Source: Minisyncoccia bacterium (GTDB taxonomy: Bacteria; Patescibacteriota; Minisyncoccia; Phycocordibacterales; UBA918). Taken from it: a stretch of DNA of 64,000 nt. The stretch covers positions 17,648-81,647 of the forward strand of contig JBGSJJ010000005.1 of NCBI GenBank assembly GCA_041742075.1, in the 5' to 3' direction. This document shows positions 1 through 64,000 of the stretch, one piece after another. A program made the translations under genes and the position numbers. The first letter of the stretch is position 1; every line of letters starts with the position of its first letter. Below the pieces are notes generated by a model that saw nothing but the letters and a program-made list of their open reading frames with translations, had not been told where the DNA came from and made no database searches.

Positions 1-222
1 AGTGGGTCTCTTCTTCAGACTCCGATTTACATGGGTTGTGATGTGCTTGACCCGCATGTACCCTTGTTTCGGTTTCAAAAAACAAAGGAAGTTCTCTCTC
101 TACTTGGGGCAGACATTACGTACGCTGAATACGAAGGCTTACGACACGCTATCCATCCTGATGGAATAACGTATCTCGGGCAACTACTTAGAATGACAAT
201 GGGTGAACGGTCAACGTTTTAA
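1..222 (+). CDS. C-terminal fragment of an alpha/beta-hydrolase (phospholipase/carboxylesterase-like); the 5' end lies outside the window
   Basis: Frame is open from the window edge. The tail ...TYAEYEGLRHAIHPDGITYLGQLL resembles the C-terminal catalytic-His region of the carboxylesterase/phospholipase family (G-x-H-x-I ... FL). Confidence 0.45.
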   Translation, partial: SGSLLQTPIYMGCDVLDPHVPLFRFQKTKEVLSLLGADITYAEYEGLRHAIHPDGITYLGQLLRMTMGERSTF

Positions 223-232
223 AACCTTGTGC

Positions 233-1495
233 TTAGATTAACAGGAGGGTTGCTAAACCAAGAAATACGAAGAAACCAAGTACGTCGGTGAACGTAGTCA
301 TAAAAATTGTCGCTGACGTAGCTGGATCTTTGCCAAATTTTTTCATAACGAGCGGAGTAAGTGTTCCGGCGGTAGCAGCTATTGCAAGATTCACTATCAT
401 TGCTACTGCGAGGACAAGCCCAAGTAGGGGATTTTGATTCCAGAAGATGGCCACTATACCGATGAGGATGCCGTTAATTACACCATTTATTATACCAGCG
501 GTAATCTCACGCTTGAGGGCCGGAAGGCAATTCTGAAATGAAATTTCTCCAATCGATATCCCTCGCACCATAACAGCCAAGGTCTGCGTGGCGGCATTAC
601 CGCCCATGCCGGCAATGATTGGTAGGTACATAGCTAAAATTACTAACTGTGAAAGTGTATTTTCAAACAAAGAAACAACCGCACCAGCCATAAAGGCAGT
701 CGCTAGGTTGATAATGAGCCATTTATAGCGATGTTCAACTTTTTTGCGCACGCTATCAAATGGGCGCTCACTTTCGGCTACACCGGCAAACTCATAGAGA
801 CTAGAAGCTGGTTGCTTTTTAAAAAGCTCCTTTGCGTCAGCTGTGTAGATGATACCAATGACACTTTCGTCACTATCTTTGATCACTACCTTGCCACTTT
901 TGGCAGAATCAAGTAAGTCAATCGCATCAGTTGTGTCTGCATGGTACACAATCGTTTCAACGGGACAGACTAGTTTTTCAAGCCGAGCTTTCTTGGTGGC
1001 GCGTATGAGCGTGGCGTAGGGTACTTCACCAATGAGAAATCCATTATGATGAACTAGTATTTCAGGAAACTTTTTTGTTTCTGAGTAAAAGGCATCCATC
1101 GCGGTTGCAGTTTCGTCGACAGTCGTGTCTGAAGCCAGGAGAAGATAGTTAAAGTTAATTAAATCGAGTGACGCTTTGGCATGAAAGCGTAAAAAAAGTT
1201 CAGCTTTTTCTTTGAGTTCAGTTTTAAGTCGCCAGACTATCTTTTCTTTTCGTTTGGAGTCTTTAAGTTGGGCGAGAGCAGTAGTCGCCTTATGCAAATC
1301 AAGCGAATCTAGTAGTTCCACCGTGTCATCTATAGATAGTTCATTTAGTATCTTTTGTTGTACATACGGGGAAAGTACCTCGAAAATAGCCGCTTTAAGG
1401 GGTGTTTCTTGAGCTAGAAATGTTTTTACACGGTCGCTTTGATTATACGTAATACCGCGGGCTATGGTTCTCGTGACTGTTTCTTCTTTTGCCAT
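233..1495 (-). CDS. mgtE: Magnesium transporter MgtE, full-length with N-domain, CBS pair and TM domain
   Basis: 420 aa. Has the CBS-pair region and the characteristic TM block MYLPIIAGMGGNAATQT...GGILIG. Overall N-domain/CBS/5-TM MgtE architecture. Confidence 0.9.
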   Translation of the reverse strand: MAKEETVTRTIARGITYNQSDRVKTFLAQETPLKAAIFEVLSPYVQQKILNELSIDDTVELLDSLDLHKATTALAQLKDSKRKEKIVWRLKTELKEKAELFLRFHAKASLDLINFNYLLLASDTTVDETATAMDAFYSETKKFPEILVHHNGFLIGEVPYATLIRATKKARLEKLVCPVETIVYHADTTDAIDLLDSAKSGKVVIKDSDESVIGIIYTADAKELFKKQPASSLYEFAGVAESERPFDSVRKKVEHRYKWLIINLATAFMAGAVVSLFENTLSQLVILAMYLPIIAGMGGNAATQTLAVMVRGISIGEISFQNCLPALKREITAGIINGVINGILIGIVAIFWNQNPLLGLVLAVAMIVNLAIAATAGTLTPLVMKKFGKDPATSATIFMTTFTDVLGFFVFLGLATLLLI

Positions 1496-1606
1496 ACATT
1501 TCTAATACCTTTATACTGTAGTATAGCAGAGGGTTACCTGAAGAAGGTTTAAAAGCGTGTACACTGAAAATTCTGTAACCCATACTTTACTTATTAAACA
1601 ATTATC

Positions 1607-2437
1607 ATGATTTTTACAAAAACAAATAAAATTATTTTTATACTCCTAACGATAGCTTTGGTGGTTGTGGTTATTGCTCGCTTTATGGTTACAGATGATG
1701 TGGCATCTCCTGAGGTTGAAGAGGTAGTGACTGAGTATAAAGACATGATTCGCATTGATTCACCACTTCCTAAATCAACCGTAAATTCACCACTAATTAT
1801 TACAGGAGAAGCTCGTGGAGGCTGGTTTTTTGAAGCCTCTTTTCCTGTTCTGTTGGTTAATTGGGACGGACTCATTATTGGTGAAGGTTTTGCAACTGCC
1901 GAAGGTGACTGGATGACTGAAGAGTATGTTCCATTTAAGGCAACAATTACCTACACCGTAGATACGAGTGTCTCAAGTGCCGGGTCGATTATTCTGCAGA
2001 AGCAAAACGCATCGGGCTTGCCAGAAAATGATGATGCTTTTGAGTACCCGATAGTATTTGCCAATTCAAATACTAATGAACCAGCGAGCGAAACTGACGA
2101 TAGTGCTCTTATAGGCACATCATGGCAATGGACCCATACCATCCTTTTAAATGGAGATCGTGTTACACCACCGGGGTCAGACTTTGTTTTGAGTTTTGAT
2201 GGTGCTGGGAAAGTGAGTAGTGCAACTGACTGTAATACACTTACCGGGACAGCGGTGACTCAAGGTGAAGTAATTAGTTTTGGTTCTTTCGTGAGTACAA
2301 AAATGTTTTGCGAAGGTTCTTTAGAAACGGTGTATGCTTCGCAACTTGGACTGGCTAACTCATACGCTATAGATAGGGAGGTGCTTAAGATGCAACTCAA
2401 TCGAGACTACGGCACGATGTATTTTACAAAGAATTAG
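1607..2437 (+). CDS. Secreted or membrane-anchored protein with a Gmad2 Ig-like domain plus a META/HslJ-like (DUF306) domain
   Basis: N-terminal TM segment. GEARGGWFFEASFPVLL...EYVPF matches the Gmad2 Ig-like pattern. C-terminal LIGTSWQW...DCNTLTGTA...FCEGSLETVYASQL...MQL is HslJ/META-like. Confidence 0.5.
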   Translation: MIFTKTNKIIFILLTIALVVVVIARFMVTDDVASPEVEEVVTEYKDMIRIDSPLPKSTVNSPLIITGEARGGWFFEASFPVLLVNWDGLIIGEGFATAEGDWMTEEYVPFKATITYTVDTSVSSAGSIILQKQNASGLPENDDAFEYPIVFANSNTNEPASETDDSALIGTSWQWTHTILLNGDRVTPPGSDFVLSFDGAGKVSSATDCNTLTGTAVTQGEVISFGSFVSTKMFCEGSLETVYASQLGLANSYAIDREVLKMQLNRDYGTMYFTKN

Positions 2438-2439
2438 CG

Positions 2440-3573
2440 CTAGTGGTGACTATGTCCAGCATGGCTATGAGAGACGTCACCTAAAGGAGTGTGGGTACCA
2501 TAGTACCAAGCACCGAGTAGGGTAGTGAAAGGTACTGCCATAATAATACCAATGCTACCAATAATGATGCGTGTGAGTTCTGCTGCAAACAGTTCTTGGT
2601 TAAGAGTGAGGGTGAGGCTCGTGTCAGCGCGGGCAAAAAGTAAAATAAGAGGTAGTGAAACACCGACATACGCAAGTGCGAGCGTGTTTACGAGTGAGCC
2701 AACATGATCTTTTCCAACTCGCAGAGCCCTTGTATATAGTTCCTTGCCTTTGAGTAAAGGGTTAGCAGCTTTCAGTTCTCGAACTACAGAAGCTTGGGTG
2801 ATTGAAACGTCGTCGAGGACACCGAGCATACCAATGATAATACTGCCGAGTAAAAGACTGCTAAAGTCGAGGGTGCCTCCGGTAGAAAAGTTTAAAAACA
2901 CCGCAGCGTCAGAACTAAAACCGGTAAAGCGCATCGCATTCACAAACACATATGCAATAGCCCCAGTGAGTAAAACTGCAGAAAACGTTCCGAGAAAGGC
3001 GATTGAAGAGACAGGATTCAGGCCGTGCGTACCAAATAAAACGGCAGCTAAAATAAATCCGGCAATCGCGAAGCTAGCTAGAACTGGGTCATAGCCAGCG
3101 AGGAGAGTTGGTATTAGTATAAAAACGATAGCACCAATACTGACGGCAAGTGAACCAAGCGCACGTAATCCTTGTTTACCGGCAAACCAAACAATAAGAA
3201 ATACTAGAAGTCCGAGCATGACTACCAGTTCTGATCGACGGTCAACGTCTTTAAGAAGATAGTACTCGTAACCTTGCATGTTTTTAAGACGATTTACAAA
3301 TATGTTGTCACCGACTTCAAGGGTTCCAATCTCATTATCAAAAATTACCGTTTCTCCAGCTCGTGTACCACCTTTAATTCGTATCTCGACAGACTGAATA
3401 GTGACGGTGGTATCGAGCCCCTCGAGTTCCTTCGTGGTGGTGTTAAGGATTTGGGTTACTTCGGCCGGGACCGTTTCTTGCAGGTCCTCATGAACAGTCA
3501 CCTCCGCGAGTGATACAGAAAAAGGTACACTGAAAGTAAAAAGTAGTAAAAAGAAAAAAATACGCATAGACAT
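2440..3573 (-). CDS. YibE/F family polytopic membrane protein with a His-rich C-terminal tail
   Basis: Signal/TM N-terminus, a soluble loop, then multiple TM helices typical of YibE_F. C-terminus ends HSHAGHSHH. Sits beside the Fur-family regulator and ZIP transporter. Confidence 0.65.
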   Translation of the reverse strand: MSMRIFFFLLLFTFSVPFSVSLAEVTVHEDLQETVPAEVTQILNTTTKELEGLDTTVTIQSVEIRIKGGTRAGETVIFDNEIGTLEVGDNIFVNRLKNMQGYEYYLLKDVDRRSELVVMLGLLVFLIVWFAGKQGLRALGSLAVSIGAIVFILIPTLLAGYDPVLASFAIAGFILAAVLFGTHGLNPVSSIAFLGTFSAVLLTGAIAYVFVNAMRFTGFSSDAAVFLNFSTGGTLDFSSLLLGSIIIGMLGVLDDVSITQASVVRELKAANPLLKGKELYTRALRVGKDHVGSLVNTLALAYVGVSLPLILLFARADTSLTLTLNQELFAAELTRIIIGSIGIIMAVPFTTLLGAWYYGTHTPLGDVSHSHAGHSHH

Positions 3574-3577
3574 AACG

Positions 3578-3994
3578 TTAGCTACATTTTTTACAGATAC
3601 CGTAAAACGTTACTTCGTGACGAGCTATTGAGGCGAATGAAGCAAACTCCAATGGGTGAAGTCTTTGCCCCTCGCAGGGTATATGCTCAATCAGGTAACA
3701 GTTTTCACACACCAGATGGTGATGGTGGCCATGAGTCAGGGCATATCTGGTGTCATTGTCTGGTAGGGCAATTTCTTCAACGAGGTGCTCAGCTTTAAGC
3801 GTAGCAAGGGTGCGGTACACTGTCGCCTCATCACTGTTTACGTTCGCAACAATTTCCTGAATAGTGACTGGATTATTTTGATCCGCAATCCATTCAATTA
3901 CCTTTGTTCTCGGTCCGGTAATGCGGTACCCGCGAGACTTAAGCGTATCAAGAAGTTCATGTGTAGCTTGATTCATAGAAAATATATGATACAT
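3578..3994 (-). CDS. Fur-family metalloregulator, likely Zur
   Basis: Winged-helix N-domain followed by HGHHHHLVCENC...C-x-x-C metal-site motifs typical of Fur/Zur. Divergent from a ZIP zinc transporter. Confidence 0.8.
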   Translation of the reverse strand: MYHIFSMNQATHELLDTLKSRGYRITGPRTKVIEWIADQNNPVTIQEIVANVNSDEATVYRTLATLKAEHLVEEIALPDNDTRYALTHGHHHHLVCENCYLIEHIPCEGQRLHPLEFASFASIARHEVTFYGICKKCS

Positions 3995-3996
3995 TA

Positions 3997-4018
3997 TTGC
4001 AATAGATTTGCAATAAGA
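3997..4018. promoter_or_regulatory. Candidate Zur/Fur operator in the zur-ZIP divergent intergenic region: ATTGCAAT-N5-TTGCAAT
   Basis: Directly visible: attATTGCAATagatTTGCAATaag. ATTGCAAT is self-complementary, and the element lies between divergent Fur-family and ZIP genes. Confidence 0.35.
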
Positions 4019-4048
4019 AATTTTGATACTTACTAATAATTAGCTTTC

Positions 4049-4894
4049 ATGACAATTTTACTCGCTTCATGTCTCGTCGCAAGTGTATCGGTTATCGGGA
4101 TTCTGTTCTTTGGCTCTAGCACTAAAACGGGTTTTATTGAGCGTCTCATTGTCCCATTTGCAATTGGTACTTTTTTAGGGGTAACTTTTTTTGAACTTAT
4201 TCCTGAAACATTCGAAGCTCATTCGTCTTTGGGACCAGTAGCGATTGTCAGCGGTTTCCTCGCTTTTTATCTCTTGGCTCACTTACTTAGAACCTATCAC
4301 CACCACCATCACGGTGATAGACCTCATGATGCTTGTGAGACAACAAAATCTACCGCTTCGCTCTTGCTGTTTGGTGATGCTGTACACAACTTTGTTGACG
4401 GTATTGTTATTGCTTCGGCTTTCCTGATTAATCCAGTGGTTGGATGGGTGACGACGTTTGGTATTGCGCTTCATGAAGTGCCGCAGGAAATCGCTGAATT
4501 TGGTGTCCTAAAGCGCTCAGGATACACTTCAAAGCAGGCGATTTTGTATAATTTTGCTTCAGCCAGTTCGGTAATTGTGGGAGCGGGAAGCACATTACTT
4601 GTTTCGTCCGTTATGACTGATTTTGTGTGGGTATTAACGGGAGTTGCGGCTGGTAATTTACTCTATGTAGCTTTGTCAGACTTGTTACCAGGTGTTGAGA
4701 AAACAACTCAGAAAGACGGTACCTTTTACCAGTCCTTCACGGTGACCATTCTAGGTTTAATCTTTATTGTGTCTCTTATTTCTTGGTCACATGCAAACTT
4801 TGGCCATGCGCATGACGAAGGAGATCATGAACAAGTATTCAAAGAAGGAGATATGCATGACCATGAACACGAAATAGGTACTGTTATTCAGTAA
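4049..4894 (+). CDS. ZIP-family (ZupT-like) divalent metal/zinc transporter with His-rich loop and tail
   Basis: HHHHHGDRPHD loop, the conserved ZIP signature ALHEVPQEIAEFGVL, 8 predicted TM segments, C-terminal HAHDEGDHE...HDHEHE. Confidence 0.8.
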   Translation: MTILLASCLVASVSVIGILFFGSSTKTGFIERLIVPFAIGTFLGVTFFELIPETFEAHSSLGPVAIVSGFLAFYLLAHLLRTYHHHHHGDRPHDACETTKSTASLLLFGDAVHNFVDGIVIASAFLINPVVGWVTTFGIALHEVPQEIAEFGVLKRSGYTSKQAILYNFASASSVIVGAGSTLLVSSVMTDFVWVLTGVAAGNLLYVALSDLLPGVEKTTQKDGTFYQSFTVTILGLIFIVSLISWSHANFGHAHDEGDHEQVFKEGDMHDHEHEIGTVIQ

Positions 4895-4926
4895 AACGTA
4901 CCAAGCTACCTAGAGCCTGTACTTTC

Positions 4927-5646
4927 GTGTATACTTATTGGCATTATTACCCACATAGGTTTACTTTATATATGATTAAGAATCATTTCTGGAAGATTTT
5001 TGGTTTAATCGCTGTACTTTTGATTGGTGGAGCTATCGCCTACAGCAATCACGCGAGCAGTAAGGCAAACGAGGGCATTGTCCTTAGTCCGCACGTAAAA
5101 GGAAACGCTGACGCTACCGTAAACTTAGTTGAGTACAGTGACTTCCAGTGCCCAGCTTGTCAGGCCGCGAGTACGGTAGTGGCAGAAGTGCTGGCTGAAC
5201 ACGAAGGCAAAGTCCGGTTTGAGTATAAGCATTTTCCACTGGTGACAATCCACCCTCACGCTGTGTTGGCAGCCAGGGCAGCCGAAGCGGCTGGCATCCA
5301 AGGAAAGTTTTTTGAGATGCATGACAAACTTTTTGAAAATCAAGCCACCTGGTCTCCAAGTCCAAGTCCACAAGCTTTTTTCACAAAGTATGCCGAAGAA
5401 ATCGGTCTTGATATGGACAAATTTAAAACTCACATGCGAGCATCACTGCTCCGTGATGAGGTAATGAAGCGATATGATGAAGCGCGTGAACTTGGTCTTA
5501 GTGGTACACCGACGTTTTACTTAAACGGGCAAAAAATGACCTTTACTACCTACGAAGACTTTGCGACACAAGTTCGTCAGGCTGTGACAGGAGAACTGCC
5601 AGTAGAAGCAACTCCGGTATCACCAGAAATTCAGTTTGGTATCTAA
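4927..5646 (+). CDS. DsbA-family thiol:disulfide oxidoreductase (thioredoxin fold), membrane-anchored
   Basis: N-terminal TM segment, then VEYSDFQCPACQ (CxxC active site) and a DsbA-like C-terminal region (GTPTFYLNG). The true start may be the internal Met near 4972. Confidence 0.7.
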   Translation: MYTYWHYYPHRFTLYMIKNHFWKIFGLIAVLLIGGAIAYSNHASSKANEGIVLSPHVKGNADATVNLVEYSDFQCPACQAASTVVAEVLAEHEGKVRFEYKHFPLVTIHPHAVLAARAAEAAGIQGKFFEMHDKLFENQATWSPSPSPQAFFTKYAEEIGLDMDKFKTHMRASLLRDEVMKRYDEARELGLSGTPTFYLNGQKMTFTTYEDFATQVRQAVTGELPVEATPVSPEIQFGI

Positions 5647-5680
5647 CCTAGACGGTCTACATAACCTATAAAGCTTTTCT

Positions 5681-6529
5681 ATGTCAAAGAAGGTTTTGTT
5701 TATAGGCACTACCAAAGCTAAAGCCACTCGTCGCTTGCAAGAAGAAGCATTGCTACAGCATGTTGTATTTGACGTGATTTCGACTAAAAGCTTTGAAAAC
5801 ACTTTTAGCGGTACTGGTCTAGTCGTTGAAAATGAAAGCACTCATAAACTCAGTAGCTACGACGTGTACTTTTTTCGAGGTCTCGGTCATCGGATGAGTG
5901 AGATGCAGAAACGGGCAGTGGTACTAGCTGAGGCGGGTAAACGAGTAGTAGAAAGATGTTTTCCACTGCAGGGGTTTCCAGAAGACAAAATAGTTTCGCC
6001 TTCTGGTAAGAGTCAGTATGCTATTTTACCGTCGCAAGTGATCTCACCAGACGCAGCTCGCAAAGAGGCAGAGGGATATGACTATCCACTGGTGCTTAAA
6101 GGACTTACAAGCTCGAAAGGAAAGTCAGTTAAGAAAATTTTAAGCAGCGGTGAACTAATTGCTCAGCTCGCTTCGACACAGGAGACAGTTCTTCTTCAGA
6201 AATACTATGATATTGAGTTCGACACACGAGTGTTGGTGGTCGGTGGAAAAGTGCTTGGAGGGTTACATCGATACAGAAAAAGTCCTGATGATTTTTTAAC
6301 CACCGCGCGAGGAGGTGTGCGAATAAAGGCAGAACTGACTCATGAGCAAATTGAAGCAGCTATAGAAGCGGTCGCTCTTCAGGGTTTGGAGATAGCGGGA
6401 GTCGACATGTTTACCGCAGGCGGAAAGGTACATATTATCGAAGTCAATAGCTCACCCCAGTTTCATTCGTTTGAAAAGCATACCGGTGTCAATGTTGCGC
6501 GTGAAATAATTTCCTATATTGCCGGCTAA
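5681..6529 (+). CDS. RimK-like ATP-grasp ligase (alpha-L-glutamate ligase family)
   Basis: ATP-grasp motifs: LVLKGLTSSKGKSV, QKYYD..FDTRVLVVGGKVLGG, AGVDMF...IEVNSSP. Confidence 0.7.
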   Translation: MSKKVLFIGTTKAKATRRLQEEALLQHVVFDVISTKSFENTFSGTGLVVENESTHKLSSYDVYFFRGLGHRMSEMQKRAVVLAEAGKRVVERCFPLQGFPEDKIVSPSGKSQYAILPSQVISPDAARKEAEGYDYPLVLKGLTSSKGKSVKKILSSGELIAQLASTQETVLLQKYYDIEFDTRVLVVGGKVLGGLHRYRKSPDDFLTTARGGVRIKAELTHEQIEAAIEAVALQGLEIAGVDMFTAGGKVHIIEVNSSPQFHSFEKHTGVNVAREIISYIAG

Positions 6530-6557
6530 TATGAATGCACAGGGGACCAGCGTGCAG

Positions 6558-6585
6558 TTGAATTTTTATAAATATGTGCTATAAT
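6558..6585 (+). promoter_or_regulatory. Candidate sigma70 promoter for the second ATP-grasp gene (TTGAAT-N16-TATAAT)
   Basis: TTGAATttttataaatatgtgcTATAAT about 60 bp upstream of the ATG at 6646. Confidence 0.35.
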
Positions 6586-6645
6586 ACTAGCACGACACAG
6601 TTATTGCCTCACACGTTAACACTCTAACTTAATCCCAAGCTTTAT

Positions 6646-7923
6646 ATGGCGCGCAAACCAAAGAAGAATATTATTGCGTTTGTTGGCGGTATTAAACCGA
6701 ATTCGCTCAGTGCAATCCGGGCCTATGGTAAAAAAACCGGTAATCCGTTTCGGATAATGCTTATTCAAGACATAAAGCACCCAGGAAATTCTAAAACACC
6801 ACAGCACGATATTTTACTCTTAGTAGATTTCAAAAAGCCAGAAAAAATTACTGAAGTACTTCTGCCTTATGAAAATGAACTATTGGCCATTAGCTGTCGA
6901 AGTGAAGTGCATATTGCGCGCTTTGCTAAGATTATCCCGTATGTGCCGTATCTGAGGACTCCGACCAGTGAGTCTCTTACCTGGTCAACGGATAAATATG
7001 AAATGAGGAAGCGATTTAAGTTATATAATCCTAAGATTACTCCGAACTTTACGAGAGTAAAAGATGTTTCTTTGGCTGAGCAAAAGCGGCTGATTGAAAA
7101 AATTGGTTTTCCGATGATTGTTAAACCAGCTAACCTCTCGGGCAGTTTATTTGTGAGTATTTGTTACCACGAAGAAGAACTGAAACAAGCAATTACTACC
7201 GGCTTTCGAAAAATTAAGCGCGCGTATGAAAACGATAACCGCCTCGAAGAACCCAAGCTGATTGCTGAGCAGTATATGGAGGGCGACATCTACTCTATTG
7301 ATAGCTATGTAAACTCTCGCGGTTCGGTGTATCATTTGCCACTTGTGCGGGTAAAAACTGGAAAGGACATCGGTCACCAGGACTTCTATGGTTATTTACA
7401 GATGACACCGACCATTTTAAAGGGCGAGACAGTGAAACGGGCGGAGTATGTAGCTGAAACTGCAATCCACGCTTTAGGACTTCGTAGTACGACGGCGCAC
7501 ACTGAACTTATGAAGATTGATAATGACTGGAAAGTTATTGAAGTCGGACCACGGACCGGTGGCGCACGCGATGTGCTTTACAAAATGAGCTGTGGTATTG
7601 AGCATTATCTCAATGATGTACTCATCCGGATGCCAAAAAAGCCAATCATCCCAAAGAAGTGCCATGGCAGTGCCGTGTACATGAAGTGGTTTTTACCAAA
7701 AGAAGGTACGATAACCGAAATGAAGGGTATTAAGAAGATTGAGCAACTGGAGTCGTTTCATAAGATTGAGGTAAATAAAAAGATAGGTGATAGGGCGGTT
7801 TTTGCAAAAAATGGCGGCCGGTCAGTCTTTAACCTCTACCTCTACAACGCCGATCGTGGGAAACTTTTAGCAGACATACGGCGGGTTGAACAGTTGGTGA
7901 AGATTAAGATAGCCTCAAAGTAG
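6646..7923 (+). CDS. ATP-grasp domain carboxylate-amine ligase (larger paralog, unknown substrate)
   Basis: FPMIVKPANLSGS...EQYMEGDIYSIDSYV...HTELMKIDNDWKVIEVGPRTGG fits the ATP-grasp fold. The N-terminal pre-ATP-grasp region is unassigned. Confidence 0.6.
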   Translation: MARKPKKNIIAFVGGIKPNSLSAIRAYGKKTGNPFRIMLIQDIKHPGNSKTPQHDILLLVDFKKPEKITEVLLPYENELLAISCRSEVHIARFAKIIPYVPYLRTPTSESLTWSTDKYEMRKRFKLYNPKITPNFTRVKDVSLAEQKRLIEKIGFPMIVKPANLSGSLFVSICYHEEELKQAITTGFRKIKRAYENDNRLEEPKLIAEQYMEGDIYSIDSYVNSRGSVYHLPLVRVKTGKDIGHQDFYGYLQMTPTILKGETVKRAEYVAETAIHALGLRSTTAHTELMKIDNDWKVIEVGPRTGGARDVLYKMSCGIEHYLNDVLIRMPKKPIIPKKCHGSAVYMKWFLPKEGTITEMKGIKKIEQLESFHKIEVNKKIGDRAVFAKNGGRSVFNLYLYNADRGKLLADIRRVEQLVKIKIASK

Positions 7924-7980
7924 TAGAGGTAACGTGGGGAAGCAGACCGAGCTAGAGAAGCCGGTGTTTGCTATGATAGG

Positions 7981-8751
7981 TTGATGATACGAACCCGGGA
8001 TTTTATTTTATTTGTCATCACCTTCTGTTTTTTGGTGCTCGCTATTATTTTTACTGTCACAAGTCACCGAGGTGGGTTTTTAAGTGTCGCGTTTAATGAG
8101 ACAACAAGCCAAGACGCGGGCGGAGTGATTGAAATAGAAGAAGTTTCAGAAGAGGAAACTCGCCAGAGTACAATAGCTCGTTTGCGTGAAAAAATTAAGA
8201 ACGCGCCGATCCTCAGTAGTAGCGCGCCGAGCGTGGTGACACCTGATGTTGTTATAGCCAGTAGTTCAGAAAGTGAAAGTGGGTCTCTAGAAGAAACGGT
8301 TGACGGTACTGTGGTAGCCCTACAAATGTGTCCTGGTGCCACCGATGGTCTAACGGTAGCGCAAGCCTGGCCGCGCACAGGAGTGACAGTCAGTGAAGTA
8401 GAAGGAGTACGGGTGGCGACGTACACAGATGCTATGGGAGTCAAGCAATTACTTTTGTTGCCACTCTATCCAAACCCGTCTGGTCAAAATTGTCTTACTT
8501 CAGAGATTATTGGTCTGACCAAAACCGGCTCGCTCATCTTTAACTCAGACGCAATTGCCTACCAAGCGAGTGGAGCTGAGACACTGATTGGGTATGCGCT
8601 CGATGGGGTGGCTATTTATGGGTTGTATACAGGCGTGACTGACGCTTGTGGCGGATATGACCACCCAAGTGGTTACCGGTATTCACTGTCGCCGGAACGA
8701 CCGTTTATGATTGGTTGCTATATGGCCAGTCCAGCCATGTTTAGTTTGTAA
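7981..8751 (+). CDS. Membrane-anchored hypothetical protein, possibly YHYH-domain-like
   Basis: N-terminal TM segment. C-terminal GYALDGVAIYG...DACGGYDHPSGYRYSL...GCY resembles the YHYH-family Cys/His motif region; the match is weak. Confidence 0.35.
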   Translation: MMIRTRDFILFVITFCFLVLAIIFTVTSHRGGFLSVAFNETTSQDAGGVIEIEEVSEEETRQSTIARLREKIKNAPILSSSAPSVVTPDVVIASSSESESGSLEETVDGTVVALQMCPGATDGLTVAQAWPRTGVTVSEVEGVRVATYTDAMGVKQLLLLPLYPNPSGQNCLTSEIIGLTKTGSLIFNSDAIAYQASGAETLIGYALDGVAIYGLYTGVTDACGGYDHPSGYRYSLSPERPFMIGCYMASPAMFSL

Positions 8752-8754
8752 AAT

Positions 8755-9486
8755 ATGTCTACCCTTATCTTCGACATTGAGACAGTTGGAGAAAGGTGGG
8801 AACATTTTGATACGGTAACTCAGGAAAGTTTAACTCGCTTTGGCGAACGAACTGCCAAAACAGACGCCGAGAAAACAGCCTACCTTAAACAGGTGCAGGC
8901 CAACTTGGGTTTCTCGCCCCTAACCGGGCACATTGTCGCAATTGCTGTGTACGATTTGGAACGTGAGAAAGGGGCGGTGTACTATACGGGTAAGGGAGAC
9001 GAAGTCGACGCCGAAGTTGACGGCTATATCTTAAAACAGAGAAGTGAGCGGGAGATGTTAGAAGATTTTTTCGAAGGAGCGAGAAGCTATGACACCTTTG
9101 TCAGTTTCAGTGGCAGAACTTTTTCGGTGCCTTTTTTGCTTCATCGGGCGGTCGTTCATGGCGTACAGCCCTTACCTGAGCTACTGGACGCAAGGTACTT
9201 AAGCCAACAAAAGAATATTGTACATATTGATTTACTTGATCAGCTTACCTTTTATGGCGTCATGTATCCAAAGCCGTCACTTCATCTGTTTTGTCGCTCC
9301 TATGGGATAGTAAGTCCGAAGCAGTCTGGTGAAACAGGGGATGGGGTCACGGAACTTTTTTCTCAACAAAAGTTCCGTGACCTAGCGTGCTATAGCGCAA
9401 GCACAGCTACTGCTGTAACCGAGTTGTATAAAAAATGGCTCGAATACCTAGCGCCAACCACGTTTTTAAATACTATTGATTTTTAG
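8755..9486 (+). CDS. RNase H-like 3'-5' exonuclease (PolB-exonuclease-like, YprB family)
   Basis: Exo I FDIET, Exo II-like VSFSGRTFSVPFL, Exo III-like HIDLLDQL...Y. Confidence 0.6.
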   Translation: MSTLIFDIETVGERWEHFDTVTQESLTRFGERTAKTDAEKTAYLKQVQANLGFSPLTGHIVAIAVYDLEREKGAVYYTGKGDEVDAEVDGYILKQRSEREMLEDFFEGARSYDTFVSFSGRTFSVPFLLHRAVVHGVQPLPELLDARYLSQQKNIVHIDLLDQLTFYGVMYPKPSLHLFCRSYGIVSPKQSGETGDGVTELFSQQKFRDLACYSASTATAVTELYKKWLEYLAPTTFLNTIDF

Positions 9487-9512
9487 TCAAAGGTTTTTGC
9501 TATACTTATGTC

Positions 9513-10745
9513 ATGCAAAAAGATATGAAATTTCCGGATGGATTTTACTGGGGGGCTGCGACTGCTTCATACCAAGTAGAAGGAGGGATAGAAAACACTG
9601 ACTGGGCAAAAGCTGCCAAAGAAGGTCGAGTGCCAGTGTGTGGCCGGGCGTGCGATCACTATAAACGCTATGAAGCAGACTTCGATATAGCGAAGAGTTT
9701 AGGACAGAATGCCCACCGCTTCTCACTAGAATGGGCTCGGATTGAACCTGAAGAAGGTAAATGGAATGAAGCTGAAGTGGAGCACTATCGTAAGGTCATT
9801 TTGGCACTGAAAGCACGTGGAATTAAGCCGTATGTAACCTTATGGCAATTTACCCAACCACTGTGGTTTTCGGAGTCGGGGGGATTTGAGCGAGCTGATT
9901 CGCCACAGGTATTTGCTCGCTACGCAAAATACGTTGCGGAAAAACTCGGCGCTGACCTGGTGGGGATTGCCACCATGAATGAACCAAATGTTTTTGGTAG
10001 TAATGGGTGGCTTCGTGGTTCTTGGCCGCCGTTTAAACGGTTTGCTTTGACTGACCTTATTTCAATTACGAACTCCGGTCGGACGTATGAGTCAAAAGCT
10101 AACAAAGGTCTCAAGCCGGTGTTTCTCTATTTTCGAGTAATGAAAAACTTAGCCCTTGCTCACAACGCCGCATCTAAAGCCATCAAAGCAGTGAATACAA
10201 CGATTGACGTCAGTGTAGTGCATCACGTGATTCGGTTTGATGCCAATTGGAATCCTTTCAATAAGCTAAAGGCGTGGGTCGCTAATTATTTTTGGACGTA
10301 TGTGTTTATGAATCGTGTCTATAAGCACTGTGACTCGATTGGTCTTAACTATTATCTCTACACTCAGTTTGGTGATACCCGTACGTGGCGCAAAACAGAC
10401 ATGGATTGGAACTTCGCGCCGGAGCATATTTATGACTGCCTGATGATGCTGAACCGCTATAAAAAGCCACTGTTTGTATCCGAAAGTGGTGTGGCTGACG
10501 CCAAAGATGTAATGCGCGCTGAATACATACTCGGTCAAGTAAAAGGTACCTGGCGGGCGATACAAGCTGGCGCTGATGTACGTGGACATATGTACTGGTC
10601 ACTCCTTGATAACTATGAGTGGGCACTTGGCTTTGAAAAACGTTTTGGACTAGTAGAAATTGACTACGAAACTCTCGAACGAAAAATTCGTCCTTCTGCA
10701 CAGGTCTACAAAAAAATCTGCGAGGACAATGGCATACTAGGTTAA
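9513..10745 (+). CDS. Glycoside hydrolase family 1 (beta-glucosidase/6-phospho-beta-glucosidase-like)
   Basis: FPDGFYWGAATASYQVEGG, acid/base NEPNV, nucleophile SESG, and C-terminal YWSLLDNYEWALGFEKRFGLVEIDY. Confidence 0.9.
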   Translation: MQKDMKFPDGFYWGAATASYQVEGGIENTDWAKAAKEGRVPVCGRACDHYKRYEADFDIAKSLGQNAHRFSLEWARIEPEEGKWNEAEVEHYRKVILALKARGIKPYVTLWQFTQPLWFSESGGFERADSPQVFARYAKYVAEKLGADLVGIATMNEPNVFGSNGWLRGSWPPFKRFALTDLISITNSGRTYESKANKGLKPVFLYFRVMKNLALAHNAASKAIKAVNTTIDVSVVHHVIRFDANWNPFNKLKAWVANYFWTYVFMNRVYKHCDSIGLNYYLYTQFGDTRTWRKTDMDWNFAPEHIYDCLMMLNRYKKPLFVSESGVADAKDVMRAEYILGQVKGTWRAIQAGADVRGHMYWSLLDNYEWALGFEKRFGLVEIDYETLERKIRPSAQVYKKICEDNGILG

Positions 10746-10754
10746 TAAGAAAGT

Positions 10755-11693
10755 ATGGCTTGGCTTATTCTTGCAACCATCGGACAGTTTTTAAACGCGG
10801 TGGTTGCCATTTTAGATAAGTACATTGTTTCAGATAAAAACAATGAGGCACTTCTGCGTCCGTTTGTGTATGCTTTTTACTCCTGTCTTTTGACGGGAGC
10901 GTGGGTCGCTGTGTATTTGCTTGGTTTTATCCCATTTCCAGACACCTTCAATGTTCCGACCTATGAGAATGTAGAGCACCCCACATTAAACGTCCTGGCA
11001 CTGTCTATCTTGGCGGCTTATACGTTTTTTATGGCGCTTGTCTCGATGTATGACGCACTGAGGCAAGCTGATGCCTCTGATGTGATGCCAGTAATTGGCG
11101 CGGTGGCTGGATTAGCTTCATTTGGAATGAACTATTACTTTCTTGATGGCAGGTTGTCGCAAAACTTTATTATCGGAGTGGTGTTGCTTTCGTTTGGTAC
11201 GCTCTTGGTTTCGAGAACGCGTTTTGATTATCGGATAGCGCTCATTACGTTGCATAGTGGTATGTTTTTTGCGCTTCACTACATCACCATGAAAGGTCTT
11301 TTTACCGAAACAACCTTTGATAATGGTTTTTTCTGGTCACGCATGGCCTTTGTTGGTTTTGCTCTCTCACTTCTTATGGTTCCTGCGTATCTTGATAAAA
11401 TTAAAGATCAAACCAAATCGACTACCAAACGGTCAGGTGTACTGATTCTGTTTAACAAAATTTTGGCTGGTATAGCCGCGTTTCTCTTACTCAAAGCTAC
11501 CGATTGGGGTGACGTAACGGTGGTGCAGGCTCTTGATGGTCTTAAGTACGTATTTATTATTGTGCTCGGGCTTATTTTTATGCGGTGGTTGCCAAAAGGT
11601 GCCACAGATGAAATTTTTGATATAGGAATTATCATGCGCAAGGTAATGTATATTGTGCTTATTACGGGAGGCTTCGTGGTACTATTTATATAA
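10755..11693 (+). CDS. Polytopic membrane protein, possibly DMT/EamA-like transporter
   Basis: About 10 predicted TM helices. Lies between two glycosidase genes. No diagnostic motif recognised. Confidence 0.35.
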   Translation: MAWLILATIGQFLNAVVAILDKYIVSDKNNEALLRPFVYAFYSCLLTGAWVAVYLLGFIPFPDTFNVPTYENVEHPTLNVLALSILAAYTFFMALVSMYDALRQADASDVMPVIGAVAGLASFGMNYYFLDGRLSQNFIIGVVLLSFGTLLVSRTRFDYRIALITLHSGMFFALHYITMKGLFTETTFDNGFFWSRMAFVGFALSLLMVPAYLDKIKDQTKSTTKRSGVLILFNKILAGIAAFLLLKATDWGDVTVVQALDGLKYVFIIVLGLIFMRWLPKGATDEIFDIGIIMRKVMYIVLITGGFVVLFI

Positions 11694-11707
11694 AGTATCG
11701 TAAACCA

Positions 11708-12709
11708 ATGAATAGAAAACGTCTTAAAGTCAGCCTACTCGCCCTGTGCGCTACAGTAGTTTTTTTAGGAGCAGTCGTGCTCTTTTTAAGTAGCAAACCG
11801 GTTCCAGAGAAGATTACGTACGGCATGTCGTTTAACACTATGTATGCCCGTGAACTGGGTCTTGATTGGAAAGAAGTGTATGACGCTATTCTAAATGATC
11901 TTGGGGTGCGTCACCTAAGACTCGCGGCACACTGGCCAATGGTAGAACCTCAGAAAGACGTTTATAACTTTGAAGAACTTGATTATCAGCTTAAGCGAGC
12001 GGAAGAGGTAGGGGCGGAAGTAGTCTTTGCGGTAGGGAAGCGCCTACCGCGCTGGCCAGAGTGCCACGTGCCAGAGTGGGCTAAAGAGCTTAGTGTTGAA
12101 GAAGAGCAAAAAGAAGTTTTGAGCTTGATAGAGATGCTGATGACACGGTACAAGGACAGCCCGGCTATTACCTACTGGCAGATTGAAAACGAGCCCTACT
12201 TAGAAGTTTTTGCTCGTGAGCACTGTGATCCGCTTGATGAAAAATTCCTCGAAGCAGAAATCGCCTTGGTCCGCAGTCTGGATAGTAGTCGACCACTTCT
12301 TGTGACTGATAGTGGAAATCTTGGTACTTGGTCAGGCGCGTACCGTCACGGTGATGCCTTTGGAACGAGTGTGTATGTACATTTTTGGAATCCAGAGTTT
12401 GGGCAGTTCCGGACTATTCTCCCGCCTTGGTTTTATCGGTTTAAGGAGAGTCTCGTCACTCTCCGTTATGGTGAGAAAGAAACTATGCTTATAGAACTGT
12501 CGGCGGAACCCTGGTTAGTTGAGCCGGTCGTTGATGTGCCGATAGATGTTCAGTTTACCCGAATGGATATCGAAAAGTTTAACGACATTTTGGAGTATGC
12601 CGAAGATACACGGTATGAAAAGCAATATCTCTGGGGCGCAGAATGGTGGTATTGGCTTTTAAAGCGTGATCATTCTGAATTATGGAATCGAGGTAAAGAA
12701 CTTTTTTAA
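11708..12709 (+). CDS. Glycoside hydrolase, GH5-like (cellulase superfamily), membrane-anchored
   Basis: N-terminal TM segment, RLAAHWPMVEP, and the catalytic acid motif WQIENEP. Confidence 0.6.
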   Translation: MNRKRLKVSLLALCATVVFLGAVVLFLSSKPVPEKITYGMSFNTMYARELGLDWKEVYDAILNDLGVRHLRLAAHWPMVEPQKDVYNFEELDYQLKRAEEVGAEVVFAVGKRLPRWPECHVPEWAKELSVEEEQKEVLSLIEMLMTRYKDSPAITYWQIENEPYLEVFAREHCDPLDEKFLEAEIALVRSLDSSRPLLVTDSGNLGTWSGAYRHGDAFGTSVYVHFWNPEFGQFRTILPPWFYRFKESLVTLRYGEKETMLIELSAEPWLVEPVVDVPIDVQFTRMDIEKFNDILEYAEDTRYEKQYLWGAEWWYWLLKRDHSELWNRGKELF

Positions 12710-13154
12710 GTTTACACAGTCTATATGAATCAAACGACCGTTTTTAGAACAAATTACGGTACACTAGTGGAGATACGTGTGTAGTATGAAATTTATTCAA
12801 TTCATCTTTGGTTTTTTGTTTGAACGGAATTGGCATACCGGCGACCTTGAGTTATCGAGGCCCAGAGTGGCACTTTTTTCAGCCATGCTCTTTTTGATAC
12901 TACTGGGGATTTTTATTGTTAGCATTTTACAAGCACCAGTTGAGTACGTAGCGTAGTAATCACTATGCGAGACGTTTTGATATATCTCGTTTTAGTCACA
13001 CTCCTTCTTTTGGGCTCACTGATTGCCGTTTACTATGTGTGGAACACACTCCAGTCACAAAAAGAGACTGAAACAACACTCCTCTCTGTCTAAAAGACAA
13101 CCATGAGCAAAAAGCTGAAGAAAGTAGACAAAGTCAAAAAAATAGAGTATAATA

Positions 13155-14273
13155 GTGGCTATGCGAGGTAGATTACTTATAGCAACCATGCTATTTTTCA
13201 GCGCTTTTCCAGGCACTGTGTTTGCTGATACAGTACTTCGAACCGGTACCGACATTAGCGTGGCTCAAGATCAGGTTATAGACGGCAATTACTATGTATC
13301 GGTTTTCTTTGGAGAAACCGCTATGTCAGGAGCGGTCGGAGGCGACATGCTCGCCCTTGGTGGTACAGTCACTATGAACGGTGAAGTGAAGAAGGATTTA
13401 CTTGTGACAGGCGGGTCTGTACAAGTGCATGGTCCGGTAGGTGAAGATATTCGTATTTTAGGTGGAGAGGTCACCATTGCTGATAAAGTCGCGGGTGACT
13501 TATTTGTGTTTGGCGGGGCACTCAGGGTTTTGCCGAGTGCTGAAATTGGCGGAGACGTATTCTTTTTTGGTGGCACAGCTGAGATAGAAGGTACGGTAAC
13601 TGGTTCAGTCTATGGAAATGCCGAACAGTTCAATATAAATGCTCCAGTTGGAAAAAATATTGATGTTAGTTCAGTACTTGGCGTTACGCTAGGTGCACGG
13701 GCTTTGGTAGGAGGAGATGTTCGTTACACAAGCGCCAGTGAACTGGTGCGAGACACAAATGCAATGGTAACGGGTACTGTGGTAAAAAATACCCAGGAAG
13801 AAGTAACAGCAAAAGAAAAACTAAAGTCCACTCTCATACCATTTTTGATACTTCTTTTCACAACCTTGTCACTTTATCTCATTTTTAAACGAGAAGTTGA
13901 ATCATTGGTTGTACAAGTTACTAACTCATATTTGGTGAGTGGTTTTGTTGGCTTGGGGGTTATTGTGTTCGGACCGCTGATTTCAGTATTACTTATGGTG
14001 ACCGTACTTGGTTTTATGGTTGGATTACTCGGGATGTTTGTCGTGTTGGCAGTTATAGTGGCTGGAGTGGCGTTTGCTTCACTGGTTATGGGAGGAATAC
14101 TCTCACTTCTGTTTGTAAAGCGAGTTGAGGTGTCACTCATCTGGATTGTCCTTGGTAGTGCGGTTTTGTATACGTGTCTCTTCATCCCAGTGTTTGGTGC
14201 AGTTTTGTATCTTTCAGTTTGTGTTATCACTATCGGTGGCTTGGTTACACTACTCTATAAGTCGATAGCCTAA
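13155..14273 (+). CDS. Membrane protein with bactofilin/CcmA-like beta-helical Gly-rich repeats and a C-terminal multi-TM region
   Basis: Signal peptide. Repeated GGDx/GGxV motifs (GGDMLALGGTVTMNGEV...GGSVQVHGPVGEDIRILGGEV...GGDVFFFGGTAEIEG) typical of polymer-forming cytoskeletal (bactofilin) repeats. Then about 4 TM helices. Confidence 0.4.
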   Translation: MAMRGRLLIATMLFFSAFPGTVFADTVLRTGTDISVAQDQVIDGNYYVSVFFGETAMSGAVGGDMLALGGTVTMNGEVKKDLLVTGGSVQVHGPVGEDIRILGGEVTIADKVAGDLFVFGGALRVLPSAEIGGDVFFFGGTAEIEGTVTGSVYGNAEQFNINAPVGKNIDVSSVLGVTLGARALVGGDVRYTSASELVRDTNAMVTGTVVKNTQEEVTAKEKLKSTLIPFLILLFTTLSLYLIFKREVESLVVQVTNSYLVSGFVGLGVIVFGPLISVLLMVTVLGFMVGLLGMFVVLAVIVAGVAFASLVMGGILSLLFVKRVEVSLIWIVLGSAVLYTCLFIPVFGAVLYLSVCVITIGGLVTLLYKSIA

Positions 14274-14368
14274 AGGTTGTACTGTGCTCTCTAGTTTTTT
14301 AGTGCGCCACTTTGTGGTGCGTTTTGTCAATGTAACCACTAAAGGCAAAATGATATACTACAGAATAC

Positions 14369-15220
14369 ATGGATGTTATAAAAGCAGTTTTGTTTGATTT
14401 ACTCCACTTTGCCTTCGCCGGTTTGCTTAATCGAAATGTAACACCAGCACCGGTTGCAAAACCATTGGCGCTTCCACTACAAGCTAGCCATCTCTCACTC
14501 CTGGCCCCGGCCCATGTGCCTACAAAGAGCGTACCAAAAAAACACGTAGCAGTAGAACCAACCCAACCAACCCAACTTTTTTCAGTCAGAGAATTCGTCA
14601 GTGTAGACGAAGCAAAAATGTATATTCACCCGACGGTGACGTTTGATGGACTCGTAGCTATTTTAAATTACGGAACAGCAGTTACCGTTCTTCACCATGA
14701 AGGCCGGTGGACATCGATTACTACCGAAAGTTTATCTGGGTGGGTACTCAAAGATTCGCTCACGAGTGATTATCCATCACTCGTACCGTTGTTTTCGTTT
14801 GGTGCCTGCTACCCGAGTGATGCTCCTGAGACAAAAAAATTACGACTATTTATTAAAGACGAGTTCGGCGCTGGAAAACTCTCGCTTCCACTTATGTCGC
14901 CAGAATACGTCACCTATCGACTGGCTCTTAAAAATATACGTTTTGCCTGGAATAACGTCCGGCCGAGAGTGGCTGGAGAATGGCAGAGATTACTGAAAGG
15001 CACACCCGGTATACATAGTGGCATTTTGCCTAAGACCGGTTCGGTTATGGAATATCTAACAGAAATGGGTGGCCAGCTCGCTTACGTAGAGGCGGTTTTT
15101 CCTGATGAAACCATCCGGGTGTCACTGATTCGTGAAGATGATGAATCACGCTATATCGAGCAAGTGTATACTAAGGAAGAATGGAAGGAGCTTGGACCGG
15201 TTTTTATTGAAGTTGCGTAA
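14369..15220 (+). CDS. Hypothetical secreted protein with a possible SH3b-like domain
   Basis: Pro/Ala-rich N-terminal region. YIHPTVTFDGLVAILNYGTAVTVLHHEGRWTSI...GWVLKDSL is SH3b-like. No catalytic motif recognised. Confidence 0.35.
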   Translation: MDVIKAVLFDLLHFAFAGLLNRNVTPAPVAKPLALPLQASHLSLLAPAHVPTKSVPKKHVAVEPTQPTQLFSVREFVSVDEAKMYIHPTVTFDGLVAILNYGTAVTVLHHEGRWTSITTESLSGWVLKDSLTSDYPSLVPLFSFGACYPSDAPETKKLRLFIKDEFGAGKLSLPLMSPEYVTYRLALKNIRFAWNNVRPRVAGEWQRLLKGTPGIHSGILPKTGSVMEYLTEMGGQLAYVEAVFPDETIRVSLIREDDESRYIEQVYTKEEWKELGPVFIEVA

Positions 15221-15340
15221 GGCACTTCGTTTTGCTATATTCAGGGTAGAAGTATGGAGCATTCGGTATGCTCTGTGGTGGCGGCAGTACTTAAGCTCCT
15301 GCTTCACAACAGAGGTGTGTGAAGGTGTTTTAGCCTCAAT

Positions 15341-15446
15341 GCTTCTGCGGCGGCGGGCCCGGCCCGTGCAGTCGACTGGGGGGCGGTCTTAGACGATCGC
15401 TCCCCAGGTTTCCGGTCCGACACAGCTTGTGTTCGGACCTTTTTTC
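15341..15446 (+). ncRNA. GC-rich structured leader or candidate cis-regulatory RNA ending in an intrinsic terminator immediately upstream of the HAD gene
   Basis: Local GC spike (gcggcggcgggcccggcccgtgcag). Hairpin CTGGGGGGCG...CGCTCCCCAG at 15376-15408. Terminator hairpin GGTCCGAcaca..tgtgTTCGGACC plus TTTTTT at 15414-15446. ATG of the HAD gene at 15461. Confidence 0.3.
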
Positions 15447-15460
15447 TATATGATGTTTGT

Positions 15461-16147
15461 ATGAAACCAGTGGCTTTTTTCGATATTGATGGAACGGTTT
15501 TTCGCTCAAGCCTCTTGATTGAGCTTGTTGAGCAACTCGTGAAAGAAGAGGTGTTTCCACCAGAAGCGCGAGATGAGTACGCGACTGCGTATACGGCGTG
15601 GCGCGATCGTGAGGGTACGTATGATGAGTACATAGAGGCGGTTATAAAGACCTACTTAAAACACATCAAAGGCGTGCACTATGGCGTCTTCGCTGATATC
15701 GGAAAGCGTGTGGTGGCGGTTCAGAGTAAACATGTGTATCGGTATACGCGCGATCTTATCAAGGAGCTCAAAGACGAAGGGTATTATTTAATCGCTATCT
15801 CTCAATCGCCAAAAACGGTACTTGATGAATTTTGTCGGCAGTATGGTTTTGATAAGGTCTATGGACGTATCTATGAACTAGGTCCACAAGACCGCTTTAC
15901 GGGAATCGTCAGTGAAGAGCACTTGATTCAAAACAAGGCAAATATTGTGAAAAGGGTATTTGAACGAAATCAAAATCTAACCCCACTCGGTTCGCTTGCC
16001 GTTGGTGATACCGAAGGGGACATTCCGCTTTTGGAAGCTGTAGAGCGACCAATTTGTTTTAATCCAAACCAAGCTCTTTATACTCACGCGACGTGGCGGA
16101 ATTGGAAAGTTGTGGTTGAACGCAAGGATGTCATTTATACGCTATAA
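15461..16147 (+). CDS. HAD-superfamily hydrolase (subfamily IB-like phosphatase)
   Basis: Motif I FFDIDGTV, then the conserved S/T and K/D motifs (LIAISQSP; GDTEGDIPLL). Confidence 0.75.
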   Translation: MKPVAFFDIDGTVFRSSLLIELVEQLVKEEVFPPEARDEYATAYTAWRDREGTYDEYIEAVIKTYLKHIKGVHYGVFADIGKRVVAVQSKHVYRYTRDLIKELKDEGYYLIAISQSPKTVLDEFCRQYGFDKVYGRIYELGPQDRFTGIVSEEHLIQNKANIVKRVFERNQNLTPLGSLAVGDTEGDIPLLEAVERPICFNPNQALYTHATWRNWKVVVERKDVIYTL

Positions 16148-16155
16148 TACCTTTT

Positions 16156-16380
16156 ATGAATAAGAAATTTTACCGGAGTAAAAAGGAAAGAATAGTTGCT
16201 GGAGTAATCGGAGGTCTCGCAACTTATTTTAATCAGAATGTACTACTGTGGCGTCTCGGGTCTCTTTTTGTCGCTCTCGCAACGGGAGTTTTTCCGGCTG
16301 TTATTGTGTATCTTGTGGCTTGGTATTATGTACCGGAGGAGAGTCTTGCGTCAGCTGACACCGTGATACATGACGTGTAG
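16156..16380 (+). CDS. PspC-domain membrane protein
   Basis: RSKKERIVAGVIGGLATYFN...TM helix...VAWYYVPEE is a typical PspC domain. Confidence 0.7.
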   Translation: MNKKFYRSKKERIVAGVIGGLATYFNQNVLLWRLGSLFVALATGVFPAVIVYLVAWYYVPEESLASADTVIHDV

Positions 16381-16388
16381 CGTACGGT

Positions 16389-17756
16389 ATGGTGGATGTA
16401 CGGAGAATACGCACGAGGAATGAACTGTCAGCTCAAAATGGGCCGGTTGCTTACTGGATGCAACGTGACCAGCGCGTAGAAGACAACTGGGCATTACTGT
16501 ATGCGCAAGAGTGCGCCTTAGCCCAAAAACAACCACTCATAGTGGTGTTTAACCTAGTGCCGGTGTTTGGAAAAACAACCGTTCGTCACTATGACTTTAT
16601 GTTTAAGGGCTTGGCTGAGGTGCAAGAAAAATTGAGTACGCTCGGTATACCGTTTGTACTTTTAGAAGGTGTACCGACGGAAACAATTCCTTTGTTTATT
16701 AAGAAGTATGGTGTCGGTCACGTTGTAACTGACTTTAACCCACTCACGTTTACCGACCTGTGGCGGACTAAGGTAGGAGACCTGCTTGAAGTAGCTCTCA
16801 CTGAAGTAGACGCTCATAACATCGTGCCAGCCTGGCACGTCAGCCAAAAGACCGAGTTTGGAGCCTATACGTTACGTCCGAAGATTCATCGTCTGCTACC
16901 TGAATTTTTAGTAGCTATTCCGCCTGTCAAAAAACATCCATATCCGTTTTTGAAGTCGCAAAAAAGAGTAGATTTTGAAAAGTTACTTACTACGGTAAAA
17001 ACAGATCGAACTGTTCTACGAGTTACCTGGCTAACTCCTGGCAGTAAGGCTGGTTTACGTGTACTTAAGGAATTTGGTGAAGGTAAAGGCGAAGACTATG
17101 CTAGTCGTCGTAACGACCCTAACAATGAGGCGCTCTCTAATCTGTCCCCGTATGTACACTTTGGACAAGTTGGCGCTCAAAGAATAGCCTTTACTATAAA
17201 GAATAGTAGCTTACCAAAGGCCGATCGTGATGCCTTTCTTGAGGAGTTGATTGTACGTCGAGAACTGGCAGATAATTATTGCCTATACACCAAAAACTAC
17301 GATAAGGTGGAAGGTGCTCCGGCGTGGGTTCAAAAAACCATTGCTGAGCACGTACACGATGCTCGAGACCATATCTATACCAAGCGAGAGTTTGAACGGG
17401 CTGAAACCAATGATGAACTTTGGAACGCTGCCCAATTAGAGATGGTAAAAACCGGAAAAATGCACGGCTTTATGCGGATGTATTGGGCGAAGAAAATTCT
17501 TGAGTGGACGCCAGACGTACAAACTGCCATTGATATTGGACTGTACTTAAATGACAAATATGAACTTGATGGTACTGATCCAAATGGTGTGGTGGGTGTG
17601 ATGTGGTCAATGTGCGGGGTCCATGATCGTGCCTGGTTTGAAAGACCAGTGTTTGGCAAGATTCGCTATATGAACTATAACGGGTGTAAACGAAAATTCG
17701 ACATAAAAAAATATATCTTAACGCACGCCAGCTCAGCGTCATTATTTAATGAATAA
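16389..17756 (+). CDS. phr: Deoxyribodipyrimidine photolyase, class II CPD type
   Basis: 455 aa. YWMQRDQRVEDNWALLYAQ and the FAD-binding C-terminus GFMRMYWAKKILEWT...WSMCG follow the class II photolyase pattern. Confidence 0.85.
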   Translation: MVDVRRIRTRNELSAQNGPVAYWMQRDQRVEDNWALLYAQECALAQKQPLIVVFNLVPVFGKTTVRHYDFMFKGLAEVQEKLSTLGIPFVLLEGVPTETIPLFIKKYGVGHVVTDFNPLTFTDLWRTKVGDLLEVALTEVDAHNIVPAWHVSQKTEFGAYTLRPKIHRLLPEFLVAIPPVKKHPYPFLKSQKRVDFEKLLTTVKTDRTVLRVTWLTPGSKAGLRVLKEFGEGKGEDYASRRNDPNNEALSNLSPYVHFGQVGAQRIAFTIKNSSLPKADRDAFLEELIVRRELADNYCLYTKNYDKVEGAPAWVQKTIAEHVHDARDHIYTKREFERAETNDELWNAAQLEMVKTGKMHGFMRMYWAKKILEWTPDVQTAIDIGLYLNDKYELDGTDPNGVVGVMWSMCGVHDRAWFERPVFGKIRYMNYNGCKRKFDIKKYILTHASSASLFNE

Positions 17757-18567
17757 ATCAGAACAAAAGTTTATTGCTATAGTCTGGGAGTACTACAAGA
17801 AACACAAACGACATACGTTACCCTGGCGAAAGACAAATGATCCATACCTCATTATGGTATCGGAAATCATGCTTCAGCAAACACAGGTTGATCGCGTCAT
17901 ACCAAAGTACGAGGTTTTTATTAAAACATTTCCGACTATAAAAAGCCTAGCCAAGGCACCTTTGGCCTCGGTCTTAAGCCTCTGGCAAGGCTTAGGGTAT
18001 AACCGACGCGCCAAGATGCTTCACGAGTGCGCTAAAGCGGTCACGAAGGCAGGAGGTAGCTTTCCGAGAACTAAAGAAGCCCTCCTTGCCTTACCAGGTA
18101 TCGGTGCGTACACGGCCGGGGCGATTCTAGCCTTTGCCTATAATGAACCCACACCAATTATTGAAACAAATATTCGGACAGTGTATTTGCACCATTTTTT
18201 CAAGGATAGAACTGATGTTTCTGATAAAGAACTATTTACAGTAATTCAAACAACACTTGATACAAATCGTCCAAGAGAATGGTACTACGCACTGATGGAC
18301 TATGGGGCGTACCTTAAGAAAACTGTTGGTGTAAAAAATAATCAAAGCAAACACTACACGAAGCAGTCTACGTTTAAAGATAGCGATCGGCAGATTAGGG
18401 GAGCGATTATTCGTGCTCTCGTAGAAAAAAGGAATCACCTTACACGAGCCGAACTTCATGCTCTACTAGGACAATTTATTGACATTCGCATTGACAGCCA
18501 GCTTCAAAGTCTAACAAATGAAGGATTGATAAGCTTAGTTAAGGGGAGGTACACACTACCTACTTAG
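17749..18567 (+). CDS. HhH-GPD DNA glycosylase, MutY/adenine glycosylase-like
   Basis: LPWRKTNDPYLIMVSEIMLQQTQV...WQGLGYNRRAKML...LPGIGAYTAGAILAFAYNEP (HhH-GPD). Overlaps the photolyase stop by 8 bp. No obvious 4Fe-4S Cys cluster seen. Confidence 0.65.
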   Translation: MNKSEQKFIAIVWEYYKKHKRHTLPWRKTNDPYLIMVSEIMLQQTQVDRVIPKYEVFIKTFPTIKSLAKAPLASVLSLWQGLGYNRRAKMLHECAKAVTKAGGSFPRTKEALLALPGIGAYTAGAILAFAYNEPTPIIETNIRTVYLHHFFKDRTDVSDKELFTVIQTTLDTNRPREWYYALMDYGAYLKKTVGVKNNQSKHYTKQSTFKDSDRQIRGAIIRALVEKRNHLTRAELHALLGQFIDIRIDSQLQSLTNEGLISLVKGRYTLPT

Positions 18568-19834
18568 TATCGGTAATACTCATGGTGAAAAAGAGTCCGG
18601 GAATCATCAAAAATCCAAGAATAATAAACATAAACGAAAACTCAAAGTAGTATACGCACGCGCCACCAAGGAGTGCGCCAGCGACGTTAGCGAGCGGTCT
18701 TAAAATTCTAAAAAAATTAATCACATCAGCGTCATTACCTTTCGTGTGTTTAAAGAAGTAGCTTTCGGTAGTGGTTTCGACTAAGGCTGCCCCGACGCGG
18801 GTAGTGAACATGAGTAACATCCAAGCAACGATAGTAGCTGAAGCAGTCATAAACGTGATCCAAGAAGAGCTCACTGCTAAAATAAGAAATCCAACTGCCA
18901 TTAGTTCTTTTTCACCGAAATATTTATCAGCTATATAGCCAACCGGATACTCAAAAATAACATAGGCTGAGAGTGCCACTGCCAGAATTAACCCAATCTG
19001 ATCCCAGCCATAACCAAGGGCAGTATTTAAATACAGTGGCGTGTAAATTATCATCCAGGCAAAAAAGAACTGAAGAAGAAAGTGACTACTGCAGACGGAC
19101 CAGATATCCCGGTTCTGTTGAATCTTTTGTAGGGTACGGCGGAATGTGATTTTCTCATACACTGGATCAACAAAGTTTCGGTACTTGAGTAAGATAAAGG
19201 CGATAAATAAAGTGAATACTCCAGCTGATGCAAAATAAACGCGCATCAAATTGCCTTCCGGGCCGGCTATTAAACCCATCGCCAGTGGAGCGAGCATTGA
19301 AGCAGAGCTCATGAGAGTAAGAGTGAGACCACGCCTACTACCAGTTGCGCTTTCGTCACTGCCGATAATTGTTTCAGAATAGATGTCGATACTTAGAAAA
19401 AGCAGGGGATTGATAGCGAGGAAAAGCAGAAATGCTCCAATCGTAATAAAGGGATTCAAAGCTGCTCCCATCGCCAAGAGGGCAATGATATCAAGCGAAG
19501 CAAGAATAATAGTCAGTTTGTTGTTACCAAACTTTTGTAACAGTGGAGTAAAAAAAATAAAGGTCCCAATCGACATGGCTGAACCGACTGTGTAAAGTAT
19601 CCCTACACCGGTAGGCGACAGGTACTGCTCCATGTAGGTGGAGTTTATAAAAGCCACGAGAAGGCTATGGAAGATGTAGATTATTGAGAGGGGATAGATA
19701 GTCCAAAAACCAATCCGCATAGAGGGCGCAGAAGGTAAAGAACTAACAACACTTGAGCTGGTCATATTTTGTAAGTATACCAGGAGACTTAGCGGGAAAC
19801 TCTGACAGGGCTTGAACAAATAGCCGGCGAGCAA
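18560..19834 (-). CDS. MFS transporter
   Basis: 424 aa with about 12 TM helices and MFS-like loop motifs. Substrate unknown. Confidence 0.75.
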   Translation of the reverse strand: MLAGYLFKPCQSFPLSLLVYLQNMTSSSVVSSLPSAPSMRIGFWTIYPLSIIYIFHSLLVAFINSTYMEQYLSPTGVGILYTVGSAMSIGTFIFFTPLLQKFGNNKLTIILASLDIIALLAMGAALNPFITIGAFLLFLAINPLLFLSIDIYSETIIGSDESATGSRRGLTLTLMSSASMLAPLAMGLIAGPEGNLMRVYFASAGVFTLFIAFILLKYRNFVDPVYEKITFRRTLQKIQQNRDIWSVCSSHFLLQFFFAWMIIYTPLYLNTALGYGWDQIGLILAVALSAYVIFEYPVGYIADKYFGEKELMAVGFLILAVSSSWITFMTASATIVAWMLLMFTTRVGAALVETTTESYFFKHTKGNDADVINFFRILRPLANVAGALLGGACVYYFEFSFMFIILGFLMIPGLFFTMSITDTK

Positions 19835-20043
19835 AGCTCGCCGGCTATTTGTTTGGTTTAGTATCTCCGCAATTCCAAATCGTGTTTTTAATTCAGTAAT
19901 TTTGATCTGTCATTGTACGAAAGTCAGAAACAAGTTCGTATACTAGGCACCGAGTTGCGCGCACGCGAGACGTACTAGAGTGTACGATGAACGTGTGAGC
20001 GACGAAGGTAACAACGTAGACGGATTTGTTTATGACTTTTGCG

Positions 20044-22071
20044 TTATATTCCTATAAGTACGGGAATAACCATTGGTGACTTATTAGTCTTCTGCATCAG
20101 GAAGCCACTCACGACGTCAGTCAGGTCGTCTTTCACTAAATCGAGGTTGATTGGGTTCATTCGTTCAGTTTGTCGTTCAACTGTTTTCTTGATTAAGACC
20201 CGAGCTTCAGATAGAAGTTGCTGGTTTTCACGCAAGTAGACAAAGCCTCGAGAGATAATGTCTGGTGATTTACGTAGTTTACCGGTCTTGCTGTTTACAG
20301 TGGCAATAATCACAAACATACCGTCTTCAGCAAGCGATTGACGGTCACGGAGGACCACTTCTTGGCGCGCACCGACCGTAAAGCCGTCGACGTAGATAAG
20401 CTCGTTCGGGGCTTTGTTTTTGTGCACGATTAGTTCAGTACCATTTTTAATATCGACTACCGTACCGTTGTCAGGGACCACAATATTTTCTTTTGGAAAA
20501 CCATTGGCAACCGCGGCATACATATGACTCTTAAGGTGATAGTGGTGACCATGCACAGGCAGTAAGAATTTTGGCTTCACTGCTTGGTGCACATAGACGA
20601 GCTCGGCTGCATTTCCGTGTCCTGAAGAGTGAACGTGAGCAGAACGATAGTTAATTACTCGTACGTTTCTTCGGTAGAGGTTGTCTTTAAGAATCTGCAC
20701 CGCGATTTCGTTTCCGGGAATAACCGATGAAGAAAGTACAATCGTATCTCGTTCATTTAGTACGACCTGCTTGTGCTTATCTGTAGCCATACGCATAAGC
20801 GCGGCGTACTCTTCACCTTGAGCACCGGTAGAGAGGATAACAATCCGGTCAGCTGGATAGTCGCCAATGTCGCCGGCGTTGATAAACGTTTGAGGCTTCA
20901 CTTCAAGTAGCTTGGCGGTAATGGCAATGTCGATGTTAGTTTTGATACTACGACCTTCCATCACTACTTTTTTACCCATGGCCTCGCACACTTTAATAAT
21001 GGCAATCAATCGGTCAAACTGTGAGGCAAATGTACCAATGATAAGTCGTCCAGTCGCTTCACGTACAATCTCTTCGAGGCTATGAAACACTTGTCCTTCG
21101 GGCTGTGACCAGCCTTCGCGGTCGGCGTTGGTAGAGTCGCAGACAAGTAACAGGTTGTTATTTCTACCAACTTTTGCCCAGTCCTCAGCTTCTTCAGGAA
21201 TAACTTTTCCGTCTTCGTGCGTAAGTTTAATGTCACCAGTTATGACAACATCACCATGCTTAGTTTCAACTGAAACACCCATCGCGTCTGGAATTGAGTG
21301 AGTGACCGGGAAGGTCTTCAGTTTCATTTTCCCAACGGTAAAACTATCACCTTCTTTTATGACGTGCATGGTAACAGGGTCTAGGTGAGGAAATTCTTCC
21401 TGACGCTTCAAAACTAAAAGCGAAGTGAGGTATTGGGTGTAGATAGGTGGGTTGCCAATTCGTTCCATAACAAACGGAATACCGCCGATGTGGTCGAGGT
21501 GAGCGTGTGTAATAACGAGTGCGCGAATCTTGTGCTTACGTTCCTCGATGTATTGCGTGTTAGGGAGGATATAGTTTACGCCGGGAGCGTTACTTTCTGG
21601 AGACACAAACTGAAAACCAATATCAAAAATGATAAGGTCATCTTTTGTTTCAACGATAGTCATGTTGCGTCCGATTTGTTCAACACCTGACATCGGAATA
21701 ATTCGTACAGTGTCGTCGTCTAAGATGTCTGGAATAATGTGCATCTTGTCTTCGAGAGTATTCATTCGGTGACTCAAGGCCGGACTCGTCATACTACGAC
21801 GCTTGTTGTCGCGCCGTGGTCCACGATTGCCTCGCTTGCCACCACCACCAGAGCGACTAGACCCAGGTTGAGTACTACCGCCTGGTCTTGGACTGGTTGT
21901 TGGGCCTTGTCCTGGTCTTGGTGCCCGGTAAGGGGGACGTTGTCCGCCACCGCTTGTGCCGGTACCGGTTCGTGGGCCTCGGCTACGGTAATTGTTACTT
22001 CTTTTAAAAGCTGGTCGTGCTGGCGTGTCTCCCGTAGGTTGTGCTGGTCGATTCTGTGATTCTGGGTTCAT
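20044..22071 (-). CDS. rnj: Ribonuclease J (metallo-beta-lactamase/beta-CASP) with an N-terminal Gly/Pro/Arg-rich disordered extension of about 110 aa
   Basis: HAHLDHIG zinc motif, beta-CASP region, and the RNase J C-terminal domain. N-terminus is RGG/PRG-rich (..SRGPRTGTGTSGGGQRPPYRAPRPGQGP..GGGGKRGNRGPRR..). Confidence 0.85.
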   Translation of the reverse strand: MNPESQNRPAQPTGDTPARPAFKRSNNYRSRGPRTGTGTSGGGQRPPYRAPRPGQGPTTSPRPGGSTQPGSSRSGGGGKRGNRGPRRDNKRRSMTSPALSHRMNTLEDKMHIIPDILDDDTVRIIPMSGVEQIGRNMTIVETKDDLIIFDIGFQFVSPESNAPGVNYILPNTQYIEERKHKIRALVITHAHLDHIGGIPFVMERIGNPPIYTQYLTSLLVLKRQEEFPHLDPVTMHVIKEGDSFTVGKMKLKTFPVTHSIPDAMGVSVETKHGDVVITGDIKLTHEDGKVIPEEAEDWAKVGRNNNLLLVCDSTNADREGWSQPEGQVFHSLEEIVREATGRLIIGTFASQFDRLIAIIKVCEAMGKKVVMEGRSIKTNIDIAITAKLLEVKPQTFINAGDIGDYPADRIVILSTGAQGEEYAALMRMATDKHKQVVLNERDTIVLSSSVIPGNEIAVQILKDNLYRRNVRVINYRSAHVHSSGHGNAAELVYVHQAVKPKFLLPVHGHHYHLKSHMYAAVANGFPKENIVVPDNGTVVDIKNGTELIVHKNKAPNELIYVDGFTVGARQEVVLRDRQSLAEDGMFVIIATVNSKTGKLRKSPDIISRGFVYLRENQQLLSEARVLIKKTVERQTERMNPINLDLVKDDLTDVVSGFLMQKTNKSPMVIPVLIGI

Positions 22072-22097
22072 AAATTTTTTATTACTAATTTTTAATG

Positions 22098-23903
22098 TTA
22101 ATTATTTAAACTATTTTGACTACTGAAGACAGGCCATACATTGTTCGATCGTACGTGCCAGGTATGGACATTGGCGAATCGTTCACTTGGTCGACTAATC
22201 TTAAGCAGTTGACTGATATTAACGTCGGTATCAACGACATACCCGAAGGTTGGTGTATACAGAAAAATGGCTGGATACTCTGACTTCATGATTCGCTCAA
22301 ATGAGCGGATTGCTTCGTTACGGAGAGTGGTATCAGTTTCATTACGAATTTTTTCAAGCAGTGCATCGGCGTCAATGTTGGTATATTGGGCGATGTTCAA
22401 ACCAGGATCGTTCTTTTGTGATGAATGCCAAAATGGAAACAAGTCAATGCTACGACCAATGTCAGCGCCATACAGTACTGCTTCAAAGTCGCGTGGTCGA
22501 ATAATGTTTTGAACTAAGTCTGTTTGTTCAAATTGTATCAACGTCACTTCAACACCAAGTTTTTTCCAGGCTTCCACAACGAACTCTGCTGTAGTGGTAA
22601 ATACGTCTGCGTTGGCTGTGGTAAGTGTTACTGCAAGAGTCACGTTTTCATCACCAACTTTTTTTGTCCAGTTTCCATTCTCGTTTTGCACCCAGCCACC
22701 AGCCAGCAAAATAGTACGGGCTTGTTCTGTTCCGTCAACGGGAGGAGTAGTGGACGCATCTGTATTCTCTAATTCTACTTCAATAAAGCCTGGCGGTACA
22801 GGTGAGGTGATGGGGATTCCGAAACCATCAAGCGCAGACTCCACTAAAGCCGTTCTGTCTATAGCCACTGAAAGGGCATGTCTAGCTGACTGGTCCCGTA
22901 GGGCTACAATCCGATTTTGGTTAATGTAGATGCCAAACGTGCGCGGGAGTGGTTCTTCAATAATCCGATAATCATCCTCAGCAAGAGCAGCTAAGTTTTT
23001 AGTACTTAAACTTGGTGTACCGCTGATTTGTCGCGCTTTAAGGGCGGTGAGGAGCTGGTCTTCGTTTTGGTAGAAGTTAAAAACGAGAGTAGTAATGTTT
23101 GGTTTAGCCCTAGCTGAGCTGTCAAAAGACGAAAGCTGATAGGCACTGATAAGTCCCGAAGGAGTACGTAGTACGTCTGAGACTTGGTACGGACCTGAAC
23201 CAATCGGTTCAGTGTTGTTTTGACTAAAGGGAATCTGCTCAATTGGGAGTTCGCTCCATAAATCTCTTGGTAATATACCGACGAGTAAGTTTTCTATAAA
23301 TGGGGTATACGCTTCTTCTAGTTTGATAGTGAGGTTATAGTTGTCCACTTCTTCAATCACGACACCGTCCCAATTTCCGCGAAGAGGACTTTTGAGGTCT
23401 GGGTTTTGGATTAAGCCAATGGTATAAGCTATGTCTTTGCTCGTAACCTCTGTCCCGTTGTGAAAGCGAATGCCTTGCTGAAGTTTTACGGCGTAGGTGC
23501 GCCCGTCCTCTGAACGAGTGATCGATTCGGCTATGTCAGGTACCAGGTTGCCTGACTCATCGAGCTTCATGAGGCCACTGAAAACTAGTTCAACCATGTC
23601 TTGGTCGGCCCGAGTGAGGGCGAGGACGGGGTTCACAAACCGTGGGGTACCAACGATACCTTCAACAATAGTTCCGCCAGAGCTTGGGACACTCGTAATG
23701 TACTGCGCATTTATAACGATGAGCAGATACAGACCAGAGCCAATCACACATACCAGAGCAATATTAAAAAGAAAGACATCAAAAGGAGAGCGTCGACTAA
23801 TAAAAGAAAAATAACGATCCAGAAATGATGAAGATGAAGGAGATAGTTTCATGCCAAAATAATAATGAGTGAAGTCCAAGTCTAGAGATAGAGTATACAG
23901 CAA
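22098..23903 (-). CDS. ABC transporter substrate-binding protein, family 5 (OppA/DppA-like), TM-anchored
   Basis: SBP_bac_5 architecture over about 500 aa after an N-terminal TM helix. No permease or ATPase genes are adjacent. Confidence 0.75.
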   Translation of the reverse strand: MLYTLSLDLDFTHYYFGMKLSPSSSSFLDRYFSFISRRSPFDVFLFNIALVCVIGSGLYLLIVINAQYITSVPSSGGTIVEGIVGTPRFVNPVLALTRADQDMVELVFSGLMKLDESGNLVPDIAESITRSEDGRTYAVKLQQGIRFHNGTEVTSKDIAYTIGLIQNPDLKSPLRGNWDGVVIEEVDNYNLTIKLEEAYTPFIENLLVGILPRDLWSELPIEQIPFSQNNTEPIGSGPYQVSDVLRTPSGLISAYQLSSFDSSARAKPNITTLVFNFYQNEDQLLTALKARQISGTPSLSTKNLAALAEDDYRIIEEPLPRTFGIYINQNRIVALRDQSARHALSVAIDRTALVESALDGFGIPITSPVPPGFIEVELENTDASTTPPVDGTEQARTILLAGGWVQNENGNWTKKVGDENVTLAVTLTTANADVFTTTAEFVVEAWKKLGVEVTLIQFEQTDLVQNIIRPRDFEAVLYGADIGRSIDLFPFWHSSQKNDPGLNIAQYTNIDADALLEKIRNETDTTLRNEAIRSFERIMKSEYPAIFLYTPTFGYVVDTDVNISQLLKISRPSERFANVHTWHVRSNNVWPVFSSQNSLNN

Positions 23904-23956
23904 CCAAAAAACTGCCTAAGGGAAGCGTCTATAAAGAATAGTCGGCTACGTTTTGA

Positions 23957-24199
23957 CTAGAAAACTACAGAAATGAGTGTCGAGAGAACAAAGAGGGTTC
24001 CAACTATCACTGAGAAGCGAAATAGGAAAAGCTCACCACCGCGTCGTTTGTGGAAGGCACCACTAAAATTGTCGCCGCCAAATGCGCCACCAAGACTCGA
24101 TCCGCGCTGTTGAAGCATAATTGCCGCAACGAGAAGTACGGAGAGGGCTACTTGTGCGTATGGTAGTACCGGTAGCACTACACTCTGTATGAATTCCAT
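23957..24199 (-). CDS. secG: Preprotein translocase subunit SecG
   Basis: 80 aa with two TM helices flanking the Gly-rich loop MLQQRGSSLGGAFGGDNFSGAFHKRRG. Confidence 0.6.
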   Translation of the reverse strand: MEFIQSVVLPVLPYAQVALSVLLVAAIMLQQRGSSLGGAFGGDNFSGAFHKRRGGELFLFRFSVIVGTLFVLSTLISVVF

Positions 24200-24278
24200 T
24201 ACCGAGAATAGTAGCAGACTAATCAGCCTTTGGCAAATTATAAAAAAAGGAACCCGAAGACGGATTCCAGTAGTTACA

Positions 24279-24776
24279 CTAGATATAATTGACGCTTTTA
24301 AGAAGCATGAACACTAGAAATAATAGTGCTAAAACAGTAATAAGCTTGATATCGCGCCGAAATTTTTTATTTAGGAACATATCCCGACGATTCTCAGGAG
24401 TCCAAGCTTCTACCCACACTTTTCGCGAATAAAGCCAGAAACGTTTTAACTCTGTCCAGGTTAGAGCGCTTCTTAAATACATCCCTAAGAACATGAGAGC
24501 GTAGCCACCGAGAAACTGGTACCCAAACGGCAGGCTGACCATTCGGGTGAAGAAGTTATAGCTACCGTCTTCGATCATCATTTCGAGTAGTTTTGGCTCG
24601 GTATAGAATCCAAGCAAAATTGCAATTACACCAAAATATATAGCTACCGTGATGCAAATCAATAATGCTCCAACAACGATGCAGACGATGCCAGAAATGT
24701 TTCTCAGGGTCATGTGAGGACAACCTTTTCTGTGACGTTCTTTTGACACACTACCACACGCGGGTATAATATGCAC
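24279..24776 (-). CDS. Hypothetical membrane protein
   Basis: About 4 TM helices. No recognised motifs. The true start is probably an internal Met (MTLRNISG). Confidence 0.35.
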   Translation of the reverse strand: MHIIPACGSVSKERHRKGCPHMTLRNISGIVCIVVGALLICITVAIYFGVIAILLGFYTEPKLLEMMIEDGSYNFFTRMVSLPFGYQFLGGYALMFLGMYLRSALTWTELKRFWLYSRKVWVEAWTPENRRDMFLNKKFRRDIKLITVLALLFLVFMLLKSVNYI

Positions 24777-24845
24777 ACCAAACGCACCGATACCCTCGAT
24801 GCGATTTTGGAGGTATTAGTAGCTCATTAATTTTTTGTAAAACGC

Positions 24846-26836
<1,991 letters not shown>

Positions 26837-26896
26837 GTGAGCAAACGAGCGTAGCGACTATTGCGAACTTATGTCCCGATTTTTTCTCCCCAGAGA

Positions 26897-27166
26897 AAAT
26901 CGCTGGACAAAGGGAAATAATCAAATGGGAAAAACCGCGTTTGCGTCCGACGGGAGCCCTGAATTATCCGTGCAAGGTGACTGTTGTTTTCTCCCCAGAG
27001 AAGCATAGAAAATCCATTAGGAATAGAATTTTCTATGTATGAAAATCATTGTCGCTACGCTCTGTGATTTACACAATCGCTGGACAAAGGGAAATAATCA
27101 AATGGGAGGAACCGCGTTTGCGTCCGACGGGAGCTCCGCACTATCCGTGCAAGGTGATTGTTTGTT
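26897..27166 (+). repeat. Two copies of a 90-nt element about 179 bp apart, 3' of groEL. Candidate structured sRNA or tandem micro-ORFs, each with an RBS
   Basis: Copy 1 at 26897-26986 and copy 2 at 27076-27166 are about 85% identical (ATCGCTGGACAAAGGGAAATAATCAAATGGGA..ACCGCGTTTGCGTCCGACGGGAGC...ATCCGTGCAAGGTGA). Copy 1 is flanked by a 16-bp direct repeat TTTTCTCCCCAGAGAA. An intrinsic terminator follows copy 2. Confidence 0.45.
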
Positions 27167-27188
27167 CTCTTTCGCGAGATATGAAAAA

Positions 27189-27213
27189 GCCAGCCACACG
27201 AGCTGGCTTTTTC
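27189..27213. terminator. Bidirectional intrinsic terminator (GCCAGC-cacacga-GCTGGC plus T-tract)
   Basis: aaaaaGCCAGCcacacgaGCTGGCttttt is visible directly. It closes the groESL / repeat-element transcript. Confidence 0.6.
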
Positions 27214-27295
27214 ATTTGTTCTACACTATCTGCGTAGAGTGATGCCTTACCTCGAACTATAAAACACAGACGACCCTACAGGATCGTCTGTGTTT

Positions 27296-27336
27296 GTATA
27301 AAAGCAAACTGGCGCACGTTCTTAAACGTGCGCCAG
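27296..27336 (-). terminator. Intrinsic terminator for the minus-strand wHTH gene
   Basis: CTGGCGCACGTTcttAAACGTGCGCCAG hairpin followed (on the minus strand) by a U-rich tract, 7 bp past the stop at 27343. An additional hairpin lies at 27264-27293. Confidence 0.5.
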
Positions 27337-27342
27337 ACAGAT

Positions 27343-27924
27343 TTATACTTTTGTACCAATAGTAATTTTTCTTCGGGAAGTTTCAGGTATCCAGGCCTGC
27401 AACTCTTCTACTGATGTCTGGTAAGCCAGAATGGCTTCACTCATCGTGATGAGTTTAAAACAAACTGCCAGCAATAGTGTTTTTCGGTGCGTCGTTTGCC
27501 ATCCTCTGGTACGAGGGCTAGGCAATTCGGCTCTCCATAGAGTGCTCCCGTCCGGCAGTTTTATGGACTGAGGCGAGCCATTTTTAAGTACCTGGTAGAT
27601 ATCTTCAGGTGGACGATGTTCACGTATGATGTAACCTCTACCCTTAACTACTTCGACACAACCATGAGGGATTTTTTTGAAAATCTTGAAAAAAAGTATG
27701 TCAAATTGTTTATCTCGTACTATAGTTTCGTTGGGAAAGAATCTCTCGCTAAGCATTTTTTTCGTGGTAACAATGTCTTTGCGTACGGCAATCCATTCCA
27801 GAATGTCGTATTCAAGGCCTGATAGGTTAACTTTCTTCCCAGCAACGTGTAGTTCACGGCTAGTTAAGCGAAACTCCAAGCTGTTTACAACGTACGTTTG
27901 TGTGGGCAAGACAGCGCTTGTCAT
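27343..27924 (-). CDS. Standalone OmpR/PhoB-type winged-helix (Trans_reg_C-like) DNA-binding protein with a C-terminal HTH_17-like motif
   Basis: No receiver domain. The segment LEFRLTSRELHVAGKKVNLSGLEYDILEWIAV...VEVVKGRGYII fits the OmpR C-terminal wHTH pattern. The C-terminal SEAILAYQTSVEELQAWI is excisionase/MerR-like. Confidence 0.45.
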   Translation of the reverse strand: MTSAVLPTQTYVVNSLEFRLTSRELHVAGKKVNLSGLEYDILEWIAVRKDIVTTKKMLSERFFPNETIVRDKQFDILFFKIFKKIPHGCVEVVKGRGYIIREHRPPEDIYQVLKNGSPQSIKLPDGSTLWRAELPSPRTRGWQTTHRKTLLLAVCFKLITMSEAILAYQTSVEELQAWIPETSRRKITIGTKV

Positions 27925-28022
27925 CGTTCTTACTCCAGTTCTATCTACTAGAAAGCTAACACACTAATTAAAATTGTAAATAAATACAAAACTGGCTGTC
28001 TCAAGGTGAGACAGCCAGCAAC

Positions 28023-28706
28023 TTAAATAGTTTCGAGCCAAGAACAGGGCAACTCTTCACGATAGCTTTGGTCCGTAAAGTAGGAAATATACCAATCCCA
28101 AATTTCCTCATTCGTTATGCCGTAGGCATCGCGGGCTTCTTTAAGTGAAATAAGTCTATACGCTAATGCTTGGATAATACGTACTTTGTGAATAGCGCAC
28201 CAAATTTTGAGAGTATGCTTTGGCAAATCTTTTCGATCAAGAATCTGGTAATTACTCATTACTATCGCCGTGGGGGCTGTGGTAAGTGAGATAGGTAGTA
28301 GCGGTTTACGCGTATTGGCTATGCCGTAACCGCGATTCTTAATGTACTGAATCGTATTGCGAGCGTGAACGTAGCCTAACAGTCGAGCGTTAATTCTTCG
28401 AACCGTCAAACCAAGCGAATTGCTATTTACTAACGTATTGCCGATTGGGCTTTCGGCAATACGTTTGGTGCTTGTAAAAGTACCGATTCTGACAGCGAGG
28501 TATTCAAGGAGGGCATACTCATGAGGATAGAGAACAAGGCAATTCCCGGCTACAACCAGCCGGCTAGTATCCAAATTGAACTGAAGGTCGTTGCATACGT
28601 AGTATTGCGAACCGTCATGGCTCGGGTATCCAGGGATATCCGACATCATATTCATGTTCTGTCTCCACTTTGTGTCAAAACCTTTCCTTTCATGATTAAA
28701 GCACAA
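28023..28706 (-). CDS. Paralogous standalone OmpR-type winged-helix protein with a C-terminal HTH_17-like motif
   Basis: LQFNLDTSRLVVAGNCLVLYPHEYALLEYLAV...IKNRGYGI (wHTH), and the C-terminal LISLKEARDAYGITNEEIWDWY. Same architecture as the neighbouring gene. Confidence 0.45.
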   Translation of the reverse strand: MCFNHERKGFDTKWRQNMNMMSDIPGYPSHDGSQYYVCNDLQFNLDTSRLVVAGNCLVLYPHEYALLEYLAVRIGTFTSTKRIAESPIGNTLVNSNSLGLTVRRINARLLGYVHARNTIQYIKNRGYGIANTRKPLLPISLTTAPTAIVMSNYQILDRKDLPKHTLKIWCAIHKVRIIQALAYRLISLKEARDAYGITNEEIWDWYISYFTDQSYREELPCSWLETI

Positions 28707-28792
28707 ACAAAGTAAACTACAAAAAAGCTATCTTGACGAAAGTAAAAATATGGTACACTACTGACATTACTATAAAGTAACAGACATTTGTT

Positions 28793-29374
28793 ATGATGAC
28801 TTGGATTATTCTCGGAGTGATAGGAGTGCTCGTGTTTTGGGCAATTATTGCGTACAACAACTTTGTAAAACTAACGCAACGGACAAAAGAAGCGTGGGCA
28901 GACATTGATGTTCAGCTTAAGCGCCGTTATGACCTTATTCCAAACCTGATTGAGACAGTTAAAGGCTACGCTGCTCATGAACGAGGGGTTTTTGAAGAAG
29001 TGACCGAAGCGAGAGCAAAAGCGACGCAGGTTCACGTCGACCCAACTGGTATTACGGCGGAACAAATAACTGCGATGGCAGGAGCGGAAGGCGCACTTAG
29101 TGCGTCTCTTGGAAAGTTGCTCGCTGTGGCTGAAGCGTATCCAGACCTTAAGGCTAACCAAAACTTTGCCCAACTCCAGACTGAGCTTTCAGATACTGAA
29201 AACAAGATTCAAGCCGCTCGTCGCTTCTATAACGGCAATGTCCGTGACCTCAAGATTGCACTCCAGTCTTTTCCTTCAAACATTGTGGGTAGCGCCTTTG
29301 GCTTTAAAGAAGAAGAGTTCTTCGAGCTTGGGGAAGGTAGTGTGGAGCGAGAGAACGTTAAAGTAAGCTTCTAA
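28793..29374 (+). CDS. lemA: LemA family protein
   Basis: N-terminal TM segment, then NNFVKLTQRTKEAWADIDVQLKRRYDLIPNL...ARRFYNGNVRDLKIALQSFPSNIVG, a canonical LemA. Confidence 0.85.
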   Translation: MMTWIILGVIGVLVFWAIIAYNNFVKLTQRTKEAWADIDVQLKRRYDLIPNLIETVKGYAAHERGVFEEVTEARAKATQVHVDPTGITAEQITAMAGAEGALSASLGKLLAVAEAYPDLKANQNFAQLQTELSDTENKIQAARRFYNGNVRDLKIALQSFPSNIVGSAFGFKEEEFFELGEGSVERENVKVSF

Positions 29375-29382
29375 ACAAGTCT

Positions 29383-30315
29383 ATGGCTCGAGAAGCGATA
29401 ATAATCCACGGAAAGCGAGTCGGGCGTTTGCGGGCTAGCTGGCTTCTGTTTAAAGAATCATGGCGATTCCTGTCTACTGACCCAGAACTCCTCTGGGTTC
29501 CAGTAATTACATTCTTTATCAACTTGTTCCTACTTGGTTTTTTAATTGGTGCATTTCTGATTGGCACATTGGGGAACCTTGAAGCGTGGCTAGAGGAAGG
29601 AATGAATAGCGTAAAGTATTTATTGGTATTTGGCATATACGTAATTTGTACTTTTAGTGTAGCAATTGCTCAGGCTGCTATTTCGTATATTGTTTTTACC
29701 CGCGCTGAGGGAGGAGACGCTACCCTAAAGCAGGGAATGAAAGTTGCCTTTGCGCATAGTCAAGCGCTTCTTATTTGGGCAGTGATTGCTGGTACTGTTA
29801 GTCTACTTATCCGCTACTTCATTGAAAAATCGCCACTGTTTGGGAAAATTCTCATTTCAATGCTTGGTTTTGCCTGGTCTGTTCTCACGTACTTTGTGGT
29901 GCCGGCGATTGTGCTTGGAAAAAAAGAACCAGTCGTGGCAATCAAGCACTCAGGCAAGTTGTTTACTGAAACCTGGGGTGAGACTGTGGTGAGCAATGTT
30001 ACCCTTGGCCTAGTATTTGTCGTAGCTCATGTTATTGCGTTCACGACCTTTTTTGGACTGGTAGTACTCGGTATGGCATTTAATTCAGCCTTGTTTATTA
30101 TTGGTGCCATTTGTCTAATTTTTATCTGGGTAGTCGCAAGCACAATTGTTTCACAAGTATTAGAGGCAGTCTTAAAAACTCTCCTCTATGTCTACGCGAC
30201 AAAAGAGCCGGTTAAAAACTTTGATGTCGAGTTGCTTGAAAAAATGTTAGTAGTTAAGAACTCTACTATGCCAGTTGCTTCTGTGGCCCCAAGTACAGTG
30301 TCGAGTGTAATCTAA
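29383..30315 (+). CDS. Polytopic membrane protein (unknown family) co-located with lemA
   Basis: About 6-7 TM helices. Starts 9 bp after the lemA stop. No diagnostic motif. Confidence 0.4.
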   Translation: MAREAIIIHGKRVGRLRASWLLFKESWRFLSTDPELLWVPVITFFINLFLLGFLIGAFLIGTLGNLEAWLEEGMNSVKYLLVFGIYVICTFSVAIAQAAISYIVFTRAEGGDATLKQGMKVAFAHSQALLIWAVIAGTVSLLIRYFIEKSPLFGKILISMLGFAWSVLTYFVVPAIVLGKKEPVVAIKHSGKLFTETWGETVVSNVTLGLVFVVAHVIAFTTFFGLVVLGMAFNSALFIIGAICLIFIWVVASTIVSQVLEAVLKTLLYVYATKEPVKNFDVELLEKMLVVKNSTMPVASVAPSTVSSVI

Positions 30316-30321
30316 TTATGT

Positions 30322-30693
30322 ATGTCAAAAATATACTACAACAAACTAGTACGTGACCAGATTAAAGACAAAATAGAACAGAAGGGTGAGACCTGTGAAG
30401 TGCGAGTCATTACTGATGATGCTGAGCTCGAACAAGAACTGCTTAAAAAAGTAGTTGAAGAGGCCAGTGCACTCGCTCACGCGAAGACTCGCGAAGATTT
30501 CTTATCGGAATATGCTGACCTCATGGTAGTGCTTGATGCCCTTACCAAGCATTTAGAGTTTTCCGAAGCCGATATTAAGTCAGCCATGACAGAGAACGTA
30601 GAACGTAAAGGCTTTTATAAAAATCGACACTTCCTCCACTGGTCAGCTGACGATGGGTACCAAAGTAATGAAACTCCGCAAGGCTTAAAATGA
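30322..30693 (+). CDS. MazG-like all-alpha NTP pyrophosphohydrolase (phosphoribosyl-ATP pyrophosphohydrolase-like, COG4997-type)
   Basis: YNKLVRDQIKDKIEQKGE...EYADLMVVLDAL...ERKGFYKNRHFL matches the small house-cleaning NTP-PPase family. Confidence 0.65.
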   Translation: MSKIYYNKLVRDQIKDKIEQKGETCEVRVITDDAELEQELLKKVVEEASALAHAKTREDFLSEYADLMVVLDALTKHLEFSEADIKSAMTENVERKGFYKNRHFLHWSADDGYQSNETPQGLK

Positions 30694-32396
30694 AGTACCT
30701 CAGCTCCTTAGCTGTTTGTTTTCTCTTCTTGTTTCTTTTCGCTCCACTCGCGCTTGCTGAAACGATTCAAAAGTTTGATGCTGTGTACGACATTCAAGAA
30801 GACGGAACCGTGCTAGTGAGAGAGTCGATTTGGTATGACTTCGGTACAGAATCAAGGCGCGGTATTTTCCGTACGCTTGAGACAGACCACCCACAGCCAG
30901 CATCTCGCACTTTCTATAAGCGAAAGGTGGACATAGACGTGCGTGACGTGACACAAAATGGCGAACCCGCTACCTACGACACTACCTATAGCGGAGTGTC
31001 TGTTGAGGTAAAGATAGGTGACCCGGATGTATACCTCACTGGAATTGTTAATTACGAAATTACGTATGTACTCAGGGGAGCGCTCTCCTATGGTACAGAC
31101 GGCGCTGAGTTGTATTGGAACGTTACCGGTAACAACTGGCCTGTAGCTATACAGGAAGTAACAGCACTCGTCTCGGGGGATACTGAAAGTGTTCTGGCTT
31201 CTCAAAGTGCTTGTTATCAAGGCACGTATGGGAGCGATCTTTTCTGCACTGAATTAAGTACTTCAAGCGAAGGAACACTGTTTGTGAGTCGTAACCTCGG
31301 CGCTTATGAGGGTTTGACGATAGCACAAGAAGTAAACCCGGTAGTCGTCAAAGAACTAATTATAGAAAAACCGGTGATAAGTTGGATGCTTTGGGTACTT
31401 GGATTATTGTGGGCGGTTGGACTCTCAATGTGGGCGTGGCGATTTAATCAGGCTAACCGGTCAACCCGTCCGGTAATTGCTCAATACGAACCATATGAAG
31501 GTTTTCTACCGATGTACACGGGAGTCTTGTTTGACAATCGACTTGACCCACAAGACATTACCGCTGGTATTATCTACTTAGCTGAGCAGGGTTTTATCAC
31601 TATTAAAAAGACCGAACAAAAAGTACTGTGGGTTTTTAATACGACTGATTATGAACTTACGCTTAAGCGTGAACTGGCAGAAGTACCGACGGATTTTCTT
31701 AAGGTAATTATGGAGTTATTGTTTGAAGCCAGCGCGCCAGTTTCTACAACAGTACTACTCTCTGGGCTGGCTAAAAATCGCGAAGCCAACAGCAAGCTAG
31801 TCCTGAAACTTCAGGCGAGCCTGAGAACAGACTTGCTAGCGCAAGGCTTTCTCGAATCAAAGTATGGTGCTACAGCTCGGAGTATAGCTAAAGCCTTTGT
31901 TTTAGTTTGGCTCCCGGCGTTGACACTGTTTTGGTACCTCGGAGGCTTGGACGGCTCGATAATTGCACTGATTGTCATTGTGTCGGTGGTTACGCTCATT
32001 ATCTATGTCCTCGCGAGTTATAACCGTCGGTCCCTGAAGGGGCATGAAGCGTTGAATCACCTAGAAGGTTTTAAATTGTTTTTATCAGTCACTGAAAAAG
32101 ACCGGCTTGAGTTCCATAATGCGCCAGAAAAAAGCCCGGAACTCTTCATGAAGTTTCTACCGTATGCGATTGCACTTAAGATGGAAGAAAAATGGTCAAA
32201 GGTTTTTGAAGGTATCACTATTCCGACTCCTGATTGGTACCAGGGAGGAAACATTGGCACGTTTTCTGCAGTAGCCTTCACAAGTGACGTGAGCGCCTTC
32301 TCGACGTCGTTTTCAAGCTCCTCCGGCACGAGTGGCTCAAGTGGCGGAGGTTCAAGTGGCGGTGGAGGTGGTGGCGGTGGAGGTGGCTCTTGGTAA
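30690..32396 (+). CDS. DUF2207-family membrane protein with a Gly/Ser-rich C-terminal tail
   Basis: Signal peptide, extracellular beta-rich domain, TM helices, then the tail SSSSGTSGSSGGGSSGGGGGGGGGGSW typical of DUF2207. ATGA overlap with the upstream gene. Confidence 0.65.
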   Translation: MKYLSSLAVCFLFLFLFAPLALAETIQKFDAVYDIQEDGTVLVRESIWYDFGTESRRGIFRTLETDHPQPASRTFYKRKVDIDVRDVTQNGEPATYDTTYSGVSVEVKIGDPDVYLTGIVNYEITYVLRGALSYGTDGAELYWNVTGNNWPVAIQEVTALVSGDTESVLASQSACYQGTYGSDLFCTELSTSSEGTLFVSRNLGAYEGLTIAQEVNPVVVKELIIEKPVISWMLWVLGLLWAVGLSMWAWRFNQANRSTRPVIAQYEPYEGFLPMYTGVLFDNRLDPQDITAGIIYLAEQGFITIKKTEQKVLWVFNTTDYELTLKRELAEVPTDFLKVIMELLFEASAPVSTTVLLSGLAKNREANSKLVLKLQASLRTDLLAQGFLESKYGATARSIAKAFVLVWLPALTLFWYLGGLDGSIIALIVIVSVVTLIIYVLASYNRRSLKGHEALNHLEGFKLFLSVTEKDRLEFHNAPEKSPELFMKFLPYAIALKMEEKWSKVFEGITIPTPDWYQGGNIGTFSAVAFTSDVSAFSTSFSSSSGTSGSSGGGSSGGGGGGGGGGSW

Positions 32397-32591
32397 GAGT
32401 TTTGTAAAAATAGCGATCTGCTTTGTCGCACTTCGTTCGCAAATGCTCATCGTATGTTCAATACGCCTCGCATCCGCTTGCTCGTACTTCGCGCATCTCA
32501 TCAATTTTTACAAAGCTCTTTCGTCAGCGTTAAAACTATGCACAAATCGTAAAGGTTGAGATATTGACACGTGCGGTATAATTGAATCTAT

Positions 32592-33488
32592 ATGGCAACA
32601 CTATACACACAACAGGGAAGTAATATACGCAAAACCTGGTTACTCATGGGGGCGTTCTTAGTAATGGTTATCGCGATTGGTTATGCTGCGTCATGGTACT
32701 TAGGTAACCCATTTGTGATGTATATTGCTATCGCTTTTGCGCTCATTATGAACGTCACCAGCTACTGGTTTTCTGACAAGATAGTACTGAGTATGACAAA
32801 CGCCAAGCAGATACAAAAGGCTGATCACCCTGAGTATTGGAATATTGTCGAAAACCTCTCTATCACTACCGGTCTACCAATGCCGAAGGTGTATATCGTC
32901 GAAGACCCATCTCCAAACGCGTTTGCAACCGGACGAAACCCAGAGCACGCAGTTGTCGCTGCGACGACCGGTCTACTTACCATGCTCAATAAAAACGAAA
33001 TTGAGGGAGTAATGGCGCACGAAATGGCGCACATCGGTAACCGAGACATGCTCGTGATGACGGTGGCGGTGGTGCTAGCTGGCTTTGCTGCTCTTCTGGC
33101 CGACTTCTTTATGCGGGCGACGATGATGGGCGGGGACAACCGTGACCGCAGTCCGATTTTTCTGATCCTTGCTATTGTCGGTATTATTCTGGCACCAATT
33201 GCTGCTCAGCTTATCCAGCTGGCGGTCTCGCGTCGTCGTGAGTACTTAGCTGACGCCACGGCCGCTCTCACTACTCGCTACCCGGAGGGCTTAGCTTCGG
33301 CGCTTGAGAAGATAAGCGGGAGTAACATCCAGATGAAGCATGCATCACACGCCACGGCCCACTTGTTTATTGCTGACCCGTATGAAGATACGCATAAGCG
33401 CTCGATTGGGTCTCGGATTGGTGGTTTGTTTCAAACCCACCCACCAGCTGAACTCCGTATTGCGAAACTACGTGAGATGAGTCTCTAA
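32592..33488 (+). CDS. htpX: Zinc metalloprotease HtpX (M48)
   Basis: HEMAHIGNRD (HEXXH), 4 TM helices, and the downstream metal-ligand region EYLAD. Confidence 0.85.
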   Translation: MATLYTQQGSNIRKTWLLMGAFLVMVIAIGYAASWYLGNPFVMYIAIAFALIMNVTSYWFSDKIVLSMTNAKQIQKADHPEYWNIVENLSITTGLPMPKVYIVEDPSPNAFATGRNPEHAVVAATTGLLTMLNKNEIEGVMAHEMAHIGNRDMLVMTVAVVLAGFAALLADFFMRATMMGGDNRDRSPIFLILAIVGIILAPIAAQLIQLAVSRRREYLADATAALTTRYPEGLASALEKISGSNIQMKHASHATAHLFIADPYEDTHKRSIGSRIGGLFQTHPPAELRIAKLREMSL

Positions 33489-33538
33489 AAGCAGTCCTAC
33501 CTAGTGAATATAGGTAAAATATTTGCGATAATAAAGAC

Positions 33539-34321
33539 ATGAATAAAAACCTTGTCATTGCGATAGTGATTACCTTCGTGCTAATCGGTATTGCAGTTGT
33601 GGTTGGTAATACAAACAAAAAAGACGCTGAAATTGCTCAAGTAGCAACGGAAGAGGTGATTGGTGAAAGTACGGTGTTTTATGCCGAGTATGATCCATCA
33701 GTTACCTTTGAAATTATTTTTGCAGAGGAACTGGCTAAGTTCGTTGGCAGTGACTTAGACGGAATAATTCTTACTCAAGTAGAAAGTGCTTCTGGTGCAA
33801 AGTATGAAAATAAGGAGGCTAATGTGGCAGTTTGGAATAAGGGCTCTCAAGTTACTATTTATAAAAACGATATAGAAATCTTCACGGGTATAGAAGGGGA
33901 AGCGCCTCCGGTAGTTGAGCCAGAAACTTCAACCACTACTGCTGAAGTCGATGAACGGTTGACTGCTTCAAACTGGGTTTGGAGTAAAACCGAGATTAAT
34001 GATGGGAGGGTCCTTGAGCCGTCTACACCAGGCGCGTTTATACTCTCGTTTGCTAAAGACGGTACCGTACGTCTAAAAACTGACTGCAATAGCTTTTCCG
34101 GTATGTATACAGCCACTCTAACAAGTGTAAAAATATCCTCACTTGGCGGTACCGAGATGGCCTGTGCGGAAACGAACGAAACTGACCTGACGAGGTCACT
34201 CATTGACCCAATGGAATTTTTCTTTACCGAAGCCGGCGACTTGGTCCTTCAGATACCCTACGATTCTGGCTCAATTATTTTCACGAAGGAGGGTGGAGTA
34301 GTGGATGCCGAGTCAGTTTAA
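33539..34321 (+). CDS. Membrane-anchored protein with an MliC-like lipocalin domain plus a META/HslJ-like domain
   Basis: N-terminal TM segment. AEYDPSVTFEIIF...GAKYENKEANVAVWNKGSQVTIY is MliC-like. SNWVWS...DCNSFSGMYTA...MACAE...LQI is META/DUF306-like. Confidence 0.45.
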   Translation: MNKNLVIAIVITFVLIGIAVVVGNTNKKDAEIAQVATEEVIGESTVFYAEYDPSVTFEIIFAEELAKFVGSDLDGIILTQVESASGAKYENKEANVAVWNKGSQVTIYKNDIEIFTGIEGEAPPVVEPETSTTTAEVDERLTASNWVWSKTEINDGRVLEPSTPGAFILSFAKDGTVRLKTDCNSFSGMYTATLTSVKISSLGGTEMACAETNETDLTRSLIDPMEFFFTEAGDLVLQIPYDSGSIIFTKEGGVVDAESV

Positions 34322-34866
34322 GTCTTTGGTAAAAACTTGCTGTGAATTTCGGAGCTTTTAATTTTGGTGAATGTCTCAAGAAACAAAAGGTCACGTGCAA
34401 CAATAAATGTACCTATGTAGTCAGTTGGTTTACTTTCTCTAAGTAATGAAATTGCGTTGTCGAGCGATACCCATAGCGGTATAAGACCAATTTCTTTTTC
34501 TCCCTCTTCAAGCTGTGTCTCGTGTATGTCACCAACAACCTTAGCTTCAAAGCAGTATGAGACTTGAAGGAGATTAATTTGATTTCTATACTCAATTGTT
34601 ACACCTATTTCATTCACTACATTACAATCACAACCAGCCTCCTCCAGAACTTCACGTCTGAGCGTAGTTTCGATATTTTCACCGTGCTCAATTCCACCGC
34701 CAGGGAGTTTGTAGTGGTTAAGCTTTGAGATATGTTGGAAAGAAATCTGATTTTGATCATTGAACAAAATTGCTCGAGCAGCTTTTCTAAGTTTGTATGG
34801 TTTGTCAAAATACTCATTAGTACCAATGCCAAGTGATGCATCAGTAATTTCTTTAATTAATTCCAT
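34318..34866 (-). CDS. NUDIX hydrolase
   Basis: Nudix box GGGIEHGENIETTLRREVLEEAGCD. Confidence 0.8.
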   Translation of the reverse strand: MELIKEITDASLGIGTNEYFDKPYKLRKAARAILFNDQNQISFQHISKLNHYKLPGGGIEHGENIETTLRREVLEEAGCDCNVVNEIGVTIEYRNQINLLQVSYCFEAKVVGDIHETQLEEGEKEIGLIPLWVSLDNAISLLRESKPTDYIGTFIVARDLLFLETFTKIKSSEIHSKFLPKT

Positions 34867-35069
34867 ATAATTTAGTATAACTCTTAAATAGTCGAGTATA
34901 TTTAGTGGAGGTGCAAAGGGGGGGATTCGATTCTTACAGAATCTGTGCAGCGTTTGGATATTTTAATTCACTTTGTTCTTAAAATATCTCAAACCGCTTT
35001 TCAAATCCTGGCAACGGATTTTTTCAAAATCCTGCCACCCACCCTCCACTCGTTCGTTGCACTTACTCG

Positions 35070-35156
35070 CGGAGGGTGGGGGATTTGAACCCCCGATCAG
35101 GTTACCCCAATACCGCCTTTCCAAGGCGGCGCACTAGACCACTATGCGAACCCTCC
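35070..35156 (-). tRNA. tRNA-Ser (anticodon GGA), class II with long variable arm
   Basis: Minus-strand sequence GGAGGGTTCGCATAGTGGTCTAGTGCGCCGCCTTGGAAAGGCGGTATTGGGGTAACCTGATCGGGGGTTCAAATCCCCCACCCTCCG. Acceptor stem GGAGGGU/ACCCUCC, anticodon loop UUGGAAA, T-loop GGTTCAAATCC. The 3' trailer forms a terminator hairpin with CCACCCACCCTCCAC at 35038-35052. Confidence 0.8.
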
Positions 35157-35250
35157 AATTTATTAAACCTAACTGTAGGATTCGATAGTGGTCTAGTTGA
35201 CTAGTCCTCCTCGCTTCACTCGGATGAATATGTACCCCATACATATTCAT

Positions 35251-35271
35251 CCACTATGCGAACCCTCCAAT
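35251..35271 (-). repeat. 21-bp exact duplicate of the tRNA-Ser 5' end about 112 bp upstream of the tRNA, adjacent to a perfect 12-bp-stem hairpin (tRNA fragment or att-like remnant)
   Basis: CCACTATGCGAACCCTCCAAT occurs at 35139-35159 and at 35251-35271. Hairpin GGATGAATATGTaccccatACATATTCATCC at 35221-35251. A D-arm-like GATAGTGGTCTAGTTGAC at 35184-35201. Confidence 0.5.
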
Positions 35272-35331
35272 GTTTAGCACTGCATCATACCGTATTTTTA
35301 TGGGCTATGAAAATACTGGTATACTTATAGT

Positions 35332-35850
35332 ATGGAATTAGCGACCAAACCTCAAAAACAACTGATTGTAGCCACGTTTCTTTTCGGCTTTTTTACTGGC
35401 GCGTACCTGTACGTAACAGTGTTTGCACCAGCGTATAGTGACGGTATAGTGCCAGACCTTAGGTCAAGTTCAAAAGATAACGACTTCAATATCCAGGCCA
35501 CGCAGTACGGTGCCTGTCTTCAGTCTGGTCTTACCTGTCCAACCTATGAACTAGATGCTAGAGGTATGTTGCGCGCTTTGCCAGGAGTACCACTGGATGA
35601 AGAAGATATTCTGGTAGAGATAGAACTCACCTCTGCTGATATGCGTCTTGTAAAGAACGCAGTAAGAGAGGCAACACTTGAAGCGTATGCCGCCACGAGT
35701 GATCGTGAGGATTGTGCACAGGTGGAGAGTAATGAGTATCGGTACATGATTACCAATGGGGCTGACACCTATACGCTTGATACTTGTCGGACTGACTTTG
35801 ATAAGACAAGTGAACTGCAGGAGGTGCTTGAAGCCCTTTTTGAAGAATAA
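35332..35850 (+). CDS. Hypothetical membrane-anchored protein
   Basis: N-terminal TM segment, acidic C-terminus, no recognised domain. Confidence 0.3.
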   Translation: MELATKPQKQLIVATFLFGFFTGAYLYVTVFAPAYSDGIVPDLRSSSKDNDFNIQATQYGACLQSGLTCPTYELDARGMLRALPGVPLDEEDILVEIELTSADMRLVKNAVREATLEAYAATSDREDCAQVESNEYRYMITNGADTYTLDTCRTDFDKTSELQEVLEALFEE

Positions 35851-35868
35851 AGTGATAGAATAGAAGAT

Positions 35869-36501
35869 ATGAAATGGTACGCTTGCACGTTCCTTCCTTT
35901 ACTCATCCTTATGTGGGCATTCCCAGTCTGGGGAGCAGAGTTTGTGTCGCCTCAGTCGAGTACCGACTTAGTGGTGATAGACCATGAGAAGCCTGGCATG
36001 TGGTATTTTGGTACCTTGGACGACGCGCCCCACACCTTCATGCTGTACTTGGATGAGACCAAAGAAGTGAAACTGCAAGTACTGGTACCAGCTCGCGGGG
36101 GAGCTGAAGCACAGACAAAAGGAGCGATTATTGTGAAGCAAGCAACACGTGGGGTAGATGAAGTCGCGCGGCTAAAAGCCGAAACGGCCTCGTGGGATCC
36201 TTTTACGGACTGGATCACCGCTGACCGGTATGTGCGCGGGGCAGAATTTAACGGGAGTCTTGATAGTGGGGTCTATATTATAGAAGTGCATAGCCCGGAC
36301 AATCTCGGTCCCTATGTGCTCACCTATGGTACTGGTGGTAGTCTTTCTGGCTATAATTACTTTAAGAACCTCGCTCAGGTCTATCATATAAAACAAAGTA
36401 ACGGCTCGCCGATAGTCTGGATGATTTTGTCGCCCCTGGTGTATATACCACTTGTCCTACTTGCAATCGGGCTTTGGTGGTATCGAAAAAAATATGCTTA
36501 A
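35869..36501 (+). CDS. Hypothetical secreted protein with a C-terminal TM anchor
   Basis: Signal peptide (..PVWGAEF), C-terminal TM segment plus KK tail. No recognised domain. Confidence 0.3.
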   Translation: MKWYACTFLPLLILMWAFPVWGAEFVSPQSSTDLVVIDHEKPGMWYFGTLDDAPHTFMLYLDETKEVKLQVLVPARGGAEAQTKGAIIVKQATRGVDEVARLKAETASWDPFTDWITADRYVRGAEFNGSLDSGVYIIEVHSPDNLGPYVLTYGTGGSLSGYNYFKNLAQVYHIKQSNGSPIVWMILSPLVYIPLVLLAIGLWWYRKKYA

Positions 36502-36573
36502 ACTATTAGTTATTGTCATTGCCGGAGTTATCTTTTACTACTTTGCGTTTAGTGCTTTGGTAGGTTACGCACC

Positions 36574-36843
36574 GTGGTAAAAAAAACTCCCGTAAAGCCT
36601 TGGTTTGTGTACGTGCTTCGCTGTGCGGATGATTCGCTGTATACCGGTATAACGACTGACCTTGTCCGTCGCGAGAAGGAGCACAATACGGCTAAAGTCG
36701 GCGCCAAGTACACCAGAATGCGTCGCCCGGTTACGGTGGTCTATAGTGAACGGTTTAAAAGTCGGAGTGAAGCGGGAGTACGTGAGGCGGCTTTAAAGAA
36801 GTTATCACGGCTAGAAAAGATAGAACTGCTCGACAAAAAGTGA
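36574..36843 (+). CDS. Small GIY-YIG nuclease family protein (UPF0213/YhbQ-like)
   Basis: FVYVLRCADDSLYTGITTDLVRREKEHN...(R)...E follows the GIY-YIG core pattern. 89 aa. Confidence 0.65.
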   Translation: MVKKTPVKPWFVYVLRCADDSLYTGITTDLVRREKEHNTAKVGAKYTRMRRPVTVVYSERFKSRSEAGVREAALKKLSRLEKIELLDKK

Positions 36844-36912
36844 TTTTGTAGTATGATGTCGGGGCATTTGAGTGCTCACTCCAGCACTCCTTTTTAATTT
36901 ATAAAACCCTGT

Positions 36913-38697
36913 ATGTCACAAGAAATTCGTAATATTGCAATTATCGCCCACGTAGACCATGGCAAGACCACCCTCACTGATGCTCTGATGGAGCAGACAG
37001 GAGCGCGTGAGAAGAATGCGTCTATGGACAGTAACGCGCTTGAGCAAGAGCGTGGTATTACAATTTACGCAAAAAACACCTCAATTGAGTACAAGGGTAC
37101 CAAAATCAACATTGTGGATACACCAGGTCACGCCGACTTCGGTTCTGAGGTAGAACGTGTTCTTCGCTCTATCGACTGTGTACTTTTGGTGGTAGACGCG
37201 CAGGAAGGACCAATGCCACAAACTCGCTTTGTGCTTAAGAAGTCTATCGAACTTGGCCTCAAGCCAATTGTAGTCATAAATAAAATCGACAAGCCAGCCG
37301 CTGATCCAGAAAAGTGTGAAGAGCAAGTACTTGAACTCTTTTTGGAACTTGGTGCGACTGATGAACAGTGCGACTTTACGCCAGTGTATGCGATTGGTCG
37401 CGAGGGTGTTGCTAAGCGAAAGATGGAAGATGAACTGAAGGATCTTTCGCCACTCATGGACGTGATTCTTGAAAAGGTTCCACCGGCTCGAGCGTATGTA
37501 GAGGGTGAAGCTCTCCGCGCGCAGGTGTTTAACCTTGGGTATGATAGTTTCCTTGGACGTCTCGCCGTCGCGCGTATTTACGAAGGAAAAATTCTCGCTG
37601 GCGCCCAACTTCTCATGAAGCATGAGGAAGAGCCAACGCGAAAGGGAAAGGTGGTGAAGCTTTCAACCTTCAAAGGTATTTCTAAAGTCGAGGCACCAGA
37701 AGCATTTGCCGGCGATATTGTGATGATTGCCGGTTTTGCTGACATCAACATCGGTGACACGCTTACCGACAGTGAGACAGCCGAGCCACTCCCAGCTATT
37801 AAGGTAGACGAACCAACGATTGCACTGCAGTTTATGCCAAACAGTTCTCCGTTTGCCGGACGAGAAGGGAAGTTTGTGACGTCGAGGCAGATTCGTGAAC
37901 GACTCGAGAAGGAGCTTGAAATTAACGTTGGTCTGCAAGTAGACTTTGTGTCCGGCGATAGTTTTGAAGTGCGCGGACGCGGTGAAATGCATATTTCTAT
38001 TCTCCTTGAAAACATGCGACGAGAAGGCTACGAGCTCGCGGTTTCTCAACCACGCGTAATTATTAAAGAAGAAGACGGACACAAGATGGAGCCGTTTGAA
38101 GAAGTGACTATCGACGTACCGTCACAGTACCAAGGAGCAGTGATTGAACGACTTGGTACCCGAGGTTTCATTATGACCAACATGGTAACGCATGAAAACC
38201 AGGTGCGACTCACTTTTGAAGGTCCAACCCGCGGTATCTTAGGCTACAAGAACCAGTTTATTGTGGACACGAAGGGTGAAGGAATCTTGGCTTCACGTGT
38301 GCTCGGCTTCCGTCCATACGCCGGAGAGATTCAGAAGCGTGTAGTGGGCTCAATGATTTCGATGGTGCAGGGCAAGGCGCTTGCTTTCGGACTGTTTGGT
38401 CTTCAGGACCGTGGACAGCTCTACATCGGTGCTGGTGCTGAAGTGTATGAAGGTATGGTGATTGGTAACACGAGTAAGGGTGAAGAAATGACCGTAAACC
38501 CAACTAAGGGTAAACAGCTTACCAACATGCGAGCTTCAGGGAGCGATGACGCGATTACACTCGTACCACCAAAGCTTCTTACGATTGAAGTGGGGCTCGA
38601 AATTATGGCAGACGATGAGTTTCTCGAAGTGACGCCACAGAACGTCCGACTTCGAAAGTCAAAGCTCAAAGAAGGTGAACGAAAGCGGGGGACCTAA
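36913..38697 (+). CDS. typA: Translational GTPase TypA/BipA
   Basis: NIAIIAHVDHGKTTL, DTPGHADF, NKID G-motifs, and the EF-G-like domain order with the BipA-specific C-terminal domain. Confidence 0.95.
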   Translation: MSQEIRNIAIIAHVDHGKTTLTDALMEQTGAREKNASMDSNALEQERGITIYAKNTSIEYKGTKINIVDTPGHADFGSEVERVLRSIDCVLLVVDAQEGPMPQTRFVLKKSIELGLKPIVVINKIDKPAADPEKCEEQVLELFLELGATDEQCDFTPVYAIGREGVAKRKMEDELKDLSPLMDVILEKVPPARAYVEGEALRAQVFNLGYDSFLGRLAVARIYEGKILAGAQLLMKHEEEPTRKGKVVKLSTFKGISKVEAPEAFAGDIVMIAGFADINIGDTLTDSETAEPLPAIKVDEPTIALQFMPNSSPFAGREGKFVTSRQIRERLEKELEINVGLQVDFVSGDSFEVRGRGEMHISILLENMRREGYELAVSQPRVIIKEEDGHKMEPFEEVTIDVPSQYQGAVIERLGTRGFIMTNMVTHENQVRLTFEGPTRGILGYKNQFIVDTKGEGILASRVLGFRPYAGEIQKRVVGSMISMVQGKALAFGLFGLQDRGQLYIGAGAEVYEGMVIGNTSKGEEMTVNPTKGKQLTNMRASGSDDAITLVPPKLLTIEVGLEIMADDEFLEVTPQNVRLRKSKLKEGERKRGT

Positions 38698-38718
38698 GAC
38701 GAACACCTCTTGCTACAA

Positions 38719-38753
38719 GAAACCGGCAGTACCCATGGGTACTGCCGGTTTTC
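38719..38753 (+). terminator. Intrinsic terminator after typA
   Basis: AAACCGGCAGTACCCatgGGTACTGCCGGTTTT is a perfect hairpin plus T-tract. Confidence 0.6.
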
Positions 38754-38841
38754 AGTTTGGAACACTTTCTTTAAGTTGTATGCTATTGCCAATTGACAAA
38801 TTTGTTATATAGTGTGAATCGGATGTCTTGGAGGATGAACA

Positions 38842-39333
38842 GTGACAAATACTGCTCGTACAGTCGATGATGCTATTTTTGATACTCCACGGATTGGTTT
38901 ACAGAAGCTTGCCAGTTGTGTGGAGTATTACTCTAACCTCTCACCTAAGGTGTTTGGAAGAATTATGTTTATGCTTGGTGGAGCAATTTCAGTTACCTAC
39001 ACTCTGGGTCAGTATCAGATTTTGCATGAAGTAAAAGATCTAAGGCAACTGGTTTTGCACTGCCTCGTGATGATTGTGTTTTTTATCCGAGTTGAAAGAG
39101 TTAGTAATCGAGTTAAACTCAGGGCAACTCGAAACGCTTTGCGAGCGTCTCCGGCTGAAATGTACTTGAGATTATATTTTATAACTGGAACAGTTGTATT
39201 TTCTCTACTGATTCCACCAGCAAACTCTGCAATTAGTATCGGTTTAATCCTACTTCATTACTTCATAGCATGTGATTCACTTCCGCCGCATATGCGATTT
39301 CAATGGCGCAAAATAAACACACAACGCGCCTAA
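38842..39333 (+). CDS. Hypothetical membrane protein
   Basis: 3-4 TM helices. No recognised domain. Confidence 0.25.
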   Translation: MTNTARTVDDAIFDTPRIGLQKLASCVEYYSNLSPKVFGRIMFMLGGAISVTYTLGQYQILHEVKDLRQLVLHCLVMIVFFIRVERVSNRVKLRATRNALRASPAEMYLRLYFITGTVVFSLLIPPANSAISIGLILLHYFIACDSLPPHMRFQWRKINTQRA

Positions 39334-39451
39334 CTCTTTGCGTCACCTGTCATGGGTGGCGCTTTCATATTTTAAAAACTTATGCACCTCCCATAGATGC
39401 ATAGTATAGTTTGTAGCAGTACGATTATAGATATTGGTCTAAGCACATGCT

Positions 39452-40303
39452 ATGTTCTTATTTCGTGACCGGGTTCATTCTTTAAAATTGTGGCTTTTAC
39501 TGCTACTTACGACACTTTTTCTTTGGCCAGCGAATACCTCAGCTTCTACCGGTACACTCGCGGTGGAGCTACTCCCTCGGCCGGCGACTGGTGTCCCGGA
39601 ATACGTTAGTTTGACGCTGATGGCGACCGGTACCGTAGATATCTCTGGTTGGCGGATAGAAGATACTTTGGCCTCGCCTTCAGTGGTGTATACCTTTCCG
39701 ACGAGTACAATCCTGACTACCGGTACGCCACTTCGGGTTTGCCAGCTGGCTCTCGCAACCGTACCGACAGCTCCCTGCAACGCTCACTTTGGCGGTACGG
39801 CCAAGTGGAATAATGATGGCGATACGCTTCGTTTGTTTTCAAATACTAATGTCGAAGTACTTACGCTTCCATACGTTGGGGCAGTTATTGTGGGAGAACT
39901 GCTTGAAACTACCACCACAGTTACACTCGACCTAGTTGAAGAACCTCCACCTCCACCTCCACCTCCACCCCCGCCAGACCCAGAAGAAGAGGAAGAGGAA
40001 GATGAACCACCTCCTCCACCTCCGCCACCAGTTCCGGTTGACACACCAAAGTTTGTCACCTTCTGTAAGGCTATAAATAGCCACCTGGTGCCGTTTATAA
40101 AGATAAAACTACCGTACTCGGTAGTTATGAAAGGCAAGGTGATAAAGGATGCTGACATAGTACCCTCTGTTGGTACGAGTACCGGACAAAACCTTACCCA
40201 AAACTACCTGCTTCGCGGTGGGACGCTTACCGGCCAGCAAATTCTAGATAAAAAATGCCTCGTACTTCGCCCCAAGCCCCGCCATTTTTGGTGGTTTAGA
40301 TAA
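39452..40303 (+). CDS. Secreted lamin-tail-domain (LTD)-like protein with a poly-Pro/poly-Glu linker
   Basis: Signal peptide, then EYVSLTLMATGTVDISGWRIEDTLA...AKWNNDGDTLRLFS (LTD-like beta-sandwich). Then PPPPPPPPPPPDPEEEEEEDEPPPPPPPP. Confidence 0.45.
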   Translation: MFLFRDRVHSLKLWLLLLLTTLFLWPANTSASTGTLAVELLPRPATGVPEYVSLTLMATGTVDISGWRIEDTLASPSVVYTFPTSTILTTGTPLRVCQLALATVPTAPCNAHFGGTAKWNNDGDTLRLFSNTNVEVLTLPYVGAVIVGELLETTTTVTLDLVEEPPPPPPPPPPPDPEEEEEEDEPPPPPPPPVPVDTPKFVTFCKAINSHLVPFIKIKLPYSVVMKGKVIKDADIVPSVGTSTGQNLTQNYLLRGGTLTGQQILDKKCLVLRPKPRHFWWFR

Positions 40304-40400
40304 AAAATAATTTCACTTCAGTAAGTAGTTATATTTGTCTATGCAAGAATTAAATTTCATGATTAAATTTACCTGGGACTTCTCATCGAGGAGAAAGTAA

Positions 40401-40652
40401 ATGTCTATCTTAGTTCGGGCGCTGGTCATTGCCTTGAGTTTAAATTTTTATGCGACCTCAAGTTACAGTAAAGAAGTCTGTGCCATTGTTCATCCCAAGT
40501 TGGATTCAGAGTTAAGGAGGGTGAGTTTTCTCTATATGTTTAATAAAGAAACTGCAGAAAGTCTTCTGAAGTTTTTTCTAAATAATCCAGAAAATTTTGG
40601 AAGTTTCATTCACTGTATTGATGTTCAAAGAAAGAAAACTGCTCTCATTTAA
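40401..40652 (+). CDS. Small hypothetical protein in an AT-rich patch
   Basis: 83-aa ORF with a signal-like N-terminus. Local AT enrichment from 40300 to 40680. A terminator-like hairpin AGAACCACgttaaGTGGTCTT follows. Confidence 0.2.
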   Translation: MSILVRALVIALSLNFYATSSYSKEVCAIVHPKLDSELRRVSFLYMFNKETAESLLKFFLNNPENFGSFIHCIDVQRKKTALI

Positions 40653-40675
40653 AAAGAACCACGTTAAGTGGTCTT

Positions 40676-41416
40676 TTATTTTATACCGAGGGCTTTGAAA
40701 AAGCCTTTTTGTTCGTCTGGGGTGAGTTTGCGGAACTGGTTGGGCTTCAGGGCACCTAGTTCGACATTCATAATCCGCACACGCTTGAGTGTCTGGACCT
40801 GATACCCAAGGGCAGCACACATACGTCTGATTTGATGTTTCTTTCCCTCGATGAGGGTGAGGTTAAAAACTAGTTTATTTTTGGGGTTTGCAATCGCTTT
40901 GGCCGGCTTCGTTTTATAGCGTTCAATCCGTACCCCTTTCTCGAGTTCTTTTAGAAAAGAGCCTCGAATCGGTTTATCAACTTCCACGCGGTATTCCTTC
41001 TCGTGACCAGCGTCTGGGTCAAGGAGCGGGGCAGTTACCCGGCCGTCGTTCGTGAGAATCATCAGTCCCTCTGAGTCTTTGTCGAGGCGTCCAACCGGAT
41101 AGACGTCTTCAATCCCGTAGTCTTTCTTAAGACGAGCTTTAATGTCTACTTCCTCAGCAGTTGGGGAGTGCGTAATAATCCCACGTCCTTTGTAATAGGC
41201 GAGATACTGCTTTTTTGCTTCACCAGCCAGGTCACCGACGGTTACTTTGTCTGTGGGGGTGACTTTTTGGCCCATCACCGCCTTTCGGCCATTAACAAAA
41301 ACCAAGCCTTTTTCAATCAGGCCGTCGACTTCTCGACGTGAAGCCACGCCTTTATCCGCCAGGTATTTGTTTATTCTGACCGCATCAGTAGGTGTAGAGG
41401 GAGTTTTTTTCTGCAT
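40676..41416 (-). CDS. Pseudouridine synthase, RsuA/RluB family (S4 domain plus catalytic domain)
   Basis: S4 RINKYLADKGVASRREVDGLIEKGLVFVNG, and the catalytic VGRLDKDSEGLMILTNDG. Confidence 0.85.
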   Translation of the reverse strand: MQKKTPSTPTDAVRINKYLADKGVASRREVDGLIEKGLVFVNGRKAVMGQKVTPTDKVTVGDLAGEAKKQYLAYYKGRGIITHSPTAEEVDIKARLKKDYGIEDVYPVGRLDKDSEGLMILTNDGRVTAPLLDPDAGHEKEYRVEVDKPIRGSFLKELEKGVRIERYKTKPAKAIANPKNKLVFNLTLIEGKKHQIRRMCAALGYQVQTLKRVRIMNVELGALKPNQFRKLTPDEQKGFFKALGIK

Positions 41417-41483
41417 AACGCCAGTATAATGCTAGAAAAAATACTTTCTGTCAAGAAAGTGTTTTCCATAGTCATATTTTTGT

Positions 41484-42089
41484 CTATTTCATCACGCTCG
41501 GTGTGGTTGGAGCGGTAAGCTTGACTGTCCCGAGGACGACACTGGCGGTGTTGAATAATCGAAGGTTATTTTCAGCCACCACCAAGCGATCTTTATCTTC
41601 AGAACGGAAGTACGGCAGGTTGGTTATCTGAAGGCCAACGGTGCGCACTGAAGAAAGTGAGAGTAGTTCAAGTGCTGTTACGAGAGTAAATGAGCCCTTA
41701 GTCATTGGCGGAAGCACATAGTAGCCGTCTTCAATGTCGTAGCTACTTAACACCATTCCCGTACTTTTGTAGCCAGTTGGAGACATTTTACCGTTCTGGA
41801 CCGCTGTGTACCCAACCTTATTTGAGTCTGCGTCATACGGTAAGCCATTTTCTGCTAGTATCGGTAAGTAATAGGGCTCTGCTCCCGTCTGAAACTCATA
41901 GGTAATGGTATAGAGGGCGGCATCAGCTGTTAGCTTGGTAGCGCTTTGTCTCGTGTCAGCAAACGCCTGTCCAGCCGGCATTAACATAACGGTCAGTACA
42001 ATTAACGTAAAAATATTTGTTTTCATACAGGCATAAGTATACACGAAAGCCGAGTTTTGAGAGCTATTTTGGCTAGGAATCTCTACCAC
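41484..42089 (-). CDS. Hypothetical secreted protein
   Basis: Signal peptide (..MPAGQAFA). No recognised domain. Confidence 0.35.
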   Translation of the reverse strand: MVEIPSQNSSQNSAFVYTYACMKTNIFTLIVLTVMLMPAGQAFADTRQSATKLTADAALYTITYEFQTGAEPYYLPILAENGLPYDADSNKVGYTAVQNGKMSPTGYKSTGMVLSSYDIEDGYYVLPPMTKGSFTLVTALELLSLSSVRTVGLQITNLPYFRSEDKDRLVVAENNLRLFNTASVVLGTVKLTAPTTPSVMK

Positions 42090-42213
42090 TTGCCAAAATC
42101 AAGAATCGTGGTCTATGCTTGCTATTTTTTCTGGGGGGTGTACTATTCCGTTCAATACGAAAAAACTCTCTGTGTGGGATATTTTCGGACAATTTAATAA
42201 TTAGGTATTACTT

Positions 42214-45200
42214 ATGAACATATTTACTTTTACCAACCTATTTACAGCGCGCTGCTTTGCCGTTGTAACATTATTAGCAGTAGTGATGAGTGCCTTTCCG
42301 GCGCCTTTTTTTGTGTCGGAAGCCGAGGCCTTCAACAACGCACCAAGACTTGAAAAAGTGAAGTTCTGTCACGCGACTCCAAATGGTGACAGTCCATTTC
42401 AACTACAAAAGAAGTATGCGTTTGAAATAGCGCTTGGGCACCATAATCATGGTGGTGATATTTTCCCTACCTACGATGGTCCAGTGATAAATAATTACGG
42501 TGGCCAGAACCTAGATACTGAATATCCAGAGTATGGAGGTATGACTGGGGCAGACATCCTTAAGGCTGACTGTGAAGTACCAGAAACAGCCAAGCTTACC
42601 CTCGTAAAGAACGTTGTTGGTGGAGAAGCTGAAGCTAAAGACTGGAATTTGTCGGCAACCGCTCTCGGAGAAAACGATAACTTTGACTTTGAAGTTGAAG
42701 GAGACGAAGAAGGGGCTGAATACCTCATAGAGGCTGGTGTAGCATATGAAATTTCTGAAGAAGGTTCTGAAGAAAACTATACGCTTACGTCACTCACTTG
42801 TGACAAAGAAGGTGCTCTTTCAAACATTTACGAAGTTACCCTTGAAGAAGGAGACGATGTAACTTGTACCTTCACGAACACGTATGTACCTCCACACGTA
42901 CCAAAGGTGACGATTGAAGCGACAAAGATCATCTGTGAAGACGAAGCACTGCTTCCAAATGATGGGTACACAAACATTGACGCCAATACTGCAACTAACT
43001 TTTTGGCTGAAAACCCATCATGTTACCTCGCGCAAGATTGGGATTTCCAATATGCGGTTGGTGGCCTCAGTAACGGTAACTCACCAGATAATGATGGTGT
43101 ACTTGATGAGAATGGTTGGGACGAAGAAAATACTGTGTCTACAGTCGGAGGAGTAGCGACAATGGTTATCGAAATGAGTGAACTTGGTCAAAACCGAACT
43201 GTTTCAGTTCGAGAAGTGATGCAAGAAGGCTACATTCCATTTACTGGTCAACAAGGGGGTCCAGTTTCAGCAGAACTCTACTGCGCAAACGATGCGGCTA
43301 ACTTTGACAACCTTGAATGGGTACCAGTTTCAGCTGACAACACCTACCACTGTGTAGCTTGGAACGTGCCTGAACTCGAAACAGTAGAAGCGTGTAAGCT
43401 CGACGAAGCAGGCAACAAGCTTGCTGGTTGGGAAATGACCATCTCAAATGGTGATGATGAAGACGATGTAACGAAGGTAACTGGAGAAAACGGCTGTACG
43501 ACCTTTGAAGTAAATCCAAATAATGGTCCTTGGACAGTCTCAGAAACAGTCAAGACTGGCTGGGATCAAGTAGAAGTAGATGCTAATTGGGGCTATATAG
43601 TAGGAGAGGAGGGATCACAGTCATGTGAATTCTTTGGAAAACGTGCAGAAGCACGTACTAATATAGTTGTTGTAGATACTGAAGAGGGCTACAACTGTAC
43701 CTTCACCAACGAAGCAGCACCAATCTGTGTAGATAAGCCAAATGGTGACTTCGCCAATGATTACCAAGACGTAGACCAGAAAAAGCGAAAGGATGGCTCA
43801 GCTATTACTAATCCTGATCGAATTGACCCAAGCAAGGTGCTTGGCGCTAATGACTGGGTAGCGAACGGCAGTACTGGTTTCTTTGCACTTGGCTTTGGTG
43901 GTTCAATCGTGGTTGAGTTTGACTCATACGTACCAAACGTAGCAGGCAACGACATCACTGTCTTTGAAGCAACTAATGGCACCTACCCAGCTGAAACAGC
44001 CTTGGTAGAAGTAAGTCAAGACGGAAGTGACTGGGAAACAGTTGGTACTGCCAACAACACAAACGCTGGCAAAATTACAAACTTTGACTTCGATTCAACT
44101 GGCCTCGCATGGATTAAGTTTGTCCGAGTTACCGATACTAGTAATTCAGCGCTTCACACGAGCGATGCAGATGGCTTTGACTTAGACGCAGTGAAGGCGA
44201 CCCAAACAGTGTGTGTTCCTCCTGAGGAAGCACCAGTTTGTTCAGTAACGATTGTGAGTGATGAAACAAACATCGTTGGCGCTATGTTCGCGAAACTTGT
44301 TACCTTTATTCACAATGACTGGGATGCGATTGTCGCAGCACCAAGTGCGTGGATTTGGGGAGATGACCCGGTAGCTGACCCAGTAAACGAGACTATCCAG
44401 ACCTTTGAAAAGACCTTTGGTTGGAATGGTCCAGTTACTTCAGCTGTCCTCACGATTGCCGCTGATAACAGCTACGCTGTAGCGGTTAACGGTGACGCAG
44501 CGGGAAGTGACGCAACTGAAAAGAACTTTATTGTGGCTGACGTGCACGACCTGTCTGGCTTTATTGACCAAGGCAACAACACGCTCGCAGTTACCGTAAA
44601 GAACTGGGCACAAGCAAATGGAACTACTAAGAGTAATCCAGCTGGTCTTAAGTACGAACTCGTTATCACTGGTTCAGATGAGAACTGTGATGTACCGTAC
44701 GAAGAAGAAGTAGAGCCAGTAGACGTTACTATCTGTAAATACGACGCTAAGGAAAACGAACTAGCTGGATGGACACTCTCACTCCTTGGCAACAAGGTAG
44801 AAGATGTGGTTGTTCCAGCTACGAATGGTACTGGTGTAGACACGACAGCTGTCTTAAGTGGCGGTAAGTCATACGTAGCCAAGGCTATGGGTACTTGGGA
44901 CAATAACCGAGGCCCGCTCAACATTGTTGACGCTGAGTACTCAACTGAAGATACTTGGGCAACTTACATGAACGGCTTTGATGGCTACGGAGAAGATATT
45001 CTCGAGCTATCAGTAAACGGTCTTCTCGGAGACTGGGGAGCATACAACAGTGCTCATACTTACCTGCAAGCGTTTACGCAAGCAACTGGTACTGCAAACG
45101 TAGCGGTACAAGATACGTTCTATGGTGATAATACCGGTTCACTCAATGTCAGTATCTTTGAAGGATACGCTGGTATTACTGACAAAAACGGTTGCGTTAC

Positions 45201-46761
45201 CTTCAGTGACGTGACTCCAGGTTCATACACTATCGGTGAAGTGATGCAAGACGGTTGGACTAATCAGTCAGGTCTTGGTGAAGTAACTGTCAGTGAAGAA
45301 AACAACGAGTTTACCGTGGTAAACAAGGAAATTGATGAGGTAGCAACAGTTATCGCACACAAAATCGTGTGTACAGACGAAACTGACCTACCAAACTGGG
45401 CGGAACTAGAAAACACAGTTGGCGCAACCACAGCACTTGACTGGGTAAATGACCCAGAGAACCCAAGTTGTGAGCTTGTACCAGACTGGAAATTCCAGTG
45501 GACACTGCCACAAGGCGATCAGTCTAACCCAGACAATGACATTTCTGATGGAAATGAACTCTATGGTGAAGCAGAAGGTTGGACAACTTTTGGACCAACC
45601 GATGCAAATGGTATGACTACACTTACCCTCACTGAAGAAGACTTAGGTGATGCTGGGTATATCTGGATTCGTGAAGTGCTTCAAGACGGACACCTACCAT
45701 TTACCTATGGTCCAGACCAGCAAAACAACAATGACGACGTGAGTGCTGAAATCTATTGTCATAAAGACGTAAAGAACTATGACAACTATGACCGAGTAGA
45801 CGGTATTGAAGTTGGTGAGACATATAACTGTGTAGCTTGGAATCATATCGAGCCATCAGAACCAGTTTGTCTCGAACCAGAGACAAACCTCATTGCAAAC
45901 GGTGGTTTTGAAGCCAACGATGTAACTGATGGCGCTGGCTGGCAAATATTTGCTTCAGGCACGCCACTTCTAGAGTGGTTGGTAAGTTGGATTAATCCAA
46001 CTGGTGCTCCAGAAGTAGCCTCACTTGAACTCCATGGTGGAGTAAATGGTTGGCTACCAGCTGAAGGTCTGCAGTACGCAGAGCTTGATTCAGATTGGCA
46101 AGGTCCAGGTGGAGGCAACGGTGAAGCGGCATCAGTTTCTATCTCACAGACTGTGCCAACACTCGCCGGTGTAGACTACAACCTCGCATGGGACTTCTCA
46201 CCACGACCTGACCAAAACGGTACTGAAAACGTACTTGAGGTATTGGTTAACAACGTACTAGTAGACACTAATACAGCAGCTGGTAACGGTACTCAGACTG
46301 TATGGACAGGGGATTCAGTTACTTTTGAAGGAACTGGTGCTCCAATGACCATTACCTTCCGTGATGCTGGTACAAATAACTCAGTCGGAACCTTTGTTGA
46401 CGATATCTCAGTAAACTGCGTTCGCGGTGAAGGAGATGGCGACGGGGAAGGTGACGGAGATGGCGATAATGACGATACACCAACTATCCCTCCAACTATA
46501 CCAACTCCAGATGATGGTGATAACACCTCAACTCGACTAGAAGGACGTAACTCAGGTGGTTCGTCTGACTCATCAGATACTGAAACTGGCCTTGGTGGTA
46601 ATCCAGAAGGAGAAGTACTTGGTGACCAAGTGTCTGTTGTGCCATTTGGTGCAGCGAACGCTGGTTTCGGAGGAACAGCATCAGACGCCAAAGCAATGGC
46701 ACTGGTGCTTGCCCTTATCCTCGTACTCGCTCTCTTCTCAGTTCGACAGAAGGTTGCGTAA
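42214..46761 (+). CDS. Giant (1515 aa) multidomain cell-surface protein/adhesin with a C-terminal tripartite sorting signal
   Basis: Signal peptide. Repeated beta-sandwich modules ending in TCTFTN / YxCVAWN motifs. A jelly-roll region. A DUF642-like domain (LIANGGFE...AELDSD...ISQTVPTLAGVDYNLAWDFSPRPD). A GDGDGEGDGDGD spacer. Then EVLGDQVSVVPFGAANAGFGGT, a hydrophobic helix and the basic tail SVRQKVA. Confidence 0.7.
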   Translation: MNIFTFTNLFTARCFAVVTLLAVVMSAFPAPFFVSEAEAFNNAPRLEKVKFCHATPNGDSPFQLQKKYAFEIALGHHNHGGDIFPTYDGPVINNYGGQNLDTEYPEYGGMTGADILKADCEVPETAKLTLVKNVVGGEAEAKDWNLSATALGENDNFDFEVEGDEEGAEYLIEAGVAYEISEEGSEENYTLTSLTCDKEGALSNIYEVTLEEGDDVTCTFTNTYVPPHVPKVTIEATKIICEDEALLPNDGYTNIDANTATNFLAENPSCYLAQDWDFQYAVGGLSNGNSPDNDGVLDENGWDEENTVSTVGGVATMVIEMSELGQNRTVSVREVMQEGYIPFTGQQGGPVSAELYCANDAANFDNLEWVPVSADNTYHCVAWNVPELETVEACKLDEAGNKLAGWEMTISNGDDEDDVTKVTGENGCTTFEVNPNNGPWTVSETVKTGWDQVEVDANWGYIVGEEGSQSCEFFGKRAEARTNIVVVDTEEGYNCTFTNEAAPICVDKPNGDFANDYQDVDQKKRKDGSAITNPDRIDPSKVLGANDWVANGSTGFFALGFGGSIVVEFDSYVPNVAGNDITVFEATNGTYPAETALVEVSQDGSDWETVGTANNTNAGKITNFDFDSTGLAWIKFVRVTDTSNSALHTSDADGFDLDAVKATQTVCVPPEEAPVCSVTIVSDETNIVGAMFAKLVTFIHNDWDAIVAAPSAWIWGDDPVADPVNETIQTFEKTFGWNGPVTSAVLTIAADNSYAVAVNGDAAGSDATEKNFIVADVHDLSGFIDQGNNTLAVTVKNWAQANGTTKSNPAGLKYELVITGSDENCDVPYEEEVEPVDVTICKYDAKENELAGWTLSLLGNKVEDVVVPATNGTGVDTTAVLSGGKSYVAKAMGTWDNNRGPLNIVDAEYSTEDTWATYMNGFDGYGEDILELSVNGLLGDWGAYNSAHTYLQAFTQATGTANVAVQDTFYGDNTGSLNVSIFEGYAGITDKNGCVTFSDVTPGSYTIGEVMQDGWTNQSGLGEVTVSEENNEFTVVNKEIDEVATVIAHKIVCTDETDLPNWAELENTVGATTALDWVNDPENPSCELVPDWKFQWTLPQGDQSNPDNDISDGNELYGEAEGWTTFGPTDANGMTTLTLTEEDLGDAGYIWIREVLQDGHLPFTYGPDQQNNNDDVSAEIYCHKDVKNYDNYDRVDGIEVGETYNCVAWNHIEPSEPVCLEPETNLIANGGFEANDVTDGAGWQIFASGTPLLEWLVSWINPTGAPEVASLELHGGVNGWLPAEGLQYAELDSDWQGPGGGNGEAASVSISQTVPTLAGVDYNLAWDFSPRPDQNGTENVLEVLVNNVLVDTNTAAGNGTQTVWTGDSVTFEGTGAPMTITFRDAGTNNSVGTFVDDISVNCVRGEGDGDGEGDGDGDNDDTPTIPPTIPTPDDGDNTSTRLEGRNSGGSSDSSDTETGLGGNPEGEVLGDQVSVVPFGAANAGFGGTASDAKAMALVLALILVLALFSVRQKVA

Positions 46762-46784
46762 GTAGAATGACGCTTTAAACAAAA

Positions 46785-46816
46785 GGCCCGCCAGCTCTAT
46801 GCTGGCGGGCCTTTTG
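46785..46816 (+). terminator. Intrinsic terminator after the giant surface-protein gene
   Basis: AAGGCCCGCCAGCtctatGCTGGCGGGCCTTTT. Confidence 0.65.
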
Positions 46817-47054
46817 CCTTGAAAGTGGCCTAATCAATCACTATGTATTATATACGAGGACAGAAGACGGTTCTGTCAACCTTGTGCAACTGTGTGAGCA
46901 ACGTATGATTGTACTATTCCATGATGACTACTTGCGGCCACTATTGCTAGGGGACAAAAATGCGCACATTTTATGTGCGCTTTTTTGTACCCTCGCGAAG
47001 AGTTTTGGGTAGTCATTTGGGCATTATTAATTACTACTAAGTAAATACATTACT

Positions 47055-48458
47055 ATGAATACAAAACGATTAATCATGAGCCTCGGTATGCTCGCCTTTG
47101 TAGGTGCCGTGGTGGTAGGAGGAACCGGCGCGTTCTTTAGTGACCAAGAAGCGTCTGTCGGCAACGTGTTTGCCGCCGGTGACGTGGATGTTGAGATTCT
47201 AAACATTACTCATTCACCAGCTGAGCCAAACCTAGTTGGTTTTGAAGTATCTGAAGAAAGCTTCACGTTTTCTTTTGCTGACCTTAAGCCACTTGATACT
47301 GGAACTGTTACCTATACAATCCAAAATGATTCAAACCCAGCTTATGTCTGTGCCATGGTGGAAGAGACTGGAAACAATGACAACGCGACTAATGACCCGG
47401 AAGAAGACGCTGGTGATGACTCACCCGGAGTTGGTGAGGGTGAACTGGGACAATTTCTTAGTTTCAAGTTTGGTGATGAAACAGGCACCCTTGAAGCTAT
47501 CAGTGGTCTCTGGCAGACTGTTGGTGAGGTTGTTAACAATAACTCTATTCCTGCAGAAATTGACTACTGTTTCGGAGAATTTGACGGGCTAAACTGTGTG
47601 CTTGACGAAGATGCTGTGTATAACATGGCTCAGACAGATCAGCTTACAGCTGACGTGAAGTTCTACGCTGTGCAGACCCGAAACAATGAAGATTTCGACT
47701 GTTCTAGCTTGAATGAAGAGGTTGAACCAGATGTTTTAGCTAGTTATGCGACAGGTTTTGAACCAAATACATTCGCAGTTGGAAACATTAACACACAAGA
47801 TAATTGGGAAAAAACAGGTCCATTCGATGCTGCGGTTGTAAACAATCCTGCGATTGAAGGGTTGCAGTCACTTCGTATTTCAAATGCAGTTACGAGTGGC
47901 AGTTTTGGAGATCAGACCTTCTCACCTGAGCTTGCTATAGGAGCTGGGGAGACAGGAGTAGCTCCGGCAAAACGATTTGAGGCGGAATTCGAAATTTCTT
48001 CAATGCAAGTTGCTGAACAACCAGGCTTAGCGGTAACAGTTTCGCCAGACGATGGTAGTGGGTCACGAATGAGTTTCCTTCGTTTTTCAGATACACCAGC
48101 GGGAATTGATGTAACATTCTTCGATGCTACAAACCCTGGACCACTACCAACTGCGACAGCATTTAACCCGACTGTGATAGCGTCACTTGATCGAAGTATC
48201 TCTCACACTGTAAAGATGACTCTAGATTTTGTAGATGGACCTGGAAACGATATTGTTAAGGTCTACATTGATGGTGTACTTGAGCACACAGGAACTACTT
48301 GGGAAGACTATTATCGATTTGATTCAGAGCAATCAGGAAATGGAAATACTCTGTTTGCTGTTGATTCACTTCTATTCCGAACTTCAGGTACAGCAGCTCC
48401 AGCCACCTCTGGTGCAGGTTACTTGTTTGACACTTTAGTACTTACAACTAGTAACTAA
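47055..48458 (+). CDS. TasA/CalY/camelysin-family (peptidase M73-like) secreted protein with a SipW-cognate signal peptide and a C-terminal jelly-roll extension
   Basis: N-terminus ..VVVGGTGAFFSDQEASVGNVFAAGDVDVEI (SipW-cognate class). F.FADLKPLDTG..IQN and FYAVQTRNNEDF match camelysin core motifs. About 250 aa of extra C-terminal domain. Confidence 0.65.
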   Translation: MNTKRLIMSLGMLAFVGAVVVGGTGAFFSDQEASVGNVFAAGDVDVEILNITHSPAEPNLVGFEVSEESFTFSFADLKPLDTGTVTYTIQNDSNPAYVCAMVEETGNNDNATNDPEEDAGDDSPGVGEGELGQFLSFKFGDETGTLEAISGLWQTVGEVVNNNSIPAEIDYCFGEFDGLNCVLDEDAVYNMAQTDQLTADVKFYAVQTRNNEDFDCSSLNEEVEPDVLASYATGFEPNTFAVGNINTQDNWEKTGPFDAAVVNNPAIEGLQSLRISNAVTSGSFGDQTFSPELAIGAGETGVAPAKRFEAEFEISSMQVAEQPGLAVTVSPDDGSGSRMSFLRFSDTPAGIDVTFFDATNPGPLPTATAFNPTVIASLDRSISHTVKMTLDFVDGPGNDIVKVYIDGVLEHTGTTWEDYYRFDSEQSGNGNTLFAVDSLLFRTSGTAAPATSGAGYLFDTLVLTTSN

Positions 48459-48578
48459 CGAAATGTAGGGGTTGCATAATTTAGTCTTGACGAAAGTTAC
48501 TTCACACTTGAGAGGAGTAACTGGGTCAAGGCTTAAGTAATGCCTGATGAAAATTAGTTACTAATTATAACGAACGAT

Positions 48579-49883
48579 ATGAAACGAATTATTGGAAGTA
48601 GTGTGATGCTCTTGGCTGTTTTGGCCATTATAGTGGGTGGTACTGGTGCGTTTTTCAGTGATGAAGAGGTTTCAACTGGAAACGTGTTTACCGCTGGTGC
48701 TATCGACCTCACGGTAGACCAAGCGGAAGCCAGCTATAACGGCGAAAGTTGTGTAAACAACTGTGTCGCGAGTGGAAATGAACTCATTATTAATGGTGGT
48801 TTTGAAGACCCTGTGTTGAATAATCCAAACTACCAGATGTTTCCAACCGGTATCCTTGGTTGGAGTGTTGAGTCTGGGGCTGGTATTGAAGTTCAGCGAA
48901 ACGCAGCTGGTGCACCACATAGTGGAGCACAGCATGTTGAACTCGATAGTGATAACTCAACCACGATGTTCCAGACTCTTACCACAGTGGCCGGACAAAA
49001 GTACCGACTGTCATTTTGGCACTCACCACGACCGAATCGTCCCAACAACGACAACGTGATTGGTTATGAGGTGCAGGTGGTAAGTGGTGCAACCACTATT
49101 ATTGATGGTGTTGTTGGTGTTAATAACGCCGGTGGCAATACTACGGGCAATACTGTGTGGACACAGTACACGTACGACTTTATTGCAACTGATACTTCTA
49201 CCAAAATCATCTTTAGTGACCAAGGGACTGTTTTGAGTAACACGTACGGCGGATACCTCGACGATGTATCAGTTAAAACAATTACCTGTTCAGTTAGCAC
49301 CTACGCTGATACTCAGGGTGGATTCTGTGAACTTTGGGAGGCGACTGACCTCACGACCCAGAAGTTCTTTAATTTCTCTGATGTGAAGCCACAAGACTCT
49401 GGAACCAACCTTATTTCTCTCCACGTTGAAAACAACGAAGCCTACATGTGTCTCACTGTGGCTAACCAGGAAGATAATGAAAACCTAACTAATGATCCTG
49501 AACTTGAAGCAGGTGATGTACTCCCAGCTGGCGAGCTGTCTGAACACCTGATGGTAGCTGGTTGGTATAGTGACGAAAATGGTGCCAATCTCTCACCAAT
49601 GTTTGGTCCAACGTACATGAATGACCTTGAAGACATTACGTTTGCTGACAGTGACTCGACCGAAGACCCGATTGAGCCCGGCGCGACAAAGTATGTAAAC
49701 CTGGCGTGGTGTCTTGGTACGCTTACGGTTACCGGTAACACCTTTACCTGTGACGGTGATGTACCAAACATCAATCGAACTCAGACCGACTCTCTTTTAG
49801 CTGACCTTCAGTTCTACGCGGTCCAAACCCGAAACAACGAGGAATTCTCTTGCGAAGCGGTTGAAGAAACCCCAGATCTCTAA
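48579..49883 (+). CDS. TasA/camelysin-family protein with a SipW-cognate signal peptide and an inserted DUF642-like domain
   Basis: N-terminus ..IIVGGTGAFFSDEEVSTGNVFTAGAIDLTVD. Inserted LIINGGFEDP...VELDSD...FQTLTTVAGQKYRLSFWHSPRPN. Then F.FSDVKPQDSG and FYAVQTRNNEEF. Confidence 0.65.
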   Translation: MKRIIGSSVMLLAVLAIIVGGTGAFFSDEEVSTGNVFTAGAIDLTVDQAEASYNGESCVNNCVASGNELIINGGFEDPVLNNPNYQMFPTGILGWSVESGAGIEVQRNAAGAPHSGAQHVELDSDNSTTMFQTLTTVAGQKYRLSFWHSPRPNRPNNDNVIGYEVQVVSGATTIIDGVVGVNNAGGNTTGNTVWTQYTYDFIATDTSTKIIFSDQGTVLSNTYGGYLDDVSVKTITCSVSTYADTQGGFCELWEATDLTTQKFFNFSDVKPQDSGTNLISLHVENNEAYMCLTVANQEDNENLTNDPELEAGDVLPAGELSEHLMVAGWYSDENGANLSPMFGPTYMNDLEDITFADSDSTEDPIEPGATKYVNLAWCLGTLTVTGNTFTCDGDVPNINRTQTDSLLADLQFYAVQTRNNEEFSCEAVEETPDL

Positions 49884-49961
49884 GGAACTGGTAGTCTAAC
49901 TCTGTGCGGGCAAACACCATTTGCTCGCACTCCTTAGGCTAGCAGGGTCTATTCGTACATT

Positions 49962-50486
49962 ATGCAAACACTTTTAAAACTCGGCTACTATCTACTGGCA
50001 CTGTCTGTGCTGGTCTTCGGTATGCTTTTAGTTTTGATTCAGACACAGGTTCTGTCGGGATATGAAGTGCGGATTGTGCAGTCAGGCTCAATGGAGCCGG
50101 CGCTTACTACTGGGAGTGTGGTACTGATACGGGAGCAAGCGAGCTATCTTGTGGGCGATATCATCACCTACGGTGATGAGCGTTCTGGCAGTCTACCAAC
50201 CACGCACCGTATCGTGGCTGACCAACTACAGGAAGGAAAGATTGCCTTTACTACCAAAGGTGATGCAAACGATAGTGAAGACCAGTCAGTTACGAGCCTT
50301 GAGTCTGTGCGCGGTAAAGTGATTTTAGACATACCATATCTCGGATATTTGCTCGATTTTGCCAGACAACCACTCGGGTTTGCGCTCCTTATCGGTGTGC
50401 CAGCCGGGCTGATTGTGTTTGAAGAAGTTGGGTCAATTTGGTCAGCGGTACGAAATCGTAAAGAAGACGAAATAGAAAAAGTATGA
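49962..50486 (+). CDS. sipW: Signal peptidase I, SipW type (S26B, eukaryotic/archaeal-like)
   Basis: TM helix, then VQSGSMEPAL (catalytic Ser) and GDIITY..., the length and motif order of SipW. ATGA overlap with the next gene. Confidence 0.8.
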   Translation: MQTLLKLGYYLLALSVLVFGMLLVLIQTQVLSGYEVRIVQSGSMEPALTTGSVVLIREQASYLVGDIITYGDERSGSLPTTHRIVADQLQEGKIAFTTKGDANDSEDQSVTSLESVRGKVILDIPYLGYLLDFARQPLGFALLIGVPAGLIVFEEVGSIWSAVRNRKEDEIEKV

Positions 50487-51328
50487 GGTATCAACCACTA
50501 CAACAAGTATGGCAAAAATCCATCACACTGATGGCGATTCTGGCTGTACTTGGTGTACCAGTGACGACGGAGAGCTTTTTCACGAACCTTGAGACGTCAA
50601 CTGCTCAGGGTTTTGTCGCGACTGAACTGATTCTTGAAACACCTGCACCTATCGCTCCAGTCACCGTTGGTCCGGGGGTGTCGCTTAGTGAAGTAAGGAT
50701 AGTTCCAATTCTCACCACTGAAGCCAGTACTGAGTCATTTTTTGAACTGACTAGTCAAGCAGTCAGTAGTGACGGTCTCTTTTGTGATGCGCTTAAGCTC
50801 AGCGCTTCATGGGAAGCTTTTTCAGTCAGTAGCCACCCAGACACTCTTGATTCGGCCAGTTTGACTGACTATGGTGACTGGCAACTGACGCTAGACTACG
50901 ACGTAACCCAACATGACTTCGAAACGGGGGCTACCTGCACTATTACGCTTTCGGTTGAAGCCTGGCAAGCCAGTATGTCGCAAGAAACCGCTGGGTATCG
51001 CGACACGACCGAGGTAGAACTTGTCGTGACCGCTGACATGTCGCTCGTGGATTCTTTGCATACTCTCGGTGCTCGCGCTTCGGTCGCTGGACTTCCACTG
51101 ACTCAGCTGAGTATCTTGCTTGATGAACCAGAAATAGTTGAAGTTGAGCCAGTTGAGGCGGGTATTCTAGAGCCAACAGTAGTTGAATCGCCAATTGTGG
51201 AGGAACCAGTCGAGCCTGCTCATGAAGACCTGCCGGAAGTAGAGGAAGTTGATGCACAGCCTGAGGAAGAAGTACCAGAAGCTGAAGCACCACCTGAACC
51301 AGAGCCTACACCTGAAGAAACATCATGA
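50483..51328 (+). CDS. TapA-like secreted acidic protein with a SipW-cognate-like N-terminus
   Basis: TM segment, then TTESFFTNLETSTAQGFVATELIL (FF[ST][DN].E.S...F.A..L.L pattern). C-terminal E/P-rich acidic tail. Translationally coupled to sipW and to the next gene. Confidence 0.4.
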   Translation: MRYQPLQQVWQKSITLMAILAVLGVPVTTESFFTNLETSTAQGFVATELILETPAPIAPVTVGPGVSLSEVRIVPILTTEASTESFFELTSQAVSSDGLFCDALKLSASWEAFSVSSHPDTLDSASLTDYGDWQLTLDYDVTQHDFETGATCTITLSVEAWQASMSQETAGYRDTTEVELVVTADMSLVDSLHTLGARASVAGLPLTQLSILLDEPEIVEVEPVEAGILEPTVVESPIVEEPVEPAHEDLPEVEEVDAQPEEEVPEAEAPPEPEPTPEETS

Positions 51329-52380
51329 TAACTACTCTTAAAACAACCTGGGGAGGACTTTTCTGTGGGTTATTGCTATGGCTTATGCTTCCTGTAAGTG
51401 CGCTCGCGGCCGACTTGGCAGTCGTGTTTGAAGCGACGCCACTTTTTTCGAGCGCCAACATTGTACCCGGTGATAGTGTGAGTCGGACTATCGAAGTAAG
51501 TAATACCGGTACCGAAACGGAAGCTCTACTTCTGTCAGTGGCAAACACTTTCAGTAGTGGGTTGAGTGAGGTGATGTTACTTACGGTAACAAGTGGAAGT
51601 GATAGCTTTTTTGAGGGTACCTTTGTGGAGTTTTTTACCGCTACCCCGGTACCCCTGGGCGATATAGCTGATAGTTCTAGTCGTACCTACACCCTCACGG
51701 CTTCATTGCCAAGTGGGATAGGTAACGAATACCAGCTCGAAACGCTCGGCTTTGACCTCGTGATTGGTTTTGAAGGAGGTGAAACGGTGACGGATGGAGA
51801 GCCAGAAAGAAGTAGTGGTGGAGGCGGCGGAGGTGGTAGTTTTGACCTGTTTAATGAACGAGTAGTGGCGGTAGAACCAAGTACAGGAAGCGCGACAGTG
51901 ACGTGGAATACGAATCGGAACAGTTCCTCATATCTGATTTGTGGCAACCTTGAGGACGGACCGTTTTCCCTTAGTACCAACCCTCCGCTTTTTGGATACG
52001 TGTTTAGTGTGCCAGAAGAAGATACCGATACCGTCTCACACAGTATGACGCTGACTGATTTGGCGCTTGGTAGCTATGAGTGTCGGCCGGCTAGTCGAGA
52101 GGAATCAATTGATGATTTTACCGTAGGGCGAGTCGTAGAGTTTGACTTCACAAGCAATTTTGTCCCGGTTGGTTCAGTCTTAGGGGTCGGAACGACCTCG
52201 GGTGTGGATGTAGTACCTATGCCTGACGTTAAGGGAGCACAAGTATCCCTCTTACCTGATGGTGGACTTAACCTTGGTTTTGGCTACGTACCATATCGCA
52301 CACTGGTTCCGGTCGGTGTGGGCCTACTCTTAGTAGTGATTCTTTTAGTCTACTTACGTCGTTTCGTCAGAAGGAGCTAG
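51325..52380 (+). CDS. Membrane-anchored camelysin/TasA-like plus FN3-like protein with a C-terminal hydrophobic/basic anchor
   Basis: Sec signal (SALAADL). LFSSANIVPGDSVSRTIEVSNTG (camelysin NxKPGD-like). Gly-rich linker. FN3-like EPSTGSATVTWNTN. C-terminus ..LVPVGVGLLLVVILLVYLRRFVRRS. Confidence 0.4.
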   Translation: MITTLKTTWGGLFCGLLLWLMLPVSALAADLAVVFEATPLFSSANIVPGDSVSRTIEVSNTGTETEALLLSVANTFSSGLSEVMLLTVTSGSDSFFEGTFVEFFTATPVPLGDIADSSSRTYTLTASLPSGIGNEYQLETLGFDLVIGFEGGETVTDGEPERSSGGGGGGGSFDLFNERVVAVEPSTGSATVTWNTNRNSSSYLICGNLEDGPFSLSTNPPLFGYVFSVPEEDTDTVSHSMTLTDLALGSYECRPASREESIDDFTVGRVVEFDFTSNFVPVGSVLGVGTTSGVDVVPMPDVKGAQVSLLPDGGLNLGFGYVPYRTLVPVGVGLLLVVILLVYLRRFVRRS

Positions 52381-52533
52381 TAAGCAATTTGACAAGATTG
52401 TAAATATACGGTTATTCACAACTGTGGATAATTATTGACAAGACAATAAAACTCCATTGCGGTATATACTTACCGTATGTGAGACTTTTATAAGTCACAT
52501 TTTATATAAATAGTAGATAAATGAATTAGAGTT

Positions 52534-54108
52534 ATGAATTATAAAATAGTAGAACAAACTGCCAAGAACACCCTCGTGATTTTGGCAACCCTCGCACTCC
52601 TTACTAGTGCGTTCCCGGCGTCTTTAGCGTCAGCTCAAGTTGTTTTAGACGAACCAGAGTGTTTAATTGAAACACCAAACTTGATTGATAATGGTGGTTT
52701 TGAAGACCCTAATGTCACTGATGCAGCAGGTTGGGACATTTTTGACGAATCAGAAACAAACTGGAATGTAGAATGGATAAATGGTGGTGAAAGTGCTCCA
52801 GATCCAGAACTTGAAATCCATAAGGGCTCTGTATTTGGTTGGGGAGTAGAAGAAGGTGAGCAGTATGCTGAACTTGATAGTGACTTTGACGGTCCAGCTG
52901 GTTCAATCCAAGATGAACCAGCTTCACTTGAAATCTCTCAGAAAGTAGCAGTTGAAGAAGGAGCAACGTATAAGTTGTCATGGCTTTTCTCAGCTCGGCC
53001 AGATACTGGAGAAAGTGATAATGAACTAAATGTAGAAGTTGCACTTGGCGATGGAAATGTAAATACAACCAATAGTGCAAATGGAGGTTCTGATACAGAT
53101 TGGACGGCTGATTATCTTGTTTTTGAAGCAGATACAGAGAACATCGTCGTTTCATTCACTGATGAAGGAACACCAAACTCTCGCGGAACATTCCTCGATG
53201 GTGTGTCGCTTTGTAAGGTAGCAGAACCAGAAACTTCAACTGTAGACTTAACTGTCTGTAAGCTTGATACGCAAGAAGCAGGAGTAGAAGGTTGGGAATT
53301 TGAAGTTACCAACGATTCTGACTCAGAAGGTGGTTCATTTATTGTGACGACTGGTGAAGACGGGTGTGTTACGACACAAGTAGATCCAGAATTTGGTCCA
53401 TGGTATGTGTATGAAGTTGAACAGGAAGGATGGGTGTATGTAAATCATAGTGCTGATTTTGGTGAGGCGATTGATGTGCAGGGGAACAATGCCTGTCGAT
53501 TCTTCAATCGAGAAATAATCGATGAACAACTAACTACTAGATTAGTTAAGGTACTAGATACTGCTCCAGAGCTAAACTGCACGTTTGTAAATGAGCGCGA
53601 GCCAGAAGAAGGGAATGATGACCTTACCTGTTCACTTACAACAAGCGAAGACTCAGTCAGTAGTGGCGAAGAATTTACCCTTACTTGGGAGACTACAAAT
53701 GCTTCAAACGTATCAATCACTAACTTAGGCGATGTAGCGGTAGATGGTTCAGCTGAAACTACAATCGATACTGACACAACCTTTACACTTATCGCTAGCC
53801 GTTTTGTTGGAGAAGAAGAGACTGAAGAAACTGTACAATGTAGTGTAGAAGTCGACCGTCAATCAGGCGGCGGAGGTGGGGGAACACGAGTTAATCGTGA
53901 CGAACCAGAAGAAGATGAGGAGCCAGAGCCTGAAGTCTTGGGTGACAGTACTTCAATTCCACAAGGCGTAGTACTCGGTGACCAAATTTCAGCCGTACCA
54001 CTTGGTGCAGCTTCAACGGGAGCTGGTGGAACTTCACCAGTAGCACCAGTACAGCCGTATCTCGCTGCTTTGGCTATCAATGCAGTTCGAGTTGGAAAAG
54101 TGAAATAA
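52534..54108 (+). CDS. Secreted DUF642-like-domain surface protein with the same C-terminal sorting signal as the giant adhesin
   Basis: Signal peptide. LIDNGGFEDP...AELDSD...ISQKVAVEEGATYKLSWLFSARPD. Beta-sandwich repeats. Then VVLGDQISAVPLGAASTGAGGT, a hydrophobic stretch and RVGKVK. Confidence 0.6.
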   Translation: MNYKIVEQTAKNTLVILATLALLTSAFPASLASAQVVLDEPECLIETPNLIDNGGFEDPNVTDAAGWDIFDESETNWNVEWINGGESAPDPELEIHKGSVFGWGVEEGEQYAELDSDFDGPAGSIQDEPASLEISQKVAVEEGATYKLSWLFSARPDTGESDNELNVEVALGDGNVNTTNSANGGSDTDWTADYLVFEADTENIVVSFTDEGTPNSRGTFLDGVSLCKVAEPETSTVDLTVCKLDTQEAGVEGWEFEVTNDSDSEGGSFIVTTGEDGCVTTQVDPEFGPWYVYEVEQEGWVYVNHSADFGEAIDVQGNNACRFFNREIIDEQLTTRLVKVLDTAPELNCTFVNEREPEEGNDDLTCSLTTSEDSVSSGEEFTLTWETTNASNVSITNLGDVAVDGSAETTIDTDTTFTLIASRFVGEEETEETVQCSVEVDRQSGGGGGGTRVNRDEPEEDEEPEPEVLGDSTSIPQGVVLGDQISAVPLGAASTGAGGTSPVAPVQPYLAALAINAVRVGKVK

Positions 54109-54126
54109 TTACTTAGTTCAGGAAAC

Positions 54127-54158
54127 AAAACCGCGCGACTTTTAGTCGCGCGGTTTTC
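54127..54158 (+). terminator. Intrinsic terminator
   Basis: AAAACCGCGCGACttttaGTCGCGCGGTTTT. Confidence 0.65.
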
Positions 54159-54214
54159 GTCTATGCTCACCCCTTAGTACACTCCGAACTAAAAGAATGA
54201 TAATCTAAAGCGTA

Positions 54215-55213
54215 ATGAATACAGTTGCTACAAGTATTACTCCTGTTTTTTCTCACGAAACAGCCGGCAAGATTATGGCTACTCAGGTGCCGGTATTTTT
54301 AGTTTCGGAATCGCTCTCACACGTAGAAGAAGTTTTACGTAAGGATGCGCTTACGTTCAAAACAATCAACTATATTTACTTTGTTGATGAGGCCAGAAAG
54401 CTGGTTGGCGTGCTCTCAATTAAAGAGTTGCTATGCTGTAGTGACACGTATACGGTAGAGCAAATAACTACTAAAAAAATTTTTAGTGTTACCGCTGATA
54501 CCGACCAAGAACATATTGCGTTTCTCGCCCTGAAGCATAGTATCAAGGCGGTGCCTGTAGTTGATGATTCTGGTGTGTTTCTTGGAGTAGTGTCTTCAGA
54601 TACCATTCTTTCCATTCTTCATAGTGAGTCAATTGAAGACGCCCTGCATCATACGGGAACAGTGATTTTTGAAGACCCACTCGCGAGTCTCCGAACTGGT
54701 TCGGCTTGGCTTCACTTTAAGAAGCGAATCCCGTGGCTCATTATGGGCTTGGGTGGAGGAATTGGAGCCGCACTCGTCATTGAGGCCTTTGAGTCAACCC
54801 TAGAACAATTACTTATTTTGGCTACGTTTATTCCGCTTGTTGTCTATATGGCTGATGCGGTTGGCTCTCAGTCACAGACCATTTTTATTCGTTCACTCGC
54901 TCTCCCCGACACGCTGAGTATACGAGGCTATATCTTCCGAGAGCTAAAAGTAACTGCCATGATTGCCCTGTCACTCAGCGCTATTATGTTTATCGTGCTA
55001 TCGCTTTGGTTTGCATCATTTTTGGTAGGGACTATTGTCGCACTGACTATTTTATGTGGCGTGAGTGTGTCTGTGCTGATTGCGATGACCTTGCCGTATA
55101 CGTTTAAAAAGTTTAACTTTGACCCAGCACTTGCCAGTGGTCCTTTTGCAACGGTACTGTGTGACACTTCAAGCCTCCTCATCTATTTTTGTATTGCTAG
55201 TCTGATCTTATAG
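54215..55213 (+). CDS. MgtE-like divalent cation transporter, short form lacking the N-domain (CBS pair plus TM domain)
   Basis: CBS-pair region, then the MgtE TM signature FIPLVVYMADAVGSQSQTIFIRSL and 5 TM helices. Paralog of the gene at 233-1495. Confidence 0.75.
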   Translation: MNTVATSITPVFSHETAGKIMATQVPVFLVSESLSHVEEVLRKDALTFKTINYIYFVDEARKLVGVLSIKELLCCSDTYTVEQITTKKIFSVTADTDQEHIAFLALKHSIKAVPVVDDSGVFLGVVSSDTILSILHSESIEDALHHTGTVIFEDPLASLRTGSAWLHFKKRIPWLIMGLGGGIGAALVIEAFESTLEQLLILATFIPLVVYMADAVGSQSQTIFIRSLALPDTLSIRGYIFRELKVTAMIALSLSAIMFIVLSLWFASFLVGTIVALTILCGVSVSVLIAMTLPYTFKKFNFDPALASGPFATVLCDTSSLLIYFCIASLIL

Positions 55214-55267
55214 CTCAAAATTCGACTCATTTATAATTACCCGTGAATCTGCTATGGTAGTAGTATT

Positions 55268-55945
55268 ATGAAGAAAGCGGGTATACAGACCGAAGGGAAC
55301 CAGAGTACACGATGGCTGTTTGCTAAACTAGCAGTATTTTTGGTAGTTTTTCTCGCGCTAATGCTTTTTTTGAAAGTCTCTTCAACTGAGGCACCGGCAC
55401 CAGATACCATAGAAGAGTCGGTTACCGCAAGTACAACAATTCAAGGTACGATTCTTTCAGAATCGAGTCCTAACCGACTCCGTATTCCGAAGGTTAATAT
55501 TGATACTACTTTTGAAAAAGCACTCGGACTCAATGAAGACAAAACGGTTGAAGTACCCGTTGGGTATGAGCAGGTTGGGTGGTACAAGTTTGGGCCGACG
55601 CCAGGGGAGCTTGGGCCGGCAGTGATTCTTGGTCATGTTGATTCAGTTGATGGTCCGGCGGTTTTTTGGTCACTGGGGCAACTGACTGCTGGCGACGAGA
55701 TTTTTATTGACCGTGAGGACGGTAGTACAGCTCGTTTTGTGGTGACTGAACTTAAAAAAGTATCGCAAAATGATTTCCCGAGTCAAGTAGTGTATGGCGA
55801 CATTGATCACGCTGGACTCAGACTCATTACGTGTAGTGGAACGTTTAATCGGGGTGCCCAGCGCTATAGCCATAACCTAATTGTGTTTGCCAAGCTCGCT
55901 GAGGAACCAACCGGCGAAGAAGAAACCGAAGCAGAAACTCTCTAG
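55268..55945 (+). CDS. Sortase (class E/F-like transpeptidase)
   Basis: N-terminal TM anchor. VILGHVDS (catalytic His), LRLITCSG (TLxTC Cys), downstream Arg in TFNRG. 225 aa. Confidence 0.8.
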   Translation: MKKAGIQTEGNQSTRWLFAKLAVFLVVFLALMLFLKVSSTEAPAPDTIEESVTASTTIQGTILSESSPNRLRIPKVNIDTTFEKALGLNEDKTVEVPVGYEQVGWYKFGPTPGELGPAVILGHVDSVDGPAVFWSLGQLTAGDEIFIDREDGSTARFVVTELKKVSQNDFPSQVVYGDIDHAGLRLITCSGTFNRGAQRYSHNLIVFAKLAEEPTGEEETEAETL

Positions 55946-56056
55946 AGCGATACTTGTTCTGTAGAAAGAAGTAGTTTTACTACGGAGTGGTAGGGTATAC
56001 TGAGATAAACGTTGTAAAACATTGACTTTTTCACGTAAACATGCTATAATATACAT

Positions 56057-57391
56057 ATGATTAATTGGCTTAAAAACTTTTTTATACCAAACGAAGCTAA
56101 TAGCTTCGCTCCGCATAGTCTCCAAAAAAAAGCCGTCGTAGCCATGACTTTCTTGGTGTTTTTGTCTTTTCTGGGCACCAACTTGCAGTCACTTTTGTGG
56201 ACCAGTTCTAACTGGATGATAGGTACCGTTTTACCAGCAGTTATTGTAGAACTCACGAATGACGAGCGCTCTGACGCATCACTCACACCACTCCGTAGAA
56301 GTAGTGTGCTCGATGAAGCGGCCCGCCTCAAAGCACTTGATATGGCGAAGAATGAGTACTTCTCACACTATAGCCCAACCGGAGTCTCCCCATGGCACTG
56401 GTTCGCGCAAGCTGACTATAGCTTTGTGCATGCTGGAGAAAACCTCGCTATTCACTTTACTGACTCAGGTGAAGTTGTTGACGCGTGGATGAACTCACCG
56501 ACCCACCGAGAAAACATCATGAATGGTAACTATCGTGAGATAGGAGTTGGAACTGCTGAGGGTTCATATCAGGGGTACAAAACAGTGTATGTTGTACAAC
56601 TATTTGGTACGCCGTCAGCTGAACCGGCGGTAGCGGCGGCAACCGCCCCCGCACCAGCTCCAATTGTGCCGGTAGCACCTCCGGTAGTTGAAGAAGTACC
56701 CGCGTCTGATGACGTAGCATCTGAAGCCGTTAGTCTAACTGAAGAGGTGGTGCTTGTACCGGCTGAACCAGTTGAGGTAACGACCACAACGCTGGTACGG
56801 CAGTTTTCGCTTGAAGACATTGTCTCAATAGAGTCTGAATGGATTGATCCAAACCCTGACCTGGCTGATGAAGAGTATACGAGTTACAACGTAACGCTCA
56901 CGGACGGAGAAGTAGTGACCTTTGAACTCTATGGTATGGAAACGCAGGGTAGCCAAGAACAACGTTTCCAAGCAGCGGGCTATGTAGGCAACATCGAAGC
57001 GTTTTTTGCTCTCGCGAGTGGTTCTGAGACTGAAGTTGTAGTCGACACGACATTGGCAGGAGTAGAAACAACTGAAACTGGTATTGTGATGTATTCAGAT
57101 CACCTTTCAACCACCACCGGTGGCGTACCAGCTACAATTGGTTCAGACTTTAATACAGCTGGTGATACGGTGCCGTATGCGTACCAGCTCGCGACCCAAC
57201 CAAACACGGTGTTGCAGATTCTCTATACTATTATTGCGCTCTTTGTGATTGGTGCCCTGACCACCTCAGTACTCGTCGAAATGCGCAAGCAACAACCAGT
57301 TCAGATAGCCTATAGTCTCTCGTTGCTCGTGGTGATGGCCGGACTGTGGTCTCTCCATATCTTTGTCACTGCTGGGGTGTTGATAGCGTAA
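56057..57391 (+). CDS. CAP/SCP/PR-1-like domain protein with an Ala/Pro-rich linker and a C-terminal TM region
   Basis: CAP signatures LDEAARLKALDMAKNEYFSHYSPTG...HFTDSGEVVDAWMNSPTHRENIMNGNYREIGVG...YVVQLFG. PAPAPIVPVAPP linker. C-terminal TM helices. Confidence 0.7.
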   Translation: MINWLKNFFIPNEANSFAPHSLQKKAVVAMTFLVFLSFLGTNLQSLLWTSSNWMIGTVLPAVIVELTNDERSDASLTPLRRSSVLDEAARLKALDMAKNEYFSHYSPTGVSPWHWFAQADYSFVHAGENLAIHFTDSGEVVDAWMNSPTHRENIMNGNYREIGVGTAEGSYQGYKTVYVVQLFGTPSAEPAVAAATAPAPAPIVPVAPPVVEEVPASDDVASEAVSLTEEVVLVPAEPVEVTTTTLVRQFSLEDIVSIESEWIDPNPDLADEEYTSYNVTLTDGEVVTFELYGMETQGSQEQRFQAAGYVGNIEAFFALASGSETEVVVDTTLAGVETTETGIVMYSDHLSTTTGGVPATIGSDFNTAGDTVPYAYQLATQPNTVLQILYTIIALFVIGALTTSVLVEMRKQQPVQIAYSLSLLVVMAGLWSLHIFVTAGVLIA

Positions 57392-57407
57392 CACTTCACT
57401 CTACACA

Positions 57408-57435
57408 CAAAACGAGCGCTTCGGCGCTCGTTTTG
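57408..57435 (+). terminator. Intrinsic terminator after the CAP-domain gene
   Basis: AAAACGAGCGCttcgGCGCTCGTTTT. Confidence 0.65.
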
Positions 57436-57464
57436 CGTGTAGGTACTCATGCGGGGTATACTAC

Positions 57465-57923
57465 TTGCTAATGAAACAAACCCAGTCAGACTTAAAAGTG
57501 GTGGAGGTTCACCAGGCAGACGTTTCGACGACTGAACGGCAAAGAGTTGCGCTATTTTCGTCGCGTCCGCAAGCTGGCTTTCCATCACCGGGGGATGATC
57601 AAGTGGAGCGTGTGCTTGATATCAATGACTTAGTGGTAAAACACCCCGCCAGCACGTTCTTTGTCCGGGTGTCGGGTGATTCTATGGAGGGAGCAGGTAT
57701 ATTTCATAACGACGTACTGGTGGTTGATCGTGCTATAGAGCACAGTGATGGAAAAATAGTGGTGGCAGCCGTGAATGGAGAGCTGGTGGTCAAACGGCTT
57801 TCGAGCCAGCGTGGTATTCTGATGCTTCTGTCTGAAAACCCTTCATATGCTCCGATTAAGGTAAGTGAAGAAGAGGAATGTTTTGTGTGGGGTGTAGTAG
57901 TTGGGAGTGTCCGACAGTTTTAG
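57465..57923 (+). CDS. umuD: UmuD-like S24 LexA-family autopeptidase (translesion synthesis accessory subunit)
   Basis: GFPSPGDD..., the catalytic Ser region VSGDSMEGAGI, and Lys in GELVVKRL. 152 aa with no N-terminal HTH, so UmuD rather than LexA. Confidence 0.75.
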   Translation: MLMKQTQSDLKVVEVHQADVSTTERQRVALFSSRPQAGFPSPGDDQVERVLDINDLVVKHPASTFFVRVSGDSMEGAGIFHNDVLVVDRAIEHSDGKIVVAAVNGELVVKRLSSQRGILMLLSENPSYAPIKVSEEEECFVWGVVVGSVRQF

Positions 57924-58079
57924 TGGTAACTGACTTAGAATCAAATCTTTTTATAGTTGGTGTACACTCACCTGAATCTGTTGTTTAGTTACTACACCAT
58001 TCTATACAGAGCACTATATCTCGAAAAAATACTCCATGGTAAAGTGTAAGAAGTTATAAGTAACAACGTCTAAGGAAAC

Positions 58080-59417
58080 ATGAGTACGCAAACTAAGGCG
58101 CTGGCACGTTCGCGTGTTGCCACTGAGGGATTATTCGTTTTACTACTAATGAGTGTGTTATTTGCTTTGTTGCCACTTTCCGCTTCTGCTATTTCTATCA
58201 AAGACTATAACAAACAAAAAGAAAGTGCTTCAGAAACGGTAGACAAGAGTGATGAAGATGAGCAGGACGATGAAGAGGATAGCACCTCGTCAAGTCGCTC
58301 AAGTAGCGAACTTGAGGTAGCTGGCTGGCTTCCGTGGTGGACTGACACAGAAGGATTAAAGAGTGCTACCCGCCAGATAAAGACCCTTGATACCGTGTAT
58401 CCGTTTGTGTTTGAAGTGGAAGGGATGAACGCTGAGATAGCTGATAAAGCTAATCTCGATGAGCGACACTGGAAAAACTTCTTTAAGCTTGCTAAGAAAG
58501 AGGATGTAGAGATAATCCCTTCAATTGCCTGGTTTGATGGCGTGCAAATTGATTACATTTTGAGTGATAAGAAACGACGCACGGCCCATATTAAGGAAAT
58601 TGTAGAAATTGTTGAGGATGGCGACTTTGATGGTATCAACATCGACTACGAGCAGAAGCAACCAAAGACAATCAATCATTTCTCTACCTTTTTGAAGGAA
58701 TTACGGGCTGAACTAGACGGAAAGCTCCTTACCTGCGCGATTGAGGCCAGGACACCAGCCAAGGACCTCTATAAAGTGGTACCGAAGCCTCTTACCTACG
58801 CCAACGACTACAAAGCGATAGCGAAGTACTGTGACCGGATTGAGCTCATGACCTACGACCAGCAACGAGCTGACCTTACTCTAAATGCTAAGCGAACCGG
58901 CCTCCCGTATGCACCCAATGCTGACAAGGAGTGGGTAGAAAAAGTGGTCAAATTGGCCCTTGAAGATTTCCCTGAAGATAAGGTACTGCTTGGGGTACCA
59001 ACCTATGGTCGCGCTTGGGACGTTACGGTAGCTCCAGACTGGTTTAGAGACTATAAGTCGATAGCAGCGCTCAATCATCCGCGCATTCTTGAGCTTTCTA
59101 AGAGTGTGTACAAGGTACCAATTGGACGCAGTGTAGGTGGTGAGGCTGTCCTGAGCTATTTCCCTGAAGATTCAGCATTTAAGATACTCAATGCCCTCCC
59201 AACTCCAGCGGGTACTCCAAAAGGATATGAAGCAGCCGCTAAGGCACTTCTCTTCAGTAACATGACCAAGATGGAGGTTTCAGTTCGCTTTATCACTCAC
59301 GGAGATGCAATTGCCGCGGAAGATAAACTTAAAATGGCTGAAAAGTATGACCTCCGTGGTGTCGCTTTCTTCAAGATTGACGGTGAGGAGGATCAAGACA
59401 TTTGGGATTTGTTCTAA
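58080..59417 (+). CDS. Secreted GH18-like (chitinase-fold) protein with an acidic Ser/Asp/Glu-rich N-terminal linker
   Basis: Signal/TM segment, [15 protein letters not shown] linker, and the GH18 catalytic motif [10 protein letters not shown] (DxxDxDxE). Confidence 0.55.
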
Positions 59418-59443
59418 CCTAAACTCCCACTTTAACTAAACAG

Positions 59444-59468
59444 AGGCCGTCCCTTAGGGGACGGCCTC
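59444..59468. terminator. Bidirectional hairpin between convergent genes
   Basis: GAGGCCGTCCCttagGGGACGGCCTC, perfect 11-bp stem. Confidence 0.5.
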
Positions 59469-60017
59469 GAGTCGTTTCAGTCCGACTAGTGTGTTTGTGT
59501 CCATGTCCCACTCAATGTCGCTCGTTTCATGCACCTCCTTTAGAGAAATTACTCCAGCACTTGCTTCCAAATGATACATGAGGAGTATTTTGGTAAAACT
59601 TAGATATACAGCAGTGTCTACAACTAAGCGTAGCTTTCTCACAGGGTATCTACCGAGCGCAGTTAAAAATATGTACTTCCATATTTCGTCTCGATACGTA
59701 CCACTAAACACATACATGAGCATAGCAAGTGGTACCAGTGGTGCCGGTACTGAACATCTGAAACTCAGGCTTGGTTCGAGCATCTTTGGGGTTTTTTTGA
59801 CGTTGTACCAACGACCACCCTCTATGAGAGTCAGAAAAAGGTTCTCTCTGCTATATAAATCTTCAAGTTCTAGTAACTTTATTGGGTTAAGCAATTTGGT
59901 TTTGAAAACGCTATCATCAAACCCAGCTTTCGTGACAAGTTCTTGGAACGTCGGAGGATTGCTTTCAAACATCACAGGGCTCCCTTTGGTACTGTTTTCA
60001 CAGCTAGTAAACTTCAT
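59454..60017 (-). CDS. Hypothetical protein (unknown family) divergent from the Y-family polymerase gene
   Basis: 187-aa ORF with no recognised motifs. Overlaps the alternative extended start of the polymerase ORF. Confidence 0.35.
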   Translation of the reverse strand: MKFTSCENSTKGSPVMFESNPPTFQELVTKAGFDDSVFKTKLLNPIKLLELEDLYSRENLFLTLIEGGRWYNVKKTPKMLEPSLSFRCSVPAPLVPLAMLMYVFSGTYRDEIWKYIFLTALGRYPVRKLRLVVDTAVYLSFTKILLMYHLEASAGVISLKEVHETSDIEWDMDTNTLVGLKRLEAVP

Positions 60018-60044
60018 GTCATACTACTTGTCAATGCAACCTGT

Positions 60045-61286
60045 ATGATTGGAATCCTCGACTGCAATAACTTTTTTGTGTCGTGCGAACGGCTTTTTCG
60101 GCCTGATTTACGGACGAAGCCAGTCGCGGTACTGTCTTCAAACGATGGTTGTGTCGTGGCGCGCAGTCAAGAAATCAAAGATTTGGGTATCCCGATGGGG
60201 GTGCCGTATTTTCAAATCAAGGATATTGCGAGTAAAGCTGGGGCAGTATTCTTTTCTTCTAACTTCACCTTATACCGTGATGTTTCAGCGAGGGTGATGC
60301 AGGCACTCAAGGATGAGGTGGGCGCAATCGAAAAATACTCGATTGATGAGTCATTCTTTACGATGTCAGACTCAATTACTGAGGCGGAGCTACTTGGTAT
60401 CAGAAATCGGATTATACACGTAACAGGTATTCCGGTCTCCATTGGTGTGGCGAGCACGAAAACTATTGCGAAGCAGGCCAGTAAACGAGCTAAGAAGGGA
60501 ACTGGGGTGTGTATTTTGAACAACCAGGACTGGGGTGTCGTGCAAAATACTGTTTTATGTGGCGAGGTGTGGGGGATTGGTCGCCAAACCACGACTAAGT
60601 TGCGTAGCTTAGAGATAAAAACTGTCGCTGAGCTACTTCAGGTACCCCGAAGCGAGATACGGAAGCTGTTTGGCGTGGTCGGGGAACGGATTGTCGCTGA
60701 ACTCAGTGGGGTATCGGTGCTACCGGTAGAAGCTGGTGTGCAAGAAGCGAGGCAAAGTATCACGAGCTCTCGTTCGTTTGCCAAAGTAATCCAAAACCAA
60801 TCAGAGCTTGCGAGTGCTATCTCTTTTCACGTGGCTGAATGTGCCCATAAGCTTCGGCAAGAAGACCTCGTGGCTCTTAAAATGATTGTGTATCTCCGAG
60901 CCAGTCGGTTCAGCGATTTTGGCCACCGGGGAGGCGTCAAAGAGATAGTTCTGCCTGTCCCGACGAATAAAACAAGTACCCTTACCAAGCAGGCTCTTAA
61001 CGCCGTTGAGGAGTTATATGATTCAGAAATTCCGTACAAAAAAGCCGGAGTAGTACTAAATAGTGTCATGCTCAAACGATTTGTACCGACTAGTTTATTT
61101 GGTGAAGAGTCAGCTGAGGCAGATAGCGTACTTGATGAACTCACTGATAGTCTCAACAGTAAGTTTGGAGCAGAGAGTCTGAGGCTCGCTTCGGTTCGAA
61201 CCAAAAATGGTTACGTGAGCGCTAAGCTACGTTCTCAAGCCTATACGACACGGTGGAGCGATATCCCCAGGGTACAGGCAAAATAA
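60045..61286 (+). CDS. umuC: Y-family DNA polymerase (UmuC/DinB-like translesion polymerase)
   Basis: MIGILDCNNFFVSCERL (DxD.FFAS.E), S-x-DE at SIDESFF, HhH region, 414 aa from the Met at 60045. The ORF track extends the start to 59943, which is unlikely. UmuC vs DinB is not resolvable from sequence alone. Confidence 0.8.
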   Translation: MIGILDCNNFFVSCERLFRPDLRTKPVAVLSSNDGCVVARSQEIKDLGIPMGVPYFQIKDIASKAGAVFFSSNFTLYRDVSARVMQALKDEVGAIEKYSIDESFFTMSDSITEAELLGIRNRIIHVTGIPVSIGVASTKTIAKQASKRAKKGTGVCILNNQDWGVVQNTVLCGEVWGIGRQTTTKLRSLEIKTVAELLQVPRSEIRKLFGVVGERIVAELSGVSVLPVEAGVQEARQSITSSRSFAKVIQNQSELASAISFHVAECAHKLRQEDLVALKMIVYLRASRFSDFGHRGGVKEIVLPVPTNKTSTLTKQALNAVEELYDSEIPYKKAGVVLNSVMLKRFVPTSLFGEESAEADSVLDELTDSLNSKFGAESLRLASVRTKNGYVSAKLRSQAYTTRWSDIPRVQAK

Positions 61287-61627
61287 GTGTCTATGAGTCA
61301 AAAAGACACAGAATTACGTGTCTGATATGTACCTTTAAAGACAGTAATTAGCGGTGACCATACATAAGCCTTCAAATGGTTTACTAATTGAACCGGAATT
61401 TGTGATAAGAAAAAGACACTTATCAACACAATACATAAGACAAAAACACAATGTCTTTATATACTATATGTAGATCGGGATAGACAGTATAGAAACGTTT
61501 TGATGTAAGGCTCAAGTTTTATATCACCAAAATATTTCTTCTCCACGCTGTCTATAAGCCGAGCAGATGACGCGCGTATTGTTTTCGCGAGACATCAAGT
61601 TATTTACAAATTAAATACAAAAAGAAC

Positions 61628-62701
61628 ATGTTCGTATTATCTAATCGAGCTAGCTCTGCAAGTCAAGTGATCGCGACACTTCTTGCAATTGCACTAGTGA
61701 TGTGGGCCATCGGCTTCAATCACTTTGCACAAGCAGCTAACCTCACCTTTGTCAGTAACACTCTTACTGACTCAGATCCAAGTGCATTTTCGGGTCACTT
61801 TATTGAATTTACAATTCCCGCAGCCTCATCGCTCGGAGCAGGAGATGACATTGTCATTACCTTTCCAACGGGATTCGCTAGTGTGACTGACCTAGTGAGC
61901 GGGGACCTAGTAGTACGTGTTGACGGAGGAGCTGCCGAAACTATTGGCAACTTTGACTCAACTGGTCAGGTAGTAACTTTTGACGGAGTTGTTGCAGTGG
62001 CAGGAGAAACAATCAGTGTTGAAGTTGCTGAAGGTATTGTCATCAACCCTGCTGTGATTGCTTCATATGAGTTCATAATCACTACTCCGGTTGACCGAGG
62101 AGAAACACAAGTTGCTATTGTTGACAACGTTCTTGTAACAGCCAACGTAGCGACACAGTTTACCTTCACTATCGGTGGAATGGCTACTGGTACTTCAGTT
62201 AACAGTGAAGCGTCAACCATTACTGGTTCTACCACAACTATTCCTTTCGGAACTCTCGTTGCTGGAGTACCACAAGCAATTGCTCAACGTCTAACGGTAA
62301 CTACCAATGCCGACCGAGGCTTCGTAGTAACTGTTGAACAAGATCAAAACTTACTCTCTTCTAACGGATCTGACATTGACGCTTTTGAGATGGGTTCATA
62401 TGAGAATACCCCGTCACCATGGTCTGCTCCAATTCCAAGCATTAGTGATGAAAATACTTGGGGGCACTGGGGTCTTACTACAAACGATGCCAACCTAACG
62501 GGAGGAGCGTTTGCAGCTAACGACTTCGTAGCTGCCAGTACAACACCACGTCTTATCTTTGACCACGATGGTCCATCTGATGGACTTACGCAAAATGCCG
62601 GTCTCGTTGATGTGCTGTATAAGATTCAGATCACTGCCCTCCAGGAAGCGGCTGATGACTACAACACAACACTTACCTACATCGCTACTCCTACGTTTTA
62701 A
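61628..62701 (+). CDS. Secreted beta-rich surface protein (possible WxL-like or fibre protein)
   Basis: N-terminal TM/signal segment. Thr/Val/Gly-rich beta-strand repeats. C-terminal WGHWGL...LTYIATPTF. No catalytic motifs. Confidence 0.35.
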   Translation: MFVLSNRASSASQVIATLLAIALVMWAIGFNHFAQAANLTFVSNTLTDSDPSAFSGHFIEFTIPAASSLGAGDDIVITFPTGFASVTDLVSGDLVVRVDGGAAETIGNFDSTGQVVTFDGVVAVAGETISVEVAEGIVINPAVIASYEFIITTPVDRGETQVAIVDNVLVTANVATQFTFTIGGMATGTSVNSEASTITGSTTTIPFGTLVAGVPQAIAQRLTVTTNADRGFVVTVEQDQNLLSSNGSDIDAFEMGSYENTPSPWSAPIPSISDENTWGHWGLTTNDANLTGGAFAANDFVAASTTPRLIFDHDGPSDGLTQNAGLVDVLYKIQITALQEAADDYNTTLTYIATPTF

Positions 62702-62716
62702 CCAAAACGTTTAAGT

Positions 62717-62750
62717 ACAACAAAAGCCCCACAAGGGGCTTTTGTTGTAT
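62717..62750 (+). terminator. Intrinsic terminator
   Basis: ACAACAAAAGCCCCacaaGGGGCTTTTGTTGT. Confidence 0.65.
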
Positions 62751-62816
62751 TTATGTACATCTACATACGCAATTAGTACCTGCTTAGTGCTAGAATGAAT
62801 AAATTATTCTAACCTA

Positions 62817-63896
62817 ATGTATATGTCGAAAGTTTCAACTCGCCTTGGTTTTATTGCTGTAGTTTCTACCTTACTTTTCTTCGCTCTGACCACGTTTTCG
62901 TTTGCGCAAGGTGAAACCGGAATCTCTATAAAACCGGCTTTGGTTGAAGAGACGGCTGACCCTGGTGAGCAGTTGATTTTTGATATCTCAGTTACTAACC
63001 TTAGTGAGTTTGAACAGACCTACTACTTATCTGTTCGTGACATAGTGGGAGCCGGCGACAACGGAGCACCTATCTTTGCTGATGAGTCTCTTGAGCTTAC
63101 CGGTTTTGAGATATCACAGTGGGTTACTCTAGGAGCTGAAGAAATTTTGGTTGCTCCAGGAGCTGACAAGATTGTGACCGTAACGATTAATGTCCCGACT
63201 GACGCTACACCGGGTAGTCACTTTGGTGGTGTGTTTACTTCTTTGGTTCCACCTAAAATGCGAGAGTCAGGAGCAGCGGTTGGGTACGACGTAGGTAACA
63301 TTATTAGTATCCGGATTGCAGGCGACGTGCTCGAACAGGGAACGATTCGTTCGTTTTCTACTGGAAACTACATATATGGCAATTTAAATGTTGATTTTAA
63401 TGCCCGCGTCGAAAACAGCGGAAACACGCTTATTCGTCCGTTTGGACCGCTTGAGGTTTATAACATGTTTGGTCAGAGAGTTGATACGCTCACGTTTAAT
63501 GAGTCACAAGCTGGTGTGTTCCCAAAACAGACGCGAGAATTTACGATAAATTGGACGGGAGAAGGACAAGGTTTTGGTCGGTATAAGGCCAACCTTAGTC
63601 TTATCTATGGTCCCCAAGGACAACAACAGACGATGTCCAACACGGTTACGTTCTGGGTGTTACCGATAAATATTATTTTGCCAGCGGGAGGCGTACTGGC
63701 TGTGCTACTTTTGATCGTATACATAAGTGTAAAAATGTATGTGCGGAGTCAACTACGGATGGTAGCTGGTGCCTCGCGAAGAATTGCTTCAGCTCGTAGG
63801 CAGGGTCCTGGTGCGTCAGCTTTTCTTTTGGTTTTTATTTCTATGCTCACGGTGACCGCGCTCTTCTTGATCCTTCTTCTGGTGCTGTTTGCCTAG
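62817..63896 (+). CDS. Cell-surface protein resembling the DUF916/DUF3324 type (WxL-locus partner class) with a C-terminal membrane anchor
   Basis: Signal peptide. ISIKPALVEETADPGEQLIFDISVTNLSEFEQTYYLSVRD...PGSHFGGVF is DUF916-like. ..ILPAGGVLAVLLLIVYISVKMYVRSQLR is an LPxGG-like motif plus TM plus basic tail. Confidence 0.4.
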   Translation: MYMSKVSTRLGFIAVVSTLLFFALTTFSFAQGETGISIKPALVEETADPGEQLIFDISVTNLSEFEQTYYLSVRDIVGAGDNGAPIFADESLELTGFEISQWVTLGAEEILVAPGADKIVTVTINVPTDATPGSHFGGVFTSLVPPKMRESGAAVGYDVGNIISIRIAGDVLEQGTIRSFSTGNYIYGNLNVDFNARVENSGNTLIRPFGPLEVYNMFGQRVDTLTFNESQAGVFPKQTREFTINWTGEGQGFGRYKANLSLIYGPQGQQQTMSNTVTFWVLPINIILPAGGVLAVLLLIVYISVKMYVRSQLRMVAGASRRIASARRQGPGASAFLLVFISMLTVTALFLILLLVLFA

Positions 63897-64000
63897 GTAC
63901 ACTGCAGATTGGTCTTGTAGCATCGACTTGGTATACTACATATATATGAAAGATTCACTCTATCACACCATATTACGGGTGAGTGCACTGACACTAACTC

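What the first reader, a model, noticed from the sequence alone, without database searches (positions are those of the whole stretch)
46560..46761. Novel shared C-terminal sorting signal (E)VLGDQ[VI]S[VA]VP[FL]GAA..G.GGT plus hydrophobic helix plus basic tail on two surface proteins, with no LPXTG
The giant adhesin ends ..EVLGDQVSVVPFGAANAGFGGTASDAKAM-ALVLALILVLALF-SVRQKVA. The DUF642-like protein (its C-terminal motif is around 53955-54108) ends ..VVLGDQISAVPLGAASTGAGGTSPVAPVQP-YLAALAINAV-RVGKVK. About 22 residues are near-identical, and the similarity is also visible at the nucleotide level. Both follow the tripartite logic of sortase or exosortase substrates, but with a VP[FL]GAA core in place of LPXTG or PEP. 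A sortase gene sits 1.2 kb downstream (55268-55945). This could be a dedicated sortase with a non-canonical recognition motif. Related but looser endings occur on 51325-52380 (LVPVG..RRFVRRS) and on 62817-63896 (ILPAGG plus TM plus basic tail).
Basis: seen in the sequence. Interest (0 to 1): 0.7.

Follow-up and report, generated by a model that had tools for sequence, protein, structure and literature searches.

The report
Class F sortase sorting tail
Two surface proteins in this window end in a conserved, non-LPXTG tail that sits next to a class F sortase gene in every related locus examined, which points to the natural substrate signal of a sortase class whose function is still unknown.

Summary
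An HMM built only from tails of other organisms scores them 59 and 58 bits; no other window ORF except one degenerate copy (51325-52380) matches. The tail is not a private duplication. A profile search found 348 protein clusters with it, always at the C-terminus. Consensus: P.G.VLG..[TV]S..P.GA[PA].[TA]G.GGT, then about 25 residues ending in K/R. Named sources are Patescibacteria (Kaiserbacteria, Saccharibacteria, Paceibacterota). In 11 of 11 independent loci the tail gene adjoins a class F sortase. Nine of ten actinobacterial class F sortase loci have an upstream secreted protein ending P.G[GA]..[TA]G.GG + TM + RRR.

The closest curated model is NCBIfam NF058571 (GVDTG sorting domain). The window tails fall below its cut-off (23 and 12 bits against 29). 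It is therefore a new variant of a known kind: the Patescibacteria form of a class-F-sortase-linked sorting signal.

The ending at 62817-63896 is unrelated. Cleavage itself is inferred, not shown.

The parts
42214..46761 (+). P1: 1515-aa secreted multidomain surface protein (SpaA-like prealbumin folds, F5/8-type C-like region, DUF642/choice-of-anchor C domain) carrying the tail
   Evidence: tail HMM built without window sequences scores 59.3 bits
42214..42330 (+). P1 N-terminal signal peptide region (MNIFTFTNLFTARCFAVVTLLAVVMSAFPAPFFVSEAEA)
   Evidence: read from the translation; coordinates
46603..46635 (+). P1 upstream conserved module PEGEVLGDQVS (family consensus P.G.VLG[EDA][QAS][TV]S)
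46636..46677 (+). P1 core motif VVPFGAANAGFGGT (family consensus [VML]P.GA[PA].[TA]G.GGT)
   Evidence: NF058571 aligns from V-P onwards, 23.0 bits
46651..46665 (+). P1 proposed LPXTG-equivalent pentapeptide AANAG; inferred scissile bond between A (46660-46662) and G (46663-46665)
   Evidence: inference from the family logo and the NF058571 register
46693..46758 (+). P1 hydrophobic segment AMALVLALILVLALFSV (46693-46743) and basic end RQKVA (46744-46758)
   Evidence: (best 15-mer KD 3.17)
52534..54108 (+). P2: 524-aa secreted DUF642/SpaA-like protein carrying the tail; paralogous to P1 in two domains (45% and 37% identity)
   Evidence: tail HMM 58.2 bits
53923..53991 (+). P2: two tandem upstream modules, PEPEVLGDSTS and PQGVVLGDQIS
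53992..54033 (+). P2 core motif AVPLGAASTGAGGT; proposed pentapeptide AASTG at 54007-54021
   Evidence: NF058571 12 bits
54055..54105 (+). P2 short, weakly hydrophobic segment PYLAALAINAV (54055-54087) and basic end RVGKVK (54088-54105)
   Evidence: (KD 1.22; family median 1.63)
51325..52380 (+). P3: 351-aa secreted protein with a degenerate copy of the motif (PDVKGAQVS-LLPDGGLNLGFG, 52222-52284), a strong TM (52303-52356) and RRFVRRS (52357-52377); doubtful substrate
   Evidence: 13.1 bits, E=0.002; no homologue in the related loci
55268..55945 (+). Class F sortase, 225 aa: N-terminal membrane anchor (55313-55378), LGHVDS with His123 (55628-55645), LITCSG with Cys189 (55823-55840), YSHNL with Asn203 in place of the usual catalytic Arg (55865-55879)
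   Evidence: NF033748 175.6 bits against cut-off 166; Pfam Sortase; invariant H, C and N in alignments; N203 aligns with Arg of a solved sortase
54215..55213 (+). MgtE-like transporter gene lying between P2 and the sortase; not part of the system (in the other loci the sortase directly follows the tail gene)

Best explanation
The tails of P1 and P2 are C-terminal cell-surface sorting signals for the class F sortase encoded at 55268-55945.

Proposed course, all steps inferred:
1. The proteins are exported through their N-terminal signal peptides.
2. They are held at the membrane by the C-terminal hydrophobic stretch and basic end.
3. The membrane-anchored sortase recognises the extended motif P.G.VLG..[TV]S..P.GA[PA].[TA]G.GGT.
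4. It cleaves after the T/A of A[PA]x[TA]|G (AANA|G in P1, AAST|G in P2).
5. It passes the protein, via a Cys189 thioester, to an amine acceptor, most likely the peptidoglycan precursor.

Shown here: the motif, its strict C-terminal position, its breadth, its adjacency to class F sortases in two phyla, and its relation to the curated GVDTG sorting domain.
For: 1. Architecture. In 152 tails the T/A lies 23-36 residues (median 29) from the C-terminus. G+1 and G+3 are 100% conserved, G+4 96%, P-6 98%, G-4 98% and A-3 96%. 99% have at least 2 K/R in the last 10 residues. 110 of 119 full-length carriers have an N-terminal hydrophobic signal.

2. Breadth. 348 clusters at 50% identity match at E<=1e-3, 39 of them at E<=1e-10. 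Of the 150 best matches listed, all but one lie at the C-terminus.

3. Synteny. The tail gene is next to a sortase in all 11 non-redundant loci (window, L003, L005, L006, L007, L008, L009, L011, L013, L016, L017). L011 has three tail genes around one sortase. The nine of these sortases that were scanned all pass the class F cut-off, at 168-185 bits against 166. The sortases of L016 and L017 carry Pfam Sortase hits and align with the class F set, but were not scanned against NF033748.

4. Same pairing in Actinobacteria. In 9 of 10 class F sortase loci the gene directly upstream encodes a secreted protein ending P.G[GA]..[TA]G.GG + TM + RRR. Examples: Rhodococcus IPKGHPETGAGGT, Cryobacterium MPNGGVETGGGS.

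5. The curated sorting-domain model NF058571 is the best NCBIfam hit for the window tails, for 48 of 65 family tails and for all 9 actinobacterial tails. Three of the nine, and P0152, pass its cut-off.

6. Passengers are typical sortase cargo: DUF642 26, SdrD_B 24, SpaA-like 11-13 and Flg_new_2 12 of 68 proteins.

7. Homologues P0002 and L009 3025-4332 keep the EVLG linker but replace the tail with a PG_binding_1 domain, a non-covalent wall anchor.

8. The sortase keeps His and Cys. It has the Asn-for-Arg substitution reported for class F enzymes (PMC8703055, PMC6998099).
Against: - No biochemical evidence exists. Cleavage, the scissile bond and the acceptor are all inferred.
- The only characterised class F sortase (P. 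acnes) is reported to use LPXTG (PMC8225981).
- Deleting all four class F sortases of Actinoplanes missouriensis gave no phenotype (PMC13251363).
- The hydrophobic stretch of P2 (11 residues, KD 1.22), and of many family members, is weak for a membrane-spanning helix.
- The window tails are atypical: A at the P3 position (15% of the family), A at P1 in P1 (21%), and F at +2 (3%).
- Here the sortase is not directly adjacent. It lies 1.2 kb from P2 and 8.5 kb from P1.
- Whole genomes could not be scanned, so phyletic co-occurrence rests on neighbourhoods only.
Confidence: 0.75

Rival explanations
1. The tail is a sortase signal, but the recognised and cleaved element is the reader's VP[FL]GA (P at the LPXTG 'P' position, cleavage after G). 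The downstream TG.GG is only a flexible spacer.
For: P-6 (98%), G-4 (98%) and A-3 (96%) are as conserved as the downstream residues. [VML]-P-x-G-A resembles L-P-x-T-G in spacing.
Against: In P0007 and P0103 the spacing after P changes (VPAVAGASTGAGG) while [ST]TG.GG is kept. Actinobacterial tails vary at these positions (MPGNGVRAG, IPKGHPETG) yet keep [TA]G. The position after G-4 is A or G, not the invariant G expected for P1'. NF058571 is named for the downstream pentapeptide. The distance from T to the C-terminus (median 29) matches the classical T-to-end distance.
Confidence: 0.12
2. The tail is only a conserved stalk plus membrane anchor, or a wall- or S-layer-interacting linker. It is never cleaved, and the sortase neighbour acts on something else.
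For: The hydrophobic segment plus basic end would act as a tail anchor on its own. Class F sortase deletion gave no phenotype in one actinomycete (PMC13251363). The upstream P.G.VLG..TS module also occurs in proteins without the tail (P0002).
Against: A plain anchor does not need 100% conserved G+1/G+3 at a fixed distance from the end. Tight gene adjacency holds in 11/11 Patescibacteria loci and 9/10 actinobacterial loci. No other candidate substrate with LPXTG was found in any of these loci.
Confidence: 0.08
3. The signal is processed by the class F sortase, but for polymerisation into pili or fibres (the class C-like role) rather than for wall anchoring.
For: Many carriers have SpaA-like pilin-type folds. 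L011 has three tail genes around one sortase. TasA-like fibre genes with SipW lie beside the pair in the window, L005, L013 and L017.
Against: Carriers are very diverse in size (67-1690 aa) and domain content, unlike pilin sets. Most loci have a single tail gene. No pilin-motif analysis was done.
Confidence: 0.1
4. The tail belongs to a non-sortase sorting system of the GlyGly-CTERM/rhombosortase or PEP-CTERM/exosortase kind.
For: It has a Gly-rich motif just before a hydrophobic stretch and a basic end. There are weak NCBIfam hits to MprA_tail/GlyGly-CTERM and PID-CTERM (E 0.008-0.4) in single tails.
Against: No rhomboid- or exosortase-like gene appeared in the Pfam scans of the window or in the precomputed gene calls of the related loci. 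One search lists only 25 of 43 families. The consistent neighbour is a sortase.
Confidence: 0.02

Closest known systems
NCBIfam NF058571 GVDTG_CTERM (GVDTG sorting domain-containing protein)
   Same: It is the best curated model for the window tails (E=7e-5 for P1) and aligns in the same register: V-P-x-G-[GA]-x-x-T-G-x-G-G, hydrophobic stretch, basic end. Tails that pass its cut-off (Rhodococcus, Cryobacterium, A. agilis, P0152) also lie directly upstream of a class F sortase.
   Different: The window tails score 23.0 and 12.0 bits against a cut-off of 29. Only 1 of 65 Patescibacteria tails reaches it. The Patescibacteria form has A-P-N at the G-V-D positions. It also has an extra conserved upstream module (P.G.VLG..[TV]S, often in tandem) and a shorter, weaker hydrophobic stretch.
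LPXTG cell-wall sorting signal with class A sortase (TIGR01167)
   Same: Tripartite layout, a T-G dipeptide about 30 residues from the C-terminus, N-terminal signal peptide, adhesin-like passengers, cysteine transpeptidase partner.
   Different: No Leu at P4. P3 is P or A. Conservation extends about 20 residues upstream and includes G.GG downstream. The TIGR01167 model does not detect the window tails (3 of 65 family tails, at E>=0.06).
Class E sortase with LAXTG signals (Streptomyces, Corynebacterium)
   Same: The window tails have Ala at the P3 position (AASTG, AANAG), as in LAXTG.
   Different: The sortase is class F (175.6 bits), not class E (25.9 bits). P4 is Ala, not Leu. Most family members have Pro at P3.
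Propionibacterium acnes SrtF, the only characterised class F sortase
   Same: Same enzyme class by name. Reported as a housekeeping wall-anchoring enzyme (PMC8225981, PMC11231552).
   Different: Reported to recognise LPXTG. No such tail is present in any locus examined here.
Engineered S. aureus SrtA variants with APxTG specificity (F40, A1-22, cW11)
   Same: The family consensus pentapeptide is A-P-x-T-G, the motif these variants were evolved to accept (PMC8248031).
   Different: Those are laboratory variants of a class A enzyme. Here the specificity would be natural and is unproven.

Membership tests
Sortase-dependent C-terminal sorting signal (generic, LPXTG type) | Motif about 30 residues from the C-terminus, followed by a hydrophobic stretch and a positively charged end | tested here: met
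   The T/A position lies 23-36 residues (median 29) from the end in 152 tails. 99% have at least 2 K/R in the last 10 residues. P1 hydrophobic KD is 3.17; P2 is weak at 1.22.
Sortase-dependent C-terminal sorting signal (generic, LPXTG type) | LPXTG pentapeptide / match to TIGR01167 | tested here: not met
   AANAG and AASTG replace LPXTG. There is no TIGR01167 hit for the window tails, and only 3 of 65 family tails hit it, at E>=0.06.
Sortase-dependent C-terminal sorting signal (generic, LPXTG type) | N-terminal secretion signal on the carrier | tested here: met
   P1 and P2 N-termini read as signal peptides. 110 of 119 carriers have an N-terminal hydrophobic 12-mer. This is a heuristic; no SignalP was run.
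Sortase-dependent C-terminal sorting signal (generic, LPXTG type) | Cognate sortase encoded in the genome, typically nearby | tested here: met
   11/11 Patescibacteria loci and 9/10 actinobacterial loci.
Sortase-dependent C-terminal sorting signal (generic, LPXTG type) | Cleavage within the motif and transpeptidation to the wall | not testable with these tools
   Needs a peptide cleavage assay and mass spectrometry of the mature protein.
NCBIfam NF058571 GVDTG sorting domain | HMM score at or above the curated cut-off (29 bits) | tested here: not met
   P1 tail 23.0 bits, P2 tail 12.0 bits. About 1 of 65 family tails passes.
NCBIfam NF058571 GVDTG sorting domain | Same motif register and partner as bona fide members | tested here: met
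   Members that pass the cut-off (L019 30.5, L020 39.4, L024 30.5, P0152 32.3 bits) lie directly upstream of class F sortases, as the window-type tails do.
Class F sortase (NF033748) | HMM score at or above the curated cut-off (166 bits) | tested here: met
   175.6 bits; the next best class is E at 25.9 bits.
Class F sortase (NF033748) | His and Cys catalytic residues, with Asn replacing the usual Arg | tested here: met
   H123, C189 and N203 are invariant in 9 Patescibacteria and 8 actinobacterial enzymes. N203 aligns with the Arg of PDB 9m4u. The literature reports Asn for Arg in class F (PMC8703055, PMC6998099).
Class F sortase (NF033748) | Sortase beta-barrel fold | tested here: inconclusive
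   The single-sequence AlphaFold model had mean pLDDT 45.8 and is unusable. The Pfam Sortase domain hit is E=6e-22.
GlyGly-CTERM/rhombosortase or PEP-CTERM/exosortase systems | Signature motif and partner enzyme gene | tested here: not met
   Only stray weak HMM hits (E 0.008-0.4). No rhomboid- or exosortase-like family appeared in the window or locus gene tables.

The most novel reading that the evidence does not exclude
Class F sortases have had no assigned function or substrate outside one LPXTG-using enzyme. They may have their own cognate sorting signal, P-x-G-[GA]-x-x-[TA]-G-x-G-G, conserved from Actinobacteria to Patescibacteria. In Patescibacteria it would be an extended signal of about 25 residues (P.G.VLG..TS..P.GAP.TG.GGT) that is the main route for covalent display of adhesin-like proteins on these ultrasmall episymbionts. 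The enzymes would be natural APxTG-specific transpeptidases lacking the canonical catalytic Arg.
Probability: 0.55. Interest if true: 0.72.

Novelty: new variant of a known kind. Interest (0 to 1): 0.6.

Why it matters
Reviews and recent genetic work state that the function and substrates of class F sortases are unknown (PMC6998099, PMC11231552, PMC13251363).

The sortase-tail gene pairs give concrete, testable substrate candidates, both in cultivable Actinobacteria and in Patescibacteria. They supply an HMM-definable signal for predicting the covalently displayed surface proteome of CPR bacteria, whose host attachment is poorly understood.

If the enzymes really accept A-P-x-T-G they would also interest protein engineers, who had to evolve SrtA to take that motif (PMC8248031).

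Current annotation misses most of these proteins. They are labelled 'hypothetical protein' even in a closed Kaiserbacteria genome.

Tried and rejected
- A word-indexed homologue search with a 3-tail alignment found nothing. The same search with 65 tails returned only 11 short fragments. That tool suits short queries poorly.
- The single genome-contig scan, run with the sortase alone, returned only 2 loci.
No large, unbiased locus sample was therefore obtained. Co-occurrence rests on 11 + 10 neighbourhoods.
No fold search was made.
- Single-linkage clustering of passenger regions merged all 127 proteins into one component, because of shared domains and low-complexity linkers, and was uninformative. 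Pfam counts were used instead.
- Literature searches for GAPNTG, GVDTG, APxTG and class F substrates found no description of this signal.
- The idea that 62817-63896 carries a related ending was rejected.
- The idea that SipW (49962-50486) processes the tail was rejected on established knowledge of SipW-type signal peptidases rather than by a test here: they cleave N-terminal signals, and their expected substrates are the adjacent TasA/camelysin-like proteins.
Full report
**The sequence**

The window has about 45% G+C and comes from a metagenome assembly (Logan SRR28170467). One of its proteins is also recorded in NCBI on a 168-kb contig.

- P1 ends ..PEGEVLGDQVSVVPFGAANAGFGGTASDAKAMALVLALILVLALFSVRQKVA.
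- P2 ends ..PQGVVLGDQISAVPLGAASTGAGGTSPVAPVQPYLAALAINAVRVGKVK.

Both proteins have N-terminal signal peptides. They carry SpaA-like and DUF642/choice-of-anchor C domains. They are paralogous in those domains at 45% and 37% identity.

The ORF at 55268-55945 is a class F sortase. It scores 175.6 bits on NF033748, above the curated cut-off of 166. No LPXTG-type tail exists anywhere in the window.

**Not a private duplication**

Over the 23-residue core, 15 residues are identical, but only 8 of those use the same codon. DNA identity is 68%.

A homologue search with P2 returned proteins from other samples that carry the same kind of ending, for example QVLGEQVSLVPAGAPATGAGGT.. and MMPVGAPNTGAGGT...

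A profile built from six tails was run against 1.84 billion representative proteins:
- 348 proteins matched at E<=1e-3, and 39 at E<=1e-10.
- Of the 150 best matches listed, all but one lie at the extreme C-terminus.

I anchored 152 tails on the T/A position to derive a logo:
- Consensus, with percentages: P(92) x G V(95) L(91) G(96) [EDA] [QAS] [TV] S(78) x [VML] P(98) x G(98) A(96) P(84, A 15) [ND] T(78, A 21) G(100) A G(100) G(96) T [SA] P.
- The protein ends 23-36 residues (median 29) after the T/A.
- 99% of tails have at least two K/R in the last ten residues.

An HMM built from 63 tails, none from the window, scores P1 at 59.3 bits and P2 at 58.2 bits. No other window ORF and no reversed decoy reaches E<=100, apart from P3 (51325-52380) at 13.1 bits. 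The element that matches in P3 is VKGAQVSLLPDGGLNLGFG.

Source names that could be recovered are all Patescibacteria: a Saccharibacteria MAG, Kaiserbacteria (including the closed genome CP064968) and Paceibacterota.

**Link to the sortase**

I fetched the contigs that encode tail proteins, and loci found through the sortase. All 11 non-redundant loci have a sortase gene next to the tail gene, usually within 0-40 bp downstream. The loci are the window, L003, L005, L006, L007, L008, L009, L011, L013, L016 and L017. L011 has three tail genes around one sortase.

The nine sortases I scanned (the window's, plus L003, L005, L006, L007, L008, L009, L011 and L013) all pass the class F cut-off, at 168-185 bits. 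The sortases of L016 and L017 have Pfam Sortase hits and align with the others, but were not scanned against NF033748.

In the window the usual order is rluA-like gene, small gene, tail gene, sortase (as in L013 and L016). Here a TasA-like/SipW block, P3, P2 and an MgtE-like gene lie between P1 and the sortase.

**The same pairing in Actinobacteria**

A class F sortase on a 68% G+C contig (L014) is preceded by a protein ending VPVGAPATGGG + TM + RRLRRQQ.

tblastn of that sortase against PLSDB plasmids found 37 actinobacterial records. Together with L014, I inspected ten actinobacterial-type loci. In nine of them the gene directly upstream of the class F sortase encodes a secreted protein ending P-x-G-[GAH]-x-x-[TA]-G-x-G-G, then a Gly/Ala-rich TM, then RRR. 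Examples:
- Rhodococcus: IPKGHPETGAGGT
- Cryobacterium: MPNGGVETGGGS
- Arthrobacter agilis: MPSGGADTG
- Streptomyces fungicidicus: VPSGAPDTG
- Kitasatospora: LPAGGVAAGEGG
- Streptomyces spp.: PIGGVPAGGGG, PHGGIHTGGGG, MPGNGVRAGAGG

**Comparison with what is curated**

No Pfam family matches the tails. In NCBIfam the best and nearly the only hit is NF058571, 'GVDTG sorting domain-containing protein':
- P1 tail: 23.0 bits (E=7e-5). P2 tail: 12.0 bits. The cut-off is 29.
- 48 of 65 family tails match at E<=1, but only one reaches about the cut-off. That one is P0152 at 32.3 bits, and it also sits directly upstream of a sortase.
- The model is the best hit for all nine actinobacterial class-F-adjacent tails. 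Three of them pass the cut-off, at 30.5, 39.4 and 30.5 bits.
- The model's first positions align with the V-P of VPxGA. Its name-giving GVDTG therefore corresponds to AANAG in P1 and AASTG in P2.

The window tails are thus sub-threshold relatives of a curated sorting domain: a Patescibacteria form with A-P-N in place of G-V-D. This form has an additional conserved upstream module (P.G.VLG..[TV]S), often duplicated in tandem as in P2.

**Where the sortase probably cuts**

Several observations point instead to A-[PA]-x-[TA]|G:
- G+1, G+3 and G+4 are the most invariant positions.
- Variants with altered spacing after the first Pro (VPAVAGASTGAGG in P0007 and P0103) keep [ST]TG.GG.
- Actinobacterial tails vary in the first half but keep [TA]G.
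- Pro or Ala at P3 mirrors LPXTG and LAXTG.
- The distance from T to the C-terminus is the classical one.

This remains an inference.

**The enzyme**

The sortase has an N-terminal hydrophobic anchor, the motifs LGHVDS and LxTC[ST]G, and an invariant Asn (YSHNL). That Asn aligns with the catalytic Arg of a solved sortase. This matches the published note that class F enzymes carry Asn instead of Arg (PMC8703055, PMC6998099).

Structure prediction gave nothing usable.

**Passengers**

Among 68 full-length carriers, Pfam finds DUF642 (26), SdrD_B (24), CarboxypepD_reg (15), SpaA-type folds (11-13), Flg_new_2 (12), DUF4114, DUF11, TSP_3, PKD, LTD and CBM domains. This is typical Gram-positive surface cargo.

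Two homologues (P0002, and L009 3025-4332) keep the EVLG linker but end in a PG_binding_1 domain instead of the tail. This fits a wall-attachment role for this part of the protein.

**Literature**

Searches for the motif strings and for class F substrates found no description of this signal. Reviews and primary papers say:
- Class F function is unknown (PMC6998099, PMC11231552).
- The one characterised enzyme, from P. acnes, uses LPXTG (PMC8225981).
- A quadruple class F deletion in Actinoplanes had no phenotype (PMC13251363).

**Verdict**

The tail is very probably the sorting signal of the neighbouring class F sortase, but three points need correction:
- It is a divergent member of a signal type already captured in part by NCBIfam.
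- One of the two 'looser' endings is unrelated.

Limits:
- There is no biochemical evidence.
- Co-occurrence was tested only in gene neighbourhoods, not in whole genomes.
- The hydrophobic stretch of P2 and of many family members is weak.

Noticed in passing
window 47055-51328; also L005, L013, L017: Two TasA/camelysin-like secreted proteins (47055-48458 and 48579-49883; N-terminal GGTGAFFSD, weak Peptidase_M73 hit on the second), a SipW-type signal peptidase (49962-50486) and a further gene (50483-51328). The same block of several M73-like genes plus a SipW fusion lies beside the tail-gene/sortase pair in three other Patescibacteria loci.
   Followed up: partly
P0002 (homologue of P2); L009 3025-4332: The same EVLG linker is followed by a PG_binding_1 domain instead of the sorting tail: an alternative wall anchor on related passengers.
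   Followed up: partly
window 51325-52380: P3 has a degenerate copy of the motif (VKGAQVSLLPDGGLNLGFG), a strong TM and RRFVRRS, plus a Gly run (SSGGGGGGGS). It has no homologue in any fetched locus. It is unclear whether it is still a sortase substrate.
   Followed up: partly
window 56057-57391; L005 12820-13962; L011 15152-16288: A CAP-domain protein gene lies just downstream of the sortase in the window and L005, and after the third tail gene in L011. In the window protein the C-terminal part has hydrophobic segments.
   Followed up: no
window 57465-57923 and 59943-61286; L011 16894-19264: An S24 peptidase (UmuD/LexA-like) and a Y-family polymerase (IMS, IMS_C, DUF4113) form an umuDC-like pair. 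In the window a GH18 gene and a minus-strand ORF lie between them. The pair is conserved in the related contig L011.
   Followed up: no
window 58080-59417; L007, L009, L016, L013: A GH18 (chitinase-like) gene lies near the sortase. In other loci a GT2/chitin-synthase-like gene follows the sortase, directly (L007, L009, L016) or further downstream (L013), which suggests a linked surface-polysaccharide function.
   Followed up: no
L007 319-1821, L009 1360-2860, L011 2550-4048; L023, L024: An ECF-type sigma-70 gene, plus an unknown gene of about 300 aa, precedes the tail genes in three Patescibacteria loci. Sigma factor genes also flank two actinobacterial class F sortase loci.
   Followed up: no
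window 61628-62701 and 62817-63896; L011 19584-21977: A conserved gene pair (48% and 59% identity to L011). The second protein has weak WxLIP_PGBD and Fn3-like hits and ends in TM, basic loop, TM.
   Followed up: yes
window 54215-55213 and 233-1495 (-): Two MgtE-type genes. The one inserted between P2 and the sortase has CBS and MgtE domains but lacks the MgtE_N domain found in the full-length copy at 233-1495.
   Followed up: no
window 39452-40303: A secreted Lamin-tail-domain protein with a long Pro/Glu run (PPPPPPPPPPPPDPEEEEEEDEPPPPPPPP).
   Followed up: no
L014 (IMGVR_UViG_3300050821_009780, 68% G+C): A class F sortase and its VPVGAPATGGG-tailed partner lie on a 143-kb contig filed as viral in IMG/VR. 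Many actinobacterial pairs are on plasmids, so the pair may be mobile.
   Followed up: partly

Follow-up and report, generated by a model that had tools for sequence, protein, structure and literature searches.

A DUF642-type jelly-roll domain carried by two wall proteins and nested in a TasA-like protein of a Patescibacteria genome

What does a single domain do when it recurs in three surface proteins of quite different build? The question is raised by a 64,000-nucleotide stretch of DNA (here called the window) from an uncultured, ultra-small bacterium of the Patescibacteria (CPR). The proteins concerned are a giant surface protein, the second of two adjacent TasA/camelysin-like proteins, and a 524-aa surface protein that we refer to as p524 (Table 1).

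Table 1. Features of the locus; positions are counted from the first nucleotide of the window.
Feature	Position	Strand	Description
Giant surface protein, 1515 aa	42214..46761	+	Sec signal peptide, DUF642 copy 1, C-terminal sorting-like tail
DUF642 / choice-of-anchor-C-like copy 1	45868..46419	+	Giant protein aa 1219-1402; long-loop subtype; Cys1219 and Cys1402 at flanks; C-terminal tail ~65 aa downstream
Giant protein, C-terminal sorting-like signal	46615..46758	+	VLGDQVSVVPFGAANAGFGG, then hydrophobic helix, then basic end
First TasA/camelysin-like protein, 467 aa	47055..48458	+	SipW-type signal peptide; insert-less TasA-like core aa 1-225
Second TasA/camelysin-like protein, 434 aa	48579..49883	+	Carries nested DUF642 domain
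Mature N-terminal segment of 434-aa protein	48645..48749	+	GAFFSDEEVSTGNVFTAGAIDLTVD..., equivalent to TasA donor strand and linker
DUF642 / choice-of-anchor-C-like copy 2	48762..49289	+	434-aa protein aa 62-237; short-loop subtype; nested within Cys-flanked loop, TasA-like core
Putative TasA-like beta-sandwich core	49326..49880	+	434-aa protein aa 250-434
SipW-type (archaeal-type) signal peptidase I	49962..50486	+	Directly downstream of 434-aa gene
Secreted protein, 281 aa	50483..51328	+	Family unassigned; N-terminus TESFFTNLETSTAQGFVA resembles TasA donor strand
Secreted protein, 351 aa	51325..52380	+	C-terminal LLPDGG...TM...RRFVRRS tail; conserved 3' of sipW
p524 surface protein, 524 aa	52534..54108	+	Signal peptide, N-terminal DUF642 copy 3, SpaA-like module, further beta-rich region, C-terminal sorting-like tail
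DUF642 / choice-of-anchor-C-like copy 3	52660..53214	+	p524 aa 43-227; long-loop subtype; Cys43 and Cys227 at flanks
p524, C-terminal sorting-like signal	53971..54105	+	VLGDQISAVPLGAASTGAGG, then hydrophobic stretch, then basic end
Class F sortase	55268..55945	+	NF033748 175.6 bits (cut-off 166); Pfam Sortase 78 bits

A single domain of 175-190 aa accounts for all three regions, which are its paralogous copies. An earlier note on this DNA had described the same domain in three surface proteins, and all three copies were recovered where it had placed them. In pairwise BLASTP with compositional adjustment, the giant copy is 45% identical to the p524 copy (E = 4e-44) and 33% identical to the TasA-nested copy (E = 4e-21), and the latter two share 29% identity (E = 1e-15). 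The three-way alignment contains 45 invariant columns, among them NGGFE, ELDSD, Q, G..Y.L, RP, W and D..GT..N..G...D..S. When the three copies were made into an HMM and every six-frame ORF of the window was searched with filters off, only these copies were recovered (E from 1e-100 to 2e-74); a hidden fourth copy was rejected, the next match having an E-value of 0.3. That the resemblance arose by chance or from composition can be dismissed for practical purposes, as BLASTP similarity despite compositional adjustment, the invariant columns and the HMM search all refute it, and each copy independently matches curated family models.

Among these models, Pfam DUF642 (PF04862, gathering score 27 bits) recognizes two of the three copies above its gathering score when they are searched in isolation, the TasA-nested copy (34.2 bits, profile positions 2-157 of 157) and the p524 copy (32.7 bits). 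The whole 434-aa protein scores 31.1 bits, and the giant copy lies below the gathering score (20.8 bits, E = 3.6e-4). The NCBIfam choice-of-anchor C model (TIGR04362, length 157, curated cut-off 120 bits) matches the TasA-nested copy (75.2 bits, E = 6.6e-21) and the giant copy (47.4 bits, E = 2.4e-12, positions 1-157 of 157) over its full length, and the p524 copy at positions 60-156 of 157 only (40.1 bits, E = 4.2e-10). None of the three copies reaches the curated cut-off; judged by their sequences, they are homologous to TIGR04362 but outside its curated subfamily threshold. Since both models match, similarity of the kind whose absence the earlier note had named as grounds for abandoning its proposal (to DUF642 or to galactose-binding-like folds) was found, and its DUF642 assignment holds.

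The domain superposes with high Z-scores on solved galactose-binding-like and CBM4-9-type jelly rolls, which bears out the galactose-binding-like fold that had been suggested. By Z-score and rmsd, the nearest small-domain neighbors in fold searches are carbohydrate-binding modules (CBMs) with bound oligosaccharides, including CBM4-2, CBM16, CBM61, and porphyran- and alginate-binding CBMs; there is also a weak match to Pfam CBM_4_9. Against PDB sequences, the three-copy profile gave no matches at E ≤ 1, and a full-length profile of 60 sequences matched CBM4-2 at no better than E = 0.52, with TasA absent. We place the domain with the beta-jelly-rolls, as a DUF642 / choice-of-anchor C family member whose fold class is galactose-binding-like / CBM4-16-61.

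Pfam DUF642 and TIGR04362 describe the same homologous domain as the one found here, sharing NGxFE at the start and D-D-[VI] at the end, and both occur in secreted proteins with varied C-terminal anchor signals. The association with secreted hosts and alternative C-terminal anchoring signals that defines TIGR04362 is also seen in the relatives of our copies, whose tails include LPETGG followed by a transmembrane (TM) helix (locus L020) and a PEP-CTERM-like signal (L070). A VPxGA-type tail is found in the window proteins, in L060 and L074, and in many cluster representatives. What differs here is that the domain is also nested in a TasA-like subunit and is paired with a tail that is neither LPXTG nor PEP-CTERM. 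In plants, DUF642 proteins are apoplastic and consist of two domains, an architecture unlike that of the present hosts. Type B CBMs with CBM_4_9-like jelly rolls (CBM4, CBM16, CBM61, CBM22) are only 13-23% identical to the domain and, unlike it, come with attached glycoside hydrolases. Looking up the clusters of the domain's top relatives yielded almost no names. NCBI names such proteins "DUF642 domain-containing," and because the family is already catalogued and named, the domain finding alone is ordinary.

The 434-aa protein, the TasA-like host, scores above the gathering score of Pfam Peptidase_M73 (PF12389; 27.6 against 22.5 bits) in a match limited to profile positions 3-50 of 196 (aa 2-49), and the 467-aa protein scores below it (16.5 bits). 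Both exceed the cut-off of 19 bits for the SipW-type signal peptide model TIGR04088 (24.1 and 20.5 bits, respectively) and align with each other (BLASTP E = 1e-20); aa 226-467 of the 467-aa protein, an uncharacterized C-terminal domain of ~240 aa, have no Pfam matches. In fold searches with the full-length AF2 model of the 434-aa protein (pLDDT 81.8), the CBM-like insert dominates and TasA is not among the matches. With a scaffold-only model (aa 240-434), the TasA fiber is the best PDB match of the putative beta-sandwich core. Comparison of the CPR TasA-like core with Bacillus subtilis TasA gave E = 0.2 in hhalign, for the C-terminal strand only, and E = 0.57 in BLASTP. Because these direct sequence links failed, we assign the protein to TasA through its N-terminal Pfam and TIGRFAM matches, the operon context and the scaffold-only model. 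Features in common with B. subtilis TasA and the tapA-sipW-tasA operon are the SipW-type signal peptide, an adjacent sipW, and a conserved N-terminal segment that aligns with TasA's donor strand (in B. subtilis, residues 28-38; PMC9674648).

Copy 2 had been described as an insertion in this second camelysin-like protein, and insert-less paralogues confirm it by aligning to either side of a ~175-aa gap. The insertion loop is flanked by cysteines and lies just past the stretch aligned to the TasA donor strand. In Patescibacteria the 434-aa protein has more than 100 full-length homologues, and the N-terminal segment is its most conserved part (mean identity 67%, against 50-53% elsewhere), which would indirectly favor polymerization by donor-strand exchange. 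Conservation of the insert matches that of the core (53 and 50% mean identity), so the insert is under purifying selection. VWA and SpaA domains were rejected as alternative inserts, being C-terminal extensions rather than nested domains in the proteins P0084 and P0118.

The signal peptidase encoded next to this gene is well above the TIGR02228 cut-off (98.7 against 51.85 bits) and scores 106.9 bits with the SipW equivalog model. A sipW gene adjoins TasA-like genes in 70 of the approximately 80 loci that we fetched, which include two near-identical copies of the window. The order that recurs in Patescibacteria is a TasA-like gene, a TasA-like gene with DUF642, sipW, in some cases a homologue of the 281-aa protein, and a homologue of the 351-aa protein; the nested architecture followed by sipW is present in dozens of genomes. 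The 351-aa protein is weakly DUF11-like (Pfam DUF11, 18.6 bits) and has homologues in 42 loci, including the near-identical copies of the window; in one locus (L010) a sortase gene directly follows. We did not find the TasA-nested DUF642 architecture described in the literature searched, where the one related report notes that Patescibacteria have PF12389 homologues (PMC9245690). This conserved architecture adds a variant to a domain family and a fold that were already known.

The other two hosts are wall proteins. The giant protein has SpaA-type, prealbumin-like stalk modules (Pfam SpaA_2, 36 bits; SpaA, 32 bits) and weak discoidin-like (F5_F8_type_C) and GH2_N-like modules, and p524 is a mosaic of three modules that also occur in the giant protein (BLASTP module matches). 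A word-limited homologue search for p524 found eight other relatives at E ≤ 0.001, each covering about half of it at most. The two C-terminal tails are alike, with the motif VLG[DE]QxSxVPxGA(P)..GxGG, a TM helix and basic residues, and the same motif occurs in many Patescibacteria proteins, including many that bear the domain. LPXTG is absent from both tails, which have VP[FL]GA instead together with the helix and basic end, and no NCBIfam sorting model matched them above its cut-off (best GVDTG_CTERM, 20.3 bits; cut-off 29). Sortase-anchored Gram-positive adhesins with SpaA/prealbumin-like stalks likewise have a signal peptide and SpaA-type modules, finish in a C-terminal hydrophobic helix and basic residues, and are encoded near a sortase gene; they differ in using LPXTG where we see a VPxGA-type tail and a class F sortase. 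This sortase is the candidate processing enzyme for the tails; among the fetched loci, just 3 have a sortase gene within 10 kb. Thus, the earlier view that the domains are fused to fiber subunits stands for one host, the putative TasA-like fiber subunit, and falls for the two SpaA-stalked wall proteins with anchor-like tails.

Two subtypes of the domain were distinguished, and each is present in TasA-like scaffolds as well as in surface proteins of other kinds. The domain therefore behaves as a shuffled cassette. For the giant copy, the TasA-nested copy from a different genome (L022, E = 1e-40) is a closer match than the one in its own genome. The cluster representatives matched by a profile of the domain number 5127; most are large multi-domain proteins, some with up to 13 copies, and the domain may stand at any position in them (the central 80% of relative positions spans 0.21-0.75). 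A pair of cysteines flanks 128 of 172 domain instances.

Our preferred reading, to which we give a probability of about 0.6, is that one extracellular cassette, borne by two wall proteins and nested in a TasA-like subunit, most likely serves ligand-binding attachment. The cassette would be self-contained, its N- and C-termini probably stapled by a disulfide. It would be displayed in two ways, first on Sec-secreted wall proteins with SpaA-like stalks, whose tails are probably processed by the neighboring class F sortase, and second inside a SipW-processed subunit, in the loop right after the donor-strand-equivalent segment. If such subunits polymerize by TasA-like donor-strand exchange, each would contribute one outward-facing module to a polyvalent fiber. 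The modules could then bind, perhaps in a Ca2+-dependent manner, a ligand on another cell or polymer, and the three surface proteins plausibly form a putative attachment apparatus. We know of no bacterial DUF642 / choice-of-anchor C domain with an established ligand; by analogy of fold, the ligand here would most likely be a glycan.

A non-glycan ligand, whether a host-cell protein or peptide or the cell's own fiber or wall proteins, as in MAM, ephrin-receptor and discoidin-type interactions, seems unlikely to us given the oligosaccharide-bound structural neighbors and the CBM_4_9 match. We are more doubtful that the role is structural and self-directed, with no foreign surface involved and the module tethering the cell's own wall polymer or cross-linking fibers to build a matrix, much as TasA bundles in biofilms. 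In B. subtilis, TasA serves as a matrix scaffold (PMC9674648), an association with C-terminal anchoring signals is what defines the choice-of-anchor family, relatives end in LPETGG or PEP-CTERM-like tails, and in the giant protein the domain adjoins the C-terminal anchor rather than the tip, which is atypical of an adhesin head. However, the p524 copy is at the distal N-terminus and positions in the representative set are unconstrained, so that anchor-proximal placement is not a rule. An enzymatic function, for example as a Ca2+-dependent cyclase like the fold-sharing Stig cyclases, is highly improbable: the matches are below the Pfam cut-off, biosynthetic genes are absent nearby, and display on fiber subunits and on stalked wall proteins, at times in many copies, is what binding modules typically show.

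Extending the attachment reading beyond this locus, we tentatively envisage, at well short of even odds, that many Patescibacteria make a SipW-dependent, TasA-type donor-strand-exchange fiber with a swappable beta-sandwich module (either DUF642 subtype or, in paralogues, a discoidin-like domain) at one fixed loop per subunit. Such a polyvalent, modular fiber might recognize host surfaces, help to set episymbiont host range and act as a second adhesive filament beside type IV pili. To our knowledge, every member of the Patescibacteria in cultivation lives attached to a host microbe. In the literature searched (PMC11623550), type IV pili are so far the one attachment machinery to have been studied. 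A conserved operon for a putative TasA-like fiber with a lectin-type module, together with the wall proteins, offers concrete, testable candidates for host recognition. The TasA scaffold can also accommodate an entire domain immediately after the donor strand, which is relevant to understanding and engineering donor-strand-exchange fibers.

The 281-aa protein encoded after sipW may belong to the same system. A donor-strand HMM ranks it third among 658 ORFs at a non-significant E-value of 1.2, and BLASTP gave no alignment between its N-terminus and that of the TasA-like protein. Its donor-strand-like N-terminus makes it a possible TapA-like nucleator or anchor, a faint lead at this stage. Homologues at the same position in two other loci (L011 and L013) match the TasA N-terminus with E-values of 1e-4 to 1e-5.

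The same domain occurs in three surface proteins: a giant protein, the second of two TasA/camelysin-like proteins (434 aa) and p524, a 524-aa protein. The earlier note had read one series of conserved motifs in these places; it is seen in all three translated proteins, and the positions then assigned agree with our refined ones. A three-way alignment of the copies has 45 invariant columns, and pairwise BLASTP relates the giant copy to the p524 copy (E 4e-44, 45% identity) and to the TasA-nested copy (E 4e-21), and the latter to the p524 copy (E 1e-15). A three-copy HMM, run without filters on all six-frame ORFs, revealed no fourth copy in the window (next match E 0.3). Pfam DUF642 (gathering score 27 bits) matches the TasA-nested copy at full length with 34.2 bits and the p524 copy with 32.7 bits, and the giant copy falls under the threshold at 20.8 bits. 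All three copies also match NCBIfam TIGR04362 (choice-of-anchor C), with scores of 75, 47 and 40 bits (E 7e-21 to 4e-10); two of them cover the profile in full and p524 covers only its positions 60-156 of 157, and none reaches the curated cut-off of 120 bits. CBM_4_9 and HpiC1-like models gave weaker matches. The DUF642-like assignment proposed from the motifs is thus borne out, and the DUF642/choice-of-anchor C family itself is already known and catalogued.

We modeled the 434-aa protein with AlphaFold2 on 60 homologues (mean pLDDT 81.8). Copy 2 is the sole modeled copy, and the fold of copies 1 and 3 is assigned by their sequence homology to it. A Foldseek search of PDB structures returned CBM4-2, CBM16, CBM61, a porphyran-binding CBM and the Fbs1 sugar-binding domain, and because of these matches the predicted fold is a galactose-binding-like/CBM jelly roll. 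The earlier proposal depended on similarity to DUF642 or to galactose-binding-like folds; both were found, in the profile matches and the CBM-like structural neighbors. Sequence searches of the PDB with the domain found nothing, so no close relative of it appears to have been solved. The invariant glutamate of the NGGFE motif and a C-terminal D-D motif would correspond to the structural Ca2+ site of CBM4/22-type modules. Of 172 domain instances, 128 have both a cysteine upstream of NGGFE and another just past the last strand, and each of the three window copies has this pair. The two cysteines may form a disulfide stapling the adjacent domain termini, as would be fitting for a module inserted into loops.

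Three features tie the 434-aa protein to TasA: a SipW-dependent-type signal peptide (TIGR04088, 24.1 bits; cut-off 19), a match to Peptidase_M73 (27.6 bits versus 22.5, over the first 49 residues only) and an archaeal-type/SipW signal peptidase gene directly 3' of its own gene. Its modeled core has TasA as top structural match and may be a fourth. Alignment to insert-less paralogues from the window and other genomes locates the DUF642 domain in place of a short Cys...Cys loop, between the strands AGAIDLTVD and FFNFxDVKPGD. In Bacillus subtilis TasA, residues 28-38 form the donor strand and 39-47 a linker, and residues 48-61 are a strand displaced upon polymerisation (PMC9674648). The loop of the Patescibacteria (CPR) proteins falls at about TasA residue 46/47 in a weak BLASTP alignment, which would place the domain right after the donor-strand and linker segment. 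Conservation across 59 homologues of the 434-aa protein is highest in the N-terminal segment (mean identity 67%), and the insert (53%) is conserved like the core (50%), as expected if the N-terminus serves assembly and the insert has a function.

Three TasA-like paralogues among its relatives (P0072, P0074 and P0081) have a weak discoidin-like (F5/8 type C) match, under the cut-off (aa ~135-207, E about 1e-5), at the site where the 434-aa protein holds DUF642, and two others (P0066 and P0067) carry an unannotated insert of similar size. The TasA-like loop looks like a general insertion hotspot. The first TasA-like protein ends in a ~240-aa domain (aa 226-467; 47730-48455) that matches nothing in Pfam. 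In the related locus L014 (5758-7869), a DUF642-bearing TasA-like protein has a homologue of this domain (E 3e-107) fused to its C-terminal end; therefore, TasA-like scaffolds also accept C-terminal add-on domains. VWA and SpaA domains of relatives were rejected as nested inserts, both being C-terminal additions.

The giant protein and p524 share a Sec-type signal peptide and three modules: the DUF642 domain, a SpaA-like module of the stalk type and a C-terminal tail. The DUF642 domain is anchor-proximal in the giant protein, as it lies ~65 aa upstream of the tail, and distal in p524, where it directly follows the signal peptide. In both, the tail reads VLGDQ[VI]S.VP[FL]GA..G.GG and continues with a hydrophobic stretch and then basic residues. 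The motif differs from LPXTG, and none of the curated NCBIfam sorting models attains its cut-off (best GVDTG_CTERM, 20.3 bits versus 29). The same tail (consensus VLGEQVSxVPxGAPxxGxGG) occurs in many other domain-bearing Patescibacteria proteins; the form VLG[DE]Q[VI]SxVPxGA(P)xxGxGG with hydrophobic helix and basic residues is found in L060, L074, L010 and many of the related proteins P0134-P0153. A class F sortase gene lies 1.2 kb downstream of p524. We infer that this sortase anchors both proteins via the tail, and the CPR class F sortase may recognise its substrates by the VPxGA-type tail. At aa 581-643 and 725-802 the giant protein gives weak matches to discoidin-like (F5/8 type C, NedA-like) and GH2_N sugar-binding-like domains, and so it may hold lectin-type modules of several kinds. 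Visual inspection suggests an internal duplication between its aa ~236-385 and ~1047-1215, which BLASTP at E <= 1e-4 does not report.

A neighbor-joining tree of 38 domain instances, built without bootstrap, splits the domain into a long-loop and a short-loop subtype. The giant and p524 copies are sisters in the long-loop subtype, which in loci L019-L025 is nested in TasA-like scaffolds. The short-loop subtype holds the TasA-nested copy of the window, its orthologues in L003, L004 and L010, and copies in non-TasA proteins of L030, L033 and L036. E-values independently support the same picture: the giant copy matches the TasA-nested domain of L022 at E 1e-40, but that of its own genome only at E 4e-21. 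This pattern suggests that the DUF642 domain is a shuffled cassette.

The 434-aa protein has its homologues in Patescibacteria metagenome-assembled genomes, the named sources including Falkowbacteria, Buchananbacteria, Nomurabacteria, Nealsonbacteria, Moraniibacteriota and Paceibacterota. Among 1.84 billion cluster representatives, the three-copy profile matches 5127 at E <= 1e-3, of which 626 also pass E <= 1e-30. Large proteins prevail among the best 150 of the 5127 (median about 1190 aa), with the domain at any position, in 1 to 13 matched stretches; one of these representatives, from Paceibacterota, already bears the NCBI name 'DUF642 domain-containing protein'. In 78 related loci plus two near-identical copies of the window, the recurring order is one or more insert-less TasA-like genes, the DUF642-bearing TasA-like gene, sipW (70 loci), often a homologue of the 281-aa protein, and a homologue of the 351-aa protein (42 loci). 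In L010, the closest syntenic locus (4861-6584), the 351-aa homologue is followed directly by sortase and CAP-domain genes, whereas in the window (52534-55213) p524 and mgtE intervene, which suggests that the p524 gene joined the cluster later. The Patescibacteria-type TasA-DUF642-sipW cluster was also seen in metagenome-assembled genomes labeled Bdellovibrionales, Gammaproteobacteria or Pseudomonadales (L015, L016, L018, L020, L027, L051, L069 and L071), probably reflecting mis-binning or mislabelling and not a true occurrence in Proteobacteria.

Features of the surface-protein cluster in the window
Feature	Position	Strand	Remark
Giant protein gene	42214-46761	+	1515-aa ORF
DUF642 copy 1 (giant)	45868-46419	+	bounds are flanking cysteines
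First TasA/camelysin-like protein gene	47055-48458	+	ORF
Second TasA/camelysin-like protein gene (434 aa)	48579-49883	+	ORF
DUF642 copy 2 (434-aa protein)	48762-49289	+	bounds are flanking cysteines
sipW-type signal peptidase gene	49962-50486	+	small ORF
281-aa protein gene	50483-51328	+	ORF, downstream of sipW
351-aa protein gene		+	ORF after 281-aa gene
p524 gene	52534-54108	+	524-aa ORF
DUF642 copy 3 (p524)	52660-53214	+	bounds are flanking cysteines
SpaA-like module	giant aa 386-503; p524 aa 232-357		
C-terminal tail	46615-46758 (giant); 53971-54105 (p524); 52249-52377 (variant)		
MgtE homologue (MgtE-type transporter) gene	between p524 and sortase genes	+	
Class F sortase gene	55268-55945	+	175.6 bits versus cut-off 166
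CAP/YkwD-domain membrane protein	56057-57391		directly after sortase gene
GH18 glycoside hydrolase	58080-59417		downstream of CAP/YkwD gene

Past its hydrophobic region, the 281-aa protein begins TESFFTNLETSTAQGFVA (N-terminus nt 50570-50623), similar to the TasA-like N-terminus TGAFFSDEEVSTGNVFTA. A donor-strand HMM ranks it third of 658 ORFs, with an E-value (1.2) that is not significant alone; its positional counterparts in L011 and L013 match the TasA N-terminus at E 1e-4 to 1e-5. This donor-strand-like start parallels TapA, which shares the TasA donor-strand sequence (PMC9674648), and makes the protein a possible TapA-like nucleator, a lead for further work.

The evidence fits best with a binding module that the cell presents in two settings: stalked, anchored wall proteins, and what would be every subunit of a TasA-type fibre. 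That the module binds a ligand follows only from analogy of fold, and glycan is the most likely ligand class, since the nearest small-domain neighbors are oligosaccharide-binding CBMs. A protein ligand or a self-directed or matrix role is less likely, and a catalytic module much less so. Earlier work mentions TasA homologues of Patescibacteria only as a fact of distribution (PMC9245690), and our literature search found no description of a TasA-like subunit with a nested DUF642 or CBM-like domain. The domain family and fold are known, and the nested architecture is new as far as that search shows. The finding is of value mainly because it offers a testable candidate for how episymbiotic Patescibacteria attach to their hosts.

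CAP/YkwD homologues stand at the equivalent place in L003 and L010, and the CAP/YkwD protein and GH18 hydrolase could be members of the same cell-surface programme. Elsewhere the window is ordinary chromosome and encodes TypA, GroEL, RNase J, RluF-like and DinB-like proteins. Upstream of the cluster, 39452-40303 encodes a secreted 283-aa protein with a lamin-tail-domain match just under the cut-off (33.1 versus 34.3 bits) and a long Pro/Glu-rich linker, PPPPPPPPPPPPDPEEEEEEDEPPPPPPPP.

What the first reader, a model, noticed from the sequence alone, without database searches (positions are those of the whole stretch)
47055..55945. Complete TasA/camelysin-SipW fibre-assembly locus next to a sortase and giant adhesin, forming a composite cell-surface appendage island
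Reading 5' to 3', the locus encodes seven proteins of this module. (1, 2) Two TasA/camelysin-like proteins. Both carry the diagnostic SipW-cognate N-terminus (GGTGAFFSD.E.S.GNVF.AG) and the core motifs D[LV]KP.D.G and FYAVQTRNNE[ED]F. (3) A SipW-type signal peptidase with the SGSMEP motif. (4) A TapA-like acidic protein with a related FF[TS]N.E.S signal. (5) A C-terminally anchored third camelysin-like/FN3 protein. (6) A DUF642-like surface protein. (7) A sortase. Genes 3-5 are translationally coupled through ATGA overlaps. The organisation mirrors the Bacillus tapA-sipW-tasA biofilm-fibre operon. Here it is expanded to three subunit paralogs and combined with sortase-dependent anchoring. That combination is, to my knowledge, not a described system for a small-genome or CPR-like organism. 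It may build an extracellular fibre or pilus-like structure used for attachment, for example to a host cell.
Basis: partly seen in the sequence, partly recalled or inferred. Interest (0 to 1): 0.8.

Follow-up and report, generated by a model that had tools for sequence, protein, structure and literature searches.

The report
TasA-like adhesive fibre locus in CPR bacterium
This stretch of a tiny-genome (Patescibacteria/CPR) bacterium encodes a conserved kit for surface fibres related to the Bacillus biofilm protein TasA: subunits carrying sugar-binding-type domains, their own signal peptidase, and a sortase-linked anchor protein. The kit is widespread in these bacteria but untested, and it may be how they attach to other cells.

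Summary
At 47055-55945 there are two SipW-signal/TasA-like proteins (G1, G2), a SipW-type signal peptidase (G3), and two coupled genes with ATGA overlaps (G4, G5). A DUF642 protein (G6) and a class F sortase (G8) follow.

The kit is not special to this genome. 68 of 83 related Patescibacteria loci have 2-5 tandem TasA-like genes followed directly by SipW, and the family has about 5,700 representative clusters.

G4 is not a detectable TapA homologue. It belongs to a conserved "post-SipW" family that is often fused to SipW. G5 has a compact β-sandwich that is TasA-like only by profile comparison, plus a C-terminal sorting signal.

That signal is a non-canonical motif, VLGDQ[VI]S..[VL]PxG[AG]. 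It is shared with G6 and the giant adhesin G0. In every related locus that still includes the gene 5' of the sortase (7 distinct), that gene ends in this motif.

Fibre assembly by donor-strand exchange is inferred, not shown. I class it as a new variant of a known kind, of moderate interest.

The parts
47055..48458 (+). G1: TasA-like subunit, 467 aa. It has a SipW-type signal peptide, a conserved N-terminal strand, a jelly-roll core and a C-terminal ConA-like lectin-fold domain.
   Evidence: TIGR04088 scores 20.5 against a cutoff of 19. The AF2 model has pLDDT 87.9. The family profile matches only TasA in the PDB. There are 1346 homologues, the full-length ones from Kaiserbacteria/Paceibacterota.
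47055..47192 (+). G1 residues 1-46. This is the signal peptide, with predicted SipW cleavage at GGTGA|FFSD, followed by the putative donor strand FFSDQEASVGNVFAAGDVDV.
   Evidence: The segment aligns with TasA WA|AFND...FASGTLDL. The TasA donor strand is residues 28-38 (PMC9674648). The motif T.AFF.D.E.S..N.F.AG..DL is 86-99% conserved in 201 of 235 CPR TasA-like ORFs. pLDDT is below 50 in both models.
47184..47699 (+). G1 residues ~44-215: the TasA-like β-sandwich (jelly-roll) core.
47727..48455 (+). G1 residues ~225-467: a ConA-like lectin/glucanase-fold passenger domain, a putative glycan-binding module.
   Evidence: Foldseek against the PDB returns legume lectins, calreticulin, GH16, the PL20 lyase and the lectin module of the PilC minor pilin. 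The domain is 55-65% identical to many ~300 aa stand-alone proteins.
48579..49883 (+). G2: second TasA-like subunit, 434 aa. A DUF642/choice-of-anchor-C (CBM-like) domain is inserted after the first β-strand, at residues 69-233 (nt 48783-49277).
   Evidence: TIGR04088 scores 24.1. PF12389 scores 27.6 against a cutoff of 22.5. DUF642 scores 31.1 against a cutoff of 27. The L005 orthologue is 63% identical.
49962..50486 (+). G3: SipW-type (archaeal/ER-type, S26B) signal peptidase I, 174 aa.
   Evidence: TIGR02228 scores 98.7 against a cutoff of 51.85. The Bacillus SipW equivalog scores 106.9, below its cutoff of 190. SGSMEP is at residue 41, THR at 81 and GDAN at 100. A homologue sits directly downstream of the TasA-like genes in 68 of 83 loci.
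50483..51328 (+). G4: post-SipW protein, 281 aa. It has a TM/signal, a degenerate SipW-cognate motif, a ~120 aa core with two invariant Cys, and an acidic Pro-rich tail. It is a candidate initiator or cap.
   Evidence: It overlaps G3 by ATGA. The equivalent protein is fused to SipW in 24 loci and is a separate downstream gene in 38 loci, out of 68. HHalign of the N-terminal 34 columns against the TasA-like family gives 96% probability. C75, C126, E11 and D148 are invariant. The tail is 32% D+E and 19% P.
51325..52380 (+). G5: anchored subunit, 351 aa. It has an ordinary AXA signal peptide, a compact TasA-like/DUF11-like β-sandwich without the donor strand, a Gly linker, an FN3-like domain and a C-terminal sorting signal. 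It is a candidate fibre base.
   Evidence: It overlaps G4 by ATGA. HHalign of the G5 family against the TasA-like core gives 83.6% probability at E 8e-6. DUF11 hits are weak. All 36 homologues are from CPR bacteria. In L005 the sortase gene starts 3 nt after the G5 orthologue.
52228..52377 (+). G5 C-terminal sorting signal: VKGAQVSLLPDGGLNLGFG, a spacer, a TM segment and RRFVRRS.
   Evidence: The same motif family occurs in G0, G6 and the genes directly upstream of sortases in relatives.
52534..54108 (+). G6: a DUF642/choice-of-anchor-C and SpaA-like surface protein with the same sorting signal (VLGDQISAVPLGAASTGAGG..., nt 53971-54105). It is a sortase substrate and is not part of the conserved TasA module.
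   Evidence: DUF642 scores 29.1 against a cutoff of 27. The motif is shown. The gene is absent from the syntenic position in L005.
54215..55213 (+). G7: MgtE-type Mg2+ transporter with CBS domains.
   Evidence: PF01769 scores 83.2 and CBS scores 58.8. TIGR00400 scores 210.2, below its cutoff of 232.75. The gene is absent from L005.
55268..55945 (+). G8: class F sortase, 225 aa, with the catalytic LITCSG motif.
   Evidence: NF033748 scores 175.6 against a cutoff of 166 and PF04203 scores 78.1. Sortase homologues sit next to motif-bearing genes in 7 distinct related loci (L003, of which L004 is a second assembly, L005, L010, L084, L085, L086, L088).
42214..46761 (+). G0: a 1515-aa SpaA-like/choice-of-anchor-C adhesin carrying the same sorting signal (nt 46615-46758). 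It is a separate transcription unit and a sortase substrate.
   Evidence: SpaA_2, SpaA and SpaA_4 hits. The motif VLGDQVSVVPFGAANAGFGG is shown. Terminator-like hairpins lie at ~46783-46818 and 46962-46980.

Best explanation
This is a Patescibacteria (Paceibacterota-type) version of the SipW/TasA surface-fibre system.

Shown by sequence, profile and fold comparison:
- G1 and G2 are TasA-superfamily jelly-roll proteins with SipW-type signal peptides.
- G3 is the SipW-type peptidase that is almost always encoded directly after such genes.
- G4 belongs to a conserved partner family that is either fused to SipW or translationally coupled to it.
- G5, G6 and G0 end in a shared non-canonical sorting signal genetically tied to the class F sortase G8.

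Inferred mechanism:
1. G3 cleaves G1, G2 and G4 at GGTGA|FF. This exposes an extremely conserved N-terminal strand, FFSD.E.S.GN.F.AG..D[LV].
2. As in TasA (donor strand residues 28-38), this strand inserts into the β-sandwich of the next subunit. The subunits therefore polymerise by donor-strand complementation.
3. Each subunit carries a glycan-binding-type passenger: a ConA-like lectin fold on G1 and a DUF642/CBM-like insert in G2. The product would be an adhesive fibre.
4. G4 has a donor-type N-terminus, a small disulfide-bonded domain and an acidic tail. It would act like TapA, as initiator or cap.
5. G5 has a compact β-sandwich but no donor strand, plus FN3 and a sorting signal. It would accept the last donor strand and tie the fibre to the envelope.
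6. The class F sortase would anchor G5 covalently through [VL]PxG[AG]. It would also anchor the independent adhesins G6 and G0.

The likely role is attachment to surfaces or host cells.
For: Identity of the parts:
- Model hits above curated cutoffs for the SipW-cognate signals, the archaeal-type signal peptidase I, DUF642 and the class F sortase.

TasA homology of the core:
- All 17 N-domain homologues hit PF12389, best E 5.6e-9.
- The family profile searched against 177,635 PDB sequences returns only TasA (5of1, 8aur), with two collinear blocks outside the signal peptide.
- The Foldseek top hit, and the only hit at E <= 1e-3, is the TasA fibre 8aur_A.

Donor-strand inference:
- The 20 or so residues after the predicted cleavage site are 86-99% conserved in 201 of 235 CPR paralogues; sampled paralogues are otherwise roughly 30-45% identical to G2. 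This is far more than a peptidase site needs.
- That segment aligns with the TasA donor strand (PMC9674648).
- It is unstructured in both AF2 monomer models.

Module conservation:
- 68 of 83 loci have 2-5 tandem TasA-like genes followed by SipW.
- The post-SipW protein is fused in 24 loci and separate in 38. In 53 of 63 it carries a TM followed by a SipW-cognate-like motif.
- The G4-family N-terminus matches the TasA-like family at 96% HHalign probability.

Passenger domains:
- ConA-like fold on G1.
- A census of 106 paralogues finds SpaA_2 in 18, DUF642 in 4, VWA in 2, and LTD and β-helix in 1 each.

G5:
- HHalign against the TasA-like core gives 83.6% probability at E 8e-6, starting at the KPGD strand, so the donor segment is absent.

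Sortase link:
- The motif occurs only in G0, G5 and G6 within the 64 kb window.
- In 7 distinct related loci the motif-bearing gene abuts or overlaps the sortase gene.
- No canonical LPXTG or LAXTG signal occurs in 4495 ORFs.
- The gene order in L005 is G1-G2-SipW-G4-G5-sortase.
Against: - No polymerisation was tested. I had no multimer prediction and there is no experiment.
- The sequence matches to PDB TasA are below significance, at E 0.14-0.19.
- G1 misses the PF12389 gathering score (16.5 and 20.0 against 22.5).
- The TasA-likeness of G5 rests on one profile-profile hit at 84%. Its members also give weak DUF11 hits, and the family has no PDB sequence hit.
- The core of G4 shows no similarity to the TasA-like core (0.2% probability).
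- The sortase is absent from about 95% of TasA-like loci. Sortase anchoring is therefore a subclade add-on.
- Many G5 homologues have only a TM anchor.
- I could not check whether the genome also encodes a LepB-type peptidase. That G3 is a dedicated peptidase is therefore inferred from synteny only.
Confidence: 0.6

Rival explanations
1. G1 and G2 are non-polymerising surface lectins or adhesins. They are secreted and stay monomeric or wall-associated. They merely use a SipW-type signal peptide, and the conserved N-terminal segment is a peptidase or export determinant plus an ordinary edge strand of the domain. The cluster is then a surface-proteome island and not a fibre machine.
For: - No direct evidence of polymerisation exists.
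- The passengers (ConA-like, DUF642, VWA, SpaA_2) are typical of monomeric adhesins.
- Similarity to TasA is modest.
- SipW could be a general peptidase in these genomes. I could not test this.
Against: - More than 20 residues downstream of the cleavage site are 86-99% conserved across paralogues that are otherwise roughly 30-45% identical.
- This is the segment that forms the donor strand in TasA.
- There are always 2-5 paralogues plus a donor-type accessory protein coupled to SipW.
- Two classes of signal peptide coexist in the locus. G5, G6 and G0 have AXA-type signals, which argues for a specialised peptidase.
Confidence: 0.27
2. The cluster builds a sortase-polymerised (SpaA-type) Gram-positive pilus. 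The TasA-like proteins are accessory, and the sortase is the assembly enzyme.
For: A sortase and SpaA-like prealbumin-fold domains (G0, G6) are present.
Against: - The sortase is class F. The class C model scores 17.1 against a cutoff of 160.
- G1 and G2 have no C-terminal sorting signal.
- Only 4 of 83 TasA-like loci have a sortase nearby.
- G0 is separated from the cluster by terminator-like hairpins.
Confidence: 0.03
3. G1 and G2 are camelysin-type (M73) metalloproteases, as the Pfam name suggests.
For: The name of PF12389 is 'Camelysin metallo-endopeptidase'.
Against: - No locus protein contains an HExxH motif.
- The Pfam match covers mainly the signal and N-terminal strand.
- TasA has been solved as a jelly-roll fibre subunit (PMC9674648).
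Confidence: 0.02

Closest known systems
Bacillus subtilis tapA-sipW-tasA biofilm fibre operon (TasA fibre, PDB 8AUR; TapA initiator)
   Same: - A dedicated archaeal-type signal peptidase is encoded with its substrates.
- The substrates have the special signal peptide with aromatic residues just after the cleavage site.
- The subunit is a jelly-roll.
- The conserved N-terminal segment corresponds to the TasA donor strand.
- An accessory protein has a donor-like N-terminus, a small β-domain and a disordered tail.
   Different: - The gene order is tasA-like xN, sipW, accessory.
- There are 2-5 subunit paralogues, each fused to an adhesin or lectin-type passenger domain.
- The accessory protein (G4) is not detectably homologous to TapA and is often fused to SipW itself.
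- There is an extra anchored β-sandwich/FN3 protein (G5).
- In this subclade there is a sortase link.
- The organism is a CPR bacterium, not a Firmicute.
- Nothing has been tested experimentally.
Bacillus cereus sipW-tasA(calY1)-bc1280-calY2 locus
   Same: SipW sits with more than one TasA-family paralogue. One paralogue is proposed to take the initiator role (PMC10151520).
   Different: The B. cereus paralogues are plain camelysins without passenger domains. That locus has no sortase-type anchor subunit and no SipW fusion.
Archaeal bundling pili AbpA/AbpB (Pyrobaculum calidifontis, PDB 7UEG) and related TasA-like archaeal filaments
   Same: The filament is a TasA-superfamily donor-strand filament. 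An accessory TapA-like protein is proposed to initiate assembly and possibly to carry adhesive distal domains (PMC9245690).
   Different: The archaeal operon has no dedicated signal peptidase. Its subunits lack lectin passengers. The sequences are much more divergent from this locus than bacterial TasA is.
Chaperone-usher pili (Fim/Pap) and modular pilins carrying lectin modules (for example S. sanguinis PilC, PDB 7OA7/7OA8)
   Same: The concept is shared: donor-strand-linked β-sandwich subunits, specialised end subunits (one lacking a donor strand), and lectin domains grafted onto filament subunits. The PilC lectin module is a Foldseek hit of the G1 C-terminal domain.
   Different: There is no chaperone, usher or type IV machinery here. 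The resemblance is analogy, not homology. Here the strand-less subunit (G5) is at the cell-anchored end, whereas in chaperone-usher pili it is at the tip.
Class F sortase housekeeping anchoring of LPXTG proteins (Actinobacteria)
   Same: The enzyme is a class F sortase above the NCBIfam cutoff. Its substrates have a C-terminal motif, a hydrophobic stretch and a basic tail.
   Different: The cognate motif here is VLGDQ[VI]S..[VLMW]PxG[AG]..G.GG. Compared with LPXTG, T is replaced by G and G by A/G. No LPXTG or LAXTG substrate occurs in any sortase locus examined.

Membership tests
TasA/camelysin family (Pfam PF12389 Peptidase_M73) | Score above the Pfam gathering threshold (22.5 bits) | tested here: inconclusive
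   G2 scores 27.6 bits and passes, but the match covers only residues 2-49. G1 scores 16.5 bits as the full protein and 20.0 bits as the N-domain, and fails. All 17 N-domain homologues hit at E <= 0.01, best 5.6e-9.
TasA/camelysin family (Pfam PF12389 Peptidase_M73) | SipW-dependent-type signal peptide (TIGR04088) | tested here: met
   G1 scores 20.5 and G2 scores 24.1 against a cutoff of 19. G4 is not detected by the model.
TasA/camelysin family (Pfam PF12389 Peptidase_M73) | Mature core with the TasA jelly-roll fold | tested here: met
TasA/camelysin family (Pfam PF12389 Peptidase_M73) | [quoted passage not shown] | not testable with these tools
   Only indirect evidence is available: extreme conservation of the post-cleavage segment and its alignment with TasA residues 28-46. 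No multimer prediction was available.
SipW / archaeal-type (S26B) signal peptidase I | Match to TIGR02228 above cutoff, and the Ser/His/Asp motifs | tested here: met
   G3 scores 98.7 against a cutoff of 51.85. SGSMEP, THR and GDAN are present.
SipW / archaeal-type (S26B) signal peptidase I | Equivalog of Bacillus SipW (NF046067, cutoff 190) | tested here: not met
   G3 scores 106.9 bits, below 190. It is SipW-type but not the Bacillus equivalog.
SipW / archaeal-type (S26B) signal peptidase I | Encoded next to its cognate substrates | tested here: met
   It sits directly downstream of the TasA-like genes in 68 of 83 loci.
TapA (B. subtilis fibre initiator) | Sequence homology to the TapA Ig-like core | tested here: not met
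   The G4-family profile, searched against all PDB sequences at E <= 10, returned only TasA 5of1 (E 0.58), and no TapA chain was among the hits. A TapA crystal structure (6HQC) is cited by PMC9245690. I did not separately confirm that it is in the copy searched. There are no Pfam or NCBIfam hits beyond TIGR04088 in 5 of 17 members.
TapA (B. subtilis fibre initiator) | SipW-processed N-terminus resembling the subunit donor strand | tested here: met
   HHalign of the G4 family against the TasA-like family gives 96% probability at E 1.5e-9 over the N-terminal 34 columns. The motif of the window's own G4 is degenerate.
Class F sortase | NF033748 above cutoff, and the catalytic TLxTC-type Cys | tested here: met
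   G8 scores 175.6 against a cutoff of 166. LITCSG is present.
Class F sortase | LPXTG-type sorting signal on neighbouring substrates | tested here: not met
   No LPXTG or LAXTG signal occurs in 4495 ORFs. Instead, [VLMW]PxG[AG] sits within a longer conserved motif on the adjacent genes.
Sortase-assembled (SpaA-type) pili | A class C pilin polymerase, and pilin subunits with sorting signals | tested here: not met
   The class C model scores 17.1 against a cutoff of 160. G1 and G2 lack any sorting signal.
DUF642 / choice-of-anchor C | PF04862 above 27 bits; TIGR04362 above 120 bits | tested here: inconclusive
   PF04862 passes for G2 (31.1) and G6 (29.1). TIGR04362 stays below its cutoff (75.2, 40.1 and 47.4).

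The most novel reading that the evidence does not exclude
The locus builds a polar, heteropolymeric donor-strand fibre with built-in end subunits.

- A SipW-coupled initiator or cap (G4) starts or ends the fibre. In many relatives it is made as a fusion with its own signal peptidase and released by self-processing.
- Lectin-bearing shaft subunits (G1, G2) form the body.
- An acceptor-only base subunit (G5) is covalently fixed to the envelope by a class F sortase through a previously unrecognised [VL]PxG[AG] sorting signal.

This would be a chaperone-free, usher-free functional analogue of chaperone-usher pili. It would serve ultra-small CPR bacteria as a host-attachment organelle.
Probability: 0.3. 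Interest if true: 0.8.

Novelty: new variant of a known kind. Interest (0 to 1): 0.55.

Why it matters
CPR/Patescibacteria are thought to live attached to other cells. So far, type IV pili are essentially the only attachment structures studied in them.

This locus type is a second candidate appendage that is widespread. About 5,700 clusters of the subunit family exist at 50% identity, and there are 366 hits among GTDB species representatives. Its subunits display lectin, CBM, VWA and SpaA-type modules.

If the fibres are real, they give concrete and testable candidates for host recognition. They would also extend donor-strand TasA-type assembly to modular, adhesin-carrying heteropolymers.

Two side findings are directly testable in vitro: SipW-substrate fusion proteins, and a non-LPXTG signal for class F sortases. 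Both are of interest for protein-sorting biology and for sortase engineering.

Tried and rejected
- Single-sequence phmmer of G1 and G2 against the PDB gave only chance hits.
- Fold search with the full-length G1 model was dominated by the C-terminal ConA-like domain and did not show TasA. I therefore re-predicted the N-domain alone.
- The word-indexed homologue search for G4 found only 2 proteins. I built the family from synteny instead.
- My first regular expression for the SipW-cognate motif was too strict. I replaced it with an HMM of the motif.
- HHalign of the G4 core against the TasA-like core was negative at 0.2%. The G4 core against the G5 N-domain gave only 55.6%.
- The G5-family profile had no PDB sequence hit.
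- The exact-match contig look-up for the window's own G1 found nothing on record, and the cluster look-up gave no names. The source organism is therefore inferred from homologues.
- Rfam and tRNA scans found nothing in the locus.
- Overlapping and antisense ORFs have no Pfam hits.
- Promoter-like sites are not enriched: 9 found against 12.7 expected.
- The camelysin-protease reading is rejected because there is no HExxH motif.
- The SpaA-type pilus reading is rejected.
- Literature searches found no paper on TasA-like or donor-strand fibres in Patescibacteria beyond one sentence in PMC9245690.

Full report
**1. What is there**

The region 47055-55945 carries eight + strand genes, not seven.

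- G1, 47055-48458, 467 aa.
- G2, 48579-49883, 434 aa.
- G3, 49962-50486, 174 aa.
- G4, 50483-51328, 281 aa.
- G5, 51325-52380, 351 aa.
- G6, 52534-54108, 524 aa.
- G7, 54215-55213, 332 aa.
- G8, 55268-55945, 225 aa.

| Gene | Model | Score | Cutoff |
|---|---|---|---|
| G1 | TIGR04088, SipW-cognate signal | 20.5 | 19 |
| G2 | TIGR04088, SipW-cognate signal | 24.1 | 19 |
| G3 | TIGR02228, archaeal-type signal peptidase I | 98.7 | 51.85 |
| G3 | Bacillus SipW equivalog | 106.9 | 190 (not met) |
| G2 | DUF642 | 31.1 | 27 |
| G6 | DUF642 | 29.1 | 27 |
| G8 | Class F sortase | 175.6 | 166 |

G3 carries the SGSMEP, THR and GDAN motifs. The ATGA overlaps G3/G4 and G4/G5 are real.

The giant adhesin G0 (42214-46761) is followed by terminator-like hairpins. 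G1 therefore starts a new transcription unit. Overlapping and antisense ORFs have no family hits, and no RNA family lies in the locus.

**2. Is the G1/G2 core really TasA-like?**

The Pfam PF12389 matches cover mostly the signal and N-terminal strand (G2 residues 2-49). I therefore tested the mature core separately.

- Full-length G1 homologues come from Candidatus Kaiserbacteria and Paceibacterota.
- A profile of 17 N-domains (A3), searched against all 177,635 distinct PDB sequences, returned only TasA (5of1 and 8aur) at E 0.14-0.19. There were two collinear blocks, lkPGD and N..Q.DS...F.A.Q. Both lie outside the signal peptide, which the PDB chains lack.
- All 17 members hit PF12389, best E 5.6e-9.
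- The AF2 model of full-length G1 has pLDDT 87.9. The N-domain model has pLDDT 77.5. Both show a β-sandwich with residues 1 to about 40 unstructured.
- With the N-domain model, the Foldseek top hit among 350,542 chains, and the only hit at E <= 1e-3, is the TasA fibre 8aur_A, with probability 0.99.

Each line is modest, but they all point the same way. I accept TasA-superfamily membership of the core with moderate to high confidence.

No protein in the locus has an HExxH motif. The Pfam label 'camelysin metalloprotease' should be ignored.

**3. Passenger domains**

- The C-terminal half of G1 (about residues 225-467) has a ConA-like lectin/glucanase fold. Foldseek finds legume lectins, calreticulin, GH16, a PL20 lyase and the lectin module of the S. 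sanguinis PilC minor pilin.
- G2 carries a DUF642/choice-of-anchor-C (CBM-like) domain inserted after the first β-strand.
- Among 106 related CPR TasA-like proteins, SpaA_2 occurs in 18, DUF642 in 4, VWA in 2, and LTD and β-helix in 1 each.

The family is thus a conserved N-terminal TasA-like module that displays variable adhesin-type modules. It is large. There are 5,699 clusters at 50% identity with E <= 1e-3, and 1,020 with E <= 1e-30. In the best 150 matches listed, the module lies at or near the N-terminus in almost every case.

**4. Conservation of the module**

A scan of GTDB species representatives found 366 relatives. The best 80 are almost all Patescibacteria: Kaiser-, Taylor-, Zambryski-, Adler-, Vogel-, Nomura-, Lloyd- and Moranbacteria, and Paceibacterota.

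In 68 of 83 loci held, 2-5 tandem TasA-like genes are followed directly by a SipW homologue. Many of the remaining loci are cut off by contig ends.

The protein after SipW is fused to SipW in 24 loci and is a separate, often overlapping, gene in 38. In 53 of 63 cases it carries a TM segment followed by a SipW-cognate-like motif, G.T.SY[FY].D.E.S..N...A..LDF.

G4 belongs to this family. It shares the motif position, two invariant Cys and a G[YF].D.E motif. HHalign of the N-terminal 34 columns against the TasA-like family gives 96% probability.

The core of G4 shows no similarity to the TasA-like core (0.2%). Its similarity to the G5 N-domain is weak (55.6%). The family profile's only PDB match at E <= 10 is TasA, weakly (E 0.58); no TapA chain was returned. 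G4 is therefore TapA-like in architecture and possibly in role, but it is not a TapA homologue.

**5. G5 and the sortase**

G5 has 36 homologues, all from CPR bacteria and several on the same contigs as G1 homologues.

Its N-domain aligns with the TasA-like core from the KPGD strand to the C-terminal strand (HHalign 83.6%, E 8e-6). It lacks the SipW signal and the donor segment, and it has an ordinary ALA|AD signal peptide. Members also give weak DUF11 hits, and the family has no PDB sequence hit. This assignment is tentative.

The C-terminus of G5 (VKGAQVSLLPDGGLNLGFG, then a TM segment and RRFVRRS) matches those of G0 (VLGDQVSVVPFGAANAGFGG...) and G6 (VLGDQISAVPLGAASTGAGG...). No other ORF in the 64 kb window has this motif.

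About ten G5 homologues share the motif. The others have a plain TM anchor.

Seven distinct related loci hold both a sortase homologue and the gene 5' of it: L003 (of which L004 is a second assembly), L005, L010, L084, L085, L086 and L088. In all of them the gene that ends at or overlaps the sortase start carries this motif. No canonical LPXTG or LAXTG signal occurs in 4,495 ORFs.

In the closest relative, L005, the order is G1-G2-SipW-G4-G5-sortase-CAP, with the same 4-nt overlaps. The window's G6 and MgtE genes are therefore an insertion between G5 and its sortase.

Only 4 of 83 TasA-like loci have a sortase nearby. Sortase anchoring is a subclade feature.

**6. Mechanism**

This section is inference. 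In TasA, SipW cleaves after A27. Residues 28-38 form the donor strand that completes the β-sandwich of the next subunit. TapA supplies the first donor strand (PMC9674648; PMC10151520).

G1 and G2 align as GGTGA|FFSD...NVFAAGDVDV against TasA GGTWA|AFND...TFASGTLDL.

In 201 of 235 CPR paralogues the motif T.AFF.D.E.S..N.F.AG..DL is 86-99% conserved. The rest of these proteins is roughly 30-45% identical to G2. That is far more conservation than a peptidase site requires, and it fits an inter-subunit interface.

I therefore propose the following model.

1. SipW-dependent maturation of the subunits.
2. Donor-strand polymerisation of the lectin-bearing G1 and G2 subunits.
3. G4 acts as initiator or cap.
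4. G5 acts as the acceptor-only base, sortase-anchored in this subclade.

The main rival is that these proteins are monomeric SipW-secreted adhesins.

I could not run multimer predictions. I also could not check whether a LepB-type peptidase exists elsewhere in the genome.

**7. Novelty**

Wang et al. 2022 already state that PF12389 homologues are readily identifiable in Patescibacteria (PMC9245690). NCBI already names these proteins as SipW-dependent-signal proteins.

I found no paper describing the locus architecture or any fibre in CPR bacteria. Méheust et al. 2019 note only that sortase is enriched in CPR (PMC6744442).

To my knowledge the following are undescribed:
- the multi-paralogue, passenger-bearing architecture;
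- the SipW-coupled or SipW-fused partner family;
- the anchored G5 family;
- the [VL]PxG[AG] sorting signal.

Verdict: a real, conserved locus of partly known kind. It is a new variant of the TasA/SipW system, of moderate interest, and its function is untested.

Noticed in passing
window 46615-46758 (G0), 52228-52377 (G5), 53971-54105 (G6); L003 5725-8169, L005 4900-5961, L010 2040-4529, L084 2-3298, L085 1-375, L086 1872-5978, L088 3-2561: There is a non-canonical C-terminal sorting signal: VLG[DEA]Q[VIT]S..[VLMW]PxG[AG]..[ATL]G.G[GS], then a hydrophobic stretch and a basic tail. It sits on the gene directly upstream of, or overlapping, every class F sortase homologue examined. No LPXTG or LAXTG signal occurs in these loci, and no NCBIfam anchor model matches. 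This is probably the cognate signal of this CPR sortase clade.
   Followed up: partly
L001 16016-17713, L003 14861-16702, and 22 other loci: In 24 of 68 related loci the SipW peptidase is fused, through a basic linker and a second TM segment, to a protein with a SipW-cognate cleavage motif. That protein is the G4 equivalent. The peptidase would therefore have to cut its own C-terminal extension. In the window the two are separate genes joined by an ATGA overlap.
   Followed up: partly
window 47727-48455 (G1 residues ~225-467): The ConA-like C-terminal domain of G1 is 52-66% identical to hundreds of proteins that match only this half of G1. Most are about 300 aa and some are longer. They come from diverse bacteria, for example Microgenomates and Candidatus Acidoferrum, and have no Pfam family. 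The N-terminal TasA-like half is much less conserved. This is an unusually conserved, unannotated lectin/glycanase-like domain.
   Followed up: partly
window 52534-55213: G6 (DUF642 adhesin) and G7 (MgtE/CBS Mg2+ transporter) are absent from the syntenic position in the closest relative L005, where the sortase directly follows G5. They look like an insertion into the G5-sortase pair.
   Followed up: yes
window 56057-57391: A CAP/YkwD-family (SCP-like) secreted protein with a C-terminal TM region lies directly downstream of the sortase. It is conserved in that position in L005 (39% identity) and is also present downstream in L086 (57% over the N-terminal part).
   Followed up: partly
window 61628-63896: Two more predicted surface proteins lie here. 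ORF 62817-63896 has a near-threshold WxL-interacting-protein/Fn3-like domain (25.6 bits against a cutoff of 27.3) and a C-terminal TM segment. ORF 61628-62701 has no family hit. This may be a second surface-protein module.
   Followed up: no
window 57465-61286: There is a UmuD-like S24 peptidase (57465-57923) and a Y-family polymerase of the ImpB/UmuC type (59943-61286). A GH18 glycosyl hydrolase (58080-59417) lies between them.
   Followed up: no
window 39452-40303; L044 13450-14973 and other post-SipW proteins: A Lamin-Tail-Domain protein lies upstream of the adhesin G0 (33.1 bits against a cutoff of 34.3). One of the 106 related proteins scanned has a clear LTD hit (E 2.2e-15). Several post-SipW partner proteins carry an EWVELYN-type segment that may be the same domain.
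   Followed up: no
L006, L008, L009, L034, L037, L049, L054 (record titles): Several MAG contigs carrying this typically patescibacterial locus are titled 'uncultured Gammaproteobacteria' or 'Pseudomonadales'. Many others are titled 'Candidatus Saccharibacteria', although their closest named homologues are Paceibacterota or Kaiserbacteria. The automatic taxonomic labels, or the binning, of these TPA assemblies look unreliable.
   Followed up: no
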